Source: a virus
Taxonomy: Duplodnaviria; Caudoviricetes
Reading direction: 5' to 3' (one strand)
IMG/VR virus record: IMGVR_UViG_3300019458_000036
Span: 1-63,207 of that record
Length of the DNA: 63,207 bases
Of the stretch, positions 1 to 63,207 are shown one piece after another. Every line of letters begins with the position of its first letter. Within the stretch, counting starts at the first letter, position 1. A program made the position numbers and the translations under genes. The notes beneath the pieces were generated by a model that searched no databases, was not told the origin of the DNA, and worked only from the letters and a program-made list of their open reading frames with translations.

Positions 1-249
1 CGCCGCAGTCCCGGTGGAGTCCGCCGATGTATCTTGCCACGTGCCGGACTTCGCCTTGCTACCCGAGCTCGCGGCCGCCATCCAATCGGACGGCAAGTTG
101 AAGGTCGCGAGCACCGTGCCAGAATCGGCCGCGGCACAGTCAGCCGGCTGCGCGCCCGTACGGATCTTGAGGATAGCCGAGGTTCCCGCGTCCGTCTCGA
201 TCGCATCGAGCCGCGCGTTGCGAGTTGATGTAGCCAATTGAATTGCCAT
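1..249 (-). CDS. Virion-module protein, runs off the left edge (partial)
   Basis: Not in the ORF track. Read by hand: AGGAGA RBS, ATG at 249, MAIQLATSTRNARLDAIETDAGTSAILKIRTGAQPADCAAADSGTVLATFNLPSDW..., open to position 1. Resembles small conserved phage structural proteins. Confidence 0.75.
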   Translation of the reverse strand, partial: MAIQLATSTRNARLDAIETDAGTSAILKIRTGAQPADCAAADSGTVLATFNLPSDWMAAASSGSKAKSGTWQDTSADSTGTAA

Positions 250-258
250 TTCTATCTC

Positions 259-753
259 CTATTGAAAATTTGTCCTGCTATCTGTAATCCTCGTGAGCAG
301 TTTACTGTCGGAATCTTCTGCGTGAAGTTTCGAGTCCAGCCGCGAGTTAGAAGAGGCCGATCCTGGGCGAAATGCTGCAAAAGGCTGTAATTGAAAGTTA
401 GGCGCTGTCCCGTTAATTACGATACCGCCGATCCCGATGTACTCGTCAACATCGGCGTACATCGGCGAGCCGTCCATGACAATTCCACCCGACATGGTAA
501 CGACAGAGAGCTTGCTGACGGCAGCGGTGCCCGCGGTGACGGCACCGTTTGCTCCGGTGACGACAGAGAGCTTGCTAACGGTAGCGGCTCCCGCGGTGAC
601 GGCCCCGCCCGCTCCGGTGACCTCAACAACCCCGGCGGGGTCTTCGAGAGTAATAACGTCCGAGGGATCGTGGCTAGTGAGAGTAGGGGCCCACTGAAAA
701 TCCGCGTGCCAGTTCGTGCGGATGAAAGAGCCGAGAGAGCCTAGGAAGGACAT
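259..753 (-). CDS. Gly/Ala/Thr/Val-rich putative virion protein with internal 20-aa repeat
   Basis: 164 aa. Repeats GAVTAGAATVSKLSVVT / GAVTAGTAAVSKLSVVT. TAATG overlap with the upstream gene. Confidence 0.65.
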   Translation of the reverse strand: MSFLGSLGSFIRTNWHADFQWAPTLTSHDPSDVITLEDPAGVVEVTGAGGAVTAGAATVSKLSVVTGANGAVTAGTAAVSKLSVVTMSGGIVMDGSPMYADVDEYIGIGGIVINGTAPNFQLQPFAAFRPGSASSNSRLDSKLHAEDSDSKLLTRITDSRTNFQ

Positions 754-1862
754 TAACCAGACACCGTGTCGAGATCAATAAAGACATTCGACGCGTTAGC
801 GTTTGACGCAAACTCCAGAAAAGCTAAGCACGCTCCGTCAAAGATTCGCGTCATGCCGAAAGCCGTGTTGACTAGACCGAGCTCCATGGACATGAACGAA
901 GACGGAAAGGGCAGCCAGCTCAGCGGGTGTCCAATGACGAAGCTGATCACGCCCGTGGCCACGGAAGCGGAGCAACGCATCTGAGCGAGATCCATTACCC
1001 CAACGTCACCCGATGCCAGCGGACAGAACCATTGCATCAGCGGCATATCGAGACGATAGGCAATGGCCGCCGCGTTACCAGTCACCACCGGGAGAACCGA
1101 GTTGTCCGTCCCGGCCTGATTACGATAGAGAACTTCGTTTGAACTGCCGGCCACACCCCAGTCATGGGCCGTGCTGGCCAACGCCGTTCCGCCGACTTCG
1201 ATAAATAGGAAATTTCCGCCGGCGTAGTCGGGGTCACTCACTGTCGAGGACTGATAGCGCGTCGGAGCTCCGGTGACTGACTCATTCGTTGACGAGTTCA
1301 TGGTCTTGTCGACCTGAAAGAGGCGGTCATACAGAAGCAGCGTTCGGCCAGCGCTTTCTAGGGCACGCCACCCGATGATGTGTCTGGTGTCCGTGGACAC
1401 GCTCGGAACTATGTAGGCGCCGGTCGTGGAGACAGCCGGAGTCTCCCCGCCGGGGGCCGCGGCCGCTGCCCCGCCTTGCGGCGGAGAGCCGCTGTAGCCC
1501 CAAGAGGTCATAACTGCGCCGGTAGCCGCGGCCACTCCCAGCTTATGCAAGATGATCGTCTCGTTCTTACCCTGCGCAATCTCGGACAGCAGGTCGGCTA
1601 CACCGGAAAATCCCGCATTACAGGTGGAGAGCTGACGTTTAAGTGCTCGTTTTAAGCGATTGAGATACCACTCTGCGCCGCTGCAAAATTGCCCGGCCTT
1701 GATGGATCCAATAAAGTCCCCGTCACCCGTGGCCCAGACGCTACCCGGGGTGTTGCCGACGGCGATCGGCGGGCCGTACCAGCCGCGCATCGATGCCGAT
1801 AGCTCCGCCACTTTCTCCGCGCCCAGCCAGCGCTCGAGCCTATCGGAGTGCGTTGAGCTCAT
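753..1862 (-). CDS. Putative virion protein, paralog 3 of 3
   Basis: 369 aa. Shares STHSDRLERW, WYGPPI, YDRLFQV, PTRYQS, PLASGD and FVIGHPL with the two upstream ORFs. ATGA coupling. Confidence 0.75.
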   Translation of the reverse strand: MSSTHSDRLERWLGAEKVAELSASMRGWYGPPIAVGNTPGSVWATGDGDFIGSIKAGQFCSGAEWYLNRLKRALKRQLSTCNAGFSGVADLLSEIAQGKNETIILHKLGVAAATGAVMTSWGYSGSPPQGGAAAAAPGGETPAVSTTGAYIVPSVSTDTRHIIGWRALESAGRTLLLYDRLFQVDKTMNSSTNESVTGAPTRYQSSTVSDPDYAGGNFLFIEVGGTALASTAHDWGVAGSSNEVLYRNQAGTDNSVLPVVTGNAAAIAYRLDMPLMQWFCPLASGDVGVMDLAQMRCSASVATGVISFVIGHPLSWLPFPSSFMSMELGLVNTAFGMTRIFDGACLAFLEFASNANASNVFIDLDTVSG

Positions 1863-2974
1863 CCCGCCACCGTGTTAACCGTGATGTTCATGTTGTAATT
1901 GCCCGTGCCCGAGAAAAGAACATCCAGGATCGCCAGCGCGGCGTCGTCAAAAACCCTAGGCCGGCCGAAAGGGCGATTGAGATGATCGTGGAATGCAAGC
2001 AGCGTCGCTGTGTGAATGGGCATCCAACACAGCGGATGGCCAATCACGAAATGGATGAGACCGGTAGCTACTTGTGCGCTGCACTGAATGTTAGTCCAAG
2101 CTTTAATGCCGCGGTCCCCGCTAGCCAGCGGAGCGTACCACTGGCCCACTGGGTGATCCAGCCTGCGGGCAGTGCTCGACGCGTTCCCGACCAAGTCCGG
2201 CAACGTGGAAGCATTACCGTCCTGATCCTTGTAAGTGCAAGCTGTCCAAGTGTGCGCCGTTGCCGCTAAAGCCGTTGTTCCTGTCTCGACAAAGCCGAAG
2301 TTACCGCCTATGTAGTCAGCGTCGCCCGGTGTCGTTGACTGATAGCGCGTCGGAACACCAGTGACGGACTCCGCCGCGGCAGAGTTCATGGTCTTACTAA
2401 CCTGAAACAGACGGTCATAGAGCAGAAAAGTCTTACCTAACAAACTACAAGTTCCCCATGAAGAGACAACGTGCCGAGTGTCGGGCGACACGTTGTCCAT
2501 GGCCGGCGCACCTACGCTCGCGTCCGTGGTGGCGTCCCCTCCGGGAGCCGCTGATGGTGTAGGAGCGATGGTAGGATAAGAGTTAGTCTGCCAGTGGCTA
2601 GCAGTTCCACCGGCGGGAGCCGACATGGTTAAAATCTCTTTCTCCCACTGAAACAAGCGCTGCTTTCCGCCCGAAGTGGCCTCGCTGATGATGTCCGAGA
2701 GCGAGCTAAACCCGGCGTTTGCCCGGCTCAGCTGACGCCTCGAGGCGTTACGAAAGATTCTTCCGAGTCGCATCAGCGACCAATCAAGGCCGCTCAGGAA
2801 CTGCCCGCCTTCGATAACGCCGACGAAGTCGCCGTCGCTCGCTGCATAAACGTTCCCCGGAACTCCGCTCAAGATGATGGGCGGGCCGTACCAACCACGC
2901 ATCGCTGTAGAGATGCGCTGAACTGCCTCGGCGCCGCACCAGCGCTCGAGCCTGTCAGAGTGCGTGTTGCTCAT
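1859..2974 (-). CDS. Putative virion protein, paralog 2 of 3
   Basis: Start moved to MSNTHSDRLERW (ATGA overlap with the upstream stop). Same motifs as its neighbours. Confidence 0.75.
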   Translation of the reverse strand: MSNTHSDRLERWCGAEAVQRISTAMRGWYGPPIILSGVPGNVYAASDGDFVGVIEGGQFLSGLDWSLMRLGRIFRNASRRQLSRANAGFSSLSDIISEATSGGKQRLFQWEKEILTMSAPAGGTASHWQTNSYPTIAPTPSAAPGGDATTDASVGAPAMDNVSPDTRHVVSSWGTCSLLGKTFLLYDRLFQVSKTMNSAAAESVTGVPTRYQSTTPGDADYIGGNFGFVETGTTALAATAHTWTACTYKDQDGNASTLPDLVGNASSTARRLDHPVGQWYAPLASGDRGIKAWTNIQCSAQVATGLIHFVIGHPLCWMPIHTATLLAFHDHLNRPFGRPRVFDDAALAILDVLFSGTGNYNMNITVNTVAG

Positions 2975-4110
2975 CCCGCCACCAGATGAACGGCCATCGT
3001 CGGAGTCGTAGCTCCGCCCACTTTGCGCCTGAGCCACGCCAGCGCCGCCCCGTCAAAAACACGAGTCAAATTAAAAGCCGTGTTGATGTTATCTGTAAGC
3101 CCCGCCGCGTAGGCCACAGGTTGCACTGCCCAAGCTAGCGGGTGACCGATCACGAAGTTGATCACGCCCGTGGCCACGGCGGCCGAGCACCGCATTCTCG
3201 CCAAGTCCATTACCCCGGTGTCTCCACTGGCAAGCGGCATGAACCACTGCTCGCCGGGGTTGTCTAAGCGGCGCACGGCAGCGTTTGCGTTGCCTGTAAC
3301 CACCGGCAATGTCTGGCTGTCCGTTCCCGCCTGGTTGCGATAGAGGCACTCGTTACCGCCTGCTACTCCCCAGTTGTGCGCGGTGTTGGCGAGGGCCGTA
3401 CCGCCTACCTCGGGAAACATGAAGTTCCCGCCGGCATAGTCCCAGTCAGCGGGTGTCGAGGACTGGTAGCGTGTCGGAACTCCGGTAACCGACTCGTTGG
3501 CAGTGGAGTTCATGGTCTTGTCGACCTGAAAGAGACGGTCATAACAGAGCCACGGTGAGTTAATCCCGCTGTCTAAAACCATGGCCGTAACGATGAAACG
3601 AAAGTCCGGGCTACAGTCGGCCATCGCAGGTGCGCCGATCGTTGCCTGAGTCGGGGCTTCGCCTCCCGGGGCCGCGGCCGCGTTAGCCCCGGCCGTGGGA
3701 TGCGGGCCGATGCCCCACAGGCTAAACCAGACCCCCGCAGTTCCGCTTGTCTCGACTTTTTCCCAGTAGAGATTCAAGGACTTGTTACCCTGCGTGGCCT
3801 CAGAAATTAGATCGGAGAGCGAGGTGAAGCCCGCGTTAGCGACACCGAATTGTCGCCGGGCTGCACGGCGCGCAACTCTCGTGACCCAGTTCCACGCCCA
3901 TTCGGTGGCCGAGAGAAACTGCCCTCCGTTGATCCGGCCGTGAAAGTCACCGCCAGCATCCGCCCAGACCGCTCCGTGAACATCGCCTAGCGCGATAGGC
4001 GGCCCGTACCAGTCGCGCATCGCCGCAGAGATAGCCTCAACCCCTGGCGTGCCCAACCACCGCTCCAGCCGATCACTGTGAGTGGAGCGGTGAAACCCGA
4101 TGTTCGACAC
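2971..4110 (-). CDS. Putative virion protein, paralog 1 of 3
   Basis: Likely GTG start just after the stop of 4112..4516. Same conserved motifs as the two downstream paralogs. Confidence 0.75.
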   Translation of the reverse strand: MSNIGFHRSTHSDRLERWLGTPGVEAISAAMRDWYGPPIALGDVHGAVWADAGGDFHGRINGGQFLSATEWAWNWVTRVARRAARRQFGVANAGFTSLSDLISEATQGNKSLNLYWEKVETSGTAGVWFSLWGIGPHPTAGANAAAAPGGEAPTQATIGAPAMADCSPDFRFIVTAMVLDSGINSPWLCYDRLFQVDKTMNSTANESVTGVPTRYQSSTPADWDYAGGNFMFPEVGGTALANTAHNWGVAGGNECLYRNQAGTDSQTLPVVTGNANAAVRRLDNPGEQWFMPLASGDTGVMDLARMRCSAAVATGVINFVIGHPLAWAVQPVAYAAGLTDNINTAFNLTRVFDGAALAWLRRKVGGATTPTMAVHLVAG

Positions 4111-4111
4111 T

Positions 4112-4516
4112 TTAAGCCAGCTCGATGTACGGCGTGACCTTGATCGCATCGTCGTTGTTTACGATGGCGTAAGGCGCACCCGCGAAACGTTCCGCCCAGA
4201 GCAAAATCCCGCTCGACGCCTGGACTACGAAGTAGCCGTAAATGGTTTGACTCTGCCCGCCCGCGGTCGACGTGAAAGACTGCTGGGCGTAACTCGCGTA
4301 ACTAGGATCGCCAGTCGTGAACGACCAAGAAGCACCGGTCAGCGTCAAACTCGCATAGCCCGTGAAATCCGCCACCGTGTAATCGGAAGCGACGTCACCC
4401 TCGGCGGGAGTCACGTTGTTCTTATAGAGCTTCAGGATCACATCTTCTTGCGAGACGTTGTTGAGGATGAGCTTCAGCATCCTCGCTTCGCCTACGTTCG
4501 GTACTAAGAGAGTCAC
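4112..4516 (-). CDS. Small beta-rich virion protein
   Basis: 134 aa, coupled to the portal stop. LKLYKNNVTP...GYAS...TIYGYFV...LLWAERF pattern typical of small phage structural proteins. Confidence 0.65.
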   Translation of the reverse strand: MTLLVPNVGEARMLKLILNNVSQEDVILKLYKNNVTPAEGDVASDYTVADFTGYASLTLTGASWSFTTGDPSYASYAQQSFTSTAGGQSQTIYGYFVVQASSGILLWAERFAGAPYAIVNNDDAIKVTPYIELA

Positions 4517-6219
4517 TTCTTTTTCTCCTTTGAGTGCATCTGGAGCGCCGCGAGGTAGCGTTTCGCCTCCTCGAGCGTTCCGTGCTTTGTCTTACCCACC
4601 TGCGTGCCGGTGTCGGCTTTGATCACCAGAAACTTTTCGTCCCGCTTTATGATCTTGTAGGGGCCTTCATCGTAGGCCACGACGTCGCCCATCCCGACTC
4701 CCGGACCGCCCGCTCCGGGTTGATCACCTAGGGCCGGAGGACCGCCAGCTGGCGGCGAGGGCTCCGCCGGGGCCTCGATGGAGATCTGCTTTTTCTCATC
4801 CTCACTGGTGACGCCCGCGCGAGTCCACCCGCCAACCGTGATGTTGTGGTAGAAAGTCTCGTAGCTGATCGCCTCTGCCTGGAGCAATTGCAGCTGTGTC
4901 TGCAACTCCTGTGGGTTCATCTTGACGGCGAAAAACTCGCGGTTGAGCTGAAAGCTGCACTCGAGGTCCTCGGGCAGCTCAGCGGGTTGCCCCGGAAGCC
5001 ACCACTCGTGCAGGCGAAGAACGCGAGTCAGCGCCTCGCTCACGGTAGCGACCAGAGACCGGAGCGTAGCTCCCTCGCTGGCGTGCCGCATCATGATGGC
5101 GGTAGCTGTCTCAGCCCCAACCGAGGGTTGCTCCTCGAGGAGCCGCGCGCCGAGGATGGCCATCATCTTCCGCTTATCCTGCTCGGCGGTCACGAGGGCG
5201 CCGAGGCCCGCACCGCTGAACTCGAGCATCCCGGCCGAGCCTCCCTTTTCCAAGTCCCAGGCCACGCCACTCCCGATGGTCAGCGGCTCCCCGCTGTCTT
5301 GCCCACGCGCCCCCGATGTCCAAGGAGTGGGTAGGGCCGTAAAGTGGCGTCCGTGCTCGAGGTCCGCCATCGTGCGGTAGTGCGAGATGTTCAGGTCAAC
5401 GAGGTCAACCAGCGGCCCCTTTTGCACGTCGGGCGTGAGTGACGAGACATTGACGAACTGAAACGGAATGCGAGTGAGCACGTGACCGTGCCTCTCAGGA
5501 ACGACTGTCTCGACCTGCACCCACTTGTCGCCCTCGCTCTTTGACTTTCGCCAGCGGTTTTGAGTGTAGACGGGCTTGTTCTCATGGTCAAGCAACTCGA
5601 GCACCAAGTACTCCTCGCCCATCTCGAACTCAAAGGTGTCCTTCTCGCTCTCCTCTTCATACTCCTCACGAAGCACGACTCGCGTCAAGACCTGAGGGTC
5701 ACCGCCGACTCGTTTTACGCTCCACGAGATGATATCCTCCGCACGGTAGCCCGCCCAGTATGGGCGCTGGTCCTCGGGCGGCACCGTCTTTCCGTCCTGA
5801 CCCGCGAGGACGTCGACGAGCACGCCGTAACGCCCCGTCAACAGCAACTCTTGAAAAACACGAAAAGCAAAGACACTCGCGTTGACCCCCGTTAGGGTAA
5901 TGTCAAGGAGTTGCTCCTCCATCGCCTCGGTGGACACCTCAACGGTGGGGTCCTTCTGAAACACGAAGCCCGCGAGCCCGTCCACCGTCCTCGCCGTGGC
6001 GTTGTAAAACAGCGCCCGCTCTACGTAGGCCTGATACTTCGCGTTGAAGAGGGCCGCCGAGGGATTGAAGGTGCCCGTCTGCCGCAGGTGGCTATCCAGC
6101 GGCAGCAGATACTTCGTGGTGGCGGCTTTCACCTTGTCGCTCCCGCCGTAACAGTCGCGGGCACGCTCCCACAGCTTGAGGTTGCGCTGATAGGCTTGCT
6201 TCCTAAAGGTAACGGCCAT
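4513..6219 (-). CDS. Portal protein (DUF4055-type)
   Basis: 568 aa. Motifs YVERALFYNATARTVDGLAG, GRYGVLVD, IPFQFV, LNISHYRTMADLEHGRHFTALP. Lies downstream of terminase. Confidence 0.9.
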   Translation of the reverse strand: MAVTFRKQAYQRNLKLWERARDCYGGSDKVKAATTKYLLPLDSHLRQTGTFNPSAALFNAKYQAYVERALFYNATARTVDGLAGFVFQKDPTVEVSTEAMEEQLLDITLTGVNASVFAFRVFQELLLTGRYGVLVDVLAGQDGKTVPPEDQRPYWAGYRAEDIISWSVKRVGGDPQVLTRVVLREEYEEESEKDTFEFEMGEEYLVLELLDHENKPVYTQNRWRKSKSEGDKWVQVETVVPERHGHVLTRIPFQFVNVSSLTPDVQKGPLVDLVDLNISHYRTMADLEHGRHFTALPTPWTSGARGQDSGEPLTIGSGVAWDLEKGGSAGMLEFSGAGLGALVTAEQDKRKMMAILGARLLEEQPSVGAETATAIMMRHASEGATLRSLVATVSEALTRVLRLHEWWLPGQPAELPEDLECSFQLNREFFAVKMNPQELQTQLQLLQAEAISYETFYHNITVGGWTRAGVTSEDEKKQISIEAPAEPSPPAGGPPALGDQPGAGGPGVGMGDVVAYDEGPYKIIKRDEKFLVIKADTGTQVGKTKHGTLEEAKRYLAALQMHSKEKKK

Positions 6220-6242
6220 GAAACCTCTCCCTAAATTATACC

Positions 6243-7523
6243 CTACTGCCGGTTTCTACCCGCACACCAGCCTTTTACCGAGTCCCAGTCCTTCCCCTCA
6301 CCTGGCTGGCCCTTGAAGTCCTCGCGGTACTTGTGGGCCTGCGCGAGGTGCGCGTCGAGCCGGCTTGAAAAGTTAGACCACTCAGCCTTCTTGACGTTGA
6401 CGCGGTCCGCGTACTTCGGATGTGGCTGCATGAGCTTCAGGAGGATCGGCGGTCCCTCCCCGTCGAGGTCGAATCCGACCGAGGCGAACTCCCGAATCTC
6501 GACGGCTGACGCCTTGAGCGGGTTCCCGTTGAAGCAGTCTCCGCAGTTCTGGAGCAGGTAAACCCAGTCCCGGGCGCCGGCCCAGATGTTCTCTTGAAGT
6601 TTGGCCATGGTATCGTAGATGAGCTTCCCCGGCGTATCCTGCGTGCCGGCCCTCGCCTTCGTAACCCAGAGCGCGGCGCCGGACGGCGGTGGCACATGCG
6701 GAATGTCCTGCGGTGGCGGCAACTCGGCGCGCCGGCTCCAGATAAGGTGGTGTGCCTGGCGTATCGCGAAGCTCAAAGACCGAGTTCCCGAGGGCCGTTC
6801 CCACGAGAACATCTTGATCGCCAAGAGCCGAGTCCCAAAGAGCTCGACGGCAACCTCGGCCCCGAGGAGTTGCACTTGTCGAAGCGTTCTCGTGTTGATC
6901 CACCCGCCATTGCGCGAGTATGCCTGGAGAATCACCACAAGCCTCTGCTCGGGTAGCGTGAGCCTCGCTGCCTGCTGCCGAAGTTGATCTACCAAGATGC
7001 GCCGCAGTGTCTCCGGCGATTCGTTCTGCCAGCGAACATCCACGTAGGCCTCGAGACCCACCCAGTCGAGCTCCGGCAACCGGGCCTCGTCCTTCAACTG
7101 ATAGGAGAAAGTTGCGCCGACGGGCGGCGCCGAGAGGTTCTCGCTCGCCAGATGCTCTTGCACCTGCAACGCGCATCGGCTGGCCAAGAAGGGCGAGGGC
7201 TCGTCGGCCACGTCGACGAGGGCCACGCTCCGCCACGGGTCCGCCAAGGGCATGGTAACGAAGCGGGCTGACGCCTTGTTTATCTGGCGCCGCCACGTGG
7301 CCGCGTAGCCCATGTCGAGATCAAGGGAGATCGCGCGACCGTGTTTCACGGACCACTTCACGGCGCGGCGCAGGTCACGCAGACCCCGGTCGATCGAGAC
7401 AGAGTCAAACTGCCGCCAGAGGTAGACATCGAGGTCAGTCCACTCCTTCACCTCGGCTTGTCGCGGCTCCTTGCACCAGCGGTCGCCTGCCGTCACGTAA
7501 TAGCCGAACAGAAACTTGCTCAA
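6243..7523 (-). CDS. Hypothetical protein, possible glycoside-hydrolase-like TIM barrel plus C-terminal domain
   Basis: 426 aa. DVADEP and LDWVGLEAY recall clan-A glycoside hydrolase strands. Pro-rich linker precedes the C-terminal domain. Confidence 0.4.
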   Translation of the reverse strand: MSKFLFGYYVTAGDRWCKEPRQAEVKEWTDLDVYLWRQFDSVSIDRGLRDLRRAVKWSVKHGRAISLDLDMGYAATWRRQINKASARFVTMPLADPWRSVALVDVADEPSPFLASRCALQVQEHLASENLSAPPVGATFSYQLKDEARLPELDWVGLEAYVDVRWQNESPETLRRILVDQLRQQAARLTLPEQRLVVILQAYSRNGGWINTRTLRQVQLLGAEVAVELFGTRLLAIKMFSWERPSGTRSLSFAIRQAHHLIWSRRAELPPPQDIPHVPPPSGAALWVTKARAGTQDTPGKLIYDTMAKLQENIWAGARDWVYLLQNCGDCFNGNPLKASAVEIREFASVGFDLDGEGPPILLKLMQPHPKYADRVNVKKAEWSNFSSRLDAHLAQAHKYREDFKGQPGEGKDWDSVKGWCAGRNRQ

Positions 7524-7534
7524 ACCCGTCCTCC

Positions 7535-7771
7535 TCAGTCCCAGACCAGCCCCAAGCCGTCGACGAGCTCGCGCAACTTTGCCCTCGCCGCGTCTACCTG
7601 CACCGTGTCGATGTCCTCATACTTTTGCAGAGCGCGCAGCCAGTTGTCCATGTCTTGGTACGCGCTTCTCCACTTCCACGCCGAGATGGCTTCGATCGCG
7701 TCATCCGCCGTCTCAAACCCGATCCAGTAGTGGTATGGCCCGGGTCGCGGTGCCTTGTACACCTTGCTCAC
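7535..7771 (-). CDS. Hypothetical protein
   Basis: GTGA overlap with the upstream ORF; sits in the operon. Confidence 0.5.
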   Translation of the reverse strand: MSKVYKAPRPGPYHYWIGFETADDAIEAISAWKWRSAYQDMDNWLRALQKYEDIDTVQVDAARAKLRELVDGLGLVWD

Positions 7772-7983
7772 GGAAAAGCTCCCCGCCAAACGACGTTGAG
7801 CCAGTCCGGCAAGAGCGGGTCCCCTGTCCAAGTCGTGTTGCACGAGGTACAGACATGAGATGACTCAGGCGAGATGTACGGAAGTGGAGCTCCGCAAGTG
7901 CAGACAACGTCCCACGCGCGCTCCCGCTCCTCCTCGATGAGCTGCTCCTCGGTCCTCAGGCCATCGCGGGTTATCAGAACCAT
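7768..7983 (-). CDS. Small zinc-ribbon protein
   Basis: MVLITRDG...CTCG...CTSC, with GGAG upstream of the ATG. Confidence 0.5.
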   Translation of the reverse strand: MVLITRDGLRTEEQLIEEERERAWDVVCTCGAPLPYISPESSHVCTSCNTTWTGDPLLPDWLNVVWRGAFP

Positions 7984-7999
7984 CCTTGCTCCATGTAGC

Positions 8000-9307
8000 T
8001 CACCGGTTCCAAGGAATATCGGTCCACCCGTCACCCGCCAGGCCGGCGATCGAGTGAAAGTTAGTGGCGCACTGCCCGGCACGCTGTCCGAGGCACGCGT
8101 CGAAGTGGGCCTGTATCCTGGCCGGGTCGCATGTCCGGAGCCCGGCGCAATTGTCCCCGAGCTCGTTGAAGGCAACCGTCTCGCCGAAGTACACGAAGCC
8201 GCCGTTGGCCCGGATGACGGCATCGAGAAAGCCGCCGTCGTTCACTCCGGGGTCAAACGGGCGGCCCTTGGTGTTGCGGCAATAATGAAAGTTAGCTGGC
8301 CAGGCGCTGATGTTCTTAAACCGGTACTCGTACGTAAAGTCGCCCGGGCAGATGCTGTCGTCGGTGGTCACGTAGCGGACGCCGTTTCCGCGAAACATGT
8401 CGACGTCGATTCGGACATCGTTCTTACCGTAGCAGTGAGGCCCCCAGCCCCGCCCTCGGCACTGATCCATCTCGTTGATCACCTCGACGGCCACGTTGCG
8501 ATACTCGCGAACCACTCCCGCAACCTTTGCCGCCCACTCGTGCTGCTGCGAGACCGGCACGGGACCCTTCAGCGTGCAGTTGGCCACGACGATCACCTGC
8601 GCTCCGGGAATCCTGGCGACGGTGTCGAGAACATGATTGAGCCTATCGAGGTCCCTTGGCACCCGAAGGTATGGCCAGTCGCCGCCCCAGAACTCGGTCT
8701 CCGCACACAGGCGCCGGGTGTTGATACCGCGCGAGAGCATCAGCTGCGTTGACTCGTAGATCTGCCGGTCATCGTGGCTCTCGTCGAGAGTAGCGAATGC
8801 CGAAAAGGACGCCAGCCGGTCCCAGCTGAAGTCCGCGTCTACCCGCGGCCCGAGCCACGGGTCTACGGGGATCGTGGTGGTCGTGGTTACAGGCGTCGGG
8901 CCGGTAGGCCCGGTGTTCTCGCCGCACGCCGCTGCAATCAACACGCAAAAAGGGACAATCAACGTAACTTTTCGCAAACGCACTGCTACTCCTCTCGTCC
9001 CATGACCAGAAACCGCCGAAGGGCCGCCGAGCTTGCTTTCCTCGCGGAGTCGATGTTGCCGATCCAATACAGCCTTGAACTCCCGACTCAGCGTCTCGGA
9101 AGGCTTCTCGAATCCGCGGCCCGCATCGAGAAGTTTCTGGTCGATTATGCGAGCCTGGTCGGCAAGCATGGCGCTTTCATCGTTGAACTCCTTTGGCGTC
9201 AAAGATCCGGGATCTTCCACGCTCACCTTGAAAGCCCGCGACTCGCGCGCGGATGCCTCCGACGCATGCCCACTCGCGATGCCCGATGGCTTGAATGCGC
9301 CGCCCAT
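8000..9307 (-). CDS. Putative lipoprotein with glycoside-hydrolase-like domain; internal start at 8983
   Basis: GAGGAG RBS before GTG at 8983, then basic/hydrophobic signal peptide with lipobox IAAAC, a PT-rich linker and a VEVINE motif. The frame is also open for 108 codons upstream. Confidence 0.55.
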   Translation of the reverse strand: MGGAFKPSGIASGHASEASARESRAFKVSVEDPGSLTPKEFNDESAMLADQARIIDQKLLDAGRGFEKPSETLSREFKAVLDRQHRLREESKLGGPSAVSGHGTRGVAVRLRKVTLIVPFCVLIAAACGENTGPTGPTPVTTTTTIPVDPWLGPRVDADFSWDRLASFSAFATLDESHDDRQIYESTQLMLSRGINTRRLCAETEFWGGDWPYLRVPRDLDRLNHVLDTVARIPGAQVIVVANCTLKGPVPVSQQHEWAAKVAGVVREYRNVAVEVINEMDQCRGRGWGPHCYGKNDVRIDVDMFRGNGVRYVTTDDSICPGDFTYEYRFKNISAWPANFHYCRNTKGRPFDPGVNDGGFLDAVIRANGGFVYFGETVAFNELGDNCAGLRTCDPARIQAHFDACLGQRAGQCATNFHSIAGLAGDGWTDIPWNR

Positions 9308-9768
9308 TAACGAAACCTCCGAAAATATTTCACGTCCGTTTTAGGTACCGCAATTTTCACCGTCTTCTGACCCGAATCTCGCAATACTGCAAAACGATGC
9401 CTACCATCTGAGAATACCACTTGCTTGTTATCCCAGTGCGGGTGCACAGTCGGGGCCTCGATTTGTTCTCCCGGGTTTGATTTGAGCCAATCTATAAACT
9501 GCTCTCTACGATTGCCGATCTCGTTCTCACCGCTTGGGCTTACTCGATTGTCTTTCTCCCAAGCCGCATCCAATTTTCTCGGGTCTACTTCGACTAGCTC
9601 AAGATTCTCTGACTGCCGAGGTAGCTTGAATGAACGGCCTAGGCCGTAACGAACCTCGCTCGGTGTTTGGCCACCTCGGCTTCCGCGGCCGGTCGTCATG
9701 TCGGTAGGACGAGAAGCGCCCCCTAGGCTGCCGGTGTACTGATTCCCGTGGAACTGTCCATCGCCCAT
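9307..9768 (-). CDS. ParB/Srx-like domain protein with N-terminal FHGNQ motif
   Basis: Start MGDGQFHGNQY just after the terL stop. APTV...FSDGRHRFAVLRDSGQKTVKIAV is the ParB/Srx core. Confidence 0.7.
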   Translation of the reverse strand: MGDGQFHGNQYTGSLGGASRPTDMTTGRGSRGGQTPSEVRYGLGRSFKLPRQSENLELVEVDPRKLDAAWEKDNRVSPSGENEIGNRREQFIDWLKSNPGEQIEAPTVHPHWDNKQVVFSDGRHRFAVLRDSGQKTVKIAVPKTDVKYFRRFR

Positions 9769-9772
9769 TGTG

Positions 9773-11269
9773 CTACCCCCACTCCACCTGACGCACCCGA
9801 GGTGGCCGCGGCGCCATGTCGGGCGGAATGAACGAGAGCACCACCGCGTCGAGCTCGTCGGGCGACGAGACACCTCGTCGAGCCATCTCGTCCTTACCCT
9901 CAATCTGGATCTTACCCGCGCTCGTACGCTTGTAACGAATCTCCACGAGCTGCGCAGCGAGGTCCTCGTCCTCGGGGTCAATGTCCACCTCACCGGCCTC
10001 GAGGCGCTCGCGGAGGCCCCAATACGCCTGCGCGCGGAGATTGGCGAAATGCTCCGGGTCCTTGCTCGGCATGCCGATGTTGATGCCGAGGACCGCGAGC
10101 CGCAGCTCCCGGGCCCGGTCAACGAGGCCCCGCCCGATGCCGATCTCGTCGGCCTTTGCGCACGTGGCTCCGGTTGCCTTGAGCTGGGCCGCGACCTCGC
10201 CGAGGACGGCCATGGTATCGGGGTTCTGGTTGCGGAGCACGATGCGCACCCACCCACCGCGCCGAAGCGCGATGATCGACTTGTTCCCCCCGCCGCCCAC
10301 GTCCACCCCGAGCTCCACCGGCAGCCCGGGCGGGATGCTCTTTTCCTGCGCCTGGCGGATGAGCTGGATCGGGAAGAGCCCGTCGGGCCGGAAGTCGGGG
10401 AATTCGGCCTCGACCTTCGCGAGCCAAAATGCGGACTTCTCACCCCACTCCTTGCGCTTGCGCTCGACCCACGACTTGGAGAGGAGCAACTGCTTGAGGT
10501 CCTCGCTCACCGCCTCGCCCGAGAAGTTCGGCGTGTCCCACGCGCGGATGCGAATGACCCGCCACCCGGAACCCGGCTTGCAGATCTTGGCGAAGTGGCT
10601 CGCCCCGTCCTCTGGGTTCCCGAAAGCCAGCACCCGCGAGGCGTCATTCGTGGCGAGGGCGTCCGCGGCCCGCCACAGGGCCTCGTGCACGCCGGCGGCC
10701 TCGTCGAGGAGGACCAGGACGTAGAAGGCGTGAATCCCCTGGAAGGCTGTCGTGTCGAGGTCGGCGGGCTTGCGGCCGAAAGCCACCAACTCCTCGCGGC
10801 CGTCGGGCATCGGGAGGTGCCACTCAGTTTGGTTGAGCCGCCCCGGGAGCTTGCCCTTCGCGTGCGCGCGCGCGAGCTCCCGCCACAGGATGGCGCGGAC
10901 CTGGCTCCAGCTCGATGCCGTCGTCACGACGAACGCCGTCCCCGGCGGGTGTGTGTCGACCCACCACGCGGCGATGCGGGCCGCGAGCCACGACTTCCCG
11001 GAGGCAAAGCAACTCGGCACTGCCAGCCGGGGCTCGAGGGTCAGGGCCTCGAGAATCTCCGCCTGCTTCGACCAGAGCTCCTCACCGAGGCGCTCGCGGA
11101 TCCAAGCCGCGGGTTGGCGTGACCACTGCCGGCGCTTGATCTTCGCGTGAACGCGCTCGAGCTCCTCGCGCAGGGCAGCGGCCTTCACCTCGGGCGGGGT
11201 CACGTTGGGATCGGGCGCACCCTGTGGCGGATGTGTCCGAACCCACTCGGTGAGCTCTGCAGGGGTCAA
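9773..11269 (-). CDS. terL: Terminase large subunit
   Basis: Walker A ASGKS, Walker B LLDEAAG, FGNP motif, nuclease LGVDVG and C-terminal SPDELDA. Confidence 0.95.
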   Translation of the reverse strand: MTPAELTEWVRTHPPQGAPDPNVTPPEVKAAALREELERVHAKIKRRQWSRQPAAWIRERLGEELWSKQAEILEALTLEPRLAVPSCFASGKSWLAARIAAWWVDTHPPGTAFVVTTASSWSQVRAILWRELARAHAKGKLPGRLNQTEWHLPMPDGREELVAFGRKPADLDTTAFQGIHAFYVLVLLDEAAGVHEALWRAADALATNDASRVLAFGNPEDGASHFAKICKPGSGWRVIRIRAWDTPNFSGEAVSEDLKQLLLSKSWVERKRKEWGEKSAFWLAKVEAEFPDFRPDGLFPIQLIRQAQEKSIPPGLPVELGVDVGGGGNKSIIALRRGGWVRIVLRNQNPDTMAVLGEVAAQLKATGATCAKADEIGIGRGLVDRARELRLAVLGINIGMPSKDPEHFANLRAQAYWGLRERLEAGEVDIDPEDEDLAAQLVEIRYKRTSAGKIQIEGKDEMARRGVSSPDELDAVVLSFIPPDMAPRPPRVRQVEWG

Positions 11270-11317
11270 GGCTGATGTCCCATAAGAGATATTATGTTAA
11301 AAACAACTCAACCTCGC

Positions 11318-11845
11318 TCAACGGCTGCAGAGGCAGTTGAGCTGGCCCACGGTTTGACCTCGGGCGAGAATCTTCCGTCCGGAGCGCAGCTCGACGAAGA
11401 CCCGGAAACCGCCATCGAGCGAGGCATCGAGGCCCTCGATGGGCTCCATGGGATACCTCGGGTCATCTCGCCGAATGACCTCGATGTTTCGGTCGTCGAC
11501 GCCGATCCTCGAGTTGCCCGTGAGGTTGCGCCAGTAGTCGCGCGTGAGCACGATGTGCCACGCCACGGTGCGGCGGTCGAGGTTGCTGATGACGGAGCTC
11601 GAGAAGTAGTCGTCTTGCCCCGAGAGGCGAAGCCGAAACTCGACCTGCTCCGGCAAGAGCGCGAGGTTGCCGTCAACGTAGCAGGTGACCAGCCACGGCG
11701 TATCGGTCCAAGCAAAGATCGACTCGCCGCGGCAGAGGAGGCGAGGCGGACCCTGCGTCGGACCGAAGCGCTGGCGAGGACCTCCACAGTGGGCGAGGGC
11801 GAGCAGCAGGCTAAAGGCGGCGAGGTGAGCAACGTGCAGAGTCAC
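11318..11845 (-). CDS. Hypothetical exported protein or lipoprotein
   Basis: 175 aa. Hydrophobic N-terminus ending LAHC, GGAGG RBS. Confidence 0.5.
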   Translation of the reverse strand: MTLHVAHLAAFSLLLALAHCGGPRQRFGPTQGPPRLLCRGESIFAWTDTPWLVTCYVDGNLALLPEQVEFRLRLSGQDDYFSSSVISNLDRRTVAWHIVLTRDYWRNLTGNSRIGVDDRNIEVIRRDDPRYPMEPIEGLDASLDGGFRVFVELRSGRKILARGQTVGQLNCLCSR

Positions 11846-11854
11846 GCGAGCCTC

Positions 11855-12115
11855 CTAGTTTGGCTGCAGGGCCTGGAGCTCGGCGGCGAGCTGCAGGGCC
11901 GAGGCAGCGAGCTCCTCGTCGCTCATCGCGTCATACGGGTCGGAGACGAGGAGGTTCAAGGTCTCGGGCGGCTTTCCGTAGACGTAGTGCCAGATCATCC
12001 CCTCGATGCCCGCGGGCACGTCGCCCGAGATGAGGCGCACGCGCAACATCGCCCGGTACTCGGGGTCCTCGAGCAGCCCTCGAAGAAACTCGATCGGGAT
12101 GGCGGGTTGCTTCAC
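11855..12115 (-). CDS. Possible terminase small subunit
   Basis: 86 aa, first gene of the packaging operon. YGKP...MSDEEL pattern seen in TerS-like proteins. Confidence 0.45.
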   Translation of the reverse strand: MKQPAIPIEFLRGLLEDPEYRAMLRVRLISGDVPAGIEGMIWHYVYGKPPETLNLLVSDPYDAMSDEELAASALQLAAELQALQPN

Positions 12116-12289
12116 GAGGATATCTTATCACGGAATGAGGGTCCCGGGTCGCACTGAGCGACCCGCTGGTACGCCCGAGATTTACCCTGGAGGCGTTTGC
12201 GAGGAGAGGTCGAGGGATAACGCGGGTTGTAGAGCCGAGGGGTGAGGGTCATCGAAATTCCCTTGTAACAATGCGTGTTACTGGCATGT

Positions 12290-12632
12290 TACGCGAAAAA
12301 AGCTCTAAAGTCCTCATTCTATTATAGTTATATATTATATAACATAATAACATTATAACATATATAATAGAGAAGGAAAGGGCGTTGGGGGGGAGTCGCG
12401 TGAGCCCCGGACCGCCTCCTGGCAGCTCTAGGGGACGCATGTTACACAATTATGTGTTTAGAGAGGGCTTAAAATGTTGAGAGGATTAGGTTTAACGCGT
12501 AACAGGTGCACCAAAAAGTCGTGTATATGTGTTATCACAGAGGTATAAGAGAGGTGTAAGTTAGCCCGAGGCCCGAATTCTATCCACCTAATAACTATAA
12601 TAAAATGAGGACTTTAGAGCTTTTTTCGCGTA
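12290..12632. repeat. 42-bp inverted repeat (12290-12331 and 12591-12632, 1 mismatch) enclosing AT-rich DNA
   Basis: TACGCGAAAAAAGCTCTAAAGTCCTCATT(C/T)TATTATAGTTAT and its reverse complement, read directly. Confidence 0.95.
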
Positions 12633-12749
12633 GGTACACCCTCGGAGGTGTAAGTTAGCCCGAGGCCCGAAAACTATCACCTAAGGTACACCCTCGGAGG
12701 TGTAAGTTAGCCCGAGGCCCGAATTCTATCACCTAAGGTACACCCTCGG
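12551..12749. repeat. Iteron-like direct repeats with 52-bp period
   Basis: GAGGTGTAAGTTAGCCCGAGGCCCGAA at 12551, 12645 and 12697. AGGTACACCCTCGG at 12632, 12684 and 12736. Confidence 0.95.
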
Positions 12750-12788
12750 TGCTCGGAACGGTGATTCCCGGAAGCCTAGAAGAATCAC

Positions 12789-14834
12789 TCAATACTCCTT
12801 TGGCTTTTCGACTAGGTCGGGGAACATCGTCCTCAGCTTGAACTCCTCAGCGGTGAGCTCTCGGCCGAAGCACCTCACCACGTGGCCTTCAACAAGCTTG
12901 GTGGTCCAACGCCAGCCCTGGAACTTTTTAAACATGATGTTGCGCAGTCGCTCCGTCTCTCGCTTTGTTTGGCGCTCAATGGGCACGCCTAGTAGCTCAA
13001 ACAACTCCTTGTAGGTGAAGGTTATCAAATTTTTTGGATTATCTGGAAATCTCATCGTTGTGCGAATCACGTCAACCCACGGGTCCTCCTCCTCGCGCTC
13101 TTCCTGGTGACTCACAGCCACTGGCCACAGCTCCTCCGGCAACACGAGCGGCTCCTCGCGGTGGGTGAAGGCTTCGGCCCAGAGCTGGTCGCGGTCACGA
13201 GCGATACCCTCGACGTTTTGCCGCGAGCCAACCGTCACTGGCCAAAACCTGCGGTTTCCGGTCGGGTCAGCGAGGTAGCGGTCGCGGTTTGTCGTGCCGA
13301 TGCAGATGAAGGACCTCTTGCGCAGCGAGACCTTCTTACCGTAAGCGGCCCGAGCCTCGTCCTTTTGGCGCGAGAGAAAGGCTTTCACGGCCTCGATCTG
13401 TTTGTCGCGTAGGCCATAGAGCTCGCTGATCTCCACAATCCACTTCTCGGCGGTCTGCTCGATCACCCGCTGAGGGTCGGCGCCCAGGGGCAGGTGGTCA
13501 GTGAACCAATCATACGAGGGACACAGGGCCGCGATGGCGCTTGACTTACCGGTGCCCTGCGGGGACTCGAGGACCAGGAGATTGTCGAACTTGATGCCGG
13601 GCTCCAGGACCCGCCTCACGGCCGCTATCAGCACCTTCCGGCCGACCGCCCTCGTGTACGCCGTGTCCTCTGCCCCGAGGTAGTGGCTCAGCCAGGTGTC
13701 AACGCGCTGAACAGCATCCCAGGGCGGGAGATCGTGAAGGTACATCTGCACCGGGTGGTAGGAGTTTGCGTAGGCGAGGTCCTTGAGGCAGCTCTCGAAG
13801 AGCTCGACGGACGGTAAGAAGCGGTGCTTCCGGTCAATCTCCAGACGCAGGTGGTTGAAGAGATAGTCGTCGACCACGATGGGCAACCCGGTGCCGTTGA
13901 TGAACTCCTCGCGGTTGCCAAAGAGGTTCAGCTGAAAGGTTGCCTCCTCCTTGGCTAGGGCCAACTCGATGTTTTTACGGCAGATGGTGGGTGTTCCGGA
14001 GTTGCCCATGTTGAAACCGTCACGAGTGAAGACACCGCCCAGGATCTTCTTGAGCCCGAGGGCCAGCTTCGGGCAGAGCTTGCGCAGTGCGCTGAACCCT
14101 TCCATGGCGGCTGACTCCTCGAGCCGGTAGGTCGTGTTGAGCTCTCCGAGACGCGTGCCCGTGTCTCCGTCCATGGCGTTGGACGCTGCCTCGATGATCC
14201 ACCTCGCCTCCTCGTGCTTCACGTCAAGCATGCGCAGCATCCCGCAGAGCGGCAGGCCAACTTGGTGGCGAGTTCCACCTTCTGGGTAGTGGCGCACGAG
14301 GTAGGCACACGCGGCTAACAAGATAGCGCGTCGTTTGATCGTCTCGAAAGAGAACTCGGTAAAGGTATCCAGCTGGTCACCGGTCCACTCCACTGGTTCA
14401 TCGGGTTTCTCTCCGATCTTGTCGTGCCACGTGGAGCCAGGCAACATGGTCTGGTGCTCGCGGTCAGTGCGAACCTCGACTAGTGCGTGGCCCGGTGCAT
14501 CTGGATCTTCTATCACGAGGGCCTTGCGCTGAACATCGGATGGGGCGAGCCTATAGAGCCAGTGACTTCTGGGTTTACTGGCGTGACCCCAGGTGCTCGT
14601 GGCCTCCAGGAACGTGTCGGCCACGACAATGGCCTCGTTACAGTCAAGGTCCACGTCAAGCCACTGTTCTCGAAGCTGTAGACCGATGTTGTCTGAGGGT
14701 CCAAAGTCCGAAGCCCGAAAGTCGCGCTCGGGCCATTGGTCATGGTAAGGAGCTTTGGTGTGCTCGCGCAGCGGAACTAGGTTCCAACCGCGCTCGAAGT
14801 AAAGGGTGAGAAGGGTGTCTCGATCGAGAGCCAT
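12789..14834 (-). CDS. Primase-polymerase fused to VirE/VapE-family helicase
   Basis: N-terminal NIGL...LDVDLDC...SHWLY (prim-pol). C-terminal LVLESPQGTGKSS, WIVEISEL, IGTTNRDRYLADPTGNRRFWPV, RDQLWAEA. Confidence 0.92.
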   Translation of the reverse strand: MALDRDTLLTLYFERGWNLVPLREHTKAPYHDQWPERDFRASDFGPSDNIGLQLREQWLDVDLDCNEAIVVADTFLEATSTWGHASKPRSHWLYRLAPSDVQRKALVIEDPDAPGHALVEVRTDREHQTMLPGSTWHDKIGEKPDEPVEWTGDQLDTFTEFSFETIKRRAILLAACAYLVRHYPEGGTRHQVGLPLCGMLRMLDVKHEEARWIIEAASNAMDGDTGTRLGELNTTYRLEESAAMEGFSALRKLCPKLALGLKKILGGVFTRDGFNMGNSGTPTICRKNIELALAKEEATFQLNLFGNREEFINGTGLPIVVDDYLFNHLRLEIDRKHRFLPSVELFESCLKDLAYANSYHPVQMYLHDLPPWDAVQRVDTWLSHYLGAEDTAYTRAVGRKVLIAAVRRVLEPGIKFDNLLVLESPQGTGKSSAIAALCPSYDWFTDHLPLGADPQRVIEQTAEKWIVEISELYGLRDKQIEAVKAFLSRQKDEARAAYGKKVSLRKRSFICIGTTNRDRYLADPTGNRRFWPVTVGSRQNVEGIARDRDQLWAEAFTHREEPLVLPEELWPVAVSHQEEREEEDPWVDVIRTTMRFPDNPKNLITFTYKELFELLGVPIERQTKRETERLRNIMFKKFQGWRWTTKLVEGHVVRCFGRELTAEEFKLRTMFPDLVEKPKEY

Positions 14835-14965
14835 GTTGGGAAACCTCTAGAGCTAGCGCCGAAACATCCGGTCGCGCTCGGCGCGCTGATTTGCCTTGCG
14901 CAGTTCATTGCGAATCTCGGCGAGGACCAAGTATAAGAACCACGCTGAGAGGAGGATCGCCCAAA

Positions 14966-15610
14966 TCACGAGAGCTCCGTGAACGCCTGGTGGGCGGTGG
15001 GCGTCACGAAGCACACCTTCACCTCGGGTCGTTCGGCCGCGAGGACCCGCGCGGCGTCGAGGAACCATGTTTCCCATGACCGAAACAGTGCCTCGGTGAC
15101 CGCGCGCGGCTTCTGCCCGAAGCCCGAGTCGTCGAAGAAGTGGCTCTTAGCGACGCCGTCGAATCCCGCCAGGCGGATGTCGGTGTAGCCCAGCCACACC
15201 GCAATCTCGAGGGCAAAGAGTCCGCAGAACGGCGCCCACGACCCCTCCTCGAGGTTCAGCTGAAACACCGGCCGCCGGCGCGGTAACACGAGGTGTGTTA
15301 TCGTGACAAGCTCCATGTTCGAGGCCCGCGGCCCGAGGTCCGGTACTTGCTGCGCTACCCTCGGCAGCGGCATCCACAGCCGCCACGGCGGCTGACAGCC
15401 TTGCCGGCCGTCGCGAATGTCGATGTAGTTGGCCGCGTCGACGATCACCCGATCCTCGCAATCAGGAAACCGGAGCCAGGAGCGATTGAGCCCGATGAGA
15501 TCTATGCCCGGTTTGGGCTCGAACTCGCCCAGACTGGGTCCGCAGCCGAGAAGATACACCGCGCCGTGGTTGCGGGTATTTTTCAGCAGGCTAACGTTGA
15601 CTGGAATCAC
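14966..15610 (-). CDS. DUF115/Maf-like nucleotide-sugar transferase-fold protein
   Basis: VYLLGCGPSL, IGLNR, ALEIAVWLGYTDIRLAGFDG...HFF. Confidence 0.7.
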   Translation of the reverse strand: MIPVNVSLLKNTRNHGAVYLLGCGPSLGEFEPKPGIDLIGLNRSWLRFPDCEDRVIVDAANYIDIRDGRQGCQPPWRLWMPLPRVAQQVPDLGPRASNMELVTITHLVLPRRRPVFQLNLEEGSWAPFCGLFALEIAVWLGYTDIRLAGFDGVAKSHFFDDSGFGQKPRAVTEALFRSWETWFLDAARVLAAERPEVKVCFVTPTAHQAFTELS

Positions 15611-16269
15611 AGCAGCTCCAGGGCGGCCGCGTACTTCAGACGTAGGTGCTCGTTGGACGGCTTCTGTCGCCCGCTCTCCCAGTGGGCGATGCACGCCGCC
15701 GTCACGCCGACCTTCTTTCCCACGGCGTACTGCGAGAGCCCGAGGGACACGCGGCGCCTCGAGAGCTCCGTGTCATTGCGGCCTACCCCGATCTGACCAC
15801 CGCCCTTGTGGCCGTTGGCCGCGGCGATATAGGGCCGGCGCCCGGCGCCGGGCTTCTTACCGCCGATCGACCTCTTCCTGAGCGTGTTGGGTAGAACCAA
15901 GGCAACCCGGGGCACGGCTGACATGCCTCGTTTGGTGAATGACGTGGCCGCGAATGAGCAGAAGGCCGCGCTCTCCAACAGGCGCTCCGTTGTCTGGAGC
16001 CACGCCCACAGGACGCCGTCGGCGCACTGAAAGCCCACGATGTCCTCGTTTCGGCCAAAGATGGTTAACGGAAAGTCAAGAGCCGACCACAGCCGCCGGA
16101 CGTTGTCGGTTGGCGAGAGACGCGTGGCCAGCCAGCGTACGACGTCCGGCGGGAGCTCGAGGACGTGGCGCTCTCGCAGCTCCATCGAGCGAACAAGGGC
16201 GTAGAAGCGAGTCGAGGCCTTGAGCCGCTCACGGCTTGCCTGCTGACGGGAAAGCGCGTTCAAGTTCAT
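15607..16269 (-). CDS. Protein with C-terminal XRE helix-turn-helix
   Basis: LSRRRVSLGLSQYAVGKKVGVTAACIAHWESGRQKP. Also carries a GGKKPGAGRR basic motif. Confidence 0.7.
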   Translation of the reverse strand: MNLNALSRQQASRERLKASTRFYALVRSMELRERHVLELPPDVVRWLATRLSPTDNVRRLWSALDFPLTIFGRNEDIVGFQCADGVLWAWLQTTERLLESAAFCSFAATSFTKRGMSAVPRVALVLPNTLRKRSIGGKKPGAGRRPYIAAANGHKGGGQIGVGRNDTELSRRRVSLGLSQYAVGKKVGVTAACIAHWESGRQKPSNEHLRLKYAAALELL

Positions 16270-16336
16270 ATCAACTGTACCTCCGTAATGGCGTAGTGTG
16301 CGCCGGTGCCGAGAGCCTGCTCCGCCCAACTCCGAG

Positions 16337-16708
16337 CTAGCTCGGGTGTGTCGAAGGGGCCTTCAAAAAAGACGAGGTCGGTTCCGCTGAAGACAACGAA
16401 TACAACTCTTTGACTGGCGGGTCGTTCGCCTCCCGTATCTGCTCGTACTGCGCGGGCGTGCGTCTCCACCTCACTGTTTGAAGACACTGCTCACCTCCGG
16501 CCAGGTAATCTTGGCAAGTCAACGGGCGGGACTCGTAGATCGAGCACCGGCCCAGGCGGTCGAGCTTCTGACACGGCGCATCGAGCTCCACGCAGGCCCC
16601 GACAACTTCGCCGTGGTAGCTCATCCAGCGGCTCACGTCATCGTGGCCGGGGAGCAGGGGCACGAGGAGCGACTCGCAGCACGCTCCGCGGCACTCGTTG
16701 CACTTCAT
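16337..16708 (-). CDS. YkgJ-family cysteine-cluster (Zn/Fe-chelating) protein
   Basis: CNECRGACC...PCQKLD..GRCSIYESRPLTCQDY. Confidence 0.85.
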   Translation of the reverse strand: MKCNECRGACCESLLVPLLPGHDDVSRWMSYHGEVVGACVELDAPCQKLDRLGRCSIYESRPLTCQDYLAGGEQCLQTVRWRRTPAQYEQIREANDPPVKELYSLSSAEPTSSFLKAPSTHPS

Positions 16709-16709
16709 C

Positions 16710-16907
16710 TTATTGCTTTGTAGTGACGACGATCGGAAGGCTATCTATGCCCACGCGCAGATTGCCTGATCGCGCAACCGCACTGAAGATCTCGTTGAAC
16801 ACTTCCAGTTGCTCGGCAATTTTCTCGAGCGCTGTCGCGCTCCGGTCTAAGAGAAGATACTCTTCGTAGTTCATACGTCGCCAGAGAAGATACTCTTCGT
16901 AATTCAT
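16710..16907 (-). CDS. Hypothetical protein with duplicated start segment
   Basis: MNYEEYLLWRR-MNYEEYLLLDR, from a 33-bp tandem duplication. Confidence 0.55.
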   Translation of the reverse strand: MNYEEYLLWRRMNYEEYLLLDRSATALEKIAEQLEVFNEIFSAVARSGNLRVGIDSLPIVVTTKQ

Positions 16908-17188
16908 ACGTCGCCCACCTTTAGCAGCACGCCGCGCCAGGCCCGCACGGCGGCATGGTTTTCGGCCTCCCAATCAGCCGCGGTAACGATAATTCTCTTG
17001 AGGTATTCGCTTGAAATCAAGATATCGCCGATCGGCGTGTCCATGGCAGCCATTTCTAGCGGACAAGCCGGAAGATTGAGCATGTTTTTTAACCCGCGAG
17101 AGCGGATTTTGTTGGCTCTACTTGATGACACCCCGCCGCTTTGCTCGGCGGCCTCAGCATACTTGATGAGAAATTCTTTGACGGTCAC
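16904..17188 (-). CDS. Hypothetical protein, paralog of 17154..17504
   Basis: Shares EFLIKYA.AAE, ACPLEMA, AAD and VRAWRG.LLKVG.V with the neighbour. Confidence 0.65.
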   Translation of the reverse strand: MTVKEFLIKYAEAAEQSGGVSSSRANKIRSRGLKNMLNLPACPLEMAAMDTPIGDILISSEYLKRIIVTAADWEAENHAAVRAWRGVLLKVGDV

Positions 17189-17504
17189 GCCCAACCTCGC
17201 CAACCTTCAGCAGTATGCCGCGCCAGGCGCGAACGGTAGAACCAAGATCCACTGCGTGGTCGGCCGCATTCATGATGGCATGCTTCAGGATGTTGTCTTC
17301 GTCGTCATCGAGGTAGATGTCTTCGATACCCTGCTCACGACTGGCCATCTCTAGCGGGCAAGCTAAAAAATTCTCGTCGTTCAAGAGGGTGCAGGAGCGA
17401 ATACGCCCAAGAGAGGTGACGTAGACTCCTTTGCTGGTTTCAGCCGCAGCGGCGTACTTGATGAGAAACTCACTGAGAGTTATGGTTGCTACTTGCTCAA
17501 TCAT
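17154..17504 (-). CDS. Hypothetical protein, paralog of 16904..17188
   Basis: Same motifs as the downstream ORF. Confidence 0.65.
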   Translation of the reverse strand: MIEQVATITLSEFLIKYAAAAETSKGVYVTSLGRIRSCTLLNDENFLACPLEMASREQGIEDIYLDDDEDNILKHAIMNAADHAVDLGSTVRAWRGILLKVGEVGRDRQRISHQVC

Positions 17505-18112
17505 TTATAAGCACCTGACAAGTGAGTGGACCGTGCGTCGTTTAGAACTTCAGTCAAAATTTGGTCGAGGTTTAGGACCCTGTGATAGTTACCGAGGTCG
17601 AGGCATCTCAGGTTGTAGGGTCTCGTGAGGAGATAGGTTTTCGCCTGCGGTACGACGTAGGCCATGTCGGCTGCGTGAACCGGATGGTCATCGATGTACC
17701 AAGTTAATCCTCGAGAAGCTACTACTCCGACAAACTCGTGCTTCTCCTCTGGCTCATCTACATAGCGCAGCTTGTCAAAGGGCACAGCTTCCAGGTCTCG
17801 CCTTGAGGCCTCTCGTCCCGCCTCACAGCGGTAGGACAAACCGATCACCTTGATGCCGGCAGCCCTGAGTTTCACCACGAACTCGAGCGCGTCCGGGTAG
17901 AGCTTGGTGGGGGTCGCGTAGATGTCCCGCCAGGTCTCCGAGTGCGGCGAGGGTTTTCCCAGGGCAGCGGTGGGAATGCCGTAAGCCTCCTCGAAGGTGA
18001 AACAGTGGGGCATTTCCAGCCAACCGCCGTATCGTCTCTCGAGGACCTTATGAATCGTGTGCTCAAGGTTGAGCAGCACGCCGTCAATGTCCGTGACTAG
18101 TGTTCGGGTCAT
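17501..18112 (-). CDS. HAD-family 5'(3')-deoxyribonucleotidase-like phosphatase
   Basis: DIDGVL motif I, LSYR motif II, YIDD motif IV, LTRPYN. Confidence 0.85.
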   Translation of the reverse strand: MTRTLVTDIDGVLLNLEHTIHKVLERRYGGWLEMPHCFTFEEAYGIPTAALGKPSPHSETWRDIYATPTKLYPDALEFVVKLRAAGIKVIGLSYRCEAGREASRRDLEAVPFDKLRYVDEPEEKHEFVGVVASRGLTWYIDDHPVHAADMAYVVPQAKTYLLTRPYNLRCLDLGNYHRVLNLDQILTEVLNDARSTHLSGAYK

Positions 18113-18996
18113 CTCTTTACCTCTCTGAACTTCAGCTCCAGCTGATCTAGCAGCCGGGTGCCGAACTTCTGATAGTCACCGTGCAGGCCCTCAAACTTCT
18201 CGAGGTTGAAAGCCCTTGAGGTGCGCGCGATAAACCGCGGGATAGGCCGCTTGCTGGCGGTGTTGCGGCTTACTATCCCGGGGTAGCGGCCCTCGAGGTA
18301 GCGAACTGTCGCGTCCCAAGCGGCGTAGTCCCGATAACTGGTGCACCCTCCCGGATTTTCGCCGGCCGTGGCCGTCATGAGCTGGTTGAACATCACCACC
18401 TGGTAACCCGAGGTGAGGAGACTTAGCGCGAGGTTGTAGTCGCAGCCCGCCACGATGTCGGGGTGCTGGTAGAACCGGTGCTCGGGATGGAGCCTGAAGT
18501 GCGGAATGTAGAACGCGTAGGCCCAGACCAGCGGCTGGCTCCACAGCACCAGGGCTGCGGGGTCAACGGAGCGGCGTTGGATGGGCGTCAGCGCGGCTGC
18601 CGGAACCTGAGGCCCTAGGAGCGAGGTCCAGCACTCGAGCAGGTCTGACAGCTGGTTGCCCTGACACCTCGGGTACTCCACCTCCACGGTGGAAAAGCGG
18701 GTTCGGAAGGCGAGGTCATCGTCGAGGATGAGCAGTCGCTCTACTTCCTCGGTAACGGCGTGCTCGATTGCCTGGTCATAGACACCGGCAATGCCGCGAG
18801 GGTCACTTGGGCCCAGCACCCGTAGGTCGGCGCCGAACTCGCTGGTGAGATCTCGATAAGCCTCGAGCTGCGGGTCATCGGCGTTGACGATGAAGGTGGG
18901 CTCGTGCTCGTAGACCCACTTGAGAGTTGATCGCGTGGGGTAGCGCCGCAGCCAGTTCGCGCGGTTGCGTGAGGGGATCACGATCTTGAAGCTCAC
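18109..18996 (-). CDS. GT-A glycosyltransferase, GREB1/TET-associated (TAGT) type
   Basis: IVIPSRNRA, LLILDDDL (DxD), DYNLALSLLTSGY, NPGGCTSYR, YPGIV. Confidence 0.8.
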   Translation of the reverse strand: MSFKIVIPSRNRANWLRRYPTRSTLKWVYEHEPTFIVNADDPQLEAYRDLTSEFGADLRVLGPSDPRGIAGVYDQAIEHAVTEEVERLLILDDDLAFRTRFSTVEVEYPRCQGNQLSDLLECWTSLLGPQVPAAALTPIQRRSVDPAALVLWSQPLVWAYAFYIPHFRLHPEHRFYQHPDIVAGCDYNLALSLLTSGYQVVMFNQLMTATAGENPGGCTSYRDYAAWDATVRYLEGRYPGIVSRNTASKRPIPRFIARTSRAFNLEKFEGLHGDYQKFGTRLLDQLELKFREVKR

Positions 18997-19120
18997 TGAA
19001 GCTCTTCCCGTTCGAATTGATTGCACGGACAATTAAACCGGCCGCACTCTCCCATTGGGCCGCGATGAGAAGATTCTGGATCACCGCACTTGCACAGCTC
19101 GCTCATTGTGTTGAGACCTC

Positions 19121-19459
19121 CTAGAAGTTCTTCCCGTGCTTGAAGGGTCTGCGCTTGTTGTACTCCATCTTCGCGATGATGGCCCCGGAGAGATCGAGAT
19201 TCAGGATCCCAGCGAGGTCCAAGATCCGGATCACGGCATCCGCCAGCTCTTCCGTGACCGCGAGATAGTCCGGGATCTTCGAGCTTGATTTTCGGCCGTC
19301 GCCCTCGCGAAGGGCCTCGAGGGCCTCGGAAAGCTCCGAGTGAATTAGCGCGATCTTTTCGCTCGGCAGAATGCCGGTGGGGCCCTGGTGGAATCCGTGG
19401 TCCTCGCTGTTCCGCCACGCCTCGGCTTGAAGACGCCGCATTGCTAGATCGAAGCTCAT
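19121..19459 (-). CDS. MazG-like NTP pyrophosphohydrolase
   Basis: IALIHSELSEALEALR...EELADAVIRILD...KMEYNKRRPFKHGK. Confidence 0.9.
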   Translation of the reverse strand: MSFDLAMRRLQAEAWRNSEDHGFHQGPTGILPSEKIALIHSELSEALEALREGDGRKSSSKIPDYLAVTEELADAVIRILDLAGILNLDLSGAIIAKMEYNKRRPFKHGKNF

Positions 19460-19460
19460 G

Positions 19461-20021
19461 TTAGTCTCCCGTGATAAGTCGGTAGGTCTTTGCCTCGGTG
19501 CGCTCAATCCACTTGAAGTCATAGATGCGATAGCCATACTCGTTGAGCTCCTTCCGGGCGCGGTCGAGAATCTCTTGGCGTAGTCCCTTTTGCTCCTCGA
19601 CGCTCAGCAGGTCATCGAGCGGCCGGCGGATGATGGTTTCCGCTATGGCTGACCGAAGCGCGGCCGATACGGCGCGGTCCTCGTCGCCGAGAGTGGTTTG
19701 CCAGATGACGACCTTCTCAGGCAAGATGCTGAGCCGAAAGAAGCCCGTCACGCGGACTTTCTTCCCGTCGGCGGTCTGTAAATCTTGCGCCCAGAGCGTT
19801 ACCAGCTCGTGGCGTGTCGAGGTGTTGTCCTCGAGCTCAATCCACAGGGGCCACTTGAGGTGCAGGCCGGTCCTGAAGAAGCCCGGCTCTCCGGGCCTGA
19901 TGACCCTCGTGGCGTTGCCGAGAAGATACACGACGGTAAGGGTACCTTCGCGCACGGGGATAACCCAAAATCGGAAGAGGTCAACGAAGTTGATGAGGAG
20001 CTCTACGAGCTTGTCAAACAT
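19461..20021 (-). CDS. SPFH/Band-7 domain protein
   Basis: GLHLKWPL, QDLQTADGKKVRV, ALRSAIAE, ELNEYGYRI. Confidence 0.75.
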   Translation of the reverse strand: MFDKLVELLINFVDLFRFWVIPVREGTLTVVYLLGNATRVIRPGEPGFFRTGLHLKWPLWIELEDNTSTRHELVTLWAQDLQTADGKKVRVTGFFRLSILPEKVVIWQTTLGDEDRAVSAALRSAIAETIIRRPLDDLLSVEEQKGLRQEILDRARKELNEYGYRIYDFKWIERTEAKTYRLITGD

Positions 20022-20331
20022 CGGGCAGCTCTTCCAAGATGAAGGAGCTTTCAAAGATTAGCCCCGATTGCGACTGCCGCACCTCTGCATTTTTCTTTGT
20101 TGCAAACGGGCCTTCTACGAAGTACTTGTCGCCCAGAGAGTAGTACAACATGAAGTTCATCGGAGGGTCGCGCAGCATCTCGCGATTTTTTCTTGCCGCG
20201 GAAGCTAGCCTTCTCGTGATATCCTTCCCTTGCGCCTCCGCCTCTTCCCGCGAGGCAAAAGGTCCCGCCTTGAAGTCCTCTTCATCTGTAGAGAAATACA
20301 ACATGAAACTCATGGGTATCCTTTCGGACAA
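20014..20331 (-). CDS. Hypothetical protein with internal tandem domain duplication
   Basis: PM(S/N)FMLY.S......GPFA....AE occurs twice. Confidence 0.55.
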   Translation of the reverse strand: MSERIPMSFMLYFSTDEEDFKAGPFASREEAEAQGKDITRRLASAARKNREMLRDPPMNFMLYYSLGDKYFVEGPFATKKNAEVRQSQSGLIFESSFILEELPDV

Positions 20332-20579
20332 TGATCACAGGTGCAGGCGGGCTTCTCGTTGAGCCTTGGGGCATCTGTGACGGCTATGCTTATCAAGATC
20401 ACGGCGAGGGCCGTGAAGCCCAGCAACATGACGAGCTCATGTGTTTTCATTTCTCAGCTCCATTTCCAGCTCAGCCCAACCACAAGCTTCACAGGAAGCC
20501 GGGCCGCATTGAATCCCGCCAACCCCGATGTCGATCTCCGGAAACTCGGCATCGGCTCCACAGCTCGGGCACTGCACGA

Positions 20580-20849
20580 TCACGTCTGCTCGAACTTTCC
20601 CAGTTTTGGGTTCCATTTGAGCTCCCCTTCATCGTAAGCACGTCGCTTGCGCCGGTGCACTTGGCCGCCCTCGATGATCAACGTGACGCTGTCGATGTTG
20701 CTCAGGTGGCCACCGGCCGCCTTAGGCGAGAAGCCCGGGATACGGGCAACGGCTAGCGTTTGTCGAGAGTATTCATCGAGCACCTCGCTATCTTGGTAGC
20801 CCATCTCGTCCTCCTCAAAGTTCGCGTGCTGGAGGTATGCGCGACCCAC
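20580..20849 (-). CDS. Hypothetical protein
   Basis: 89-aa ORF in the operon. Confidence 0.5.
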   Translation of the reverse strand: MGRAYLQHANFEEDEMGYQDSEVLDEYSRQTLAVARIPGFSPKAAGGHLSNIDSVTLIIEGGQVHRRKRRAYDEGELKWNPKLGKFEQT

Positions 20850-20861
20850 CTCGGTCCCGGC

Positions 20862-21617
20862 CTAGTACTCCTTGGTTTCCGAGAGCACCTCGGCGTCTTC
20901 CGACTCCTCGCGGTCGATGACCACCTGGCGGTCCCTCATCGACTCGTAGAAGGCCTGCGCCTGCTCGTAGAGGGTCTCATTGACCCAGCCCGGGAGGCCA
21001 CCCTTCAACGTGACACCCGCGTTCTTCACGATGTACACCGCATAGGTGAACCCCTTCTTGCTGGTCTCCATCCTCGAGGTGAGCTCATAGAGCCCGGCAA
21101 ATGAGGGACCACCGCGAAACTTCATGAGCGAGTTGAGGGCCTTGGCGACCGACACCGCCGACCCCTTGAGGGAGAGGGCAACGGGCTCGAAGGCCTCGGT
21201 TGCGGGGTCGACGCGCAGCGCGATGAAGTCGTAGAACTTGACCGCAGTGGGCTTCTCGCCACGGGGCCCGAACATCAGTCGAGGGTCATTCAGCGGCACG
21301 TTGAGGTCCTTGATGCCGCCTCCCTCCTCGAGCGGGAAGAACTCCACGCCCCGGGGCCTGTCGGCCCGCACCACCGTAAAGTAGATAGGTCCCTTGCCGT
21401 AGTTTTGCCCGGTCAGCGAGTTGAACATCTCGCCCTGCTTGAGGCCCGCGATGTACTTCGAGCTCGACTCCACCATCTGCGGAGATAGCGGTTGGGCGAG
21501 CCCGATGCGCGGCATTTGAAGGTCATCTTTGGTAATGTGCTCCGTGCCGCGAGCGTCGTTAGCCTTGAGAAATGAGGGAACCAGTGCTTCGCTGGAAACT
21601 ACTAGGTCATTCGCCAT
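20862..21617 (-). CDS. Putative single-stranded DNA-binding protein
   Basis: 251 aa. GTEHITKDDLQMPRIGLAQPLSPQ N-terminus, acidic C-terminal tail, strong AAGGAAG RBS, replication module. Confidence 0.65.
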   Translation of the reverse strand: MANDLVVSSEALVPSFLKANDARGTEHITKDDLQMPRIGLAQPLSPQMVESSSKYIAGLKQGEMFNSLTGQNYGKGPIYFTVVRADRPRGVEFFPLEEGGGIKDLNVPLNDPRLMFGPRGEKPTAVKFYDFIALRVDPATEAFEPVALSLKGSAVSVAKALNSLMKFRGGPSFAGLYELTSRMETSKKGFTYAVYIVKNAGVTLKGGLPGWVNETLYEQAQAFYESMRDRQVVIDREESEDAEVLSETKEY

Positions 21618-21638
21618 GTTGCTTCCTTTCTTTTGTTT

Positions 21639-21926
21639 TTAACAGCCGCCCTTGATGAAGGCGGTTTTCATGACCCGGTAAGCGTCACCCCACGATGATC
21701 GTGAGGCAGCCGCTATGAGGTCAAGCTGACAGCGCAACTTGATGAGCTCCTGCTCGCGACCTTCAAGTCGTTGCTGAAGCTGCGCAATGATCACGGATTG
21801 GGCGTGCAGCGAGTCATTTGTCCGGCGCTCATTCTCGACCAGCTGCTCATTGAGGCTCTGTTGCTCCCGGGCAACGAGGGTGAGCACGAAGGTGAGAACA
21901 ACGAGGAGACCGGTAACGGCTCTCAT
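21639..21926 (-). CDS. Membrane-anchored coiled-coil protein
   Basis: N-terminal hydrophobic helix followed by heptad-rich sequence. Confidence 0.55.
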   Translation of the reverse strand: MRAVTGLLVVLTFVLTLVAREQQSLNEQLVENERRTNDSLHAQSVIIAQLQQRLEGREQELIKLRCQLDLIAAASRSSWGDAYRVMKTAFIKGGC

Positions 21927-22420
21927 TGGCTCCTCAGCACGAGCTTAGCCCTGACGTAGGCCTCGACACCCTCGGGAAGGGGCTTACCGTCAAGAAGCAA
22001 CTCCTTCACAAGGGAGGCCAGGGTCCCGGAATGCGGCGCCAAGGCCTCCTCCATACCGTTGGCGACAAACCAGCGCCGCAGAGCCTCGCGGTCCTTGACC
22101 TGCGGAATGGGGAGCAGCTCAACGGAGACTGACTGCCCGGTTTCCGCGACGCGAACCTTCGTGATTCCGGCCTCTTCATATGCCTCGATGAGGAGCTCCG
22201 TGACAGCCAGCAGCTCCTCGTTGATCGGCTTCAGCAGCTCTTCGACGGCGTCCTTCTGCTCGCGTACCTGCACGTAGCGCCGAGAGAGGGTAGCTGGGGT
22301 AGCTTCACCCGCGTTGGCGAGCTTTGACTTCAGCGCGTCGACGCGCTGACGCCCCTCGGAGCGGTCTTCGGTTTGCGGCTCTCGCTGCAAGCCTCTGTTC
22401 ACCTCGTCATATTTACCCAT
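21923..22420 (-). CDS. Conserved phage replication-module coiled-coil protein
   Basis: 165 aa. VKDREALRRW...TLASLVKELLLDGKPLPEGV pattern typical of genes next to phage SSB. Confidence 0.65.
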   Translation of the reverse strand: MGKYDEVNRGLQREPQTEDRSEGRQRVDALKSKLANAGEATPATLSRRYVQVREQKDAVEELLKPINEELLAVTELLIEAYEEAGITKVRVAETGQSVSVELLPIPQVKDREALRRWFVANGMEEALAPHSGTLASLVKELLLDGKPLPEGVEAYVRAKLVLRSQ

Positions 22421-22433
22421 CGTGTTCTCCTTT

Positions 22434-22790
22434 TTATAGGCAGACGGCTAGGCAGGTGCAGCAGGGCTTGGCGCACCACTTCGTGCATTTCGCTTGTGTG
22501 CCGTGCTCGTCACACGGGTTCTCCTCGCCCTCTTCAGCGGCCTTCGCACAGTGATCCCCTTGGCACTGGTAGCCGGGGATGCCCTCGGGCGTTCCCTTGG
22601 GCCGCGCGCCCTCATAGCCTTTCGGGTAACAGTAGCTCTTGCACTCGGCCGGGTTGTTGGTGTGCTCGTTCTCGTTTTCCTGAGTGAGACCATTTTTCCC
22701 AATCGCGAAGAGAGCTATGACGATCGTCACTACCCCAAAGGCCCGGATAAATTCCCAAACAAGTTCGGTGATTGTTGCGCTGAACTTCAT
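22434..22790 (-). CDS. Membrane-anchored Cys-rich protein
   Basis: TM segment then about 12 Cys, ending CTKWCAKPCCTCLAVCL. AAGGAG RBS. Confidence 0.6.
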   Translation of the reverse strand: MKFSATITELVWEFIRAFGVVTIVIALFAIGKNGLTQENENEHTNNPAECKSYCYPKGYEGARPKGTPEGIPGYQCQGDHCAKAAEEGEENPCDEHGTQAKCTKWCAKPCCTCLAVCL

Positions 22791-22871
22791 GGTTGCTGCT
22801 CCTTTTCTCGGAGGTCAGGGTGGTAGCTGGAATCGCGCGTGACTGCGTCATACATTCCCACTGTCGTCTCC

Positions 22872-23187
22872 TTACGATTTCGGATTGGGGATCTTGTGAT
22901 CCATGCGGTGGTTCTTCACGGCGCGTGCGGACAGCGTGAAGAGACGATTGCGGACTCGCGGTCACGATCTCCGCCACGTCGTCCGGTTCGCATCCGGACG
23001 ATCCGATCGTGGGCGATTCGACTACTACATCATCGCGCTCGAGCAGAGCCGACAGGATCAACCGGAACTCGTCGCGGGGCGTCTTACCGCCCGGGACGCG
23101 GGGGAGCTGAAGGGAGCTTTTCGAGATCGGCCCATCGGGGCCGAAGATGGCGAGTGCTGCTCCAGTACCGAAGTCGATGGCGATCAT
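22872..23187 (-). pseudogene. Frameshifted and truncated RuvC/RNase H-fold nuclease-like gene
   Basis: MIAIDFG and DVVVESPT resemble RuvC motifs I and II. A frame change near 22950 gives NRLFTLSARAVKNHRMDHKIPNPKS-stop. AAGGAA RBS. Confidence 0.55.
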
Positions 23188-23218
23188 GGGTGCGTTCCTT
23201 TCTTTTAGGGCCGGGCGA

Positions 23219-23346
23219 GTCTGTCGTGGCCTTTTCGGCGTGCTATGTGTCCTTTTCGGAGTTAGGCGTGGCCTTTGCGGCGTATACAGTGTCCTTTTCG
23301 GAGTTCATAGTGGCCTTTGCGGCGTACCGAGTGTCCTTTTCGGAGT
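23219..23346 (-). repeat. Array of six 21-nt units: alternating 16-nt hairpin repeats with 5-nt variable spacers
   Basis: Minus strand: ACTCCGAAAAGGACAC and ACGCCG(C/A)AAAGGCCAC alternate, separated by TCGGT, TATGA, TGTAT, GCCTA, ATAGC, GACAG. Confidence 0.92.
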
Positions 23347-23355
23347 CACGAATCT

Positions 23356-23384
23356 ATTGTATCTCAAGTTAAAATTTTTGTCAA
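23356..23384 (-). promoter_or_regulatory. sigma70-type promoter driving the repeat array
   Basis: TTGACA-N17-TACAAT, about 10 nt upstream of the first repeat. Confidence 0.85.
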
Positions 23385-23393
23385 GAGAAATTT

Positions 23394-24428
23394 TTAATGG
23401 CGCGCGGCTTCGTCGACGTACACGGGCGTCGTCCACGTGCGGCCCCTGTGCTCGTCGATCACGGTGAAGGTTTGCCGAGGCGGTTCCGGTGACGCCTTGA
23501 TGGAAAGGGCGTACGCGTTGTACCCGATTAGCGATCCATTCGCCATGAACTTGCCGCCGTCCAAGTACTGGTGGAAGTGCCCGAAGAAATCGACATCAGC
23601 GCGACGCCCTTTGTCCCATTCGGCGATGGCCTTGTTGACGGGAATGGTGATACCGCCAATCCCTCCGTGGTACATTACGGCGTGCCCATGATGAAAACGC
23701 ACCGACACACCGAAGACGTTGAGGTATGAGTGGTAGGACTTCGGTGTGATGAACGTGACGCGGTCATCCTTGCTGAAGGCCCGGGCGAGTGAACGGTACA
23801 TCAGATACTCCAGCGAATGGCCGTGCTCTTGAGCGAAATGGATGCGCCTGGTGACCCGCCCGTGGTTGCCAGAGTGGCAGATCACGGTGAGCTTTCGTTC
23901 CTCGCCGCGATCGAGAAGGTGTGCGATGCCCGAGGCTAGAAGATCCTGCGCGAACTCGGCGGCCTCCATCGGCCGGAGAGCGCAGTTCTCGGCGCTATCC
24001 TCGTGAAGGTTGTTCGTGATGAAGTCGCCGCCGAGGAAGAGCACTGTCTGCTGAAAGTCAAGGGTCGGCTCCAGGATCTTAATGAGCCGCGCTTGCGTGG
24101 CGAAAAAATTCTTCCCTCGCCGCTCCGCGACATCGGGGTTGAACACGTTCAACCCGGAGACCGATTCCGGCGTAACGATCTCCTCGACGTGCCAATCGCT
24201 TGCCACGAGGATAGCCACTCCCCGCGTCTTATTGGTCCTGGGCTCCTGAGGCTCGATGTCCTCGGCCACGGGACGCCCGAGAGTGTCGATGGCGTCTAAC
24301 TGAGTTTTGAGCTCAGCTGCTTCGCGTTGAGCTTCGTCCCGTTGTCGCCGCAGGTCACGGCTTTCTTTCTGAAGCAACTCCCTCTCGCTAGGCTTCAGCG
24401 TTTGTCGGGCTAACTCTCTTGGGTCCAC
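23394..24428 (-). CDS. Calcineurin-like metallophosphoesterase with N-terminal coiled coil
   Basis: SDWH, GGDF, SGNHG, FHHGH, GHFHQ, NGSLIG. Confidence 0.9.
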   Translation of the reverse strand: MDPRELARQTLKPSERELLQKESRDLRRQRDEAQREAAELKTQLDAIDTLGRPVAEDIEPQEPRTNKTRGVAILVASDWHVEEIVTPESVSGLNVFNPDVAERRGKNFFATQARLIKILEPTLDFQQTVLFLGGDFITNNLHEDSAENCALRPMEAAEFAQDLLASGIAHLLDRGEERKLTVICHSGNHGRVTRRIHFAQEHGHSLEYLMYRSLARAFSKDDRVTFITPKSYHSYLNVFGVSVRFHHGHAVMYHGGIGGITIPVNKAIAEWDKGRRADVDFFGHFHQYLDGGKFMANGSLIGYNAYALSIKASPEPPRQTFTVIDEHRGRTWTTPVYVDEAARH

Positions 24429-24688
24429 GGCTCCACTCCTTCAGCTGCTCTTGCTTTGCAGCCGGCGCACTCGTCTCTGAGATGGATTCGGATCACGTCA
24501 AGCGAAACGGCAACCCCCATACCTTGCATCTTTTCCTTGACCCTTGTCCCCACGACCTCGTGACCGGCTTGCCGATACTCGTTGAGGGCTTTCCAGAACT
24601 CGAGGGCATCTCCACTCAATCGAGCCACGAAACACTTCTTGTTGCTGTGCATCACGGTGCACTCCTCTAGCAGCGCTTTGATGTTCAC
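24410..24688 (-). CDS. Hypothetical protein
   Basis: 92 aa, C...HLRDECAGC putative metal site. Confidence 0.55.
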   Translation of the reverse strand: MNIKALLEECTVMHSNKKCFVARLSGDALEFWKALNEYRQAGHEVVGTRVKEKMQGMGVAVSLDVIRIHLRDECAGCKARAAEGVEPWTQES

Positions 24689-25101
24689 GGGGCTTTCCCT
24701 TCTACTTTGGCGGAAAAATACTCCAGGAGCAAAGCCGCTGAGCCCTCAGTTGGCCGGTCATCGAGGATGTTTCCCTTTTCGATGGCGTCAAGAAGAATCG
24801 CTGCATCTGCGATGACGTGGCCGAGGTGATGCACACCAGAGTCTTTGGCGATGTTCTCGCCATCGATGAGAGCATAGACATGCCGCAGCAGCGCATGGAG
24901 ATAGACCATGTAAGAAACTTCAGCGGACTCGCGGAAGTTGAACTCTCCATACTTCTCGGCCCCGTAGGCCATGGCCCGGGCACCGTGGATGACGCCGGCA
25001 GCAGGGACGAGGGCAAGCGGAACTCGCTTGTGCCCGATAGCGTGCTTGGCGTTTGCTGTCGTCACTTTTTCTTTCATGTCCGCGGTTTTATCGAAGGTCA
25101 T
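24685..25101 (-). CDS. dATP/dGTP diphosphohydrolase (DUF5664-type)
   Basis: KRVPLALVP...MAYGAEKYGEFNFR...ALLRH...GENIAKDSGVHHLGH. Confidence 0.88.
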   Translation of the reverse strand: MTFDKTADMKEKVTTANAKHAIGHKRVPLALVPAAGVIHGARAMAYGAEKYGEFNFRESAEVSYMVYLHALLRHVYALIDGENIAKDSGVHHLGHVIADAAILLDAIEKGNILDDRPTEGSAALLLEYFSAKVEGKAP

Positions 25102-25357
25102 TACCCTTTTGTTCCCTCCACCAGCAGATGAGCGCGAGAGCCGCCACTTTCAACCAAGGGATTGCAATTCGACTCTGGTCATAGTCGCGCCAGTAGGTTG
25201 TGTAGCACGCCCATGTCTTGTCCTCCTGGCCATCTCGAGGGCGACTTTTCCATTCGCTGCCCTCCTCCTCGAGCACATCTTTGAGGCAGGCAACGAACTC
25301 CGGCAGTGCCTCGGTAACGAGTGTGTTGGTTTTGACGGTCTTTTTCTTCACGAGCAA
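25088..25357 (-). CDS. Hypothetical protein
   Basis: 89-aa ORF overlapping its neighbours in the operon. Confidence 0.5.
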   Translation of the reverse strand: MLVKKKTVKTNTLVTEALPEFVACLKDVLEEEGSEWKSRPRDGQEDKTWACYTTYWRDYDQSRIAIPWLKVAALALICWWREQKGNDLR

Positions 25358-25886
25358 CCCCCTAGGTGGTCAAAGTGGTGACGCTGCAAGTGCCACTTGG
25401 CTCGCGAGTGGTTGAAATTCAGCGAGGAGAGAACGGGCGGTGGCCCGAAGCCCGGCCCTCGAGGGTCAAACTCCGCGTGACAGATGGTCACGAGCTCCTC
25501 GGGCCGGTACCAGCCAATCGGGTCGCCCGGTACCCGTGCTCCGCAACCGATCGTCAGCAGAGTCATTCCCGCCAAGAAGGCCATCAGAGCGAGTATCCAC
25601 AGGAGCGCGTACAGGCATCCCTTCACTTTTTCAGCTCCTTCACAAAGCAAGACATGAGACGATCGTAGGCGCGCCGGCCATGGACCATTAGCAGGGTTAG
25701 CCCCGCCAGTAAGACCGTCGAGGCAAGGATCCATAAAAATTCTCTCACTGCTTCAGCTCCTCGCAAGTTGGACACGGCCCAATTTCTGAATCCATGAGCC
25801 ATGCGGCGATATGGAGCAATCGATGGCATGCGCGAGTCGCGACTCCGGCGGCTAGCGCCAAGATGAACCCGAGCACCCACCTCACG

Positions 25887-27371
25887 CTATTCATCGAGGG
25901 CCGCCCGCCACGCCGAGATGGTGAAGTTCGCCAGTGACTCCTTGGCTCGCAGGGCTTGCACCACCGCGTGGTCAATTGTTTTCTGTCCGTCGGGACCGGT
26001 GGCGACCACGTCGAAGTAAGAGACGTGCTTGACTTGGCCGGGCCGGTGAACCCGATCCTCTGACTGAAGCCGAGTTTTCAGGGAGTAGTCATTGGAGATG
26101 TAGACCACGGTGCTGGCAGCCGTGAGGTTGAGCCCCATGGAGCCTGAGGCCGGCGTCCCCACTACCGCCACGGGCTGCTGGGGTGAAGTTCGCGGATCCA
26201 GCAGTCGGAGAGCGTGTTCTCTATCCTCACGTAGTTGACCTCCCCATATTATACCACGGGCGAAACCTGGGGGTAAGGCGGCGTGGATGTCGGCCACCTC
26301 GTGTCTGAATCGAGCCCAAATTAACACTTTGAAAAGCGAGTCTTCCTCAAGACGCTCCTTGAGCCAGCCCGTTAACAGGCCGAGCTTCTCGGTTGAGACT
26401 CGCTCGGCGCCACGCTCCTGCAGATACTGCCGGGTACCGTTACAGCGCAGGCAGTCAGCGGGTCGCTCACAGTCACAAGCAAGCTGCTCGACGATGCCCC
26501 CGAGGAAGCCCGAGGTCAACTGCGAGAGCCGCAAGGCCCTGACCGCGGCCTGCGCGGCCGCCGACATCTTTTGCTCATCCAGCCAAACAATCATCTCCTC
26601 GCGCATCTCGCGATAGTGAGCCCATGTCTTAGGACTCAGTGGTATCGTGAGGGTCACGGGTGGAAGCTTGTCGGGAAGGTCAAGGCAGTCCTTTTTCTCC
26701 ACCCGCATTACGTGCGGGGCAATGCGTGCCTGGAGGTCCTCGAGGTTTCGCCACGCCACCACCTGACGCCCCTCAAAGCCACCCAGCACCCCGTAGCGCA
26801 GCTTGAACATGTAGAAGTTGCGTAGGTCTAAGATGCCCGGGTTGAGGACCTTCATCTGAGAAAAGAGGTCACCGGGATTGTTGGAGATGGGCGTCCCGTT
26901 GAGGATGACCACCCGCCCACAGCACCCTCGAAGTTTCAGCACGGCCTTTGTCTGCTTTGCTTTCTCGTTTTTCATGGCCGAGGACTCGTCGCAGACCAGC
27001 AGTGTTTTCGAGCTAGCGAGGTCTCGAAACTCGTCCACGTGGCTCCTCAGGTAGTCGTAGTTCGTGATGACCCACTTGAGCCCGGGACCCGTGGCCCACT
27101 TTCGCTTTCGCACATGGTGCTCCTCTACCGCAACGGCCTGGCCGTCGTAGTGCTTCGAGAGCTCTCCCAGGTGTTGGTCAAACCAGACCGCGCGCACCGA
27201 GGCCGGGCAGACAACGATCACCTGGTCAATCAAGCCATCTCGGTAGAGCAGCTGGGCAGCTGCGATAACCGTCAAGCTCTTACCCGTGCCCATCTCCATG
27301 AAGAGCCCGAACCACGGGTGGTCAAGTAACTTGTTGACCCCGAGCTTCTGATGGGCAAAGAGCTGGGTCAA
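25887..27371 (-). CDS. SNF2-family helicase
   Basis: MEMGTGKS, CDESS, LNGTP, GLNLTAA, QSEDRVHRPGQ. Confidence 0.93.
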   Translation of the reverse strand: MTQLFAHQKLGVNKLLDHPWFGLFMEMGTGKSLTVIAAAQLLYRDGLIDQVIVVCPASVRAVWFDQHLGELSKHYDGQAVAVEEHHVRKRKWATGPGLKWVITNYDYLRSHVDEFRDLASSKTLLVCDESSAMKNEKAKQTKAVLKLRGCCGRVVILNGTPISNNPGDLFSQMKVLNPGILDLRNFYMFKLRYGVLGGFEGRQVVAWRNLEDLQARIAPHVMRVEKKDCLDLPDKLPPVTLTIPLSPKTWAHYREMREEMIVWLDEQKMSAAAQAAVRALRLSQLTSGFLGGIVEQLACDCERPADCLRCNGTRQYLQERGAERVSTEKLGLLTGWLKERLEEDSLFKVLIWARFRHEVADIHAALPPGFARGIIWGGQLREDREHALRLLDPRTSPQQPVAVVGTPASGSMGLNLTAASTVVYISNDYSLKTRLQSEDRVHRPGQVKHVSYFDVVATGPDGQKTIDHAVVQALRAKESLANFTISAWRAALDE

Positions 27372-27373
27372 CT

Positions 27374-28138
27374 TTACCTCCTTCGTTTCAGCTCGGCCTC
27401 GACCAACTTCTTGACCCCAGGCGTGAAGTCCGCCGACATGATCCAGCTGAGGTAGTCAACGGGAACCTCGCTCAGCAGCTTCCCCTTGTGGCCCTTCGGG
27501 CCGCCAAACAACAGTCGCCCTTCTTTGTCGATCTTCGTGTCCATCTCTTGGTCTTTGAAGAACCGCGAGAGCCCCTCAACGTTGCGAGGGAGGTCAGGGT
27601 AGGTCAAGAGCTGAGCATGGAGCACGCGAACCGTGGCGCGGATGTCGAAGATGGCGTCGTGCGCGTTAGTCATCGTCTCGCCCAGGTAGAACTTCACTGC
27701 GTCGGAGAGGGTGCGCGTCTCCTTGAAGGCAAAGATGCGATAGGGATCGATGATCTCACCCGGCACCCACCTCACCTTGGCTCGGATGAACTCCTCGGCG
27801 AGCATCGCGCAGTCAAATTTGGCGTTGTAACCGCAGATGTCCCCGTCGAGGAGGGTCGCTAGCTCCGGGGCTAGGGCCTCGAACGGCAGGGCCGCTTCGA
27901 CATCGAGGGTGTAGAGCCCGTGAATCTTCGAGGCTTCCACCGGGATGGGGCACCCGGGGTTGAACACGGTGTTCACCTCGATGACGTGGCCGTCGGGCCA
28001 AATCTTGACGGCCGCCAGTTGCACGACGCGGTCAACGGCCGGTGACTTACCCGTCGTCTCGACGTCGACTGCTGTCAGTGGGCGCTGAAGCTGGAGCAGC
28101 GAGGCTAAGGCCGGTCCGGGGGTTAGCGGCTCCCTCAC
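27374..28138 (-). CDS. DnaQ/DEDDh 3'-5' exonuclease
   Basis: DVETTG, GYNAKFD, NAHDAIFDI, C-terminal HKGK..SEVPVDYLSW. Confidence 0.92.
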   Translation of the reverse strand: MREPLTPGPALASLLQLQRPLTAVDVETTGKSPAVDRVVQLAAVKIWPDGHVIEVNTVFNPGCPIPVEASKIHGLYTLDVEAALPFEALAPELATLLDGDICGYNAKFDCAMLAEEFIRAKVRWVPGEIIDPYRIFAFKETRTLSDAVKFYLGETMTNAHDAIFDIRATVRVLHAQLLTYPDLPRNVEGLSRFFKDQEMDTKIDKEGRLLFGGPKGHKGKLLSEVPVDYLSWIMSADFTPGVKKLVEAELKRRR

Positions 28139-28308
28139 CTGACCTCCTCTTCGACCTCCTTGAAGTGCCTCTTGAGGTACTTCAACAGCAGCCCGTAGAC
28201 CAAGCGAGACACCGTGGTGTCCTCCTCCTTGGCGCGCTGCTTGAGCTGCTTGGACATCCCTTGCGTAATGTGCGCGTTGACGAACTTATCGCGATTCGTG
28301 GTGATCAT
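28135..28308 (-). CDS. Ribbon-helix-helix transcriptional regulator (57 aa)
   Basis: Below the ORF-track cutoff. MITTNRDKFVNAHITQGMSKQLKQRAKEEDTTVSRLVYGLL, with GGAGG RBS. Confidence 0.65.
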   Translation of the reverse strand: MITTNRDKFVNAHITQGMSKQLKQRAKEEDTTVSRLVYGLLLKYLKRHFKEVEEEVR

Positions 28309-28738
28309 TTAGGCCTCCCTGCTTGGCTAAGGACTCGGGCCACCTCAGCCTTCTCCATAAAAACTCTCGCACCGCGGCGTGACCGTCGCCTGTTTGAACA
28401 AGTGTCCAACTTCCCTGGTGCACGTAAATCGAAAATGGCCTCGAACCCCTGGTGCCCGTATCCCAGTAGACGAGGAGGCAACCGTTGAGTCGCGCCAGTG
28501 TCTCAAGCTGTAGCCCCGTTGCCTTGATGCGCCAGGAGCAGCGCGCGCCCACGCCGCTGTCCTTGACGACCTTCACCTCGACCCACGCGCAGCGAGTGGG
28601 CCACAGGTCACCCAACGTGAGTGAGAGGTCAGGGATGCCGGCAGTAAAGCGGTCCTCGTGCCGCAGCACCGTCCAAAACTGCTGTGCCCGAAGCTCCTTG
28701 ACAAGCTCCGACTTGGCCTGCTTCTCACTCAAGGTCAC
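28286..28738 (-). CDS. PD-(D/E)xK nuclease (VRR-NUC/resolvase-like)
   Basis: GIPDL...WVEVK...LQ motif. Confidence 0.8.
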   Translation of the reverse strand: MTLSEKQAKSELVKELRAQQFWTVLRHEDRFTAGIPDLSLTLGDLWPTRCAWVEVKVVKDSGVGARCSWRIKATGLQLETLARLNGCLLVYWDTGTRGSRPFSIYVHQGSWTLVQTGDGHAAVREFLWRRLRWPESLAKQGGLNDHHESR

Positions 28739-28740
28739 GG

Positions 28741-29235
28741 TTACCCTGCCTCCGCGGTAATGCGGGACCGGTATGCCTCGGATCTTGTATAGTCATGTCG
28801 CTCAAAGTGTAGAGGTAGGTGATAGAGCACCTCCTCGAAGCGCGCGTAGCTTCGCCTGAATAGATCCTCTGTGTTAACTTGGTCACCTGACTTGAGCTTC
28901 TCTCGCCAATTTTCTTGACACACGTCGAATGGCGGCAGGCAGATGATCCACTTGGGCATTGCCCACAAGGTGAAATCCACGAAGGTTTGAATATCGCCAA
29001 GAGAAACTTGAAAGTGATCTCTCAGTAGCGGCCCATAGACATACTCACTCACGATAAAGCGGTCGAAGATGGCGCTCGAGTTACGATAGAAGAGGTCGGC
29101 AAAAAAACTCATCGCGACAACTCCAGGCGGCACCCCTAACACATGGTAAACGGGTATGCAGAGCGCTGTTCGCGCATACTCTTTAGCGAGGGTGCTCTTT
29201 CCGGCCCCGTCAGGTCCGTCAAGCACGTAGATCAT
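28741..29235 (-). CDS. Deoxynucleoside monophosphate kinase-like P-loop protein
   Basis: LDGPDGAGKST, IFDRFIVSEYVYGPLLR. Confidence 0.85.
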   Translation of the reverse strand: MIYVLDGPDGAGKSTLAKEYARTALCIPVYHVLGVPPGVVAMSFFADLFYRNSSAIFDRFIVSEYVYGPLLRDHFQVSLGDIQTFVDFTLWAMPKWIICLPPFDVCQENWREKLKSGDQVNTEDLFRRSYARFEEVLYHLPLHFERHDYTRSEAYRSRITAEAG

Positions 29236-29292
29236 GAAACCCCCAGAAAATTGCGTGCGCGTATCTAGGAGTCGCGCCCCTCCCTGGGCCAA

Positions 29293-29586
29293 CTACTTGG
29301 CGCTGAGCTGAGCCTGGAGCTTGGCGATCTTCTCTGCGATGCGAGCTCGCTTTGCGGCGATCGGGTCACCCTTCCGCTTCTTCAGCGCCTCGCGAAACTG
29401 GGTCGAGAGGGGCGCGAAAGCTTCCCGCAGGTGACCAGCTGGAACCTCGGTGGTGGTTCCCAGCTTGTCGATGACGAGCTTCAAGGCGGCCTTGAAGCCC
29501 TCGTACTGCGCGGCCCCGGCTCCGGATAGCGGGTTGAGGGGCTTCTTTGCCTTCGGCTCTTTCTTGGTGCTCTTTTCTTCGCTCAT
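29293..29586 (-). CDS. Small basic hypothetical protein
   Basis: 97 aa, AAGGAG RBS, directly behind a sigma70 promoter. Confidence 0.7.
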   Translation of the reverse strand: MSEEKSTKKEPKAKKPLNPLSGAGAAQYEGFKAALKLVIDKLGTTTEVPAGHLREAFAPLSTQFREALKKRKGDPIAAKRARIAEKIAKLQAQLSAK

Positions 29587-29615
29587 TCGTCAGCTCTCCT
29601 TCAAGCTGTAGGTCG

Positions 29616-29644
29616 ATTTTAACCCAACGCCCACCGGTTGTCAA
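29616..29644 (-). promoter_or_regulatory. sigma70-type promoter
   Basis: TTGACA-N17-TAAAAT. Confidence 0.75.
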
Positions 29645-29653
29645 CAGTCATCT

Positions 29654-30499
29654 TTACTTTTCCTTGGGCGGATTCTCAAACACCGTTGAACCCTTGTCCT
29701 CCTCAAATCGGTCAAACATCGGGTGACGGTAACCGCCGTCCGGCGTCCGCTCCTGGTAGTCGATGCGGAGCTTCCGGCCCATGAAGATATCGGGCCCAAA
29801 ACTCTCAAACATCGCCCGGGTGGCGTCATCCTTGGCCTTCACCCGGGTCTCGTTGCCCTCGTCATCGACAAGGAGCACCACGGAGTGAGGGCCGCTCTTA
29901 CCTTTGGCGAAGCCCACAACCGTCAAGACCGCCGTGCGCTCCTGCTTGACTTTGAGCTGGTCCTTGGAGCGCTTGCCTGGCTGATAGGGCGCAGCGAGCC
30001 GCTTGAGGATGAGCCCCTCGCCGTCGAGGCTCCAGACCTCGCGGGCGAGGACGGCAATCTCGGGGCGGCCAAGAAAGATGGTCGTGGTCTTGGCTAGGCA
30101 CACCGGGCCGCGGTCATGTCGAAAGATCTCGACGAGAAAGGAGCGGCGCTCGCTGTAGGGTCTCGAGGTGATAGCGTGGCCCAAGACTTCGAGGAGGTCG
30201 AAGACTACGTACACCAGCTCATCTTGGTTGAGCTTCTCGGTCACGCCATATGACCGCTTACCGGGCACGAAGAGCTCGCCATCGTAGACACCGACAGGCA
30301 GGCGCTTCAACTCCTCGATGAGGTGAGCCGGTAGCTCTCGCCGTAGGCCGCCCCGTGAGGTAGCGCAAATCCACGGGCAGCTGTCGGTCACCTTGACCAT
30401 GAGGCGGTGGCCGTCGTACTTTTCCTCGGCCACCCAGGTCCCGGGAGCCGGGTTGAAGTCCTCTGGCATCGGGTGGGCCAGCATCGGTTCGTAGCTCAT
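29654..30499 (-). CDS. ATP-dependent DNA ligase
   Basis: EEKYDGHR, DGEL, VFDLL, EGLILK, YQPGKRS, RHPMF. Confidence 0.93.
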   Translation of the reverse strand: MSYEPMLAHPMPEDFNPAPGTWVAEEKYDGHRLMVKVTDSCPWICATSRGGLRRELPAHLIEELKRLPVGVYDGELFVPGKRSYGVTEKLNQDELVYVVFDLLEVLGHAITSRPYSERRSFLVEIFRHDRGPVCLAKTTTIFLGRPEIAVLAREVWSLDGEGLILKRLAAPYQPGKRSKDQLKVKQERTAVLTVVGFAKGKSGPHSVVLLVDDEGNETRVKAKDDATRAMFESFGPDIFMGRKLRIDYQERTPDGGYRHPMFDRFEEDKGSTVFENPPKEK

Positions 30500-30503
30500 C
30501 GTC

Positions 30504-30716
30504 TCAGCTCCACGATGCGGGGTTCAGGCGGTCGCCTGCCTCCCACGCAAAGTCGGGCGCCTCTCGTTGCATTACCTTGATAAATTCGTTGACGATGACC
30601 AGCCGCAAGACTATCCAGCAGGGGTAAGGCGGTAGCGACTGGATGGTGACGTAGGGCTCATTTTTCTCGTTGGCGTTCTTTCGAGCCTCGTCATAGGCTT
30701 CCCCGCGGGTGTTCAT
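30504..30716 (-). CDS. Hypothetical protein
   Basis: 70-aa ORF in a run of small coupled genes. Confidence 0.5.
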   Translation of the reverse strand: MNTRGEAYDEARKNANEKNEPYVTIQSLPPYPCWIVLRLVIVNEFIKVMQREAPDFAWEAGDRLNPASWS

Positions 30717-30995
30717 GACTCGGGCTCCACGAGGTCGAAGTCAGTCGTCAGCACCGTTACGGAGTCACGGATGAGCTTCGAGAGCCGGGCCGCGGCCTGG
30801 TTGGACCGCAGCCGGGCCTCGTAGCGCTCGGCCAGCACCTCGAACTCCTCGTAGGTCATCGGTATCCCTCGTCATAAGTGGTCAAAAGCAGAAAACCCAT
30901 GCCAAGCGCGAACGCGAGCCAAGGTTGGCCGGCGGCCATGCTTTTTGAGAAGAGGAGTCCCGTCACGAATCCAAGGACACCTAAAAGTTGGTGAT

Positions 30996-31217
30996 TCATC
31001 GGCGCACCGCCGCGGGTTTCATCGCGTGGTAGATCACCTGCTTCGTGGCGCGCAGGTTGCTGACCACGGTTCGCAGGTGCTGTGAGACGGCGGCCATCTC
31101 TTGCATTCGCGGAAGGGCTAGCGCTCTGGCGATCTCGTCGCACTGCCGGTCGATCACCGCCATCGCGTAGATCAGCTGGCCGCGGTCAACCTCGGGCTCG
31201 TCTTTTGGCATGGTCAT
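30996..31217 (-). CDS. Hypothetical protein
   Basis: MTMPKDEPEVDRG..., GGAGGA RBS, ATGA overlap. Confidence 0.5.
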   Translation of the reverse strand: MTMPKDEPEVDRGQLIYAMAVIDRQCDEIARALALPRMQEMAAVSQHLRTVVSNLRATKQVIYHAMKPAAVRR

Positions 31218-31639
31218 TGTCTTGTCCTCCGCTCGACGCAGTCGTGACAATCCTCGATGCCGCAGAGCGAGCCGCGGTTGTGGATGAAGGCCGCGATGAG
31301 CTCCTTGAGCTCGTTGAAGGGGATGGTTACCGAGTCGCGGACGCCGTCGCGCCCGTAGGTGCCGCCGGCGTACTTCAGCTCGGCTCCCGACACCTCGCGG
31401 AGCTCGGTGAGGAGCTTCTTGGCAGTGGCGGTAATGCGCTCGTTGGCCCGCCCCTCGGCGGCCCACTTGGCGTCGCGGCTGGCTTGTCTCTTGTTGAAGC
31501 CCTCCGTGGAGTGAGCTTTGCAGAGCCAGTGACCGTTCTCCTGAACGGTGCCGGGCTTCGTGCAGAGGCGGCTGCTGAAGTTGGAGTGGATTCGACAGCT
31601 GCATCGTGGTTTCGTTTCCGTTGTCATTGTCATTGTCAT
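31214..31639 (-). CDS. Hypothetical protein with Cys/His zinc motifs
   Basis: AAGGAG RBS. C..C..CKAH and CGIEDCHDC. Confidence 0.6.
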   Translation of the reverse strand: MTMTMTTETKPRCSCRIHSNFSSRLCTKPGTVQENGHWLCKAHSTEGFNKRQASRDAKWAAEGRANERITATAKKLLTELREVSGAELKYAGGTYGRDGVRDSVTIPFNELKELIAAFIHNRGSLCGIEDCHDCVERRTRQ

Positions 31640-31928
31640 TTCTCCTTTTCGGTTCTACTTCTCAAGTTGACCACCAGCCTCAACCTCTCGGTGACTCAAC
31701 GGTATCGCACTCGCTTCCACCACCGGCATGGCGTGCGCGAAGCCGTCCGCACGAGCAGGTGTTCTCGACCGTGACCTCTGTCGCGGGGCGTCGCCGCGTC
31801 ACGGGAACATGACGGCACCCGTCAATCCTGTCGGCGCCACAATCGGGGCACTGCTCATCCCCGGCCAGGAATGCCTTGCGCATCTCCTTATACTCCGCCG
31901 CGATCCGCTCTCTGTTCGTCATAGGTAG

Positions 31929-31957
31929 ATGATAACACGGGTTTTTAACCTTGTCCA
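31929..31957 (-). promoter_or_regulatory. sigma70-type promoter, possibly leaderless
   Basis: TGGACA-N17-TATCAT, with an ATG 7 nt downstream. Confidence 0.6.
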
Positions 31958-32345
31958 CAACTATTTTAGCCCGTTAAGTGTTTTGTTTTTAACTACTTAG
32001 GGCCTCGTCAACTTGCGCCAGGGTGAGGTCCTCGTCCCGAAGGAGATCGCGAAGCTTCTCGCCTGGGGCCGGGGGCGTGACATTCGGGGAGAGCTCGCGG
32101 TACTCCCTCTCGCCCATCCTCACGAAGAACCTCGTCACCGGACCGAGGGCGGTCTGCTTGTCGACGCGCACCACGGACCGGAACTGGCCGACGTCGAGCT
32201 TAAGCCCTCGTTGGCCCTTGACCTTTGCCCTCATAGGTGGAGTCTTCGCATGTAGAACCATTGGCCACCGTTATTGGGGCGAATCAGTCGCGCGAGGATC
32301 ACTCCGCCTTTGCGCACCCATTCCCACTCGACGACGATCGTCAGC

Positions 32346-32633
32346 TTACCGGGCACGGTGCTCTCCGCAATACCAGTTGCTTAGCACGCTGGGAAAAGTC
32401 GAGTAGCCGGCGCTCATGATCTTCCAGACCGGAGGCCCGGGTGTCGGGTCAAGCGCCGAGGTTACCGGGCCAAACACCGCGAGGCGAGGCTCCGTGATCG
32501 ACACGGGCGGAAAGCGCCGACAGTGCCCGCCACTTATAATCACCTCGCCATCCGTATCGAGGGCGGTCTCTTGGGGTAGGGCCTCAGGTTTCACGTCGGG
32601 AGCGACATACCAACAACAGCTTTTGCACTTCAT
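32346..32633 (-). CDS. Small Cys-rich phage protein
   Basis: CKSC...GHCRRFPP...FPSV...WYCGEH. Confidence 0.65.
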   Translation of the reverse strand: MKCKSCCWYVAPDVKPEALPQETALDTDGEVIISGGHCRRFPPVSITEPRLAVFGPVTSALDPTPGPPVWKIMSAGYSTFPSVLSNWYCGEHRAR

Positions 32634-32999
32634 CTTATCTTGACTCCTCGTTCGGTCATGACGGTCTTGATCGAGTCCTGGATTGTCTTGTTGTGCTCTC
32701 CAACCTCGTCGATTCGTAGGTAACTCCAGACGAAGCACGCGGGACAAAAGAAGTAGAGCCGGGGTACCGGAGCTCGGCAGACAACGCAACGCGCTAGCTT
32801 GCCGTCGGGCTCAGCTCCGATGAGCTCAGGATGTAGGCTCAATGGCTCAGCGCCCTGACGTAGCGCCGTACCAGCCGTCCGAAGCGGATGGCGGCCTTGG
32901 CGTGACTGGCCCACCTCAAGCACTCCTCGCACGTCCACTCGCGCGGGGCCATGCGACACTTCTGCTTGCCGCAGACATCACACCGTATCATCCGAGCTT

Positions 33000-33257
33000 T
33001 CAATTGCCCCTTTGTGTGAGTTCCGCCGAGGTGGCGGCCCGCGGAACCGGACCGAGCAGGCCCTCTTGACGAGCTTCCAGTAAGAGCTCCAGTAGTAGCT
33101 TCAGACTCTCAAAGTCTAGGAGGTCGAGCTTCTCACTCCAGCCGATCGAGCTTCCAGTAAGTTTTCGGTAGATGGTGCTGAACCCGGAGCTCGAGATCTC
33201 GAGGCGAAGCCTGTCACCCTCGAGAGTGGTCTCGGTCTTGATGATCTTTTTGGTCAT
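33000..33257 (-). CDS. Hypothetical protein
   Basis: GAGGTG RBS, TAATG coupling. Confidence 0.55.
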   Translation of the reverse strand: MTKKIIKTETTLEGDRLRLEISSSGFSTIYRKLTGSSIGWSEKLDLLDFESLKLLLELLLEARQEGLLGPVPRAATSAELTQRGN

Positions 33258-33571
33258 TATTCACCTCTCAGTTGTTCGTTAAACTCTCGATCCCGTCGAA
33301 TCTTTTCGGAGCCGTACCACTGGCCGCCAGCCTCAGGTGTCCAATGGTAAATCAAGATCCCGCCGCTGAAAACCGTGAACTCGGAGCTCTTCGGCACCCT
33401 GAAGATGCGCGACTGTAAGCTACCCTCGTTGTCCATCCAGGTGTCGATGAGCTCACCGCGCGTGGCGCTGTGCTCGAGCTTGCCAAAGGGGCCGATCTCA
33501 AAGATGCCGAGCGGGTCGGTGTCGTCGCCGTCTTGCGGCGATTGCTCAGTGGGCCAATCAAAGATAACCAT
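33257..33571 (-). CDS. Hypothetical protein
   Basis: 104 aa, directly behind a promoter. Confidence 0.55.
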   Translation of the reverse strand: MVIFDWPTEQSPQDGDDTDPLGIFEIGPFGKLEHSATRGELIDTWMDNEGSLQSRIFRVPKSSEFTVFSGGILIYHWTPEAGGQWYGSEKIRRDREFNEQLRGE

Positions 33572-33577
33572 GATTTG

Positions 33578-33606
33578 ATTTTATCTTACCGGTTCGACTT
33601 TGTCAA
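33578..33606 (-). promoter_or_regulatory. sigma70-type promoter overlapping the polymerase stop
   Basis: TTGACA-N17-TAAAAT. Confidence 0.7.
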
Positions 33607-35569
33607 TCAATCTCCTCTTGGCCCACATGGCCTCCACGCGAGCTTTCTGCTCGTCAGTGAGCGTCGCCTCTGGCTTGGCACCCTTCTTTGCGTCATTCCA
33701 GTTAGGACCGGTGGCCGCGTCCCAGAGAATGGGGACACGAAATGGAATTGCCTGCTCATTGAGCACCTTTTCCAGCTCGATGGCCATGTGCTCGTCAGGG
33801 ATGTCCCCGCAGAGCTCATCGTGTACCGTCAGTCGCATGGTGAAACCGAGCTCCTTGCGCACGGCATAGGCGTCGCACATCTTGAGTTTCATTACGTCAG
33901 CTGCCGTTGGCTGAATGATTGAGTTGAGCGCCTTGTGAAACTTCACGGCCTTTGCCGCTACGGCATTGGCCGGAAAGCGAGCACGACGCCCGAGGATTGA
34001 CTTGATGTACCCGCGCACGCGTGCCGTGTTTTGAGCCTCGGTCATCAGTCGCCCCGGTGCCGGAAACCGCTGGTGATAGAGCTTGTAGAGTGACTTCACG
34101 TCGGCTACCGGCAACCGTAGCATCTCCGCTACCTTGTCTGGCCCGGCCCCATAGATGATAGAGAAGTTCACCGTTTTAAGGTTATCGTAGGCGATGTCTG
34201 GTTGCACCTCTTGCACCATCTTCATGACGAGCTTGTGATAGGAGAGGTGGGGGTCCTTGGCGTAGGCCTCGAGGATCTCCTGGTCAGCTGCGTAGTGCGA
34301 GAGGATACGATACTCGATCTGTGCGGCGTCGGCGGCAAACCACAAGTTACCAGGATCGGGGATGAAGAGCTTCTTCACCATGTAGAGGTCACCGACGATG
34401 TTCGAAAACTTGTAGTTGCGGTGAGTCCCCGTGAAGACCTGCTGGAGGTTGGCTCCGATGCTCTCCCCGTCAATCCTGTAACCCGAGGAAGAGTAGCGGC
34501 CCGTAATGGTGCCGCCCTCGTCACCCAGCAGCTGGTGGAAGGAGGTGCGAAGCCGAAGCCCGTCAAGACCCTCGATGTACTTCACGATGAACTTCGAGCG
34601 CATTGACTCGAGACCCTTGATCTTGGTCGCGAGGGCCACTATCGGGTGGTCGAGGTAGGCCTCGAGGGCATTGGAGGTAAAGCCGACTCGCTTGAACTTC
34701 TTACCGTGCTTATCGGTCACCGTGATCTCGGGGTAGGGTATCTGGAGCTTGTCAAAGAGGGTACGCCAGCCCTTTGGCGAGTCCTTGAACTGCAGACCTA
34801 TCTCTCGCTTGATTGACTGCTCGTAGTCATAGAGCTTCTCTTTCGTGTCCTTCTCCCAAGCCAGGAGGAGCTCGACATCGAGGAGGGTAGGGTTGCGCTC
34901 CAGCTCACAGGTCGGGTAGATGCAGCGGCTCTCGAGGCTGAGGACTCGCTCAAGGTCTTGGTCAACGATGCTCGGCATCATTGCCTCATGGAGCATTCCC
35001 GTGAGCAAGGCATCTTGTCGAGCATATGAGGCCACGAGAGCTGCGTGTACCTCAGTCAACTTTCGGATGTCGGTGCCGAGCTTGACTTTCTGGTGCTCCT
35101 CACCCAGATAGTCGCGGGCAATCGCGTTCAACGAGAAACCTTGAGGCGGGTGACCGGCCCAGGGCTTCGCCCGTAGGTCATCGAGGAGGGCCGCGAGGTG
35201 GCCCGTGTCTACCCAGGCGCAGTCCTGAGCCTCGAGGTCGATGCCCCACTCGTAGAGCATGTGATTGTCGAACTTCGCGTTGTGGCCCACGAGCAACTTA
35301 CTTCGGAGCTCGCGGCGTGCCCACTCCTTGACCGCCGCCTCATCGAGGTTGCCCCCGGCGTGACCGAAGCCCAGATAACGAGTCTCCCACCGTTGCCCAT
35401 CTTTCCACGCGACGGCAATGCCGAGGGGCCGGTGACCGGTCCACCACTTGAGGCCCGTTGTCTCGGTGTCGATTACCACCGTGTGCGCGTCAGTGAGCCG
35501 GGGTGGCTGGTCAGGAATATAACCCGAGGTTGAGGGTGAGCTACGAGGCAGCGGGAGCTGGAAGGTCAC
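33581..35569 (-). CDS. polA: Family A DNA polymerase with 3'-5' exonuclease
   Basis: DTETTG, GHNAKFD, YARQDA (exonuclease). TITGRYSS, DAAQIEYR (motif A), KTVNFSIIYG (motif B), TVHDE (motif C). Confidence 0.95.
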   Translation of the reverse strand: MTFQLPLPRSSPSTSGYIPDQPPRLTDAHTVVIDTETTGLKWWTGHRPLGIAVAWKDGQRWETRYLGFGHAGGNLDEAAVKEWARRELRSKLLVGHNAKFDNHMLYEWGIDLEAQDCAWVDTGHLAALLDDLRAKPWAGHPPQGFSLNAIARDYLGEEHQKVKLGTDIRKLTEVHAALVASYARQDALLTGMLHEAMMPSIVDQDLERVLSLESRCIYPTCELERNPTLLDVELLLAWEKDTKEKLYDYEQSIKREIGLQFKDSPKGWRTLFDKLQIPYPEITVTDKHGKKFKRVGFTSNALEAYLDHPIVALATKIKGLESMRSKFIVKYIEGLDGLRLRTSFHQLLGDEGGTITGRYSSSGYRIDGESIGANLQQVFTGTHRNYKFSNIVGDLYMVKKLFIPDPGNLWFAADAAQIEYRILSHYAADQEILEAYAKDPHLSYHKLVMKMVQEVQPDIAYDNLKTVNFSIIYGAGPDKVAEMLRLPVADVKSLYKLYHQRFPAPGRLMTEAQNTARVRGYIKSILGRRARFPANAVAAKAVKFHKALNSIIQPTAADVMKLKMCDAYAVRKELGFTMRLTVHDELCGDIPDEHMAIELEKVLNEQAIPFRVPILWDAATGPNWNDAKKGAKPEATLTDEQKARVEAMWAKRRLIDKVEPVR

Positions 35570-35979
35570 GGGTAGAGCCGCTCTCTCAGCTCAGTTACAC
35601 ACTCTTCGGGAGCTTTGACTCCCGTGTCGAGGGTGTAGACTTGCCCAAAGCTGGTTTCCGTGTGAAAGTACCAGTCAAAGAATTCGCTAGCGGCCTCGAG
35701 GTCCTCGGTAAGCGGGTCGCCCTTGGCTCTCTGACGCTCGTAGGCCAGCTCAGGTGCACAGCGCAACCAGATGACCCACACGTCGGCGATGAGCTGCAGC
35801 TTACGGTTCATGGGTTCGTAGTCCACCCGTGGGCGGTTGTAGAGTAGGTTGTAGACCCAACACGAGGGTGTCCACCGGTGCATGATGGGGTCAGCGAAGT
35901 TGGAGAGGGCCGAGATGGGGTGCACGAGGGTCGACTTGCCGGCTCCGGAGATTCCCTCGAGGATGATGATGCGCCGCAT
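35566..35979 (-). CDS. Thymidylate-kinase-like P-loop protein
   Basis: IIILEGISGAGKST, HRWTPSCWVY, WLRCAPELAYER. Confidence 0.8.
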   Translation of the reverse strand: MRRIIILEGISGAGKSTLVHPISALSNFADPIMHRWTPSCWVYNLLYNRPRVDYEPMNRKLQLIADVWVIWLRCAPELAYERQRAKGDPLTEDLEAASEFFDWYFHTETSFGQVYTLDTGVKAPEECVTELRERLYP

Positions 35980-36941
35980 CAGCGAGCTCCAAAAGCTTGC
36001 AGGTCAGAGTAGCACAAGTTGTCCAGACCCTCTTGGCCAGTGGGTAAGCCTTCCTCGCCCTTAGGAAGGTAGATTCCGAGGTCCGACATCAGGCGCTCAC
36101 GTGAGGTGCACGCCTCGTTGAACGTGAAGTCCTCTCGCACCTGAGCCCGGTCACAGGGCCAACGACCCGAGCACCGAAAGAGGTTGCCATATTCCTCACC
36201 CTCGTGTTCCGTGCATCGGCGGGCCCAGTCAGCTCCGGGGCGGAGGTAGCTCCCGAGGAGCGGAAAGATCTCGAGGACCCTCTCCCTCATGAGCCACGCG
36301 GTGGCCACCGTGTCCTCCTGCTCGTTGAACATCAGGCGCTTGCTGCAGAAATTTTGCAGGGCCATGTAGGAGAAGGCAATGGTGAAACGATGGCAGGCCG
36401 AGATAGGAAGAGCAGCCCTCGCGTCCTGCCACGAGCCGTTGTTCGCGAGCATCGACATGAAGTCCTGCTTATCGCGATGTCGTCCCGCCTTAAAGATGTC
36501 GAGCTTCACGGGATCATTGGCGATAGAGGAAGGCACGCGAAAGTCAATGTCGTCATGACAATTGTCGCGCCAGCCCATCGACCCAATCACTACCCCGATG
36601 CGAGCCCGGGCGATCTGGTCAAACGCCGACCTCGAGAGGCCCGCCACCTCAAACACGAAGGTCATCGCCTCAAGGGCATTTGGAAGTGTCTTGCGCCGCA
36701 GGCAAGAGGTTACGACGTGAAGCCGCGACGCGGGTGAGAGCTTGTCCCAGCGACCCGTGGCCCAGGCATTACCCCACGTGGCGGTGACCATCGCCACGAT
36801 GGCTCGATAGGGATTGACTGGGTGGTCGACGAGGCGCACTTGAATACCTCGAACCCCGAGATAGAAGTGTGTGGTCTGAAAGTCCAGCTGAGCCTTGGGT
36901 AAGGTGCCGATCTCTTGTCGAAGTTCGAGGTTAGACATCAT
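35979..36941 (-). CDS. thyX: Divergent flavin-dependent thymidylate synthase (ThyX-like)
   Basis: LEAMTFVFEVAGLSRSAFDQIARAR, QDARAALP, NFCSKRL. The RHRxnS signature is altered. Confidence 0.75.
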   Translation of the reverse strand: MMSNLELRQEIGTLPKAQLDFQTTHFYLGVRGIQVRLVDHPVNPYRAIVAMVTATWGNAWATGRWDKLSPASRLHVVTSCLRRKTLPNALEAMTFVFEVAGLSRSAFDQIARARIGVVIGSMGWRDNCHDDIDFRVPSSIANDPVKLDIFKAGRHRDKQDFMSMLANNGSWQDARAALPISACHRFTIAFSYMALQNFCSKRLMFNEQEDTVATAWLMRERVLEIFPLLGSYLRPGADWARRCTEHEGEEYGNLFRCSGRWPCDRAQVREDFTFNEACTSRERLMSDLGIYLPKGEEGLPTGQEGLDNLCYSDLQAFGAR

Positions 36942-37839
36942 CTTCCTTTCTGTACTCGTGCTGATAGAGCTCGTTAAGCGATCTCACGGGAGTGACTCGA
37001 GGGTTGGGTGAAGAAGCTTCCTCGGTGAGCCAATAGGCCTTGCGGCCTACGGCCGCCACCGAGGCACAGGTGGCGAAGTCGTCATCGACGAACGCCGTGC
37101 AATTCTTGAGCAGCTGGTCAAAGAAGAGGGCCTTGGAGCTCTCGGCCCAGTAGATCTTGTCGAAGGGCACCTCGTTGTCCACCAACCACCGCAAGGTGTC
37201 GTGCTCGAGGGAGGGGTAAAGCTTTCGAGGGCGATAGGTAATGAGCGCGATTGACCAGCCAACGGCCCTGAGCCTCTGGAGAGTTCGAATGTTGGCGACG
37301 TCAGGAACTCCGTGGACCTTGGCTCCCGAGGCCCGGTACTCGTGCTTCGCTTGCTCCCACTCAAGGGGATTGCGACCCTTGCTCACAACCAGGAGTTCGG
37401 GGTGGCGTTGCTTGAGCCACTGGTTGAAGGACACCGTGTACTTAAAGATCACGTTGTCGATGTCGCAGGCGAGTCCCGGAATCATGACCACGCCTTGCTC
37501 ACAGCGCCACCGCTCCTCAACGACGAAGGACTTGCGGTCATAGGCTCCACAGATATCGGAGTAACTGAATCCCAGAAGTTGAGCCAGTGCCCAGAGGTAC
37601 TTCTGCACGTCAACTATCTCGTCAAGGGCTCCCGACTCCTTGACGATGTAGTCTCTTGACCGGTGCTTCTTCCAGTCCAAGGCGTCGAGGAGCTCGTCAA
37701 GCTCCCGGTGGAGGCACAAGATGTACTCCTTGGCCCACGTGACTCGCTGGAGCTCCGTGGGGTTGTCGAGCTCCACCCCGTTGACTCTCAGGAAAGTCTT
37801 GGTGAACTCTCGCTGGCGAGTGAACCGGGCATCGGTCAT
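36931..37839 (-). CDS. Fusion of dimeric dUTPase/MazG-like domain and HAD nucleotidase-like domain
   Basis: ELDELLDALDWKKH...DEIVDVQKY...YDRK, then CDIDNVI, LITYRP, FVDDD. Confidence 0.82.
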   Translation of the reverse strand: MTDARFTRQREFTKTFLRVNGVELDNPTELQRVTWAKEYILCLHRELDELLDALDWKKHRSRDYIVKESGALDEIVDVQKYLWALAQLLGFSYSDICGAYDRKSFVVEERWRCEQGVVMIPGLACDIDNVIFKYTVSFNQWLKQRHPELLVVSKGRNPLEWEQAKHEYRASGAKVHGVPDVANIRTLQRLRAVGWSIALITYRPRKLYPSLEHDTLRWLVDNEVPFDKIYWAESSKALFFDQLLKNCTAFVDDDFATCASVAAVGRKAYWLTEEASSPNPRVTPVRSLNELYQHEYRKEDDV

Positions 37840-38612
37840 CTCAACCTCCCGAGGATGTCGGTGTACACGGTGTGAGTCAACATGCTCTTGTCCCAGGCGC
37901 CGTAGCGGCCTGTCCACAACACCTGTTCCGGTACCCCTTCCCACAACTTTCGGTCAGCGGTGATAACCTTGTGAACCTGCACGTAGCCCTGGCTCTTGAA
38001 GAATCTCCACAAGCTGACCTCGGGCGGCACGAGCTTCTCGGTTGCCTGAGTTTCGAAGACTTGGGACACCCGGGTCCAGTCCTGCTCACCGGCGTTATAC
38101 CACACGTAGCCGAAGTTGCTCATCGGCACGGGGCGGTGTCGAACCAGGATGGGCCTTGACTGAAAGTCACCCTTCAGCAGGACCCGAGCCGGGATGGTCA
38201 CGATGACCCTGTCGTAAAAGGCTCCGAGGTCGAGCACCTTGCCCAGCTCCGTGAACTCCCGCTCGCAGATGTTTTCTCGAAATAGGGTCTTGAGCTGGGT
38301 CACTGCGTCGCCGGCGTGATAGACACGCTCGAGACCACGGTGGAAAGACACCGGTTGCTCTGGGTTGCCGTAGACCTTTTCCGCGTAGGTAACCCTGGCC
38401 CGAGCCTCGCTCCAGTGTCGAGGGAGATGACTGGTGAAGGTCTGCTGCTCCCTCACGTTGAGCCCGCAGTCCTCGTGAAGGTAGAACACCCCGTGGTTCT
38501 TGGTGGCCACCTCGGGGTTCTTGTCGAAGAGCGTCACGCTGTGGCCCAGGTTCACGGTGGCCCAGGCCGCCATGAGTCCCGAGGGACCAGCGCCGATGAT
38601 CGCAACCTTCAT
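37836..38612 (-). CDS. FAD-dependent oxidoreductase (minimal UDP-galactopyranose-mutase/amine-oxidase-like fold)
   Basis: VAIIGAGPSGL, VIVTIP, WTRVS, C-terminal GRYGAW. Confidence 0.75.
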   Translation of the reverse strand: MKVAIIGAGPSGLMAAWATVNLGHSVTLFDKNPEVATKNHGVFYLHEDCGLNVREQQTFTSHLPRHWSEARARVTYAEKVYGNPEQPVSFHRGLERVYHAGDAVTQLKTLFRENICEREFTELGKVLDLGAFYDRVIVTIPARVLLKGDFQSRPILVRHRPVPMSNFGYVWYNAGEQDWTRVSQVFETQATEKLVPPEVSLWRFFKSQGYVQVHKVITADRKLWEGVPEQVLWTGRYGAWDKSMLTHTVYTDILGRLR

Positions 38613-39049
38613 GTGATTCGGTACCTCTTGAACAACCGCGAGTACTCCTCGAGCCTCGCGTAGCGGAAACGCTTCCAGAAAGCCGGGTGAGGGACGGGCA
38701 CGGCCCCGGGATGCAGTCTCTGGGCCACCTTCCCGAGAGCGAAAATGACCGCCCAGGAACGGTTCAGCGCGTTTGTCTGGGGGAGCCCCCGTGGGTTACC
38801 CAGGAGGTCTAGGGAGTTCGCCCAGGCCAGCGTTTTCTCGCGGAAACCGGCGAGGTGTAGGGCCCGGGTGAGGTAGGGTCCGCAGCCACCCGGCCCGCAA
38901 AAGGGGATCTCCCGGGTCACGGTCTCCGGGTTGCCCATCTGCTCCCCGACGATGAGGTAGCGGGCCGCTGGCGAGCCCACCATCCACTCGGGATAGTGGC
39001 CGGCGGCCCAGGCAACCCGTCTCGTCACGATGTCTCTGTACTCTATCAC
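38609..39049 (-). CDS. Uracil-DNA glycosylase superfamily protein
   Basis: LIVGEQ.G, PF.G, WAN, VIFALGKVA, VPHPAF. The true start may be slightly downstream. Confidence 0.75.
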   Translation of the reverse strand: MIEYRDIVTRRVAWAAGHYPEWMVGSPAARYLIVGEQMGNPETVTREIPFCGPGGCGPYLTRALHLAGFREKTLAWANSLDLLGNPRGLPQTNALNRSWAVIFALGKVAQRLHPGAVPVPHPAFWKRFRYARLEEYSRLFKRYRIT

Positions 39050-39069
39050 CGGTTATTATCTCTTGTCAA
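39040..39069 (-). promoter_or_regulatory. sigma70-type promoter heading the nucleotide-modification/polymerase operon
   Basis: TTGACA-N18-TAGAGT. Confidence 0.65.
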
Positions 39070-39615
39070 TCACAAGTCGCACAGCGTGTGTCGCACATGT
39101 CGCTCCTCGAGGCCCAGCTCTTCGGCGATGGCCTTCGGTTTGACCCCGGTCATGAAGAGCTCCAACACCCGCAGGGTGAGCTCCGGGTCCTCGGGGTCAC
39201 CCGCACCTCGAAGCTGGCGAACCGGCTTGTCGTAGTTGACCTTCTTCGGCTTGTCGTAGACCTTCACCTCGAAGCCGCGTGCCGCGTAGTTGGCCACGAA
39301 CTCTTTGACGGTGAGCCTGGTTCCGCTCAGAGAGAGGTTCCAAGTGGACGATGCATAGCCACCCTTGGTGTCGGCTCGCTCGGTGTCCCAGCGAAACGTC
39401 ATGCCCTGTCTCACGAAGCCGTTTGACGCCAGGGAGTAGTGGCTAACGCCGTTGACGTAACCCACGCCCACGGGAAGGAGCTTGCTGGGTCTCGTTGCCC
39501 GAGCCACCTCCATGATGGTCATGAACTTCGCGCGCCGGGCCTCCCGGTGAGCCGCCTCCTTGCGGGCCCGCTTTTCTCTCTTCGCTATCAGCTCTGAGCT
39601 CACTAGTCCTTTCAT
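39070..39615 (-). CDS. Hypothetical protein with C-terminal helix-turn-helix
   Basis: VLELFMTGVKPKAIAEELGLEERHVRHTL, GGAGG RBS. Confidence 0.7.
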   Translation of the reverse strand: MKGLVSSELIAKREKRARKEAAHREARRAKFMTIMEVARATRPSKLLPVGVGYVNGVSHYSLASNGFVRQGMTFRWDTERADTKGGYASSTWNLSLSGTRLTVKEFVANYAARGFEVKVYDKPKKVNYDKPVRQLRGAGDPEDPELTLRVLELFMTGVKPKAIAEELGLEERHVRHTLCDL

Positions 39616-39636
39616 GATCGCTAACCTCCTGGCTCT

Positions 39637-39665
39637 AGTGTATCGCGGTTTTTATCTTTTGTCAA
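39637..39665 (-). promoter_or_regulatory. sigma70-type promoter
   Basis: TTGACA-N17-TACACT. Confidence 0.8.
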
Positions 39666-40387
39666 CGCCCAAACTCGTCCTCCGCGTCACTGATGGCCTC
39701 CTGGACAGCCTTCCTCAGCGAGACCTTGGCGGTCATGTCACCCGTGTTCCATGCGTGGTGATATGCTTTGATGGAGGTCATGCTGACCTTCTTTGCATAG
39801 GTAGCGCGAAGCAGGAGCTTGAAGTTTTGCCGAAAGGTTCGGCTGTCCTTCGGCTCGAGCTTCTCGTAGATCTTTAGCAGCTCCTGAGGGTAAAGTGTTC
39901 CGAGACGAGAGGCCACCATCGAGTGCAGCAAGGCGGCTCCACCGTAACTTTGAGCCACAGTCCAAGCCAGGCGCTCGGTCGTGGTGAGCCTGGGTATCTC
40001 GCCAAAGTTGATGGAGCGCACGTTGGCGTAACGGGATAAAACCCACTCTAGCTTCTGGTTTGAGGTGACCCGCTTTGCCGGGCGCTCACTCAGATAGAGT
40101 TGCTCTGCCGTGAGCTCGTCATTGATGGTGAACCAGCCGGTCTTGAGACCGAGGTTACGAGCAGCTTGAACGCGCCGGTGCCCTCGACCTAAGACATAGT
40201 CGCAGCCGAGCTCGCCGGGCTGGCCGGGGTTCCACTTGGGAACTCCATGACCGTACTCCCTGAAGCCGTCCTCGACATCTCGCACTGACTCAACTCTCGA
40301 CTCCGGGTTGTGCTTGTACAACACGATGTCGTCCAACTGAAACTCACAAACTGACCTCTCGGTTTTGCTCTTTAGCTTTGCAGTCAC
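39662..40387 (-). CDS. ParB/Srx N-terminal domain protein
   Basis: HNP...YVLGRGHRRVQAARNLGL. Confidence 0.7.
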   Translation of the reverse strand: MTAKLKSKTERSVCEFQLDDIVLYKHNPESRVESVRDVEDGFREYGHGVPKWNPGQPGELGCDYVLGRGHRRVQAARNLGLKTGWFTINDELTAEQLYLSERPAKRVTSNQKLEWVLSRYANVRSINFGEIPRLTTTERLAWTVAQSYGGAALLHSMVASRLGTLYPQELLKIYEKLEPKDSRTFRQNFKLLLRATYAKKVSMTSIKAYHHAWNTGDMTAKVSLRKAVQEAISDAEDEFGR

Positions 40388-40393
40388 GTGTTG

Positions 40394-40470
40394 CCTTCTT
40401 TCTGGAGCGTCAGCTCCGGGACGGGGAGAGCATCGTGGCTCTCCCTCACCCGCAGCCGCTACGCTGCCTC
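40394..40470. repeat. About 78-bp direct repeat / stem-loop element, copy 1
   Basis: Near-identical to 41161-41238 (CCTTCTTTCTGGAGCGTCAGCTCCGGGACGGG...CTCTCCCTCACCCGCAGCCG.TACGCTGCCTCG). Confidence 0.9.
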
Positions 40471-40560
40471 GGCAATCTTCTGCCAGTCGTTGCGCGGGAG
40501 CTCGATGATCTCGCCACCGGCGCGCTCGAGGGCGGTTGCCTCCTCATACACGAGCCACCC

Positions 40561-40589
40561 ACTCTATCACTTGATTTTAACCTTGTCAA
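40561..40589 (-). promoter_or_regulatory. sigma70-type promoter
   Basis: TTGACA-N17-TAGAGT. Confidence 0.75.
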
Positions 40590-41160
40590 CTACCTTTCCT
40601 TACCCCGGTGGCCGAGGTGCCAGCAATGGCAGAAGGGGCACCGGTAAGAGCGGAGCTCGCCGCGGTTCGCCCCGCGATGTTTCACCGCTCGGCCAATCTT
40701 TCGCTCGGCCTCGTCGCGGGACGAGTACTCCTGCTTGCCGTAGCACTCACGAGCCTCGCGGTCCACGGCTCACCTCCCCTCTCTCAGGATATCCACGCAT
40801 AGCTCAAAGAGATCGCGGTGGGGCAAGTCGGACGCGTCGGCATAACCAAACCGGGTGCCTACCCAACAACGAGCCTCGATGACTAACTCATCTCGATCGT
40901 AAAACCAGACGTCGCGCGACGACGACAGGAGGTCGATGAGCGTCGTGAGAAGCGTCGTTTCGCTCAGTTGCATTACCGGTCTAGCCTTTCTTCGCTGTCC
41001 ATCAGTGACTGCACGAGGTTAGAAAGATCTCGTCGCTGGCGCTTCAGCAACTGGATCTCATATTCTAACTCAGTGACTCGTCGCGCAGCTTTCCAAAGCT
41101 TTCGGCTCATGTCACTCAACTCTATGGGCTGTGTCATGTTGTGCTGGGGGTTCATGGTAA

Positions 41161-41238
41161 CCTTCTTTCTGGAGCGTCAGCTCCGGGACGGGGAGAGTCT
41201 CGTGGCTCTCCCTCACCCGCAGCCGTTACGCTGCCTCG
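41161..41238. repeat. About 78-bp direct repeat / stem-loop element, copy 2
   Basis: Near-identical to 40394-40470. Confidence 0.9.
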
Positions 41239-41251
41239 AGCCAGAAGCTTT

Positions 41252-41650
41252 TCACCTGAACCTCTTGTCGTGGATTTCCCACGTGGGATCTCTGAGCTTC
41301 CAGAGCAGGGCATGAGTCCACTCATGAATCAGCACTTTGTGAACCTGGCGGCCCGTCATCGAACCGATTCGCGCGTAGGCCATGACGCCGTATTCCCGAA
41401 CGCCCTTACCTACCGGTACGTCGTAAACTGCGAAGCAACCTAGGGCCAATTGGCCCGAGCAAGGCATTCGACCCGGCATCTCCAGAAGTTGCACGCCGGA
41501 CACGTCGGCTGTCGCTGCTTCTGGATAGCCCAGGGCCACGAGCCTTGCCCGAGCATCGCGGAGGGCGATATCCATCAGTCGCTCCCTGCCGCGAGCATCG
41601 GCGGAAAGGCTCATCAAGAGGAGAATTGTCACGAGGGCCGCCAGCCTCAC
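41252..41650 (-). CDS. Exported HExxH zinc metallopeptidase-like protein
   Basis: Signal peptide. VLIHEWTHAL...HDKRF (SprT-like). Confidence 0.7.
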   Translation of the reverse strand: MRLAALVTILLLMSLSADARGRERLMDIALRDARARLVALGYPEAATADVSGVQLLEMPGRMPCSGQLALGCFAVYDVPVGKGVREYGVMAYARIGSMTGRQVHKVLIHEWTHALLWKLRDPTWEIHDKRFR

Positions 41651-42301
41651 AGGTTAACCTCTTCATCCCAGTAGTGGCGCTGGAAGTTTTCCTCGTGGTT
41701 CATCGCGATGGGCTCCTCGGCGTACCCCATGATGATCCTGGTCAGGCAGCTCGGACATCTCCAGACGTCGGCAGCGATCTTGTAGTAGGGTCCGAAGCTC
41801 GAGTTGACTTGGACCGTCACGTCGTTCTTGTGGGCCTTCAGCGGAATCTTGCAAGCGAAGCACGTCACCTTTGGAATGAACATCTCATACCTCCTGTTCG
41901 TCGCGGTAGTTCTCGAGCATGCCCTCATGCCACTGCTTTTCGATCTCAGTCCAACCGCGGGGAAATGTGTCGCGAGCACACCAGCACTCCCAGTCCGCCT
42001 CCGTGAAGTCGAGGCCAGCCTCTCGGAAGATGGCCGCGAGCTCTTGCCTGCTCATCGGTCTCCGTCGTGCTCGGCCCAGGTGTCGTCACCGTGCCACTCT
42101 TCGTCGGCGGCCTCCTCGTTGAGCTGCTCCTCGTGGGAGAGGGCCGCTTGGGCCTCCTCGAGGAGGCAGGGCTCGTGGTCGTCCTCCGTCTCGAAGGCCT
42201 CGGCTCCGCACCAGATGCACTGAGTACCCAGTCGCTCTTCCTCGGCCCCCAGCTCCAACCATCTCTCGAAAGTCATTGGCGTTCTCCTTTGTTCTAAGGC
42301 T

Positions 42302-42330
42302 AGTGTATCACGGTTAAAATCCTCTGTCAA
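42302..42330 (-). promoter_or_regulatory. sigma70-type promoter
   Basis: TTGACA-N17-TACACT. Confidence 0.8.
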
Positions 42331-42581
42331 CTCGGGATTTGGCCCGCTTCCGGTCTCCGGGCTTTCTTGCAGCAACTGCAAGCGCAAGCCTGAACGCTGC
42401 GGTAGACCTGCAGTAGATCGCGTACGGTTTTCTCGTGGCCGTCGTGGGCATCGAGAGAGTCGCACGTCCAGCCCGAGGCGAGGCATAGCCAAAGGCCGTC
42501 CTCGTCCTCGAAAACTTCGCTTACGCGAGGGTCGCCGTTGACTATGTCAAGCGACTGATATCGCGTCCTGTTTTTCTTCAT
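42327..42581 (-). CDS. Hypothetical early protein
   Basis: AAGGAAGG RBS, 84 aa. Confidence 0.6.
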   Translation of the reverse strand: MKKNRTRYQSLDIVNGDPRVSEVFEDEDGLWLCLASGWTCDSLDAHDGHEKTVRDLLQVYRSVQACACSCCKKARRPEAGQIPS

Positions 42582-42650
42582 AGCCTTCCTTTGGTTCGAG
42601 CATCTCGGGATCGGGGCGAACGGTCCGCGCCCCTCACCCGCGAGGCTCGA

Positions 42651-43025
42651 CTACTTCTGAATCACCGAGACCCGGTTGTCCTCGATGTAGACATAGACGA
42701 GCGGAAGCTCGAAGTGCGGGCCCGGTCCAAAAGAGGGCGAAGGGCATGATATTCCACTTCGGAGACGTCCGTTTGCGCTCAAAACGTACACCCACTGAAG
42801 ACTGAGACTGTCCGCGGTTTCGGTGGAGTACCCACGGCACGGCTTGCCGACTGCGGCGATCACGTCCTCCCACCACTGCCCGACGAAGACGTCATGGTTC
42901 TTGATGCGCGCGTTGTAGAACGCGGCGGTCTCCGGAGTCGCGTTCGGATCCTTGGTTGTCTTGTCTTTCGCGAACACGGAAACCGAAACCAGCACCATCA
43001 TCAGGGTTGCGATTGTCTTTTTCAC
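42651..43025 (-). CDS. Exported SmpA/OmlA-like domain protein
   Basis: Signal peptide MKKTIATLMMVLVSVSVFA. VGQ..EDVIAAVGKP...QWVY...YVYIEDNRVSVIQ. Confidence 0.6.
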   Translation of the reverse strand: MKKTIATLMMVLVSVSVFAKDKTTKDPNATPETAAFYNARIKNHDVFVGQWWEDVIAAVGKPCRGYSTETADSLSLQWVYVLSANGRLRSGISCPSPSFGPGPHFELPLVYVYIEDNRVSVIQK

Positions 43026-43105
43026 TTGCTTTCTCCTTGGTTTGAGTCGCCCGTTATGAGCGCCTCGGGATCGGGGCGAAGTGGTTCGCCCCTCACCCGC
43101 GGGGC

Positions 43106-43306
43106 TCAGCCGCGGATCGGCTTCCAACTCTTCACGAGGCGGTCCACGCTGATAGTGATCACCCGTCGGAGGTTGCCGTCGAGGTCCTCGACCCTCACGA
43201 GGACCCAGCCCTCCTTGACGCTGACGACTCGCAGTCGCTCGCCGCTCATGGTTAGCTCAGTGGTGCCGCCCACCCAGAGGCTGCCCTTGTCGAGATTGGT
43301 CTTCAT
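43106..43306 (-). CDS. Small hypothetical early protein
   Basis: GAGGAGG RBS, ATGA coupling. Confidence 0.6.
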   Translation of the reverse strand: MKTNLDKGSLWVGGTTELTMSGERLRVVSVKEGWVLVRVEDLDGNLRRVITISVDRLVKSWKPIRG

Positions 43307-43515
43307 CTTGTCCTCCTCAGCCTCGCAAGCTTCGTCGAGCCGAGGTAACGGACGGGTCCGTGATACGACCTACCGTTAACCCGGCGCTCTCCGCTCCACG
43401 ACCGGAAGATGAAGTAGGTAACCCTTCCCCACGTGGAGTTGATCTTGATCTCTAGCTTGAGGTGTCCGAACACCTCGCTGTCGTGATCGGAGTGCGCTAA
43501 CCTTTCGATCTTCAT
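43303..43515 (-). CDS. Small hypothetical early protein
   Basis: AAGGAG RBS. Confidence 0.6.
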   Translation of the reverse strand: MKIERLAHSDHDSEVFGHLKLEIKINSTWGRVTYFIFRSWSGERRVNGRSYHGPVRYLGSTKLARLRRTR

Positions 43516-43542
43516 CTTCGTTCTCCTTGATCAGGGAGGGAG

Positions 43543-43863
43543 TCACCCTCCGTAGAACATGTCGAGGCCGCAGAGTGGGTCGCGGGTCTCTTCATCGTGT
43601 TGCTGGGGGTTTCCATTCGCGAGCTCTCGCCGAATCTCGGGGATGGTGAACACCTCGGCTTGGGCCCAGGCATCGCCGGCGATGTACACCGCGAGGATTT
43701 GCCTTGCGCCGTTTGAGGTGTGCCACGAGGAGCGACTCCACTCGAGGGCTCTCTCGAAAGCCCGGGTGACCGTCTCGAATCGACCAGAGATGGACCGGGC
43801 ATCGCTGAGAACCGCGACCACGTTGTAGGTCGTCGTCTTCTTCGTCGTCTTCTTCATCTTCAT
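43543..43863 (-). CDS. Hypothetical early protein
   Basis: AAGGAG RBS, ends with DPLCGLD motif. Confidence 0.6.
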   Translation of the reverse strand: MKMKKTTKKTTTYNVVAVLSDARSISGRFETVTRAFERALEWSRSSWHTSNGARQILAVYIAGDAWAQAEVFTIPEIRRELANGNPQQHDEETRDPLCGLDMFYGG

Positions 43864-43931
43864 TCTCCTTTCACTGGGACCGTGAGTGGTCTGGGAGGGA
43901 GTCAACCCTCGAGGGTTAACCCCGACCCGCA

Positions 43932-44126
43932 CTACTCGGGCTCGGCGCAGTCGGGACAGGAAACACCCTCGAGGCCGCAGAGCGGGTCGTGAGCCACTTC
44001 CACTTCATCGTCATCCGGGCCCGCCTCGCGCCACTCCGTGTCTGACGGGCCGCAGACCAGCAACGTGCCCTCCTCGACGCGGTACCAGGTGTCTCCAACT
44101 CTCGTGTCTTTCATATTCATCGTCAT
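43932..44126 (-). CDS. First early gene, small acidic protein
   Basis: AAGGAG RBS behind a promoter, ends HDPLCGLEGVSCPDC. Confidence 0.6.
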   Translation of the reverse strand: MTMNMKDTRVGDTWYRVEEGTLLVCGPSDTEWREAGPDDDEVEVAHDPLCGLEGVSCPDCAEPE

Positions 44127-44150
44127 CGTCGTTTCTCCTTACCTATAGAT

Positions 44151-44179
44151 ATGATATCACTGGTTTTTAACTTTGTCAA
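44151..44179 (-). promoter_or_regulatory. sigma70-type early promoter with AT-rich UP region
   Basis: TTGACA-N17-TATCAT at the boundary of the late and early modules. Confidence 0.85.
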
Positions 44180-44216
44180 CAAAAATAGCAAAAAAATTTA
44201 AGCCCTTTGTTTTTAA

Positions 44217-44618
44217 CTACTTAGAGGCCGCGTGAACCGTGTGAACTTCTAGGAAAAAGGAGTCCGCGCGGCCCGTGGCCAAGAGGAAGGCCGCGAAGCC
44301 AGCCGCGGAGCCGAGGACCGCCGGCCGGTCACCGAAAAAGCCGATCGTCGTCCCGCAGAGAATGCAGCCCAGCGAGTCCGTCTCGACGTTGCCGCGGTGG
44401 AACTTCACCTCGTCGTGGCCGTCCACGATGATCTCGTAGGTCTCGTAGGGGGGCTTACCGCGGTTGAAGGTCGATGGAATGCAGCGGTGGACGCCGTCGG
44501 GAATCACGACGCGCAGGTCCTCAAACGTGCGCTCAAGGGTGACGCAGATGGGGGAACCCGTGTCCGAGAGAAGGAGCCCGAAGGCTCCCTCCTCGGTCAC
44601 GGTGCGAAAGAGTTTCAC
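44217..44618 (-). CDS. DUF5675-family protein (putative endolysin/peptidoglycan peptidase)
   Basis: FGLL...CVTLE...IPDG...FHRGN...DSLGCILCG...S.AGF. Confidence 0.8.
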   Translation of the reverse strand: MKLFRTVTEEGAFGLLLSDTGSPICVTLERTFEDLRVVIPDGVHRCIPSTFNRGKPPYETYEIIVDGHDEVKFHRGNVETDSLGCILCGTTIGFFGDRPAVLGSAAGFAAFLLATGRADSFFLEVHTVHAASK

Positions 44619-44869
44619 GCGTGCTTGTTGACGGCGTTAATCGCCTTGACGGCGCCTTCGATGACTTCGCTTACGCCCTCGGCGAATGCCTGGTCGTTGA
44701 CGAGGTCCTCGTGCTTGAGGCCCTCGATGCCCTTGACCGCGAGCAACACGATCTTAGTCACGAAGCCTTTCTTGAACTCCCCCTTCCCGCGGCCCGGGAT
44801 GAGCGACTCAACGAGCCCCACGATCGAGGGGATCTGCTGGATGATGGCGATCACTTCTGCGAGTCCCAT
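44615..44869 (-). CDS. Lysis-module hypothetical protein
   Basis: GGAGG RBS. IPSIVGLVESLIPGRGKGEFKK. Confidence 0.6.
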   Translation of the reverse strand: MGLAEVIAIIQQIPSIVGLVESLIPGRGKGEFKKGFVTKIVLLAVKGIEGLKHEDLVNDQAFAEGVSEVIEGAVKAINAVNKHA

Positions 44870-45039
44870 GTCTCTGTACCTCCAGCCGAACTTTTGTTGG
44901 CGTCGGCTAGCCAAGTTGACTCCTCGACGTTGATTGTCGGAGCGACCTCGTGGGGGTGAGTGAGCTCCCGCAGGTGGCCCGCCACTTCGCCGCTCTTGTG
45001 CTGGTTACCGTGAAAAACGTGACCGGGTTTGTCGCCCAT
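44851..45039 (-). CDS. Small protein with GHVFHGNQ motif
   Basis: 62 aa, GAGG RBS, motif shared with 9307..9768. Confidence 0.55.
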   Translation of the reverse strand: MGDKPGHVFHGNQHKSGEVAGHLRELTHPHEVAPTINVEESTWLADANKSSAGGTETWDSQK

Positions 45040-45041
45040 GC

Positions 45042-45278
45042 TTATCCTCTCTTGTTAGTCCACGAGAGCAACAGGCCCTTGAGCTCCGAGAGCTCCTTGA
45101 GGATGGCCTTGAAGTCCGCTTCGTAAATCTCTTGTCGGCGCTCGATCTCCGCGATGTCTCGGCGCAGGTTGACCTCAACCGCGCGGGCGTGTCGGGCGCC
45201 GAGCATGTCGTCCCGCAGCAGCATCGCCCCGCCCGTCACCACGATCCCCACCAGCGTCGCGGTCGCAAGTTCCCACAT
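45042..45278 (-). CDS. Membrane protein with coiled coil (holin-associated)
   Basis: N-terminal TM helix, in the lysis module. Confidence 0.55.
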   Translation of the reverse strand: MWELATATLVGIVVTGGAMLLRDDMLGARHARAVEVNLRRDIAEIERRQEIYEADFKAILKELSELKGLLLSWTNKRG

Positions 45279-45281
45279 GAC

Positions 45282-45458
45282 TCACCTCGGAGGTTGCTTC
45301 AGGACGAGAATCGTGCCGGTCACCCCGCCCGCGATTAGCTGAGCGAGGTGCTCGCGCCAGTCGGCGGCGTGGATGCCGTGGTTGGAAAGTAGTACAAGAA
45401 CCTGTTGCAGTGCTCCGCAGGCGAAGCCGATAGCGAGAGCCTTGATGAGGCGCCTCAC
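45282..45458 (-). CDS. Putative holin (2 TM)
   Basis: 58 aa with two hydrophobic segments, GTGA overlap. Confidence 0.45.
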   Translation of the reverse strand: MRRLIKALAIGFACGALQQVLVLLSNHGIHAADWREHLAQLIAGGVTGTILVLKQPPR

Positions 45459-46114
45459 GTCGCCCTCATCGCTGCCCGGATGGCCTCGAACTCGAGCGGG
45501 TGGGTCGGCCAGTGGCGCAAGGACCGCCGCGCGATCTTCGCGATCTCGAGGTTGCTGAGCCCGTGGCTCGCCGCCGCGAGCAGAGGCGGAAGCATCGCAC
45601 CGACCCAAAGCGCAAAGCCACCCGCGAACGGCGTGTAGGTTACCGTGAGGTTAAGGGTCGTGACCTGGATGGAGTTTGCCGAGTCGGTTGTTTCCTCGAC
45701 GCCTATCTCGGTAGTTGCCGAGGTGCCGTCGAAGTCGGCTGCCGTCCAGGTGCCGCCGCCTGGCCTCGTCCAGGCCGTTTCCGTGGTGTCGAGCCACGTC
45801 GTGCCAACGGGTGAGTTGGCGGTGCCATTCGTCGTGTTGCCGCCCAGGGTGAGATATGTTCGGCAGGCGATGGCCGAATCCGATCCGTTCTCCCGTGTGC
45901 GCCTGAACGTGGCGATGTCCGTGATGGTAGCGTTGTAGCCCCCTGCAAATGCATCGAGGGTAAAACTCTGCTTGGCGTTAATCGTCGAGATCGAGATCAT
46001 CGTGGTGGCGTCGTCGTCCGGTGCTCGGACAGCATCAGGTTTGGTGCCGCCGCCGACCAGATTCCACGAATCGCTAGCTCCGATGGCCAGGCACGCGAGC
46101 AGTTGAGTTGCCAT
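45455..46114 (-). CDS. Thr/Gly-rich minor virion protein
   Basis: TRPGGGTWTAADF motif, located at the tail-module end. Confidence 0.6.
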   Translation of the reverse strand: MATQLLACLAIGASDSWNLVGGGTKPDAVRAPDDDATTMISISTINAKQSFTLDAFAGGYNATITDIATFRRTRENGSDSAIACRTYLTLGGNTTNGTANSPVGTTWLDTTETAWTRPGGGTWTAADFDGTSATTEIGVEETTDSANSIQVTTLNLTVTYTPFAGGFALWVGAMLPPLLAAASHGLSNLEIAKIARRSLRHWPTHPLEFEAIRAAMRAT

Positions 46115-46115
46115 C

Positions 46116-47111
46116 TTAGAAAGCCTCGAGCCCGGAGAATGCCTTCGGGAAGGACAGCACACGGATCAGCACTTCGGCATCGGCGCCGACCGTGCCGGAG
46201 CCCACTTGATCGAAATCCACGTTGAGTTCCGCGTTTGTCTTAGAGCCGTTGTTTTTCTGCCCGGTAAAGCAGCGATACTGATAAGTGGAGTCGGGGTTCG
46301 CCCCGCCGAGGTTGGCCGAGGCCGCAACCTGAGGCCGCGTGGAGTACATCGATGTGTAGGCTGAGCCGTCCCACTGGTTGACGTCCACGATCCAGGCTTG
46401 CGTTGTCGGCGCCGTCTTCGTCTTGAGTGTGACGTTGCGAACGATGAAGGGACGGCCATTGATGAACCTGAACTTGTCCGTCCCCGTGGACAAGTTGCCC
46501 GATGTCGGGAAATAGAGAACCCCTTCGGACACGTCTGGTTGCAGGAAAAACTGGGGCGGCACCGGACCCAGGACCAAACAGATTCCCGAGAAGGTCGCGT
46601 TACCCGCGCCGCCGCCGATGTTCGTCTCGAGGATGAAGTCGAGCTTCGTGGCCGACGCATCGATGGTCATCGTCTTCGTGAGCCACTCGAAGGAGCCGCC
46701 GCCCGTGTGGTAGCTGGTGTAGGTCGGCGTTACGCCATCATCCACGCCCACGCGGGCAAGCGAAGCCGTCGCTGTGTAGACCCAGACGCCCCAAGAGATA
46801 ACGCGCCCCTTGAGCCCGGGGTCGATGGCGGTCATCAATACCTTGGTAAGTTTCGACGTGGCCGAGCCCATAGTGATCTTTGCCGCCATGCCCGCGAACT
46901 TGTAGTTAGTGATATCGCGTGAGCACGATGCGCCGGTCCCGGAGAGGGTCCAGTCGGCCGGGGCCGCCGACGATCCCGCCGGCCAAATGACCGGGTAGGG
47001 GTCGTCCATCAGGTTCTTCCAGGACAGCGAGTCCAAGGACTGGAAGTTTCCCCGGACGGGCGCCGATGCGAGTGCCGCCGAAGCGGCCGGTGCTGTTCTA
47101 TCCCATGCCAT
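46116..47111 (-). CDS. Tail fiber/receptor-binding-like protein with carbohydrate-binding-type domain
   Basis: YHTGGGSFEWLT, TAPT...IVDVN, LNVDFDQVGSGTVGAD. AAGGAG RBS. Confidence 0.7.
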   Translation of the reverse strand: MAWDRTAPAASAALASAPVRGNFQSLDSLSWKNLMDDPYPVIWPAGSSAAPADWTLSGTGASCSRDITNYKFAGMAAKITMGSATSKLTKVLMTAIDPGLKGRVISWGVWVYTATASLARVGVDDGVTPTYTSYHTGGGSFEWLTKTMTIDASATKLDFILETNIGGGAGNATFSGICLVLGPVPPQFFLQPDVSEGVLYFPTSGNLSTGTDKFRFINGRPFIVRNVTLKTKTAPTTQAWIVDVNQWDGSAYTSMYSTRPQVAASANLGGANPDSTYQYRCFTGQKNNGSKTNAELNVDFDQVGSGTVGADAEVLIRVLSFPKAFSGLEAF

Positions 47112-47128
47112 GATTCACTCCTTTGACA

Positions 47129-48328
47129 CTATACCCCAACTCGAAACTCCTGTCTCGCCTGATGTTCTACTTTAGGCCCGGGCTTTAACCCCACGTACCG
47201 CTCAATCATCGCCCCTTGAAGTAACCCGGTCATCGAGGATTGCATCGATTGGCAGTAGCCCGGGAGCACCCGGAAGCGGTTCGCCGGGTCCGTTCCGTCG
47301 CTCCCCACGTAGCGACAGTGGCAACCACCGAAAGAGACGGGGTTGGCGACACAGTTTGAACAGCTGAAACCGGGCGGCTGGATCATCTGGTCGTTTCGGA
47401 TTCCCGACACGTCAGCAAGCCGCTCGAGGTCTATCACGGGATCGCGGTTCACGTCCCCTACCCGGTAGTGCAGGTCCGTCCCCGGCGCCCGGCCCGGCTC
47501 CAGAGTGGTGAAGGCCATCTCTTGACTCGGGTAGAGCCACCCCTCGGGCGTGAGGGCGAGCATGTGAAGGCCCGTGCCGCACGGCTGGTCGGGTTTCACG
47601 AGCTTGAGGAAAGCCTCGTCGAGCTTCGAGATCATGTTGGAGCTGAAAGGCGGTCTCTCGCCCCGACGCGACTGGATGGAGAGGCGCGCCACGTGGCGCA
47701 TGAAGACCTCGAGGGCGATGCGCTGCTCGCCGTTCCACTCCTTAAGCCAGTTGAGGTTGAAGTTAATCCTCGAGAAGCCTCTCTGGATCATCCAGTCGAG
47801 GTGGGCCGCTGTCGGCACGCGGTCCGGGTCGAGCTGCCACGCGATCTCGATGCCAGGGCGCCAGGCGAGGATGTCGTCGACGGGGATGTCCTGCCAGCTC
47901 GGCTTGCCGCCGTAGTAGGGGCGCGCGAGGTTGTGCAGTTCCGGCGGCCCGTCAAGGGAGAGGAGGATAGCGACGCGGTGGCGGTCGAGGATTTCCCTCG
48001 CGCGGGCATCGAGCATCGTGCCGTTAGTGGTGACGGACCACTGGAGCTCCTTGCCGGCGCTCTTGAATGCCGCGTCCCAGGTCGGCATCGCGCGCTCCAT
48101 CAGGTCGAGGTTTAGCAGCGGTTCGCCCCCGTACCAGACGCACCAGAGGCCACTCGCGGCCCAAGTCGATGCCCAGGGTAGGGCTTTTTCGAGAAGGGCG
48201 TCATCCATCATCTTTAACAGGCCCTTCTCTTTTTGCCAGCCCCACGCGTGACTTCCTTGATAGCAGTACGAGCAATTCAAGTTGCAAGTTCGCGTATTCA
48301 CGATCCAGAGAGTTTCGGTGGTGGCCAT
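47129..48328 (-). CDS. Radical SAM protein with SPASM-like C-terminal domain (399 aa)
   Basis: True start MATTETLW (TAATG overlap). CNLNCSYC, YGGEPLLN, TTNGTML, SLDG, then CGTG...GWLYPS...CSNC...GGCHC...YC. Confidence 0.93.
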   Translation of the reverse strand: MATTETLWIVNTRTCNLNCSYCYQGSHAWGWQKEKGLLKMMDDALLEKALPWASTWAASGLWCVWYGGEPLLNLDLMERAMPTWDAAFKSAGKELQWSVTTNGTMLDARAREILDRHRVAILLSLDGPPELHNLARPYYGGKPSWQDIPVDDILAWRPGIEIAWQLDPDRVPTAAHLDWMIQRGFSRINFNLNWLKEWNGEQRIALEVFMRHVARLSIQSRRGERPPFSSNMISKLDEAFLKLVKPDQPCGTGLHMLALTPEGWLYPSQEMAFTTLEPGRAPGTDLHYRVGDVNRDPVIDLERLADVSGIRNDQMIQPPGFSCSNCVANPVSFGGCHCRYVGSDGTDPANRFRVLPGYCQSMQSSMTGLLQGAMIERYVGLKPGPKVEHQARQEFRVGV

Positions 48329-51300
48329 TACACCCGCTCCGAGACAGTCTGACAGTTCGACTGACAGGTTGACTGACAAGTCGATTGACAGGTATCTTGA
48401 CAACTGAGCTGACACGTCGCCTGCTTGCACGCCGTTGCTTGGCACGAGGTCTGACACACGGCGTTGCAGTCTACTTGAGCACTCATCTGACAAGCCTGTT
48501 GACAAGCAAGCTGGCAGTTTCCCTGACAGCTGAGCTCGCAGGTTGACTGGCAGTTGATCTGACAAGTTGTCTGGCACGAGCTCTGACAAGTCGTCTGACA
48601 GCCCGCGCCCTGGCAAGTCTGGCACGTGCTCTGACAGGTTGTCTGACAGTTGATCTGGCAGGTCGTCTGACACCCGCGCTGACAAGTCGTCTGGCAGGAT
48701 TGCTCGCAGGTGATCTGACAGGCCGCCTCGCAGTTGCCTTGGCACGATGTTTGACAGGTGTTCTGACACACCGCCTCGCAGCCGACCTGACAGGATGTTT
48801 GGCAGAACTGCTGACACTCCACGATGCACGCCGCCGAAGCAACGGTCACGCGATCATCCGTTGCCTCTACCTCAACCGTACCGCCAAGAGGATTCTTGCT
48901 CAACGAGATGATGCGAAAGATGTCATTCGCTAGAACTCCTCCGCGCGCAAACCCTCGCTGCCTCGAGAGACGAAACTTGTCGCCCACCTCGAGCTTCATC
49001 AACTTCGCGCCGAGCACCGTGAGCTTGATCTTGCGGGCCGCGGTCTTCGCGAGCTCGAGGAGCCGCCCCGATGCGGTAATGGCGTTAGTCGCGTTCTTCA
49101 AGTAGGTCTCGAACTCCCGGATATCCGGTCGGCCGAGCCGCACCGTAACGGACTCGTCAGTTGACTCCCGGGCCTCGAAGATCCCCGTGTCCGGGTCCTG
49201 ATCGTGCTTCACGCGTACGGTGGTGAAGACCTCGGTGTTGGAGGCACCCGAGTCGAACTTCGCGATATCCGAGTCCCGAACATCGAGGATGTTGTCCGGC
49301 ACATCGCCAACGTAGACATGGTAGAAGACCTTGCCCTCGCCGTTGACGATGATGTTGGCGATGTTCGAGTACTCCAGCCGGTCGAAGATCTCCTTCGTCG
49401 TGGTTGACTCGTTCATGTAGATCGCCAATGACTCAGGAGCTCGCTCGCGGCTAAACTCAAAAGAGGTCTCGTCAATCACCTCTGGGCTCTTGTGCATGTA
49501 GCTCACGAGAAGTGTCCGGCAGATGTCGGCCCCGATCTCGATGAGCGAGTTGCTCGACCCCGTGAATGTGCCCGCATCGTCGTCCTTGAAACCTTGGGCA
49601 TCGACTCGCAAGATGTGATTCTTGTCCACGTCGGAAAAGGTCGCGTTGTCGCCCTCGTAGCTTAGGGCTCCGGTCTTATCAGCCGAGAGGTTGTAACCCA
49701 GTGTCTTATAGCCCGCGATGGCCGCATTGGTCCCAGTCTTGACGAGGAGCTGTAGGGTGCCGGAGATCTTGCTGATGGTGAATTTGTGAGTCGTGGTAGA
49801 TAGCGAGCACGCGATCGCGGCACCCGACGCTGCCGTCATCTTGTCCGCCACCTCGGCCGCGATGGCCGGGCCGGTGTAGACTCCGACCGTAAGGGTAGCC
49901 ACCAACGAGCTGGCGCCGATGTTGAAGTCCAAGCGACGGTTTGTCTCGTCAATCGTATAAGGCCCAACGTCGGTGACGACGGAGAATTGCCCGTTAGCTA
50001 GGTCTTGAGTAAAGTCACTAGACAAGAGGGTTGCCGCCAAGTCCGTTCGATTATTAGTCGCATCCTGATCCGAGGGGAACGCAAGAATCTGGTCGATCGC
50101 TAGAATGCCTGCCGGTGACTCGGTACAGTCGGCAATCTCATACGTCCCAAAACTCGTTGTATCACTGGCATCAATTCGCGTCGGATCGATATGCTCCTTC
50201 ACGCCGAAGAAGAGCGGGCGAACTCGGCCCTGTTTTCGGGTGTCGAGGTTCCCGAAGCTCACGTCATCGTAGACGCGCGTCGGAAGCTTGAGGTGAAAGT
50301 AGACCCGCTGATCTTGCAGGTCGAAGCGAGCTTCCTGATCCGTGAAGCCTATCGATTGAACCAGCCCGGTGAATCCGCGAAACCAGTCATCTAGAAGAAT
50401 CTCCTGCAGGTCTCCGCTGAACTGCCCGCCCACGTTAACCAACACCTCTTGGTTCATCCACTCGAGTTCTGCCGCCAACCGTTCAAGCAAGCCATCGTGG
50501 TTCAACAGACTCACGCTACCCGAGCCGATTGACTTGCCGCCAAAGAAAAGGTCATTGCTCCCAGTCTGGATGGCTGGCACCGAGGCCGCGGTGAGCCTGG
50601 GCTCGTACCAGTTGAATCGATAGATGCGCTGCATCTGGAGTCCATCAAAGATGGTGGAACCAATGGCACCCCCGGCGGCAATGGCCCCGAACTGAAACTC
50701 GTGCTCGGTATCGAAGGCAATAAAGTCGAAGACGAACCTGCGCCACTCTGAGCCAGTCCGGTCAAGATTAACCCAATCTGGCGTTGAAAGCAGCGTTCGC
50801 CCGCGAGTATATTCAATGGATACTGTCCTGGCAGTATTACCGACCCGGAATCTGGCATCAATGTCTCCAGATGTCTTATACCAGCCGCTGGCCCTGTACT
50901 TCTTACCGACGACGAGCCCGTCGATCGTCAGCGAGATATCCCTGGTCTGGCCAGAGAGGACATCGAGCTCGACGGCGGATGATCCGTCTCTGACATCCGA
51001 TGTATTCTGAATCACGGATTCGGTGAGCGGATCCCAGATAACTGGGCCGTCCCACAGGGTCGCGCTATCATCCCAAAATGGAATGCCGGACCCGCCCATG
51101 CCCCAGCCTTCGGGACCGAGCCCGTCATCGAGCCAATCCTCGAAGCTCCCAACACCGTCTAAAAGATCTCGGCCGAGTACAGGATGGACCTGCTGGTCGC
51201 CCAGAGATGTCCGGCCGGCCGCCGAGAAGTAGAATCCCAGCGCCGCCACCGAGGAGGTTTCGCCCGGGTCGGTTTCGTCATCCAAGTGGGCGATGAGCAC

Positions 51301-51684
51301 CGAGAACTGGTCCCAGTAGATTGTAGGGCTCGCATCCCAGAAGCCAAGCGGATCATCCCACGTAGTGACACCCTGACCAAACTCCTCATCAGGATCGTAG
51401 AAGAACGTACCGGGAGTTGAAACACACTCGGAGATGGACTGGGCACGCTCGAGCCCGGTGTCGAGGAGGGTCCGCACCGATACTACGTCCCGGCGAATTC
51501 CGTCAAAGACGAATTCGAAAGGAATGGAATAGGCGTTGCCGGAGTAAGATGCCCACTGATCAGCGTCAAGAGTAGAGACGGGCCTCAGCTCTACAAAGAC
51601 ATCTTTAAAACTGCCTGTTTGCTCGCAAAGCTCTGTAAAATCTCTGAGACCGGAGCGCAAGCCGAGGACACCGTGTCCGATCAA
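48328..51684 (-). CDS. Large tail-tip/host-specificity protein with C-terminal (CQxx)n domain
   Basis: About 1120 aa, after tape measure and distal tail. RPLFFG hub-like motif and a CBM-like insert. The last 166 aa hold 39 Cys. Start uncertain (51684 or 51744). Confidence 0.85.
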   Translation of the reverse strand: MIGHGVLGLRSGLRDFTELCEQTGSFKDVFVELRPVSTLDADQWASYSGNAYSIPFEFVFDGIRRDVVSVRTLLDTGLERAQSISECVSTPGTFFYDPDEEFGQGVTTWDDPLGFWDASPTIYWDQFSVLIAHLDDETDPGETSSVAALGFYFSAAGRTSLGDQQVHPVLGRDLLDGVGSFEDWLDDGLGPEGWGMGGSGIPFWDDSATLWDGPVIWDPLTESVIQNTSDVRDGSSAVELDVLSGQTRDISLTIDGLVVGKKYRASGWYKTSGDIDARFRVGNTARTVSIEYTRGRTLLSTPDWVNLDRTGSEWRRFVFDFIAFDTEHEFQFGAIAAGGAIGSTIFDGLQMQRIYRFNWYEPRLTAASVPAIQTGSNDLFFGGKSIGSGSVSLLNHDGLLERLAAELEWMNQEVLVNVGGQFSGDLQEILLDDWFRGFTGLVQSIGFTDQEARFDLQDQRVYFHLKLPTRVYDDVSFGNLDTRKQGRVRPLFFGVKEHIDPTRIDASDTTSFGTYEIADCTESPAGILAIDQILAFPSDQDATNNRTDLAATLLSSDFTQDLANGQFSVVTDVGPYTIDETNRRLDFNIGASSLVATLTVGVYTGPAIAAEVADKMTAASGAAIACSLSTTTHKFTISKISGTLQLLVKTGTNAAIAGYKTLGYNLSADKTGALSYEGDNATFSDVDKNHILRVDAQGFKDDDAGTFTGSSNSLIEIGADICRTLLVSYMHKSPEVIDETSFEFSRERAPESLAIYMNESTTTKEIFDRLEYSNIANIIVNGEGKVFYHVYVGDVPDNILDVRDSDIAKFDSGASNTEVFTTVRVKHDQDPDTGIFEARESTDESVTVRLGRPDIREFETYLKNATNAITASGRLLELAKTAARKIKLTVLGAKLMKLEVGDKFRLSRQRGFARGGVLANDIFRIISLSKNPLGGTVEVEATDDRVTVASAACIVECQQFCQTSCQVGCEAVCQNTCQTSCQGNCEAACQITCEQSCQTTCQRGCQTTCQINCQTTCQSTCQTCQGAGCQTTCQSSCQTTCQINCQSTCELSCQGNCQLACQQACQMSAQVDCNAVCQTSCQATACKQATCQLSCQDTCQSTCQSTCQSNCQTVSERV
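48331..48828 (-). repeat. Coding 12-nt-period repeat encoding C-(Q/E)-x-x
   Basis: Recurrent TGTCAG/TGCCAG on the minus strand, with synonymous variation. Confidence 0.95.
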
Positions 51685-52790
51685 GCCAGCACCGTTTGAA
51701 AAGCAAGCCCCAGCTCCCAGTAGTTCGGCGGCACGCGGCTCCACTTGGGGTTTACTTTCAGGATGAGATAGCGCACGAACGAGGTATCGTCGTCGGGGTC
51801 AAAGGCAAAAAAGAACGGGCGTCCTCGATGCGTGAAGTCCAAGAACACGTCGAAGTCGATCTTCTCGGCAGGCGTGAGCGCTGGCCACTTCAGTCCCCAC
51901 TCCGTTCGGGTAGGCTTCTCGTTGTGGAAAGAGGCTCCGCGATCAGCGAGGCCGACCTCGGAGAGCTCTGCCCGGTCCTCGCTCCACTCGATGGCGAAGT
52001 CTATCCCCGGCTCGATAAACCCTGACACATGCAAGAGCCCGGCTTCGGTAAACCCGTCCGGGTTTTGCACGTCCGTGAAGACATGTCTCCAGAACGCGTA
52101 GGTTTGCATCGAGGTGAAAAAGTTGTAGCGCAGGGGCAGAGGACTCGTGACCGAGATGCTCTGAGTGTCCTCGAAGGGCGGCGCGGCCCAGGACGCGGAG
52201 GAGTTGGCCTGAGTCTTGACGGTGCCCGCCGCGAGTAAATTGTGGTTGAGGGCCAGTGAGACCTTGCCGTCGGCCGCGGACTGTAGCTCAACCTGGACCC
52301 ACTCCCGCGAGTGATAGGCAACGTTATCAGAAGTATAGGTGGTACTGCCTGACTTGTTGGTTTCCGTGAAACCGAGGTCAAGGGCCACTGACCTCGCGAG
52401 GTTGGCCCCGTCGAGGAACTTCAGCACCACCGCGGCGCTGCCGGTTGCCCGAGTGATCGTGAACTTGAAGTCATCGGGGTCATAGGTTACGGTGTAAGTG
52501 TTGGTGACACCTGAGGCCGCATTCATCTGCGCCTGCACGTGAGCGGCGAAGTCGGCGCCCGTCTCGTAGTTCCCGACCGTGAGCAACGCCACTCGAGCGT
52601 TGCCGTCTTCGGTGAAGTCGCATCTATCGTTAAAATTTGCGGAAACGTTCCATCCCAACTTGGAGCGCCATGTTGCAGACGGCGATGGATCTCTGAGCCG
52701 ACGAACGGGAAAGGAGAGATCTTGTGACGAGGCAGTCACCAGCGCCCCCGTGAATCCTGCGAAGGGCTGGTAAATTATGCGACCCGGCAT
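51681..52790 (-). CDS. Distal tail/minor tail protein
   Basis: 369 aa after tape measure. ALNHNL, YAFWR, GRPFFFAFDPD. Confidence 0.75.
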   Translation of the reverse strand: MPGRIIYQPFAGFTGALVTASSQDLSFPVRRLRDPSPSATWRSKLGWNVSANFNDRCDFTEDGNARVALLTVGNYETGADFAAHVQAQMNAASGVTNTYTVTYDPDDFKFTITRATGSAAVVLKFLDGANLARSVALDLGFTETNKSGSTTYTSDNVAYHSREWVQVELQSAADGKVSLALNHNLLAAGTVKTQANSSASWAAPPFEDTQSISVTSPLPLRYNFFTSMQTYAFWRHVFTDVQNPDGFTEAGLLHVSGFIEPGIDFAIEWSEDRAELSEVGLADRGASFHNEKPTRTEWGLKWPALTPAEKIDFDVFLDFTHRGRPFFFAFDPDDDTSFVRYLILKVNPKWSRVPPNYWELGLAFQTVLA

Positions 52791-53332
52791 GAAAGTCTCT
52801 CCAACTGTCGCGTGAGCCGCGCTATCTGCACTTCGGGACGAGCAAGGGCGGATTTCAGTGCAGCCCTATGTCTTTCTTTCACTTCGGGACGAGCAAGGGC
52901 GGCTTTTATTGCGGCCCTGTGTCTTTCCTTCACGTCGGGGCAAGCAAAGGCGGCTTTCACTGCGGCGTTGCGCTTTGCTCTCACCTCTGGTATCGGCGGG
53001 TCGCATCCTTCCCCGCCCAGAGTTCCGTTTGTGAGCCGGTGCCCCGCTTCTCGGTATGCCGCGATGGCACGTCGCTCCGTAGACGCGGTCATGCGGTCTT
53101 CAACAATAGCGAGCACTTTCAGCTCAGGCATGCAACCTTCGAGGATCACTTTGCGAAGCCAGTTGATTTTGTAAGAGTGTTCCGGACTGGTAGCGACCTC
53201 GCGAATGTGCCTGTCGAGGCGCCTTGTTGGGTTCTTTGCCTTGCCGATGTAGCGATAGTGCTTCGGTTCCGCAGGGTCAACGAGGGCATAGAGATAACTC
53301 CCTCGGGCGCAAGGAAAGTTTGAGAGAGTCAT
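52775..53332 (-). CDS. Free-standing GIY-YIG homing endonuclease-like protein
   Basis: YLYALVDP...RYIGKA...RLDRH...E...LTNGTLGGEG, then three 17-aa helical repeats. Confidence 0.85.
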   Translation of the reverse strand: MTLSNFPCARGSYLYALVDPAEPKHYRYIGKAKNPTRRLDRHIREVATSPEHSYKINWLRKVILEGCMPELKVLAIVEDRMTASTERRAIAAYREAGHRLTNGTLGGEGCDPPIPEVRAKRNAAVKAAFACPDVKERHRAAIKAALARPEVKERHRAALKSALARPEVQIARLTRQLERLSCRVA

Positions 53333-53333
53333 C

Positions 53334-55493
53334 TTAAAATTCTCGCAACGCGATGGTATGGGTTCGAATGGCGCCACGCTTACTTTCTCTTTCCATCCAC
53401 GTTGCCAATACGCGGCCATCGAGTACGATATTATTTTGCAATATCGGCTTAGATGAACCCTCGCCTGCTCCCGCGCTCATCCGAGCCTGAAGCTGAACGG
53501 CGATCTCGTTGGCGAGGAGGTGGCCCGAACCTTTAGGAATGACGGCCTCATTGCCGTGAAGCATTGCCGGTGACTCAGTTCCGAAATTCATAAAGTCCAA
53601 GCCCGGCGTGCCCGAAGCAAACTTCAGCGCCTTGATCTGGCTCACGACGCCCCAACCCATCGCAGCCACTTGAGCAAAGGCAACTATACTTGCTGGCCAA
53701 GGTGACGCTAGGGCATACGTTAAAGCTGTGAGAACGTTAATAGTCGATTGCGCAATGGCCGCTATTTGACCTATTTTGCCCATCGAAGAAATCGTCGAGA
53801 GGGTCGATGCGAGGATCTCCGTGTTGGACATCTTCTTCTGCAAAGCAGTCTGCTTGTCGGCTTCACGGACAGCGGCCTCGTATGCTTCCCATCTCGCTTG
53901 AAGTTGCTCTGCCGTTTCTGTACCCTTTTCCTGCGCAGACTCGAACTCAGCCCTCAACCTATCGGCCGTGATCTGCGACTCGGTGCGGGTAAACGTGCCC
54001 CAGCGTCTAAAGCTCTCAGTCATCAGCTTATTTTGCTCGTAGACTAGCGAGCCGACGCCCGTATATTCGGTTTTCCACGGCTCCAGCCCCTCGGTCTTTA
54101 CCCGGTTAAAGTCGTCAATGAATTCCTGCGCCCAGATCTCCTGCGCCGCGGCGCTGGCCTGGGCTTTCGAGATGCCGAGAACTGTCTCGTCGTTCAGGGA
54201 CTTGAGGTTGTCCTTTGCTTTCTTGATCCTTTCCGCGTGTAGAGCAGCACCAGCCGCCTTCTGGAAGCCGATGTCCATCTCCTTAAACTTGGCCAGCGAC
54301 ATCTCCATGAAGTTCGCGAGCTCTTGTTCCTTCCTTGAAGCTTCATTTGTGGCGAGGGTCATCCTGACCCGTGCTGCGGCACTCGGCCCCGCAGCTAAGG
54401 TAAGCGCCGCGGTCTTCTCTGCCACTTTAGCTTGTGCTTCACCATAGGAGCGCATTTCAGCGGCCGACACCGCCACGGCGTCCGCGACCTCTTTTTCCTT
54501 CTGAGTGACTTTTTCAGTGGCCCTAGCCATGGCCTCAGAGTGTGAAACTCCGAGCATCATGAGCTCAGATGCTTCTCTCTTGATCTTCAGCTCACGCTCT
54601 AACTGAGAACCGGCTTCCTTGCTCGCGGCAACGAAGTTCACCAGTTGCCCCGTTGCTTCCGCCAGCCTACCGACAAAGGGGCCAAGTGCCTCGGCCAGTA
54701 AGCTCTTGCCCGATGCTTTCAGCGCATCCCAGTTGTCACCCAGCTCGTCGCCGGCTTTCAAGGTCTTTTCGGAAATTATAATGCCAAGGGCTTCGGCTTT
54801 TTCGGCGAGCGCCGCAAAGTCATTACGAATGAGCGGCAGCATCTGCATGCCGCCGCGACCAAACAACTGGATGGCGATAGCTGACTGCTTTGCCGGATCC
54901 TCGATGCGATTAAGAGCAGTTACGATTGCCGTGAACTGGTCTTCCGGCTTCATTGCCCGGAGATCGCTGAAGCTAAACCCGAGTTGCGCGATGGCTGCCT
55001 GAGTTGCCTTACTTGACTTACCGAGGCTAACCTCGAACCGGTTAACCGCCATAGTGGTACTCTCGAACGGAGCACCGGTCTGGTCGGCGGCAAACTTCAG
55101 CTTCTGAAGAAAATCAGTCGAGAGTCCCGTACGGTCACGCAGGCGAATCATCTCGTCGCCCATGCGAACCACCGAGGCTACCCCCGAGCCAATGGCAACG
55201 CTGGCTACGCCCGCGGCGATGCCAAGCGGCCCCAAGCCGCTCATCAAAGTAGACGCCGAGCTAGCCATCGAGTTCATGGCGGCCCCCGCTTGGGCTACCG
55301 GGCCACCCATGGCGCCTAAAACTCCTGAGACCTCGCCAACTTTACCTTTAAAGTCCCCGAGGGGCGCAGCACCCGCCTCGGCAGCCTGGCCGACCTGTCT
55401 TACCGCGCCAGCAGCCCGGTCAGCTCCGGCCTCGAGGTCCGCCGTGTCCGCGGTAAACCTGACTAAAACTTCGCCTAAGTCGAGGGCCGCCAT
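53334..55493 (-). CDS. Tape measure protein
   Basis: 719 aa, Ala-rich. LGEVLVRFTADT start, TGLSTDFLQKL, LFGRGG, FASGT...LHGNEAVIP. Confidence 0.92.
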   Translation of the reverse strand: MAALDLGEVLVRFTADTADLEAGADRAAGAVRQVGQAAEAGAAPLGDFKGKVGEVSGVLGAMGGPVAQAGAAMNSMASSASTLMSGLGPLGIAAGVASVAIGSGVASVVRMGDEMIRLRDRTGLSTDFLQKLKFAADQTGAPFESTTMAVNRFEVSLGKSSKATQAAIAQLGFSFSDLRAMKPEDQFTAIVTALNRIEDPAKQSAIAIQLFGRGGMQMLPLIRNDFAALAEKAEALGIIISEKTLKAGDELGDNWDALKASGKSLLAEALGPFVGRLAEATGQLVNFVAASKEAGSQLERELKIKREASELMMLGVSHSEAMARATEKVTQKEKEVADAVAVSAAEMRSYGEAQAKVAEKTAALTLAAGPSAAARVRMTLATNEASRKEQELANFMEMSLAKFKEMDIGFQKAAGAALHAERIKKAKDNLKSLNDETVLGISKAQASAAAQEIWAQEFIDDFNRVKTEGLEPWKTEYTGVGSLVYEQNKLMTESFRRWGTFTRTESQITADRLRAEFESAQEKGTETAEQLQARWEAYEAAVREADKQTALQKKMSNTEILASTLSTISSMGKIGQIAAIAQSTINVLTALTYALASPWPASIVAFAQVAAMGWGVVSQIKALKFASGTPGLDFMNFGTESPAMLHGNEAVIPKGSGHLLANEIAVQLQARMSAGAGEGSSKPILQNNIVLDGRVLATWMERESKRGAIRTHTIALREF

Positions 55494-55494
55494 G

Positions 55495-55890
55495 TTAGTG
55501 CTTTTTCCTCAAGTCGACGCCGCCAAGTAACTCATTCAGCCGCGCCACAAAAGCAATGGACTCTTTCACTGTGCTGACTTTATCCTGCTTAGCCTCGGAC
55601 CGCTGCCAAAAACTGAACTCTTTCGGATTGATGATCTGCTGATCGGCGTCAACTCCGTGGCAAGCAAGGGTGATCGTACACAAGCGGTCAAAAGAGTTGA
55701 CCAAGGCTGCTGCCAGCTCAGCGTGGTGAGCATCTAACAGAGCATCGCCCCAGGGCTCGATCTCCGTGTAGGCTTTCCACTCGGTCAACTCTTGCATAGT
55801 CAATTCACGCTCTAACTGCCTGACGGTTTTTCCGAGGGCGAGGGCGAGACGGAAGAGGAAGCGGCGATATCCGTCTGCCCTGAGTCTTCC
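55495..55890 (-). CDS. Tail assembly chaperone, -1 frame extension (gpT-like)
   Basis: The -1 frame reads RLRADGYRRFLFRLALALGKTVRQLERELTMQELTEWKAY...EPWG. Confidence 0.8.
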   Translation of the reverse strand, partial: GRLRADGYRRFLFRLALALGKTVRQLERELTMQELTEWKAYTEIEPWGDALLDAHHAELAAALVNSFDRLCTITLACHGVDADQQIINPKEFSFWQRSEAKQDKVSTVKESIAFVARLNELLGGVDLRKKH

Positions 55891-56270
55891 CCCAGCTTTT
55901 TGGTCTCCTCTTCACCCAGCTTGTTCAGGGCGAAGACCGCGCTAACGATTCGATCGATCGCTGCTGAAGACTTTTGCCCGAGCTTCGAGATTTGGTTGTA
56001 GTCAAACAACCTCTCGTGAGTTTCCGGGTCGATGATGGAGAGAGCGGCAAGTTTGATGCGGAAGTTGGCCAGGTCCCAGGCCGCGTCACCTTTGCCCACC
56101 CGGACAACTCCGGCACCCTCGTCCGTAACTAGGGTAGCTTGCAACCAGTCACGGTCCGCGGCCACGAGCTCCCGGATGCGCACCGTGCCGCCCCACTCCG
56201 GAACATCGACATCAGTCTCTTTGACGTCATCGGCCCCTAGAATCTCGTCAGCTTTCAGATACTTGATCAC
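55812..56270 (-). CDS. Tail assembly chaperone (gpG-like)
   Basis: ILGADD...VDVPEWGGTVRIREL...RD. Confidence 0.85.
   Translation of the reverse strand: MIKYLKADEILGADDVKETDVDVPEWGGTVRIRELVAADRDWLQATLVTDEGAGVVRVGKGDAAWDLANFRIKLAALSIIDPETHERLFDYNQISKLGQKSSAAIDRIVSAVFALNKLGEEETKKLGEDSGQTDIAASSSVSPSPSEKPSGS
55887..55893 (-). other. Programmed -1 ribosomal frameshift site G GGG GAA
   Basis: Slippery heptamer in the correct phase, joining the two chaperone frames. Confidence 0.8.
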
Positions 56271-56285
56271 GGTTTGTCCTTTCCT

Positions 56286-56672
56286 TTAGTTTTCTTTCCG
56301 AAGATCGACGGTAAAAGAAACCAGTCGGCGTTTTGAGGCATCGGTGCCGACATCCGCCGGGTTGTTCAGCGGCTCGATCATCAAGTATCGGTTGCCCCCG
56401 ATCACGAGGTTGTACAAGAAGAGATTGCCCCAAGCCGCGCGAGCCCGGGCCATCGCATCCTCGTAGTCTGTCGAGCGAAACATTAGGCTGACTGACTGTC
56501 GCTCAAACACAACACCGTCAAGAGTTAAGTCGGGCGCCCGGCCGCCTTGAGTCCTCACCACTATCAACTCGTCTGGAGTAGCAGTCATCTGGCCGATCGA
56601 AAGCTCGATGCCCTCGAGCTCCGGAAGCACCTCCAATAAAGACACTATGTCCTCGGCCACCGGGTCGCTCAT
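56286..56672 (-). CDS. Tail terminator-like protein
   Basis: 128 aa. GQM..TPD...GGRAP...R..DY..A pattern and position. Confidence 0.7.
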   Translation of the reverse strand: MSDPVAEDIVSLLEVLPELEGIELSIGQMTATPDELIVVRTQGGRAPDLTLDGVVFERQSVSLMFRSTDYEDAMARARAAWGNLFLYNLVIGGNRYLMIEPLNNPADVGTDASKRRLVSFTVDLRKEN

Positions 56673-57058
56673 TTTAACCCCGTCGATTCTTGTACCGCTG
56701 CCTTCAGCTCATCGAGAATCAAGTCGCCGGCCTCAAAGGCCGGAATCTCCAAAAACTTATCCTGGCCAACTTCATGTCGCGCCGGGCGCTCGTGAACAAA
56801 TAGAGCGTAGTCACGTGACGGGCCTTCCTTACCGAAACCCAGCTCAACGACGATGGATTGCTCTTGGTCTTCGAGTGGTTCGGTGTAACCAGATGCTCTC
56901 AACCAGCCGTAACGGACCGGAACGTAGCCCTCTTTAGCGGTGGTGATGACCTTCTCTGCCGCCTCGAGGAGTCCCTTGCGTATCCCTTCTCTGAGATTTT
57001 CTCTAAGGAGGTCGAGGGCGAGGATTGTCTGTTCGTCTCCACTGACTTGTGCAGTCAT
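56669..57058 (-). CDS. HK97 gp10-like neck protein
   Basis: VPVRYGWLRASG, YALFVHE, KFLE. Confidence 0.8.
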   Translation of the reverse strand: MTAQVSGDEQTILALDLLRENLREGIRKGLLEAAEKVITTAKEGYVPVRYGWLRASGYTEPLEDQEQSIVVELGFGKEGPSRDYALFVHERPARHEVGQDKFLEIPAFEAGDLILDELKAAVQESTGLK

Positions 57059-57456
57059 TAGTTGCTCCCCAATGCGATCTCGTACAGATAAGGCTTGCCG
57101 GTTGCCGGGTCAAGAAGGCCGCTTATGTCGAGGATGGGGCCGGTTGAGCCGTCAGGCATGACGAGAAAGTCACGAAGGTCAAAGGGCTCTGAGCGGTTAT
57201 CCACTCCGTCGAGGGCCACGATGGGCCCGATGAAGGTAACGGTTGTGCGGTAGATGATCTCTGACCCGTCGGCGCGTTTGCGCATCCCGGGCTTGTGCTC
57301 GACAAGGGCATAGCGGTCGACCAGGATGTCGTCATAGACATCTTGGCCAAATCTATCTTGGCCAACCCAGCGCTTGTGTTGCACAACAACCTGTAGATCA
57401 GCCGTGATCCGGTTGGCGAGCCTGACCCCGTTTCTAACTATAGCAGAGAGCCCCAT
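57058..57456 (-). CDS. Head-closure protein
   Basis: 132 aa between the adaptor and neck genes. Confidence 0.6.
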   Translation of the reverse strand: MGLSAIVRNGVRLANRITADLQVVVQHKRWVGQDRFGQDVYDDILVDRYALVEHKPGMRKRADGSEIIYRTTVTFIGPIVALDGVDNRSEPFDLRDFLVMPDGSTGPILDISGLLDPATGKPYLYEIALGSN

Positions 57457-57981
57457 TTACGCCCTCTCGAGCTCCCGGACTCTGCTCTGTCGAGACTTGA
57501 CGTAGCCCCACCCGCTGGGGATCAAGTAATAGACGGAGTCAGTGATCACCTTAGCAATCACGGCACTTGCGTCAAAGGACAGCGAGATCGGGCCCGCGCG
57601 CAACGAGGTGATCTGCTTCACCTGAATATCTGAATCGAGAGTGAGGTCTTCGATGATGAGCTGCGCCGCTAGCTCAGACGTGGCGAACTTGAGCTCCTCG
57701 GGGATGGTGGTGTCGTCCACGTTAGAAAGCCGGTTCTTGGCCAGGATGCCTACGCGCGGCCACAGTAACCGCTGGGTAACGGTCGTGACCGCGCCGCTCC
57801 ACTCGTAGAGGTTGTCGAGGATGCGAGTGGCCATGATGAGGGCGACGATCTTAGTTGCGTCGCTCGCCGTGTTCCAGTCAGCTGAGTTCAGATGCGTAGC
57901 GTGATAGGCCTCGGCCTCGGCAAGAGTCGCGTAACTATTTGCATCTGCCGCGCCGGCAGTGGCGATCAGTGTGACGGTCAT
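57457..57981 (-). CDS. Head-tail adaptor (DnaT-like family)
   Basis: ANSYATLAEAEAYH, ALIMATRILD, QRLLWPR, IPEELKFATSELA. Confidence 0.85.
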   Translation of the reverse strand: MTVTLIATAGAADANSYATLAEAEAYHATHLNSADWNTASDATKIVALIMATRILDNLYEWSGAVTTVTQRLLWPRVGILAKNRLSNVDDTTIPEELKFATSELAAQLIIEDLTLDSDIQVKQITSLRAGPISLSFDASAVIAKVITDSVYYLIPSGWGYVKSRQSRVRELERA

Positions 57982-58052
57982 AGGGAAGCTCCCGCGCTAA
58001 GCGAGAGCTCCCCTTTCTCGGAAGCAGATCGGCTTGCCCCCGCCCTCGTGAT

Positions 58053-58382
58053 CTAGTACCCGTAGACCGCGTAGCTGATGGTTGCTGTGCCCGCCGAAGC
58101 TGCCGGCACGTCGACTCCCAGCACCGACCCGGTCGTAATGTCGCCCCACGCGTAGAAGTTGACCGTCGAGTAGCCGCTCCCTCGAGCCCCGGCAGAGATG
58201 CCGTAGGTCACGAGAATGGCCTCGGTTGGGGCCGCTGAACCCGCGAGGGTGACGACCACTGCAACCACGTTCTCGAAGGGGACCGTGATGGGAGTGGGGT
58301 TGGACCCATCGAGGGCCACTTCGCCAACGACGTGCTGAACCTTGGTGGACTCCAGCTCGGGATTGACGTCGAATTGACTCAT
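58053..58382 (-). CDS. Small virion protein (possible decoration protein)
   Basis: 109 aa, beta-rich, ends SYAVYGY. AAGG RBS. Confidence 0.55.
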   Translation of the reverse strand: MSQFDVNPELESTKVQHVVGEVALDGSNPTPITVPFENVVAVVVTLAGSAAPTEAILVTYGISAGARGSGYSTVNFYAWGDITTGSVLGVDVPAASAGTATISYAVYGY

Positions 58383-58406
58383 GTTCTTGTACCTTTCCTT
58401 CCCGCC

Positions 58407-58838
58407 CTACACGAGGGTCGGCTTGCCTGTGATCTGGATGGAGATGGCTGCCTTGAGCTCACCCTTGACGGGAGCCGCTACGTCGAATCCCGTAACGAGC
58501 CCGTTGAATTGCCACGTGGTCGCACCCGTATCCGAGAAGATGAGAGCAAAGGACTGGATAGTCCTATTGGCGAGTAGGTAGAGGAGACCGCCCGAGCTAT
58601 TCTTGTGCGTGCTCTCGAGCGGCTCATAGTTAACGTCAAAGGTGACCGTTCCGCCGTCGAGAAGGCCGCCGATGTGCTCCATCCAGCCCTCGGTTGAAGA
58701 CTGGTTAGTGACATCGATCAGCTTCTGGCTGACCTTGGGACCTTTGATGTCGTTGACCTGAAAGATCGTGGTTGCGCCGGAGACATCTCCGAGGGCCGCC
58801 GTGATCTTCAGCAACGTCCCTTGTGCGAATAATGCCAT
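58407..58838 (-). CDS. Major tail tube protein
   Basis: IDVTN...EHIGGLLDGGTVTFDVNY...WQFNGLVTGF...IQITGKPT. Confidence 0.9.
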   Translation of the reverse strand: MALFAQGTLLKITAALGDVSGATTIFQVNDIKGPKVSQKLIDVTNQSSTEGWMEHIGGLLDGGTVTFDVNYEPLESTHKNSSGGLLYLLANRTIQSFALIFSDTGATTWQFNGLVTGFDVAAPVKGELKAAISIQITGKPTLV

Positions 58839-58856
58839 GGTTTGTTTCTCCCAGTT

Positions 58857-58884
58857 AGCCGAGGCCCGACTTAGGGCCTCGGCT
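58857..58884. terminator. GC-rich hairpin after the capsid gene (terminator or stabiliser)
   Basis: AGCCGAGGCCC-GACTTA-GGGCCTCGGCT, perfect 11-bp stem, no clear U-tract. Confidence 0.5.
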
Positions 58885-58895
58885 CTTCAGGTTGG

Positions 58896-60047
58896 CTACC
58901 CGGCGATCCTGCACGCGAGCTCGGGACGCACCGTCTTGACGCCGTAGAGCACGTCATATGAGAAGCGCGTTCGCTTGAACTCGCGGGTAACTTCCAGCCT
59001 GAGGACGAGTCCCGAGACGGGATCGACCGCGGACTGGAAGAGCCCGATCCCCAGCGGGTCGGCGCCGGCGAAGGGCCGCATCGCGAGAGCGAACGCATCC
59101 CGATGGAACGCGAGGTTCACGACGTGGCTGCCCTTGACCGTGATGTCCAGGTTGTCGGCGTCGCCTGTCGCAAACGCTGCCGGCAGACCCGGTTCGAATG
59201 TGAGCACGGTCGTGGTAGCCGCGGTGATCACGAAGGTTCGCAGGGTCACGCCGTCGGCCTCGAAGATCGACTCAACCGTGAAGATGTCTCCCACGTTCGG
59301 GGCCACGGAGAACCCGTCGACCGTGAGAGTCTTCGATCCTGCCGCGATGGCACCCGCGTCGTTGATCTCTCCGTCGAGGTCGGAACCGGCCGTGTGACGA
59401 GGGATGTTTTGATCCATCGCCCACAGCGCGCCGAGCTTGTTGCCGATTTGACCGTTGATGATTCCAGCGGTATCGCCGCGGAAGCTCGCGTCCTGGAAGG
59501 CGCGGAGCGACAGCGCGTTTGCCTCAGCCGCGGGGTCGAGGACGACGAATCGGGGGTCCATCGGCGCGAGCCGCAGGGCCAACACCTTGCGGGCCGCGAG
59601 GTACGCATCGAGGTTGGAGCCGAAGGGCGTGCTCGAGGGCGTTCCGACGAAGGAGTAGACCTGCTTGTACAGGGCGAGGATGTCGGAGTCGATCTGGTTG
59701 GCGATGGCCTTGACCGCCTCCGCTGCCTGCATCGGGATGGTGCCGACCATTACCTCCTGCATGTCCTTGTCCGAGAGATAGAAAGCCGCTTCCTTCCAGT
59801 TCGAGAGAGTGATGGCCGCCTTCGTGGGAACGGAGTCGGTCGTGGTCGCCGCTGCCGAGGTGGCCGCGGGAGTCACGTCGCTGACCGCCACCGCGGACGG
59901 AATCGGAACGTCGATGGTGCTCCCCTTCTCGCCGGCGAGCGTGTCGTAGGCGCGGTTGACGAGACGGGGCATGATCGCCTGCTGCCGGAGGGCGAGAAGC
60001 CCCTGGGCGAGCAACTTCGGGATGACTTCGGTGAAAGTATTGGACAT
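58896..60047 (-). CDS. Major capsid protein (P22 coat-like)
   Basis: KGSTIDVP, AIANQIDSD, MDQN, NLAFHRDAFALAMRP, DVLYGVKTVRPELA. Confidence 0.92.
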   Translation of the reverse strand: MSNTFTEVIPKLLAQGLLALRQQAIMPRLVNRAYDTLAGEKGSTIDVPIPSAVAVSDVTPAATSAAATTTDSVPTKAAITLSNWKEAAFYLSDKDMQEVMVGTIPMQAAEAVKAIANQIDSDILALYKQVYSFVGTPSSTPFGSNLDAYLAARKVLALRLAPMDPRFVVLDPAAEANALSLRAFQDASFRGDTAGIINGQIGNKLGALWAMDQNIPRHTAGSDLDGEINDAGAIAAGSKTLTVDGFSVAPNVGDIFTVESIFEADGVTLRTFVITAATTTVLTFEPGLPAAFATGDADNLDITVKGSHVVNLAFHRDAFALAMRPFAGADPLGIGLFQSAVDPVSGLVLRLEVTREFKRTRFSYDVLYGVKTVRPELACRIAG

Positions 60048-60243
60048 GATGACGAAACTCCTTTAGAGTCAGTAAGTTAACCGACCCACCGGGTCTCGCC
60101 ACTTGTCCCCGCCGGGGATGGCGTTGGGCAATTACCGCGGCTGCTCCTCACCGCCAGGTTGCCCGGGGGTTGCGCCAAATCAGTCGAAACACCCCGGGCT
60201 TCCTTGCCACCAACTAAACAAAGCTACTATATCACAAAACCCG

Positions 60244-60981
60244 CTAGCGGGAAACTGTAACTTTGCCCTTCGCGATGTCCTCGAGGTTATAGCCAAACTC
60301 CAGGGGATCTACCCCAGAGATAGACTTTCCGCCTCCGCTGCCTCGCTCACCGCTACCCGCTGCCCCGCCGCCCTTGTTTGACTTGAACAGGTGTGGTGCC
60401 TCGGTGGCGAGCTGCTGTGCCCACTCCTCCATGCTGAGCGCGGCGCCGCCCTTACCGTAGAGGGTTTGGCCGCCTTTCTTCGGCGTGCCGTCGAGGTCGA
60501 AGACCTGTGAGCCCCGGAACACGAAGTCCGGAACCGCCGTGTCGGCCACTCCGGCCTTGGACGCGATGTCTCGAAGCCGTCCCTCGCGCTCTTTGGACGC
60601 GAGCTGCTGCTTCGCCTCGGCCTCTCGCTGCCGGAAGCCCGCGATCTCCTGCTGGAGAGGCTCCGTGGCTGCCTTGATCCGCGCGTCGATGTCCGACGGG
60701 TCCTTGACTCCGCCATCCTTCTCGAACTTCGTCACGCGCTCGCGAAGCGACTTATACTCCGCCGGGTCCACCCCGTCAAACTTCCGCAGCGAGGCGTCGA
60801 GCTCGTCGCGCTTCTTCATGACCGCGATGTTGGTCTCACGAAACTCCGAGATCTTGGAGTTCAACCCCGCGATCGTCGGGTGCTCGCCCTCGATCTTCAA
60901 CACCCACTTGCCGTTGACTTGCTCGTACTCTCCCCGGAGTGCCTCCGGTAGCTTTGAAACATCCTCTATAGTTGCCTGCAT
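60244..60981 (-). CDS. Capsid scaffolding protein
   Basis: AAGGAG RBS, coiled coil, APHLFKSNKGGGAAG, upstream of the capsid gene. Confidence 0.85.
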   Translation of the reverse strand: MQATIEDVSKLPEALRGEYEQVNGKWVLKIEGEHPTIAGLNSKISEFRETNIAVMKKRDELDASLRKFDGVDPAEYKSLRERVTKFEKDGGVKDPSDIDARIKAATEPLQQEIAGFRQREAEAKQQLASKEREGRLRDIASKAGVADTAVPDFVFRGSQVFDLDGTPKKGGQTLYGKGGAALSMEEWAQQLATEAPHLFKSNKGGGAAGSGERGSGGGKSISGVDPLEFGYNLEDIAKGKVTVSR

Positions 60982-61053
60982 GACTCCTTTACTCCTCACT
61001 GAAAGAGCTGCCGAAAAATTCGACTGCCCACCGCCGAGCACCGCTCGGTGGAT

Positions 61054-61686
61054 TTACTCTCGTTCCACAAGCCCGACAGTGCACCGACAATTCGGGTGCC
61101 GTGGTGGACCCTCTTCTGAAAAGTCCTCGCCGATCTCGGCCGTCTCGCCTTCCAGCGCCTCACAAAGAGGACAGAGGCGATCATCCGGCGTCACGATCCA
61201 CTCCATTACCAAGCTATCGTCAATCTCCCCGCGGTCCTTGCGATCCTCCCACTCCTCGCGAACACCGTCATTCAGGGCTTCCATGACCTCGGTCCTCGAG
61301 AGACCCTCGGCTCGGCCCAGCAGCGCACGGTTGGTGTATCGGTTGACGAGGTTGTCGATCGAGTCCTCGTTAGTCCCCAGCTCCTCGAGACCGGCGCGAT
61401 ACGTAACCACGGCCTGCGCCAGAGGCTTCGTGAGGCCGAACGTATCCTCTACGTTATCCGCGATCTCCTCGGCATCCTTCCCCTCGCGCCAGCCCCGCAA
61501 GATGACGGCGGCTAGCGCGGCCATCGAAACACCGACCAAGTTACCGACGCGCTCTCCGATGAACTCGGCCTCCTCGAGAATCTCCTCGGCCTCCTCCTCG
61601 GTTAGCCCTTCCTCCTCGATGAGCTCTAAGATCTCTTCATCGAGGTCCTCGTCGAGCTCTTCTAGTTCTTCGGTCTCTTCAGCCAT
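61054..61686 (-). CDS. MuF/SPP1 gp7-like head morphogenesis protein (C-terminal part)
   Basis: RAEGLSRTE, EWIVTPDDRLCPLC, PPRHPNCRC. Very acidic N-terminus. Confidence 0.88.
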   Translation of the reverse strand: MAEETEELEELDEDLDEEILELIEEEGLTEEEAEEILEEAEFIGERVGNLVGVSMAALAAVILRGWREGKDAEEIADNVEDTFGLTKPLAQAVVTYRAGLEELGTNEDSIDNLVNRYTNRALLGRAEGLSRTEVMEALNDGVREEWEDRKDRGEIDDSLVMEWIVTPDDRLCPLCEALEGETAEIGEDFSEEGPPRHPNCRCTVGLVERE

Positions 61687-62298
61687 TTAAGGTAAAGAGA
61701 CCTCCGGCTCGTGGGTAACCCAAAAGCCCACCACGTTGACCGCGACCCCTATGTGACCGTTGGCCAGCTCATCGCCAGCGATCACCACACCCACCACCTG
61801 GCTGCGCGAGTTAAAGAGACAGCCGCCCGAGGCCCCGAGATGAACCTCACCAGCGAAAAAGATGTGCCCGCCCACGAGGGTAACCACCTCAGCGTCGCGC
61901 ATGACTGGCTGCCAGGCGCGGTCCACGTCCTCAAAGTTGAACTCCGTCCAATATACATGCTCACCAACCTTAAGTTCGGTCGCTATCTGAAAGCTCTCGA
62001 CAGGCACACCCACAGCGAGGACTCCGATGTCTACCCTCTGGTCCATCGCGATCCCACTGGCGGGGCCCGTAAAGCCGTTTGCCTCGATGATGTAGTGCTC
62101 GAAGCCCGTCTCATCCTCGTTGGACACTACGTGAGCCGCCGTAACCACGATGCCCGCCACCGGACACGCATGGGCGGATCCGGTTTTCCCCAGAAGCGCC
62201 GGTGAAAAGGGAGCACGAACATCGGGTCGCGCAAAATAATAGTAACCAGCGATGCCAAACCAAGGTAGCGTCAGAGCGAGTCCCAGCTTCTTTTTCAC
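61687..62298 (-). CDS. Membrane-anchored trypsin-like serine protease
   Basis: VTAAHV (His), DIGVL (Asp), GASGG (Ser), N-terminal TM. Confidence 0.85.
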   Translation of the reverse strand: MKKKLGLALTLPWFGIAGYYYFARPDVRAPFSPALLGKTGSAHACPVAGIVVTAAHVVSNEDETGFEHYIIEANGFTGPASGIAMDQRVDIGVLAVGVPVESFQIATELKVGEHVYWTEFNFEDVDRAWQPVMRDAEVVTLVGGHIFFAGEVHLGASGGCLFNSRSQVVGVVIAGDELANGHIGVAVNVVGFWVTHEPEVSLP

Positions 62299-62555
62299 GG
62301 TAACCCCCTCCTGGCTAACCTGCGACCTTTTTGCCGAGCGTCGCGCAAGATAGCGCCCATCGGCGCTTCGAGCCTCGGGATTCTGAACAGCACTTGTGCC
62401 GCCTTTATGTTTCGGCGCCTGATAGCCTTTACCAACTCCCGCCGGTTAACTCCGGCCTTTACGGTTCTGGCCCACTTCAAAAACGCGCGGGCGAAGCGCG
62501 GGCGAATCTGATCTTCCGCCTTGTGGACAGCCGTAAACCTCGGGTTGCGGGCCAC
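62295..62555 (-). CDS. Basic protein, possibly the detached N-terminus of MuF
   Basis: 86 aa, Arg/Lys-rich. PRFARAFL...ELVKAIRRRNIKAA. Confidence 0.5.
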   Translation of the reverse strand: MARNPRFTAVHKAEDQIRPRFARAFLKWARTVKAGVNRRELVKAIRRRNIKAAQVLFRIPRLEAPMGAILRDARQKGRRLARRGLP

Positions 62556-62947
62556 TAGGCGCTCCCCAGCTCTTCAGTGATAATCAACGTGTCGTAGCCG
62601 TCGTTCGGAAACGTGACAACCTTACTGTCGGAAGTAGTGACCTCGTACTCCATGCGGTGAGCGTGACGCTTCGAGTTAAGTTCGCTGACTCCCAAAGCTG
62701 ATCCAAGGATCAAGAAACCCGCAGTGTTGGTGTCGTCCCAGTCAGCAGTTGTCCACTGGTATCGCACCACACCTCCAGTTGCCAGGCCATAGATAGTCAT
62801 GGCCCGAGAGAACACCGAACCGTCGTTTAAGCCCACGATCAGTTCGATAGTGCAACCGGTGAGGTCGTAAGGTGTGTCGTCCGCGTTAGCAAGCGCAGCC
62901 TCTAAAACTGGCCTCGTGTCATTTTGCTTTAAGTAGAAAATGCTCAT
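62555..62947 (-). CDS. BppU N-terminal-domain-like virion protein
   Basis: LKQNDTRP.L...DLTG...GVVRYQW...EYEVT...TFPNDGY. Confidence 0.8.
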   Translation of the reverse strand: MSIFYLKQNDTRPVLEAALANADDTPYDLTGCTIELIVGLNDGSVFSRAMTIYGLATGGVVRYQWTTADWDDTNTAGFLILGSALGVSELNSKRHAHRMEYEVTTSDSKVVTFPNDGYDTLIITEELGSA

Positions 62948-62967
62948 GTTGTAGTGGTCCTCGTCTT

Positions 62968-63207
62968 TTAAGGCCAGCGGGACTTAGTTTTACTTTGACT
63001 GATCCTGCTTCTCTGTCTTGACCTACCAGATCTCACAGCGGCGGATGGCGGCAGTAAGTTGGTCAACACTATTATAGCGGAACCCTGAGAAACAACTTGA
63101 CCCGCACCAGATAGGGATAAATCAACAAGCGTACTGTGTAGGTCGCCCGTGGATGGTGGAACACCTCCACCTCCGGTTACTGAGCCGTCTCCCACGAGGG
63201 TCAGTGC
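62968..63207 (-). CDS. C-terminal part of a virion protein (5' end beyond the right edge)
   Basis: Frame open to the window edge, Gly/Ser/Val-rich. Confidence 0.55.
   Translation of the reverse strand, partial: ALTLVGDGSVTGGGGVPPSTGDLHSTLVDLSLSGAGQVVSQGSAIIVLTNLLPPSAAVRSGRSRQRSRISQSKTKSRWP

What the first reader, a model, noticed from the sequence alone, without database searches (positions are those of the whole stretch)
35566..39069. Putative new DNA base-modification operon around a ThyX homolog with a rewritten active site
Seen: one promoter heads coupled genes for a UDG-like protein, an FAD oxidoreductase, a dUTPase/MazG-HAD fusion, a ThyX-like enzyme, a dNMP kinase and the DNA polymerase. 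The ThyX signature RHR-xn-S-x-R-Y reads RARIGVVIGSMGWRD, apparently His to Ala, Ser to Gly and Tyr to Asp. Known: phages that replace a pyrimidine use a thymidylate-synthase homolog, a dedicated kinase and pyrophosphatases that remove the canonical dNTP. The well-characterised cases are ThyA-fold. Inference: a flavin-dependent route to a non-canonical pyrimidine nucleotide that is incorporated during replication.
Basis: partly seen in the sequence, partly recalled or inferred. Interest (0 to 1): 0.75.

Follow-up and report, generated by a model that had tools for sequence, protein, structure and literature searches.

The report
Phage ThyX variant in nucleotide-modification operon
An uncultured phage carries an operon built around a thymidylate-synthase-like flavoenzyme that has lost residues normally needed to make thymidylate, and probably makes a modified DNA base instead.

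Summary
On the minus strand, one promoter-like site (39069-39040) heads six genes joined by overlapping stop and start codons. They encode a UDG-like protein, a small FAD protein, a dUTPase/MazG-HAD fusion, a ThyX-fold enzyme, a Tmk-like kinase and PolA.

The ThyX-like protein reads RARIGVVIGSMGWRD, as quoted. It belongs to a well-supported clade found almost only in viruses and separate from canonical ThyX. In 180 members the motif His is present in 6 and the Tyr in 0, where 166 have Asp, and Leu replaces His53 in 173. The nucleotide-binding arginines are kept.

FAD protein, dUTPase-HAD, ThyX-like enzyme and kinase form a conserved module in related viral contigs. A canonical ThyX coexists with the variant in 5 of 15 related contigs, including 3 of 5 complete genomes. 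The window also encodes a glycosyltransferase of the hydroxymethyl-base family.

Most likely this is a flavin-dependent route to a 5-substituted pyrimidine dNTP, probably 5-hydroxymethyl-dUTP. An ordinary dTTP-supply operon is not excluded. No chemistry was tested.

The parts
39040..39069 (-). Promoter-like site TTGACA-18-TAGAGT at the head of the operon. Its first 20 bases recur at 39646-39665, upstream of the preceding gene.
   Evidence: 2 matches to the 20-nt pattern against 0.01 expected.
38609..39049 (-). UDG-like protein of 146 aa as listed. It may instead start at the in-frame GTG near 39028. It has family-4/UdgX-like motifs GEQxG, PFxG, an Asn and HPxF.
   Evidence: Pfam UDG 24.1 bits against cut-off 24.3. 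E 0.04 to UdgX/type-4 UDG; aligns with clear UDG-family ORFs of L004 and L019 (55.6 and 42.9 bits) and with the C-terminal half of a kinase-UDG fusion in L002.
37836..38612 (-). Small FAD-binding protein of 258 aa from a phage-specific family. It has GxGxxG, STIP and GRYGxW motifs and is nearest to UDP-galactopyranose mutases.
   Evidence: profile against PDB, UGM at 5.7e-8; two-domain flavoenzyme fold, pLDDT 87; nearest Atlas clusters are 96-100% viral.
36931..37839 (-). Fusion of an all-alpha NTP pyrophosphatase (dimeric-dUTPase/MazG type) with a HAD phosphatase, 302 aa. The catalytic motifs of both halves are conserved.
   Evidence: ExxE...EExxD and DxDxV, RP, K, D motifs are invariant or nearly so; best PDB profile hits are dimeric dUTPases at 3.4e-6; phrog_173, phrog_415 and phrog_420.
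35979..36941 (-). ThyX-fold enzyme of 320 aa from the variant clade, with a C-terminal extension of about 90 residues.
   Evidence: Thy1 59 bits; below the thyX equivalog cut-off; pLDDT 92, Foldseek hits to ThyX and PolB at probability 1.00..
36564..36608 (-). Rewritten active-site loop RARIGVVIGSMGWRD, residues 112-126.
   Evidence: for the sequence. for the alignments. for family statistics.
35566..35979 (-). YorR/thymidylate-kinase-like nucleoside monophosphate kinase, 137 aa.
   Evidence: phrog_761; family profile against PDB gives SPbeta YorR at 7.7e-26 and Tmk at 3e-14; 11 of 13 family members match PF02223.
33581..35569 (-). Family A DNA polymerase with a 3'-5' exonuclease domain. It is the last gene of the coupled set.
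   Evidence: DNA_pol_A 167.6 bits and exo 39.8 bits. GTGA overlap with the kinase gene.
18109..19032 (-). Glycosyltransferase of the TAGT / beta-glucosyl-HMC-alpha-glucosyltransferase family. It is a candidate for sugar addition to a hydroxymethylated base in DNA.
   Evidence: PF20691 31.8 bits against cut-off 27.5; phrog_842 60.5 bits..
17501..18112 (-). Stand-alone HAD hydrolase directly downstream of the glycosyltransferase. It falls in the same PHROG as the HAD half of the fusion.
   Evidence: phrog_420 at 4.7e-9; weak Pfam Hydrolase match.
19121..19537 (-). Second NTP pyrophosphatase (MazG type), upstream of the glycosyltransferase.
   Evidence: phrog_3301, 117.5 bits.
28741..29292 (-). 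Second Tmk-like kinase of the window.
   Evidence: phrog_761 at 1.2e-13.

Best explanation
The operon is a phage nucleotide-pool module that makes a non-canonical 5-substituted pyrimidine dNTP and feeds it to the phage's own polymerase.

Proposed steps, all inferred:
1. The dimeric-dUTPase/MazG domain converts a pyrimidine dNTP, most likely dUTP, to the monophosphate.
2. The ThyX-fold enzyme transfers the methylene of methylene-tetrahydrofolate through its flavin to C5. It does not complete the reductive step that gives a methyl group, so water or another nucleophile captures the exocyclic methylene. The most likely product is 5-hydroxymethyl-dUMP.
3. The Tmk-like kinase phosphorylates the product, and a host kinase finishes it.
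4. The HAD domain removes a competing canonical monophosphate.
5. In this phage the TAGT-family glycosyltransferase may then add a sugar to the base in DNA.

The small UGM-like flavoprotein is an obligatory companion whose step is unknown. It could supply reducing power or carry out a second reaction on the C5 substituent.

What is shown: the gene order, the fold, the altered motif and its conservation, the co-occurrences, and the presence of catalytic motifs.
What is inferred: every substrate and product.
For: 1. Residues that the literature calls strictly conserved and critical are replaced across the clade. Passages of PMC11940539 read state that Tyr91 and Ser88 are strictly conserved, that a Tyr91 mutation slows flavin oxidation 1000-fold, and that Tyr91 hydrogen-bonds His53. 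Among 180 members, the His53 position is Leu in 173, the Tyr91 position is Asp in 166 and Tyr in 0, the motif His is present in 6, and the Ser88 position is Gly in 168 under the gapped register.
2. The nucleotide-binding arginines are kept: R112 in 173, R114 in 174, R175 in 178 and R202 in 174 of 180. The pocket is therefore still built for a nucleotide.
3. The clade is separate from canonical ThyX. It forms a 45-row clade with SH-aLRT 100, while the canonical copies fall in a different clade with support 97.
4. A high-scoring canonical ThyX (132-163 bits, with RHR...S.RY/F seen) sits in the same contig as the variant in 5 of 15 related contigs, including 3 of 5 complete genomes.
5. The four-gene module is conserved in neighbouring ORFs of 24 loci. 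The FAD protein was found in 21, the dUTPase-HAD fusion in 22 and the kinase in 20. Several loci are duplicates.
6. The catalytic motifs of both halves of the fusion are conserved.
7. The window and contig G012 carry a glycosyltransferase of the family whose known members act on hydroxymethyl-base DNA (family background from passages of PMC13390438 read). In L021 it lies about 4 kb from the variant.
8. No ThyA-family gene is present in the window.
9. All 7 long homologues tested carry inteins inserted in the two rewritten motifs, which marks these as functionally critical sites.
10. Some modules add a radical SAM enzyme, an aldo-keto reductase, an NDP-sugar epimerase or a methyltransferase.
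Against: - dUTPase, thymidylate synthase and thymidylate kinase are consecutive steps of ordinary dTTP synthesis, so the gene set alone needs no new chemistry.
- Two complete related genomes (G001, G003) have the variant as their only thymidylate-synthase-like gene. That fits a plain dTMP role as well as full replacement of thymine.
- The glycosyltransferase is found in only 2 of 16 records and in none of the 5 complete ones. It lies 17 kb from the operon in the window.
- The window is about 72% complete, so a ThyA-type hydroxymethylase or a TET enzyme could lie in the missing part. The TET search had no positive control.
- The loop alignment is ambiguous by one residue.
- A fused phosphatase could also destroy the enzyme's own substrate.
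- No reads that could show modified bases were available.
Confidence: 0.45

Rival explanations
1. This is an ordinary dTTP-supply operon. The variant is a divergent but genuine flavin-dependent thymidylate synthase, fed by a dUTPase and followed by a thymidylate kinase. The small flavoprotein acts as its reductase and compensates for the lost His and Tyr.
For: - The three activities are consecutive steps of dTTP synthesis.
- The fold is ThyX and the Pfam score is above cut-off.
- The nucleotide-binding arginines are kept.
- Complete genomes G001 and G003 have no other thymidylate synthase.
- Databases label relatives as ThyX.
- A homologous FAD protein sits directly upstream of a 'ThyX-like thymidylate synthase' in Microbacterium phage Hager.
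Against: - Residues described as strictly conserved and critical are absent from the whole clade.
- The protein scores below the NCBIfam equivalog cut-off.
- A canonical ThyX coexists in 3 of 5 complete related genomes.
- A phosphatase is fused to the dUTPase-like domain.
- The window carries a glycosyltransferase of the hydroxymethyl-base family.
Confidence: 0.33
2. The logic is the same but acts on cytosine. The pyrophosphatase is a dCTPase, the variant makes 5-hydroxymethyl- or 5-methyl-dCMP, and thymine is still made by a canonical enzyme, as in T-even phages.
For: - Coexistence with a canonical ThyX fits continued dTMP synthesis.
- The glycosyltransferase matches the PHROG annotated as beta-glucosyl-HMC-alpha-glucosyltransferase.
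- New conserved acidic residues appear in the pocket region: D108 in 154, D126 in 166 and E207 in 159 of 180.
- From my own recall, not tested here, T4 dCTPase belongs to the same all-alpha pyrophosphatase superfamily.
Against: - The kinase family is Tmk/YorR-like.
- The best structural relatives of the pyrophosphatase domain are dUTPases.
- The arginines that canonical ThyX uses around the uracil ring are all kept.
- dCMP deaminase-like ORFs, recognised by eye only, lie near the module in L004, L019 and L023.
Confidence: 0.12
3. The variant is catalytically dead. It serves as a nucleotide-binding subunit or regulator of the replication or nucleotide complex, or it acts on something other than a DNA precursor.
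For: Canonical catalytic residues are lost. No activity has been shown for any member; literature searches found none.
Against: - The replacement motif S-x-G-x-R-D-N is itself highly conserved.
- Inteins target it.
- It is tightly coupled to enzymes whose catalytic motifs are intact.
Confidence: 0.1

Closest known systems
Canonical flavin-dependent thymidylate synthase ThyX (T. maritima TM0449, M. tuberculosis ThyX)
   Same: Same fold: Foldseek probability 1.00, TM by target up to about 0.79. Pfam Thy1 matches. The arginines of the RxR motif and the two later arginines are conserved.
   Different: His53 is Leu, the motif His is variable, Tyr91 is Asp, and the Ser-x-Arg-Tyr loop is rewritten as S-x-G-x-R-D-N, one residue longer. 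There is a C-terminal extension of about 90 residues. The protein forms a separate clade and scores below the thyX equivalog cut-off.
PolB, the ThyX paralogue that methylates UMP/dUMP in polyoxin biosynthesis
   Same: It is a precedent for a ThyX-fold enzyme recruited to another pathway (passage of PMC5954106 read). PDB entry 4p5b is among the structural matches.
   Different: PolB is bacterial and lies in an antibiotic cluster. By sequence profile it scores only E 0.12. The present clade is viral and sits beside a polymerase.
ThyA-fold pyrimidine hydroxymethylase pathways of phages (T4 dCTPase / dCMP hydroxymethylase / dNMP kinase / glucosyltransferases; dUMP hydroxymethylase of 5-hmdU phages)
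   Same: The logic is the same: a pyrophosphatase, a C5-transferring enzyme, a dedicated kinase, the phage's own polymerase and, in this phage, a glycosyltransferase of a family found in T6-like phages. In passages of PMC8989533 read, dUMP hydroxymethylase supplies 5-hmdU for partial thymidine replacement of up to half.
   Different: The central enzyme here has the unrelated ThyX fold. No ThyA-family gene is present in the window. A UGM-like flavoprotein and a fused HAD phosphatase have no counterpart in those pathways. The product is unknown.
'Oxidoreductase' plus 'ThyX-like thymidylate synthase' gene pair of cultured actinophages (Microbacterium phage Hager gp53/gp54)
   Same: Hager gp53 is a full-length homologue of the FAD protein (hhalign 99%, E 3.7e-18). 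It directly precedes a non-canonical ThyX reading RQR...S.RF. Streptomyces phage Yara pairs the FAD protein with a homologue of the HAD domain.
   Different: Hager gp54 keeps the Ser and Arg, has Phe in place of Tyr, and relates to the present clade only at profile level (82%). It has no dUTPase-HAD fusion. The passages of PMC7302621 that I read report no function for it.

Membership tests
ThyX (flavin-dependent thymidylate synthase, PF02511 / TIGR02170) | ThyX fold | tested here: met
   AF2 model at pLDDT 92. Foldseek top hits are all ThyX or PolB at probability 1.00.
ThyX (flavin-dependent thymidylate synthase, PF02511 / TIGR02170) | Family profile score above the curated cut-off | tested here: inconclusive
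   Pfam Thy1 scores 59 bits, above 24.8. The NCBIfam equivalog TIGR02170 scores 41.6 bits, below 87.9.
ThyX (flavin-dependent thymidylate synthase, PF02511 / TIGR02170) | Signature RHR-x7-S-x-R-Y, with Ser88 and Tyr91 (T. maritima numbering) described as strictly conserved and critical | tested here: not met
   The motif reads R-A-R-x8-G-x-R-D. Across 180 members, His is present in 6, Tyr in 0, Asp in 166 and Gly in 168. Residue roles come from passages of PMC11940539. The register of the Ser is ambiguous by one residue.
ThyX (flavin-dependent thymidylate synthase, PF02511 / TIGR02170) | His53, the hydrogen-bond partner of Tyr91 | tested here: not met
   It aligns with Leu86, which is Leu in 173 of 180 members.
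ThyX (flavin-dependent thymidylate synthase, PF02511 / TIGR02170) | Arginines that hold the nucleotide (RxR pair and two later Arg) | tested here: met
   R112, R114, R175 and R202 align with the canonical arginines. They are present in 173-178 of 180 members.
ThyX (flavin-dependent thymidylate synthase, PF02511 / TIGR02170) | Bound FAD, homotetramer, dTMP formation from dUMP and methylene-tetrahydrofolate | not testable with these tools
   Needs purified protein. No coordinates or ligand docking were available to me.
Phage pre-replicative pyrimidine replacement pathway (T4 / SPO1 type) | dNTP pyrophosphatase, C5-modifying enzyme and dedicated dNMP kinase encoded together with the polymerase | tested here: met
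   Gene order and coupling. Domain assignments. Conservation of the set.
Phage pre-replicative pyrimidine replacement pathway (T4 / SPO1 type) | The C5-modifying enzyme is a ThyA-fold homologue | tested here: not met
   No PF00303 match in the window. The enzyme has the ThyX fold.
Phage pre-replicative pyrimidine replacement pathway (T4 / SPO1 type) | Non-canonical base present in virion DNA | not testable with these tools
   Only assembled contigs of a cave metagenome hold the sequence. No cultured phage carries the clade.
UDP-galactopyranose mutase (for the FAD protein) | Full three-domain architecture of about 390-510 aa with the UDP-sugar-binding domain | tested here: not met
   The protein has 258 aa. 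Profile similarity covers the Rossmann start, a central segment of about 90 residues and the GRxGxW end. The fold search does not separate UGM from D-amino-acid oxidase, VioD or renalase.

The most novel reading that the evidence does not exclude
This clade would be the first ThyX-fold pyrimidine hydroxymethylase, or another C5 transferase that does not reduce the methylene. It would work with a phage-specific UGM-like flavoprotein, a dUTPase-phosphatase fusion and a dedicated Tmk-like kinase. Together they would define a widespread flavin-dependent route to hydroxymethyl-pyrimidine DNA, evolved independently of the ThyA-fold route. In this phage a TAGT-family enzyme would then glycosylate the base.
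Probability: 0.4. Interest if true: 0.85.

Novelty: new variant of a known kind. Interest (0 to 1): 0.7.

Why it matters
In the papers I read, every phage pathway described as installing a carbon at C5 of a pyrimidine before replication uses a ThyA-fold enzyme (passages of PMC8989533 and PMC13390438). My searches for a ThyX-fold counterpart found none.

A flavin-dependent counterpart would matter in four ways:
- It would be a second, independent origin of base replacement.
- It would give a natural test of which ThyX residues commit the methylene intermediate to reduction.
- It would mark a set of uncultured phages, and perhaps cultured actinophages, whose DNA may resist restriction and mislead sequencing-based methods.
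- Databases currently name these genes 'thymidylate synthase ThyX', which may be wrong for the whole clade.

Tried and rejected
- **Structures by sequence.** phmmer of the single protein against PDB found nothing. A family profile was needed.
- **Cultured phages.** tblastn against cultured phages gave only 11 weak canonical-ThyX hits for the ThyX-like protein. It gave none for the kinase or the fusion. Megablast of 15 kb found nothing.
- **Related-locus scan.** The first scan with the 32-row alignment failed for lack of a conserved stretch. I repeated it with 10 rows.
- **Complex prediction** of the ThyX-like protein with the FAD protein returned 'no answer' (score 0.01). It says nothing either way.
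- **Fold search of the FAD protein** gave a generic two-domain flavoenzyme fold and no specific function.
- **TET/JBP** was found in 0 of 16 records, but the control rang nowhere, so absence is not shown.
- **PurZ** was sought because of the MazZ-like gene. There is no PF00709 match in the window, and the neighbouring 344-aa ORF is an exonuclease or phosphoesterase.
- **Hager gp55** is not related to the dUTPase-HAD family. **Yara gp48** is not ThyX-like.
- **Sequencing runs.** Only two runs of assembled contigs hold the region. I did not use read laying, because contigs cannot show modification.
- **Glycosyltransferases.** Generic GT2 and phrog_842 searches show that glycosyltransferases are not a general companion of the module.
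- **Supplementary files** of the papers were closed, so gene tables there that might mention ThyX-like genes were not seen.

Full report
**What the window is**

The window is one IMG/VR virus record of 63,207 bases. CheckV estimates it at about 72% complete. Nearly all long ORFs lie on the minus strand. It has no nucleotide match among cultured phages. Its PolA is only 27-29% identical to those of known phages. Two sequencing runs hold the region, both as assembled contigs labelled cave metagenome.

**The observation**

- UDG-like protein, 39049-38609. It scores 0.2 bits under the Pfam cut-off. It weakly matches UdgX/type-4 glycosylases over the GEQxG...PFxG motif. It aligns with clear UDG-family ORFs from related loci.
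- Small FAD-Rossmann protein, 38612-37836.
- Fusion protein, whose real start is the ATG at 37839, ending at 36931.
- ThyX-like protein, 36941-35979.
- P-loop kinase, 35979-35566.
- PolA, 35569-33581.

Every junction has an overlapping stop and start. A sigma-70-like site lies at 39069-39040. The next one on this strand is at 33606-33578, at the end of PolA. The first 20 bases of the promoter-like site recur once, upstream of the preceding gene. That is 2 matches against 0.01 expected.

The quoted peptide RARIGVVIGSMGWRD is residues 112-126, window 36608-36564.

**The ThyX-like enzyme**

The fold is ThyX. The AF2 model has pLDDT 92. All leading Foldseek matches are ThyX or the ThyX paralogue PolB. 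By sequence the protein is far from solved ThyX proteins. The single sequence finds none. A family profile reaches M. tuberculosis ThyX at 7e-12. The protein passes the Pfam cut-off but scores well below the NCBIfam equivalog cut-off.

An exhaustive search of cluster representatives found 262 relatives, 35 of them below 1e-30. The word-indexed search found 138. All were metagenomic and were named, where named at all, 'thymidylate synthase ThyX'.

On a tree of 119 representatives the query lies in a 45-row clade with SH-aLRT 100. Canonical RHR...SxRY proteins fall in another clade with support 97. That clade includes the canonical copies encoded by the same phages that also carry the variant.

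Among species-representative genomes of bacteria and archaea, only 4 contigs carry the clade, and all four are from MAGs.

**The active site**

I anchored T. maritima residue numbers by counting along the printed alignment. The count reproduces Ser88 and Tyr91 as named in PMC11940539.

- His53 aligns with Leu86.
- The RHR arginines align with R112 and R114, with Ala in place of His.
- With the one-residue gap chosen by HMMER against M. tuberculosis ThyX and by hhalign against a phage ThyX-like protein, Ser88 aligns with G123, Arg90 with R125 and Tyr91 with D126.
- The ungapped alignment to T. maritima ThyX shifts this by one residue. Ser to Gly is therefore less certain than the other changes.

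Counts among 180 clade members:

| Position | Residue counts (of 180) |
|---|---|
| 86 | Leu 173 |
| 113 (motif His position) | His 6, Ala 109 |
| 121 | Ser 140 |
| 123 | Gly 168 |
| 125 | Arg 153 |
| 126 | Asp 166, Tyr 0 |
| 127 | Asn 158 |
| 112, 114, 175, 202 | Arg 173-178 |

Passages of PMC11940539 that I read describe Tyr91 and Ser88 as strictly conserved and critical. They report a 1000-fold slower flavin oxidation in a Tyr91 mutant and a His53-Tyr91 hydrogen bond. The clade has therefore replaced both partners of that bond while keeping the nucleotide-binding arginines.

All 7 long homologues tested carry inteins. The inteins are inserted either in this loop or just after the second rewritten motif that follows R202.

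**The neighbourhood is conserved**

A scan of viral contigs gave 23 loci. Some are duplicates, judging from identical coordinates and scores: L003/L006/L013, L011/L012 and L020/L021.

Plain BLAST found the fusion next to the variant in 21 loci. Iterated profile searches over the ORFs of 24 loci found the FAD protein in 21, the fusion in 22 and the kinase in 20. The usual order is FAD protein, fusion, ThyX-like, kinase. The loci lacking them are a 5.5-kb fragment (L022) and L023.

*The fusion.* Both halves keep their catalytic motifs, ExxE...EExxD and DxDxV, RP, K, D. Its N-terminal domain is closest to dimeric dUTPases (3.4e-6).

*The kinase.* The family is closest to SPbeta YorR (7.7e-26) and then to thymidylate kinases. 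Of 13 members, 11 match the Pfam thymidylate kinase family.

*The FAD protein.* It is not a generic oxidoreductase. Its family profile matches UDP-galactopyranose mutases best (5.7e-8), including the central and C-terminal motifs. It is much shorter than those enzymes, and the fold search cannot tell it from other two-domain flavoenzymes. Its nearest Atlas clusters are 96-100% viral.

*Homologues in cultured actinophages.*
- In Microbacterium phage Hager, gp53 (hhalign 99%) directly precedes gp54, annotated 'ThyX-like thymidylate synthase'. The gp54 motif reads RQR...S.RF.
- In Streptomyces phage Yara, the FAD protein precedes a homologue of the HAD domain.

*UDG-like genes.* They recur beside the kinase in L018, L019 and L021. 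In L002 one is fused to a Tmk-like kinase.

**Evidence that the variant is not a plain thymidylate synthase**

- A second Thy1-family gene with a canonical score (132-163 bits) lies in the same contig in 5 of 15 related contigs: G002, G007, G010, G005 and G013. That includes 3 of the 5 complete genomes. The three I read show the RHR...S.RY/F signature.
- A ThyA-family gene is absent from the window and from 8 of the 9 related records tested. The exception is a weak truncated match in G008.
- The window encodes a 307-aa glycosyltransferase, 19032-18109. It passes the Pfam cut-off for the TET-associated glycosyltransferase family. It also matches the PHROG annotated beta-glucosyl-HMC-alpha-glucosyltransferase (60.5 bits). 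Passages of PMC13390438 place a TAGT-family enzyme in T6-like phages that glucosylate 5-hydroxymethylcytosine.
- The same family occurs in G012, about 4 kb from the variant. By eye only, it sits beside a PIG-L-like deacetylase.
- The window also has a second MazG-type pyrophosphatase, a second HAD and a second Tmk-like kinase.
- Some related modules include a radical SAM enzyme, an aldo-keto reductase, NDP-sugar epimerase-like proteins or a methyltransferase.

**Evidence on the other side**

- dUTPase, thymidylate synthase and thymidylate kinase are the ordinary path to dTDP.
- Two complete related genomes have the variant as their only thymidylate-synthase-like gene.
- The glycosyltransferase occurs in only 2 of 16 records and in none of the 5 complete ones.
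- The TET search had no positive control.
- The window is incomplete.
- No data on the DNA itself exist.

**Mechanism proposed, inferred**

Canonical ThyX passes the folate methylene through the flavin to C5 of dUMP and then reduces the exocyclic methylene with the flavin (passages of PMC8989533 and PMC11940539). The clade has lost Tyr91, whose mutation slows flavin oxidation, together with its partner His53.

A plausible consequence is that the methylene is not reduced and is instead captured by water, giving a hydroxymethyl group. From my own recall, not checked here, acid-quenched ThyX reactions yield 5-hydroxymethyl-dUMP.

I favour uracil over cytosine as the base for three reasons: the arginines are kept, the pyrophosphatase domain resembles dUTPases, and the kinases are Tmk-like. 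Cytosine is not excluded.

The role of the FAD protein is open. Candidates are electron supply to a ThyX that can no longer use NADPH well, oxidation or another step on the C5 substituent, or sugar-nucleotide chemistry.

**Novelty**

Four literature searches combining ThyX with phage, modification, hydroxymethylase and related terms found no description of this clade, nor of a ThyX-fold hydroxymethylase.

I rate this a new variant of a known kind. The logic is the known pre-replicative pyrimidine replacement pathway, built on a different fold with new companions.

**Verdict**

- My odds are about 0.45 for a non-canonical uracil-derived product, 0.12 for a cytosine-derived one, 0.33 for ordinary dTMP synthesis and 0.10 for something else.

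Noticed in passing
window 24685-25101 (-): A 138-aa protein matches the N-terminal domain of dATP/dGTP diphosphohydrolase (PF18909, 76 bits; phrog_801), the MazZ type known from 2-aminoadenine phages. The window has no PurZ/adenylosuccinate synthetase match. The next ORF, 23394-24428, is an exonuclease or phosphoesterase.
   Followed up: partly
window 47129-48829 (-): A 566-aa radical SAM protein (PF04055 44 bits, phrog_1802) of unknown role. Related modules in L015 and L017 also carry a radical SAM/SPASM enzyme, next to an aldo-keto reductase.
   Followed up: no
window 39646-39665 and 39050-39069 (-): Two copies of a 20-nt promoter-like word, TTGACAA[AG]AGATAA[AT]AACCG, lie upstream of consecutive transcription units. 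They may be a phage-specific early or middle promoter.
   Followed up: partly
L002 2852-3751: In the closest related contig, a single 299-aa ORF fuses a Tmk-like kinase to a UDG-like domain that is 32% identical to the window's UDG-like protein. This suggests the UDG-like protein works with the nucleotide enzymes and not only in DNA repair.
   Followed up: partly
P0003, P0005, P0006, P0036, P0039, P0056; L023 5980-7425: Seven long homologues of the ThyX-like enzyme carry inteins or Hint domains at two insertion sites. Both sites lie inside the rewritten conserved motifs.
   Followed up: yes
L021 10349-11952: A PIG-L/LmbE-like deacetylase ORF, recognised by eye only, lies directly upstream of the TAGT-family glycosyltransferase. 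This hints at an amino-sugar decoration in that phage.
   Followed up: no
L018 2992-3462, L019 4470-4997: A short ORF of 156-175 aa with weak similarity to the C-terminal half of ThyA (27.8 bits) sits between the kinase and an NDP-sugar epimerase-like gene in these modules.
   Followed up: partly
L034 (Streptomyces phage Yara) 5001-6424; L029 (Nocardia phage P3.1) 5995-8969: The FAD protein family also occurs without a ThyX-like neighbour. In Yara it is paired with a HAD phosphatase. In P3.1 it lies near a FabG-like short-chain dehydrogenase. Both sit upstream of a DnaE-type polymerase.
   Followed up: partly
window 35979-36260 (-), residues about 230-320 of the ThyX-like protein: The C-terminal extension carries a Cys-rich pattern, up to four conserved Cys in relatives. 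The window's protein lacks the first and third. This could be a metal site or a disulfide.
   Followed up: no
window 20862-22420 (-): Two proteins match Pam3 gp33-like and gp34-like families (PF23984, PF23977). This links the phage's other genes to a cyanophage-type lineage.
   Followed up: no
P0044-P0146 (listing): Further uncultured ThyX-like subfamilies share the L-P-x-x-L-E and G-G-R-D-N-D-W motifs but have T-H-Q-L-V-R-T-R in place of F-D-Q-I-A-R-x-R. Loss of His53 and Tyr91 is therefore wider than the clade studied here.
   Followed up: partly

Follow-up and report, generated by a model that had tools for sequence, protein, structure and literature searches.

A putative radical SAM maturase paired with a cysteine-repeat domain on a siphophage tail-tip hub protein

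PapB installs many thioethers in tandem Cys-X3-Asp/Glu repeats and accepts Cys-Xn-Asp motifs with n = 0-6 as well as Cys/Glu (PMC9413430). QhpD introduces Cys-to-Glu (S-C-gamma) and Cys-to-Asp (S-C-beta) thioethers into the protein subunit QhpC, a small subunit with three links, and uses a leader-recognition element (PMC13692751). The same text describes CrpC/CrpA of Methanococcus voltae, in which a SPASM radical SAM enzyme places ranthionine links in a Cys-rich repeat protein, the evidence being mass steps of -2 Da, Cys that could no longer be alkylated, and deuterium labelling (PMC13692751); the words 'phage' and 'viral' do not occur in the main text of this 2026 paper. The CXXX-repeat system (TIGR04114, TIGR04115 and TIGR04117) has small stand-alone proteins as its targets. 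A literature search covering a minority of subscription journals found no experimental paper on CXXX-repeat systems, nor any account of a radical SAM enzyme whose target is a phage tail or virion protein.

Here we describe a related arrangement in a siphovirus-type phage genome, the window, which is the whole stretch of DNA analysed (positions 1 to 63,207 of IMGVR_UViG_3300019458_000036, Caudoviricetes). The features of its tail module are collected in Table 1. PapB is the best-scoring family for the window enzyme, yet the enzyme is not a member, and whereas PapA (freyrasin) is a small peptide with six Cys-X3-Asp motifs, the phage substrate would be the end of a protein of ~1100 aa, with ~39 sites of period 4 that mostly carry Gln. 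The characterised acceptors of PapB and QhpD are carboxylates, while the phage repeat mostly offers an amide. Like QhpD/QhpC, the phage pair would have a protein rather than a natural-product peptide as substrate; it differs in its tens of candidate sites, in lacking a leader-recognition element and in the virion protein proposed as substrate. As in CrpC/CrpA, the gene of a Cys-rich repeat protein adjoins a radical SAM gene, but that pair is archaeal and cellular, with a 17-residue repeat carrying C-X-X-Q/D and a SPASM enzyme that has a predicted leader-recognition element (PMC13692751). The CXXX-repeat models match both the phage repeat and the full-length enzyme, each below cut-off, and the phage repeat is part of a hub protein rather than a stand-alone target.

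Table 1. Features of the tail module in the window
Feature	Coordinates	Strand	Basis
Tail assembly chaperone	55812..56270	-	phrog_344, E 2.9e-21
Tape measure protein	53334..55493	-	phrog_9483, E 2.7e-15, and four further tape-measure PHROGs
369-aa protein in the distal-tail-protein position, directly 5' of the hub gene	51681..52790	-	phrog_8610 (unknown function), E 1.3e-13
Tail-tip / baseplate hub core, P0002 residues 21-972	48829..51684	-	AlphaFold2, Foldseek, TTG start at 51684
C-terminal (C-Q/E-x-small) repeat domain, 166 aa, 39 Cys, proposed substrate	48331..48828	-	Sequence and TIGR04117
TAATG, hub stop overlapping radical SAM start	48326..48330	-	Sequence
Putative radical SAM maturase P0001, 399 aa, variant SPASM-like C-terminal domain	47129..48328	-	PF04055, NF047865, 5wgg_A, AlphaFold2
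331-aa conserved downstream tail-module protein, marking the far edge of the cassette	46116..47111	-	Homologue positions

The hub protein and its cysteine repeat

The tail genes of the window follow the order chaperone, tape measure, 369-aa gene and hub; in 13 of the 14 related loci searched by tblastn, a homologue of the 369-aa protein precedes the hub gene. The hub ORF occupies 48331..51744 on the minus strand (1138 aa counted from GTG), and translation probably starts at the TTG at codon 21, which overlaps the upstream stop as TTGA. AlphaFold2 models the protein in blocks mostly at pLDDT 80-95 up to residue 965. Foldseek matches this model to the T5 tail tip (7zhj_b, E 2.1e-15), the DT57C baseplate (8hqz_A, 4.6e-15), T5 9ioz_J (2.0e-13) and the lambda tail tip (8iyk_F, 2.3e-7), with further matches to Chi (8vjh_A), lambda (8k35_A) and T1 (9l9p_S); the many domains of the protein keep its TM-scores against these solved hub chains low (0.18-0.32, taken on the query). 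The hubs of T5, DT57C, Chi, lambda and T1 have the fold of residues 1-965 in common with the model, and their gene order is alike. By both predicted fold and gene position, the protein is a siphophage tail-tip or baseplate hub, which bears out an earlier note on this DNA that had placed the repeat on a large tail protein inside the tail gene set. Sequence searches returned nothing for the hub from 50,697 deposited phage records (tblastn) and no match at E<=1 among PDB sequences (phmmer). To our knowledge, none of the five phages named has a Cys-repeat extension or a dedicated modifying enzyme.

The last 166 aa of the hub ORF contain 39 Cys, compared with 6 in the other 972 aa. The nearly uninterrupted C-(Q/E)-x-x pattern reported in the earlier note is confirmed by count: the next residue after the Cys is Q (32) or E (4) in 36 of 39 cases, the Cys-to-Cys interval is exactly four residues in 33 of 38 cases, and CQTSCQ occurs three times. 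At the DNA level, a four-unit pattern (TGY SAR N6) matches 24 times in the window, always on the minus strand inside 48349-48816, compared with 0.00 matches in 100 dinucleotide-preserving shuffles. Tandem Repeats Finder reports periods of 12, 24 and 48 on the repeat DNA with copies matching only 67-81%, so the repeat has diverged and is not a recent slippage array.

Across 580 period-4 units, Q makes up 66.7% and E 24.3% of the residues at position 2, and 84% of those at position 4 are T, S, A, G or N. Q/E keeps its place at Cys +1 when the spacing varies (98% at spacing 3, 79% at spacing 5). A fixed Q-x-x-C ring, similar to that of the streptococcal NxxC peptides, is disfavoured by this behaviour, as Q/E tracks the preceding Cys and not the next one. 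With the threshold relaxed to E<=10, NCBIfam still offers a single match to the domain: TIGR04117, 'Cys-Xaa-Xaa-Xaa repeat radical SAM target protein', which aligns in four stretches (E 1.1e-6) and scores 28.6 bits against a membership cut-off of 50. No SCIFF precursor model matches the domain in NCBIfam at the same threshold, and the 'SCIFF-like' label once given to it has to be dropped: judged by sequence, the putative substrate is closer to the 'CXXX-repeat radical SAM target' family, itself uncharacterised. Of the tail homologues, 15 of the 23 with the repeat and none of the 13 others carry the precomputed label PF27846.1; the repeat domain may already have been catalogued by someone. AlphaFold2 renders the repeat as helices at pLDDT 37-67 only; given this low confidence, no geometry favours a particular link. 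Searching the ESM Atlas for the repeat region yielded no usable match.

A divergent radical SAM enzyme

The hub TAA (48330-48328) overlaps the ATG (48328-48326) of a 399-aa ORF, just as the earlier note had read it. A mechanically generated ORF list gives a 566-aa ORF at 47129..48829, which was rejected because it reaches its GTG by extending out of frame through the repeat; the enzyme starts at 48328. Pfam Radical_SAM (PF04055) scores 45.3 bits on the product, above the cut-off of 29.5, the cluster motif CX3CX2C is formed by C15, C19 and C22, and GGEP at 67-70 is invariant across 50 sequences. By motif and by profile, the enzyme is a member of the radical SAM superfamily, as had been proposed.

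SPASM domains are recognised by a seven-Cys motif, CX9-15GX4C ... CX2CX5CX3C ... C, which binds two auxiliary 4Fe-4S clusters. The phage enzyme has six conserved C-terminal Cys (250, 323, 326, 336, 338 and 359), an invariant Ser268 at the second SPASM Cys position and an auxiliary-cluster spacing of CX2CX9CXC, compared with the canonical CX2CX5CX3C; at E<=0.01, Pfam returns Radical_SAM and Fer4_12 only and no SPASM family. Its AlphaFold2 model (pLDDT 91.9) superposes on the SPASM enzymes ChlB, anSMEcpe and 5why/5wgg (Foldseek TM 0.65-0.69). The label 'SPASM' has to be qualified accordingly: the predicted fold points towards that subfamily, the Cys motif and the Pfam result away from it.

Several family models cover the enzyme. 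The best NCBIfam matches are to thioether formers whose partners are Cys and Asp/Glu side chains: NF047865 (PapB) aligns residues 8-337 to model positions 6-317 of 330 (E 3e-35; 122 bits against a cut-off of 340), followed by the QhpD-type TIGR03906 (3.6e-26). TIGR04115 matches over the full length (6.5e-18, residues 8-339; 65.3 against 350 bits). The SCIFF maturase model TIGR03974 covers the N-terminal part only, at 64.8 against 425 bits. The enzyme lies below every curated family cut-off, and with 122 against 340 bits for PapB, function is not transferable as an equivalog. A profile of the enzyme family matches 5wgg_A at E 7.7e-38, compared with only 3e-4 for SkfB. By sequence profile, no solved structure comes closer than PDB 5wgg/5why, which we take to be CteB, the SCIFF maturase; it also ranks high among the fold matches (TM 0.68-0.69), and the Cys of its 'YPC' is a Ser in the phage family. 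On these comparisons, the enzyme is nearest to thioether-forming maturases (the PapB model and 5wgg), in agreement with the earlier suggestion of kinship with ranthipeptide-type thioether formers. The profile aligns to residues 97-416 of 5wgg_A and the enzyme's cluster motif begins at residue 15, which indicates that the N-terminal leader-recognition part is absent; nor does an N-terminal PqqD-like domain (RRE) precede the radical SAM core.

In 50,697 deposited phage records, tblastn with the enzyme retrieved distant radical SAM matches only (30 records, identities 21.5-34.1%, one alone covering >=80% of the enzyme). A scan of viral contigs with the single enzyme sequence returned nothing, while alignment-based scans did find homologues. 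A predicted complex of the enzyme with hub residues 935-1040, SAM and three 4Fe-4S clusters, run without controls, gave a score of 0.00 and a mark of 0.32 and speaks neither for nor against binding.

Repeat and enzyme across viral contigs

Sampled independently in three ways, the repeat and the enzyme occur together, and they are lost and gained jointly. Among 28 loci fetched via the enzyme, a C-(Q/E) repeat ORF ends just upstream in 22, five have <100 nt of upstream sequence, and one (L020) has no repeat within 986 nt, where its contig ends; the repeat is thus just upstream in 22 of the 23 informative loci. Hub and enzyme genes abut or overlap by 1 or 4 nt at 12 of 19 junctions resolved by script, and the additional L017 junction is an ATGA overlap. 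Among 36 tail-protein homologues, the repeat is present in 23, absent in 12 and a vestige in one. All three assessable phage records with the repeat contain the enzyme, compared with a PF04055 match in 0 of 6 whole viral records of repeat-less homologues, two of which are 98-100% complete. Homologues of the 331-aa protein, which has no family match in Pfam, NCBIfam or PHROG profile searches, lie 3' of the enzyme gene in repeat-bearing phages and directly 3' of the hub gene in repeat-less ones, so that repeat and enzyme behave as one insertion/deletion unit. In a tree built from the hub core with the repeat removed (22 rows), the enzyme state equals the repeat state in every row, L158 and L159, a pair without the repeat, fall inside the group of repeat-bearers (SH-aLRT 97-98), and at least two joint changes of repeat and enzyme are forced.

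Two side observations concern individual records. The related record G014 has a second radical SAM gene elsewhere. P0131, a tail homologue with a three-Cys vestige, and P0021, an enzyme homologue, were each taken from an ENA contig 64,705 nt in length; these may be one contig, a case that would count against the pairing.

A homology-free DNA pattern scan of viral contigs, with 'complex' and 'simple' repeats sorted by eye, again links repeat and enzyme. It yielded at least 16 complex C-Q/E-x-x repeats, and a radical SAM gene lies near 13 of the 16 listed, the other three being cut by sequence ends. Among the matches listed, PapB NF047865 is the best family for 8 of 10 scanned radical SAM genes beside other complex repeats, and every scanned enzyme adjoining a complex repeat is PapB-like or CXXX-maturase-like; the enzyme profile itself had no match in any of 103 other loci among the pattern matches listed.

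Candidate chemistry on the repeat

We consider it reasonably likely that a leader-independent radical SAM enzyme thioether-staples the C-terminal Cys repeat of the hub at the tail tip. The hub protein would carry a C-terminal module of ~forty C-(Q/E)-x-(small) units, and the enzyme gene, which overlaps the hub stop codon, is probably translated together with it. A leader-independent enzyme of the PapB/5wgg/QhpD kind would reductively cleave SAM, abstract a hydrogen from a side-chain carbon and join each Cys sulfur to that carbon, the acceptor most likely being the Gln/Glu after the Cys. The outcome would be many thioether (ranthionine-type) links, turning a Cys-rich, poorly ordered tail into a rod or knob at the distal tail end that is covalently stapled and insensitive to redox conditions. 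From sequence, we infer that the repeat is the enzyme's substrate. The earlier proposal of a RiPP-type maturase acting on a virion protein is strongly supported by genomic pairing, gene overlap and joint change on the tree; the thioether product, the acceptor residue and the role of the modified tip, for which stability, receptor binding and metal loading had been suggested, are what we infer beyond that.

We judge it unlikely that the enzyme instead performs other Cys-directed radical chemistry on the repeat, forming either sactionines (S to C-alpha), possibly between domain halves or between trimer chains, or formylglycine from Cys in the manner of anaerobic sulfatase maturases. anSME and other SPASM enzymes fit the fold about as well as 5wgg does, the sulfatase maturase model TIGR03942 matches the N-terminal core (5.7e-17), and 11 of 19 family members have in mid-domain a five-residue unit, C-(Q/E)-G-x-x-C-(Q/E), that could be a hairpin hinge. 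Full-length similarity to PapB, 5wgg and QhpD, however, exceeds that to sactisynthases by many orders of magnitude, with sactipeptide enzyme models scoring far lower (RumMC 1.4e-13, GggB 3.3e-10), and the strict Q/E beside Cys would go unexplained if the acceptor were a backbone carbon. Nor does the repeat appear to have a sulfatase-type motif.

It is less probable still that the repeat is a metal-, iron-sulfur-binding or disulfide-rich domain free of thioethers, with the radical SAM-like protein as cluster donor or assembly chaperone. Thirty-nine regularly spaced thiols could chelate metals, the auxiliary-cluster motif of the enzyme is degenerate, and iron-sulfur clusters are known in siphophage tail-tip proteins such as lambda gpL. 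Against this, the enzyme has kept its whole SAM-cleaving core (CX3CX2C and GGEP, with PF04055 above its cut-off), the enzymes scanned beside complex repeats among the matches listed are all PapB-like or CXXX-maturase-like, and we know of no passive chaperone role for this enzyme class.

We give little credence to the tail protein being a giant leader from which the modified repeat is cleaved off as a free RiPP-like toxin, signal or adhesin rather than a virion part. RiPP cores do sit C-terminal to leaders, and in L026 a 164-aa ORF with HExxH (weak Aspzincin_M35, 20.9 bits against a cut-off of 30) lies between repeat and enzyme genes. That ORF has no similarity to the window ORF 41252-41650. 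No protease gene is conserved, however, in the repeat-enzyme cassette. In 12 of 19 family members the conserved hub-domain motif DD-x-VTVA-S/G immediately precedes the repeat, the C-termini of tail-tip hubs normally form the distal fibre, as in lambda and T5, and, among the pattern-scan matches listed, a Hoc-like head decoration protein begins with a repeat of the same kind at its N-terminus. That the enzyme is an auxiliary metabolic gene merely hitch-hiking beside the repeat is very improbable: phages carry radical SAM genes for other purposes, as the second one in G014 illustrates, but this reading is opposed by the joint presence or absence in every assessable case, the nested joint change, the overlapping stop and start codons and the recurrence with unrelated carrier proteins.

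Should the enzyme staple the tail tip, a virus particle would, as far as our literature search shows, be modified post-translationally by radical SAM chemistry for the first time, and a full-size protein would join the very few known to undergo RiPP-type thioether formation. For phage biology, covalent, redox-proof cross-linking of the host-contacting tip would be a new variable, for which closely related phages without both repeat and enzyme are natural controls; for enzymology, it would offer a leader-independent maturase with maybe ~forty C-Q-x-x sites at the end of a 1100-residue protein. More tentatively, it is possible that phages carry portable cassettes of a repeat tag plus a radical SAM maturase that covalently rebuild exposed virion proteins, with thioether-stapled (C-Q/E-x-x)n on tail-tip hubs, the Hoc-like protein and other large proteins, and a second, cyclophane-type enzyme with a (His/Tyr-x-Asp)n tail on a related tail protein. 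RiPP chemistry would then be a general, so far unrecognised route of virion maturation, and leader-independent enzymes could staple a four-residue repeat tag fused to any protein. On a further viral contig (L118), a true TIGR04115 member (485.6 bits, cut-off 350) adjoins a 131-aa Cys-rich peptide.

The repeat domain and the tail-tip hub

The window is a complete, linear IMG/VR record of 63,207 b, estimated to be 72% complete, with genes for portal, major head, scaffold and head-tail adaptor proteins, a DNA polymerase and helicases. Its minus strand encodes, in order, a tail assembly chaperone, a tape measure, a weak GIY-YIG-like ORF that may be a homing endonuclease within the tail operon, a 369-aa protein, the 1138-aa protein P0002, the radical SAM enzyme P0001 and a 331-aa protein. 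The 1138-aa protein has no match in Pfam, NCBIfam or PHROG. Its AlphaFold2 model is confident to residue 965 and matches the tail-tip hub chains of T5 (7zhj_b, E 2.1e-15; 9ioz), DT57C (8hqz_A), Chi, lambda (8iyk_F, 8k35_A) and T1, so the repeat projects from the hub C-terminus. In known siphophages, the distal fibre starts at this C-terminus.

The Cys-rich end described in the earlier note is borne out: the last 166 aa of the hub contain 39 Cys and the preceding 972 contain six. Q or E directly follows 36 of the 39, the Cys-to-Cys interval is four residues in 33 of 38 cases, and CQTSCQ does occur three times. The overlap of hub stop and enzyme start is also real, the two codons sharing one base. 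Written as a degenerate DNA pattern of four units, the C-(Q/E)-x-x motif has 24 matches in the window, all inside the repeat region, and 0.00 in 100 shuffles. Repeat units are only 67-81% alike as DNA, so the periodicity is maintained at the protein level and does not come from fresh slippage. A 566-aa ORF from the mechanical ORF list was rejected as a gene, being an out-of-frame extension over the repeat. The mid-repeat irregularity has a counterpart elsewhere, as a C-(Q/E)-G-x-x-C-(Q/E) unit is found in 11 of 19 family members and also in L081 and L112, carriers of a different build; the unit could be a hinge or a mark of common origin.

Coordinates of features in the window and in other loci (L) and records (G)
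Position	Strand	Feature
41252-41650		HExxH-containing window ORF
46116-47111	-	331-aa tail-module gene
47129-48328	-	399-aa radical SAM enzyme gene
48328-48326	-	Enzyme start codon, ATG
48330-48328	-	Hub stop codon, TAA
48331-51744	-	Hub ORF
48349-48816		Span of four-unit pattern matches
48601-48620 region		Irregularity C-Q-T-C-Q-G-A-G-C-Q (P0002 residues 1041-1049)
51684	-	TTG, most likely hub gene start; overlaps upstream stop as TTGA
52775-53419	-	214-aa ORF between tape measure and 369-aa genes; weak GIY-YIG match, 19.5 bits (cut-off 22.6)
L008:191-691		Free-standing LAGLIDADG endonuclease gene (PF14528, 25.5 bits)
L017:4026-6254		Enzyme gene with intein-like insertion
L026:2711-3202		164-aa stop-to-stop ORF with HExxH motif
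L042:730-2744		Hoc-like head decoration protein
L118:9981-12092		TIGR04115 maturase and Cys-rich peptide
L154:3-2971		613-aa repeat ORF and PapB-like ORF
L169:3651-7153		Distant hub homologue and radical SAM gene
G014:C1:39288-39641		Second radical SAM gene

Pairing of repeat and enzyme in three samplings

The pairing was sampled independently from the enzyme, from the hub core and from neither protein. Searching with the enzyme returns 90 proteins, a family with a sharp boundary (E 1e-185 to 1.7e-67; next match 2e-16), many on 40-66 kb contigs. Alignment-based scans gave 28 loci (6 viral, 21 metagenomic and one, the prophage-like L007, on a 5.1-Mb Vicinamibacteria MAG contig). An ORF with a terminal C-(Q/E) repeat lies directly upstream of the enzyme in 22 of these, and five have less than 100 nt of upstream sequence. 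In L020, other genes lie in the 986 nt upstream, up to the contig end, and no repeat is adjacent, which counts against a repeat-directed maturase. Repeat and enzyme genes abut or overlap by 1 or 4 nt at 12 of 19 script-resolved junctions, and L017 has an ATGA overlap. In L008, whose enzyme is 97% identical to that of the window, an endonuclease gene lies between the pair, and in L026 an HExxH ORF with a weak Aspzincin_M35 match (20.9 bits, cut-off 30). The latter may be a protease; it has no similarity to the HExxH-containing window ORF.

With the hub core (residues 380-965) as query, 36 homologues were found, of which 23 have 29-44 Cys in their last 200 aa. Another 12, with 0-2 Cys, end where the repeat would start, and one retains a three-Cys vestige. 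The precomputed label PF27846.1 (proteins P0123-P0142) falls on 15 of the 23 repeat-bearing homologues and none of the 13 others, and the domain may thus already be catalogued. Twelve loci came from a scan of viral contigs that used repeat-less forms as seeds. The enzyme is present in all three repeat-bearing loci with downstream sequence, the fourth running off its contig, whereas six repeat-less loci have no match to the enzyme profile. The co-occurrence search proposed in the earlier note came out in its favour in whole records as well: PF04055 is found in 3/3 records with the repeat and in 0/6 without it, two of the latter being 98-100% complete. In a related phage record, G014 (57,760 b, 100% complete), a second radical SAM gene is located well away from the tail module. 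The 331-aa gene comes ~50-180 nt after the hub gene in phages without the repeat and after the enzyme gene in phages with it, indicating that repeat and enzyme form one insertion/deletion unit.

We built a hub-core tree, with the repeat cut off, from all 22 loci whose hub gene is full-length and whose context is known. Enzyme state equals repeat state in 22/22 rows. On this quick tree, which includes two long-branch rows, the repeat-less pair L158/L159 is nested within repeat-bearers (SH-aLRT 97-98), and parsimony gives three changes, at least two of them forced by starred branches. The hub homologue with the three-Cys vestige (P0131) and an enzyme homologue (P0021), both from ENA contigs of 64,705 nt, could share a single contig, a point against the proposed modification.

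Sampling by DNA pattern alone, a six-unit pattern in viral contigs gave at least 119 stretches, most of those listed being uniform 12-nt tandem repeats that fit the pattern in one or another reading frame (e.g., CQRQ, CEPS). Among the matches listed, 16 were classed by eye as complex, like the window repeat, and 13 of these have a radical SAM gene nearby, although in L085 it lies ~7 kb off on the same strand and for L076 it is seen only in the rest of the contig (L154 being the whole contig). The remaining three (L046, L100, L119) end at a contig or locus edge; L136, whose repeat region is near-identical to that of L046, has the enzyme 760 nt downstream. The other 103 listed loci have no match to the enzyme profile.

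The enzyme and its proposed chemistry

The enzyme has a CX3CX2C motif at residues 15-22 and scores above the Pfam Radical_SAM cut-off. Its nearest NCBIfam models are PapB (E 3e-35, full length) and those of nif11-type and QhpD-type maturases, and the CXXX-repeat maturase model also covers it fully (E 6.5e-18). All these scores fall far under curated cut-offs, which counts against a thioether-forming maturase. A profile of 50 family members matches PDB 5wgg (E 7.7e-38) from 5wgg residue 97 onwards, so the enzyme is without the N-terminal leader-recognition part. Along its full length, the enzyme model (pLDDT 91.9) can be superposed on the SPASM enzymes ChlB, anSMEcpe and 5why/5wgg (TM 0.65-0.69). 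Its auxiliary-cluster region is of a variant type: six Cys are invariant (C250, C323, C326, C336, C338 and C359), the spacing is CX2CX9CXC, and an invariant Ser (Ser268) stands at the position of the 'YPC' Cys in 5wgg. In the L017 enzyme gene, an intein-like insertion of ~340 aa interrupts CX3CX2C at its third Cys; it has LAGLIDADG motifs (PF14528, 22.4 bits, cut-off 22.5) and ends in ...SHN, then C. P0028 and P0047 start within similar insertions, ending ...PSHN ahead of CYQGSH.

The 580 period-4 units taken from 22 family sequences have Q (66.7%) or E (24.3%) at position 2, a variable position 3 and T/S/A/G/N in 84% at position 4. Where Cys spacing departs from four, Q/E still directly follows Cys (98% at spacing 3, 79% at spacing 5) and its distance to the next Cys shifts, so the conserved unit is the dipeptide Cys-Gln/Glu. 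The closest characterised relatives of the enzyme form thioethers from Cys sulfur to Asp C-beta or Glu C-gamma (PMC13692751; PMC9413430), and PapB tolerates Cys-Xn-Asp from n = 0 (PMC9413430). Gln and Glu have their side-chain carbons in common. Taken together, these points make a Gln/Glu, adjacent or in a neighbouring unit, the most likely acceptor.

We consider it probable that the maturase, made by co-translation with the hub protein and acting independently of a leader, installs many Cys-to-Gln/Glu thioethers in the hub C-terminal module. The outcome would be a covalently stapled distal tip, independent of disulfides. The atypical auxiliary-cluster motif counts against such thioether formation, as does an acceptor that would mostly be an amide rather than a carboxylate; that the enzyme acts on this substrate by a different radical chemistry directed at Cys is an unlikely alternative. 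The repeat also lacks a confident predicted structure, a further point against stapling; a metal-binding or disulfide domain served by an accessory protein is rather doubtful beside an enzyme with an intact CX3CX2C motif. That the module is modified and then set free as a peptide is improbable, and coincidental adjacency is very hard to credit given the shared presence and absence of the two genes.

Other carriers and known systems

Ranthipeptide-type radical SAM/SPASM maturases, the kind to which this enzyme probably belongs, have curated families, and the concept of CXXX-repeat targets is already in such families. The SCIFF-like label given to the repeat was not upheld, its only family match being TIGR04117 ('Cys-Xaa-Xaa-Xaa repeat radical SAM target protein'), below cut-off. 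Protein thioether links are documented for QhpC and (2026) archaeal CrpA (PMC13692751), those of CrpA having been located by reductive desulfurisation in deuterated solvent with MS/MS. A literature search, with most subscription journals outside its reach, turned up no such system described for phages. What is new is a phage tail-tip hub, and apparently other virion proteins, as putative substrate. The recurrence of the pairing in many uncultured phages, with natural with-and-without controls, is also new, as is an enzyme with a variant SPASM region and no leader-recognition domain.

Repeat carriers differ between loci, some being large proteins of unknown family. The L042 carrier is a Hoc-like head decoration protein with Ig-like domains (phrog_10993, E 1.6e-89). 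Its C-(Q/E)-x-x repeat lies near the N-terminus, and immediately upstream the last part of a SPASM radical SAM gene overlaps the carrier gene. L154 encodes a 613-aa ORF with 120 C-(Q/E)-x-x units, directly followed by a PapB-like radical SAM/SPASM ORF broken off at the contig end; phrog_6085 (129 positions, unknown function) matches this repeat. Of ten radical SAM enzymes scanned beside complex repeats, among the matches listed, eight have PapB as their top family, one is a SPASM domain fragment, and one, from viral contig L118, is a genuine member of the TIGR04115 CXXX-repeat maturases (485.6 bits, cut-off 350) and adjoins a 131-aa Cys-rich peptide that matches TIGR04114 (22.2 bits, cut-off 20). 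L169, an IMG/VR contig of 21,993 b, encodes a distant hub homologue (27% identity) ending in a ~190-aa His/Tyr-x-Asp repeat, and 12 nt past it a 383-aa radical SAM gene (PF04055, 33.4 bits). The best NCBIfam models for the latter are cyclophane-forming maturases (DynA, 4e-14; AmcB, YhhB, FxsB, GrrM, XyeB), all below cut-off, and the locus looks like a second pairing of repeat tail and maturase, with different chemistry.
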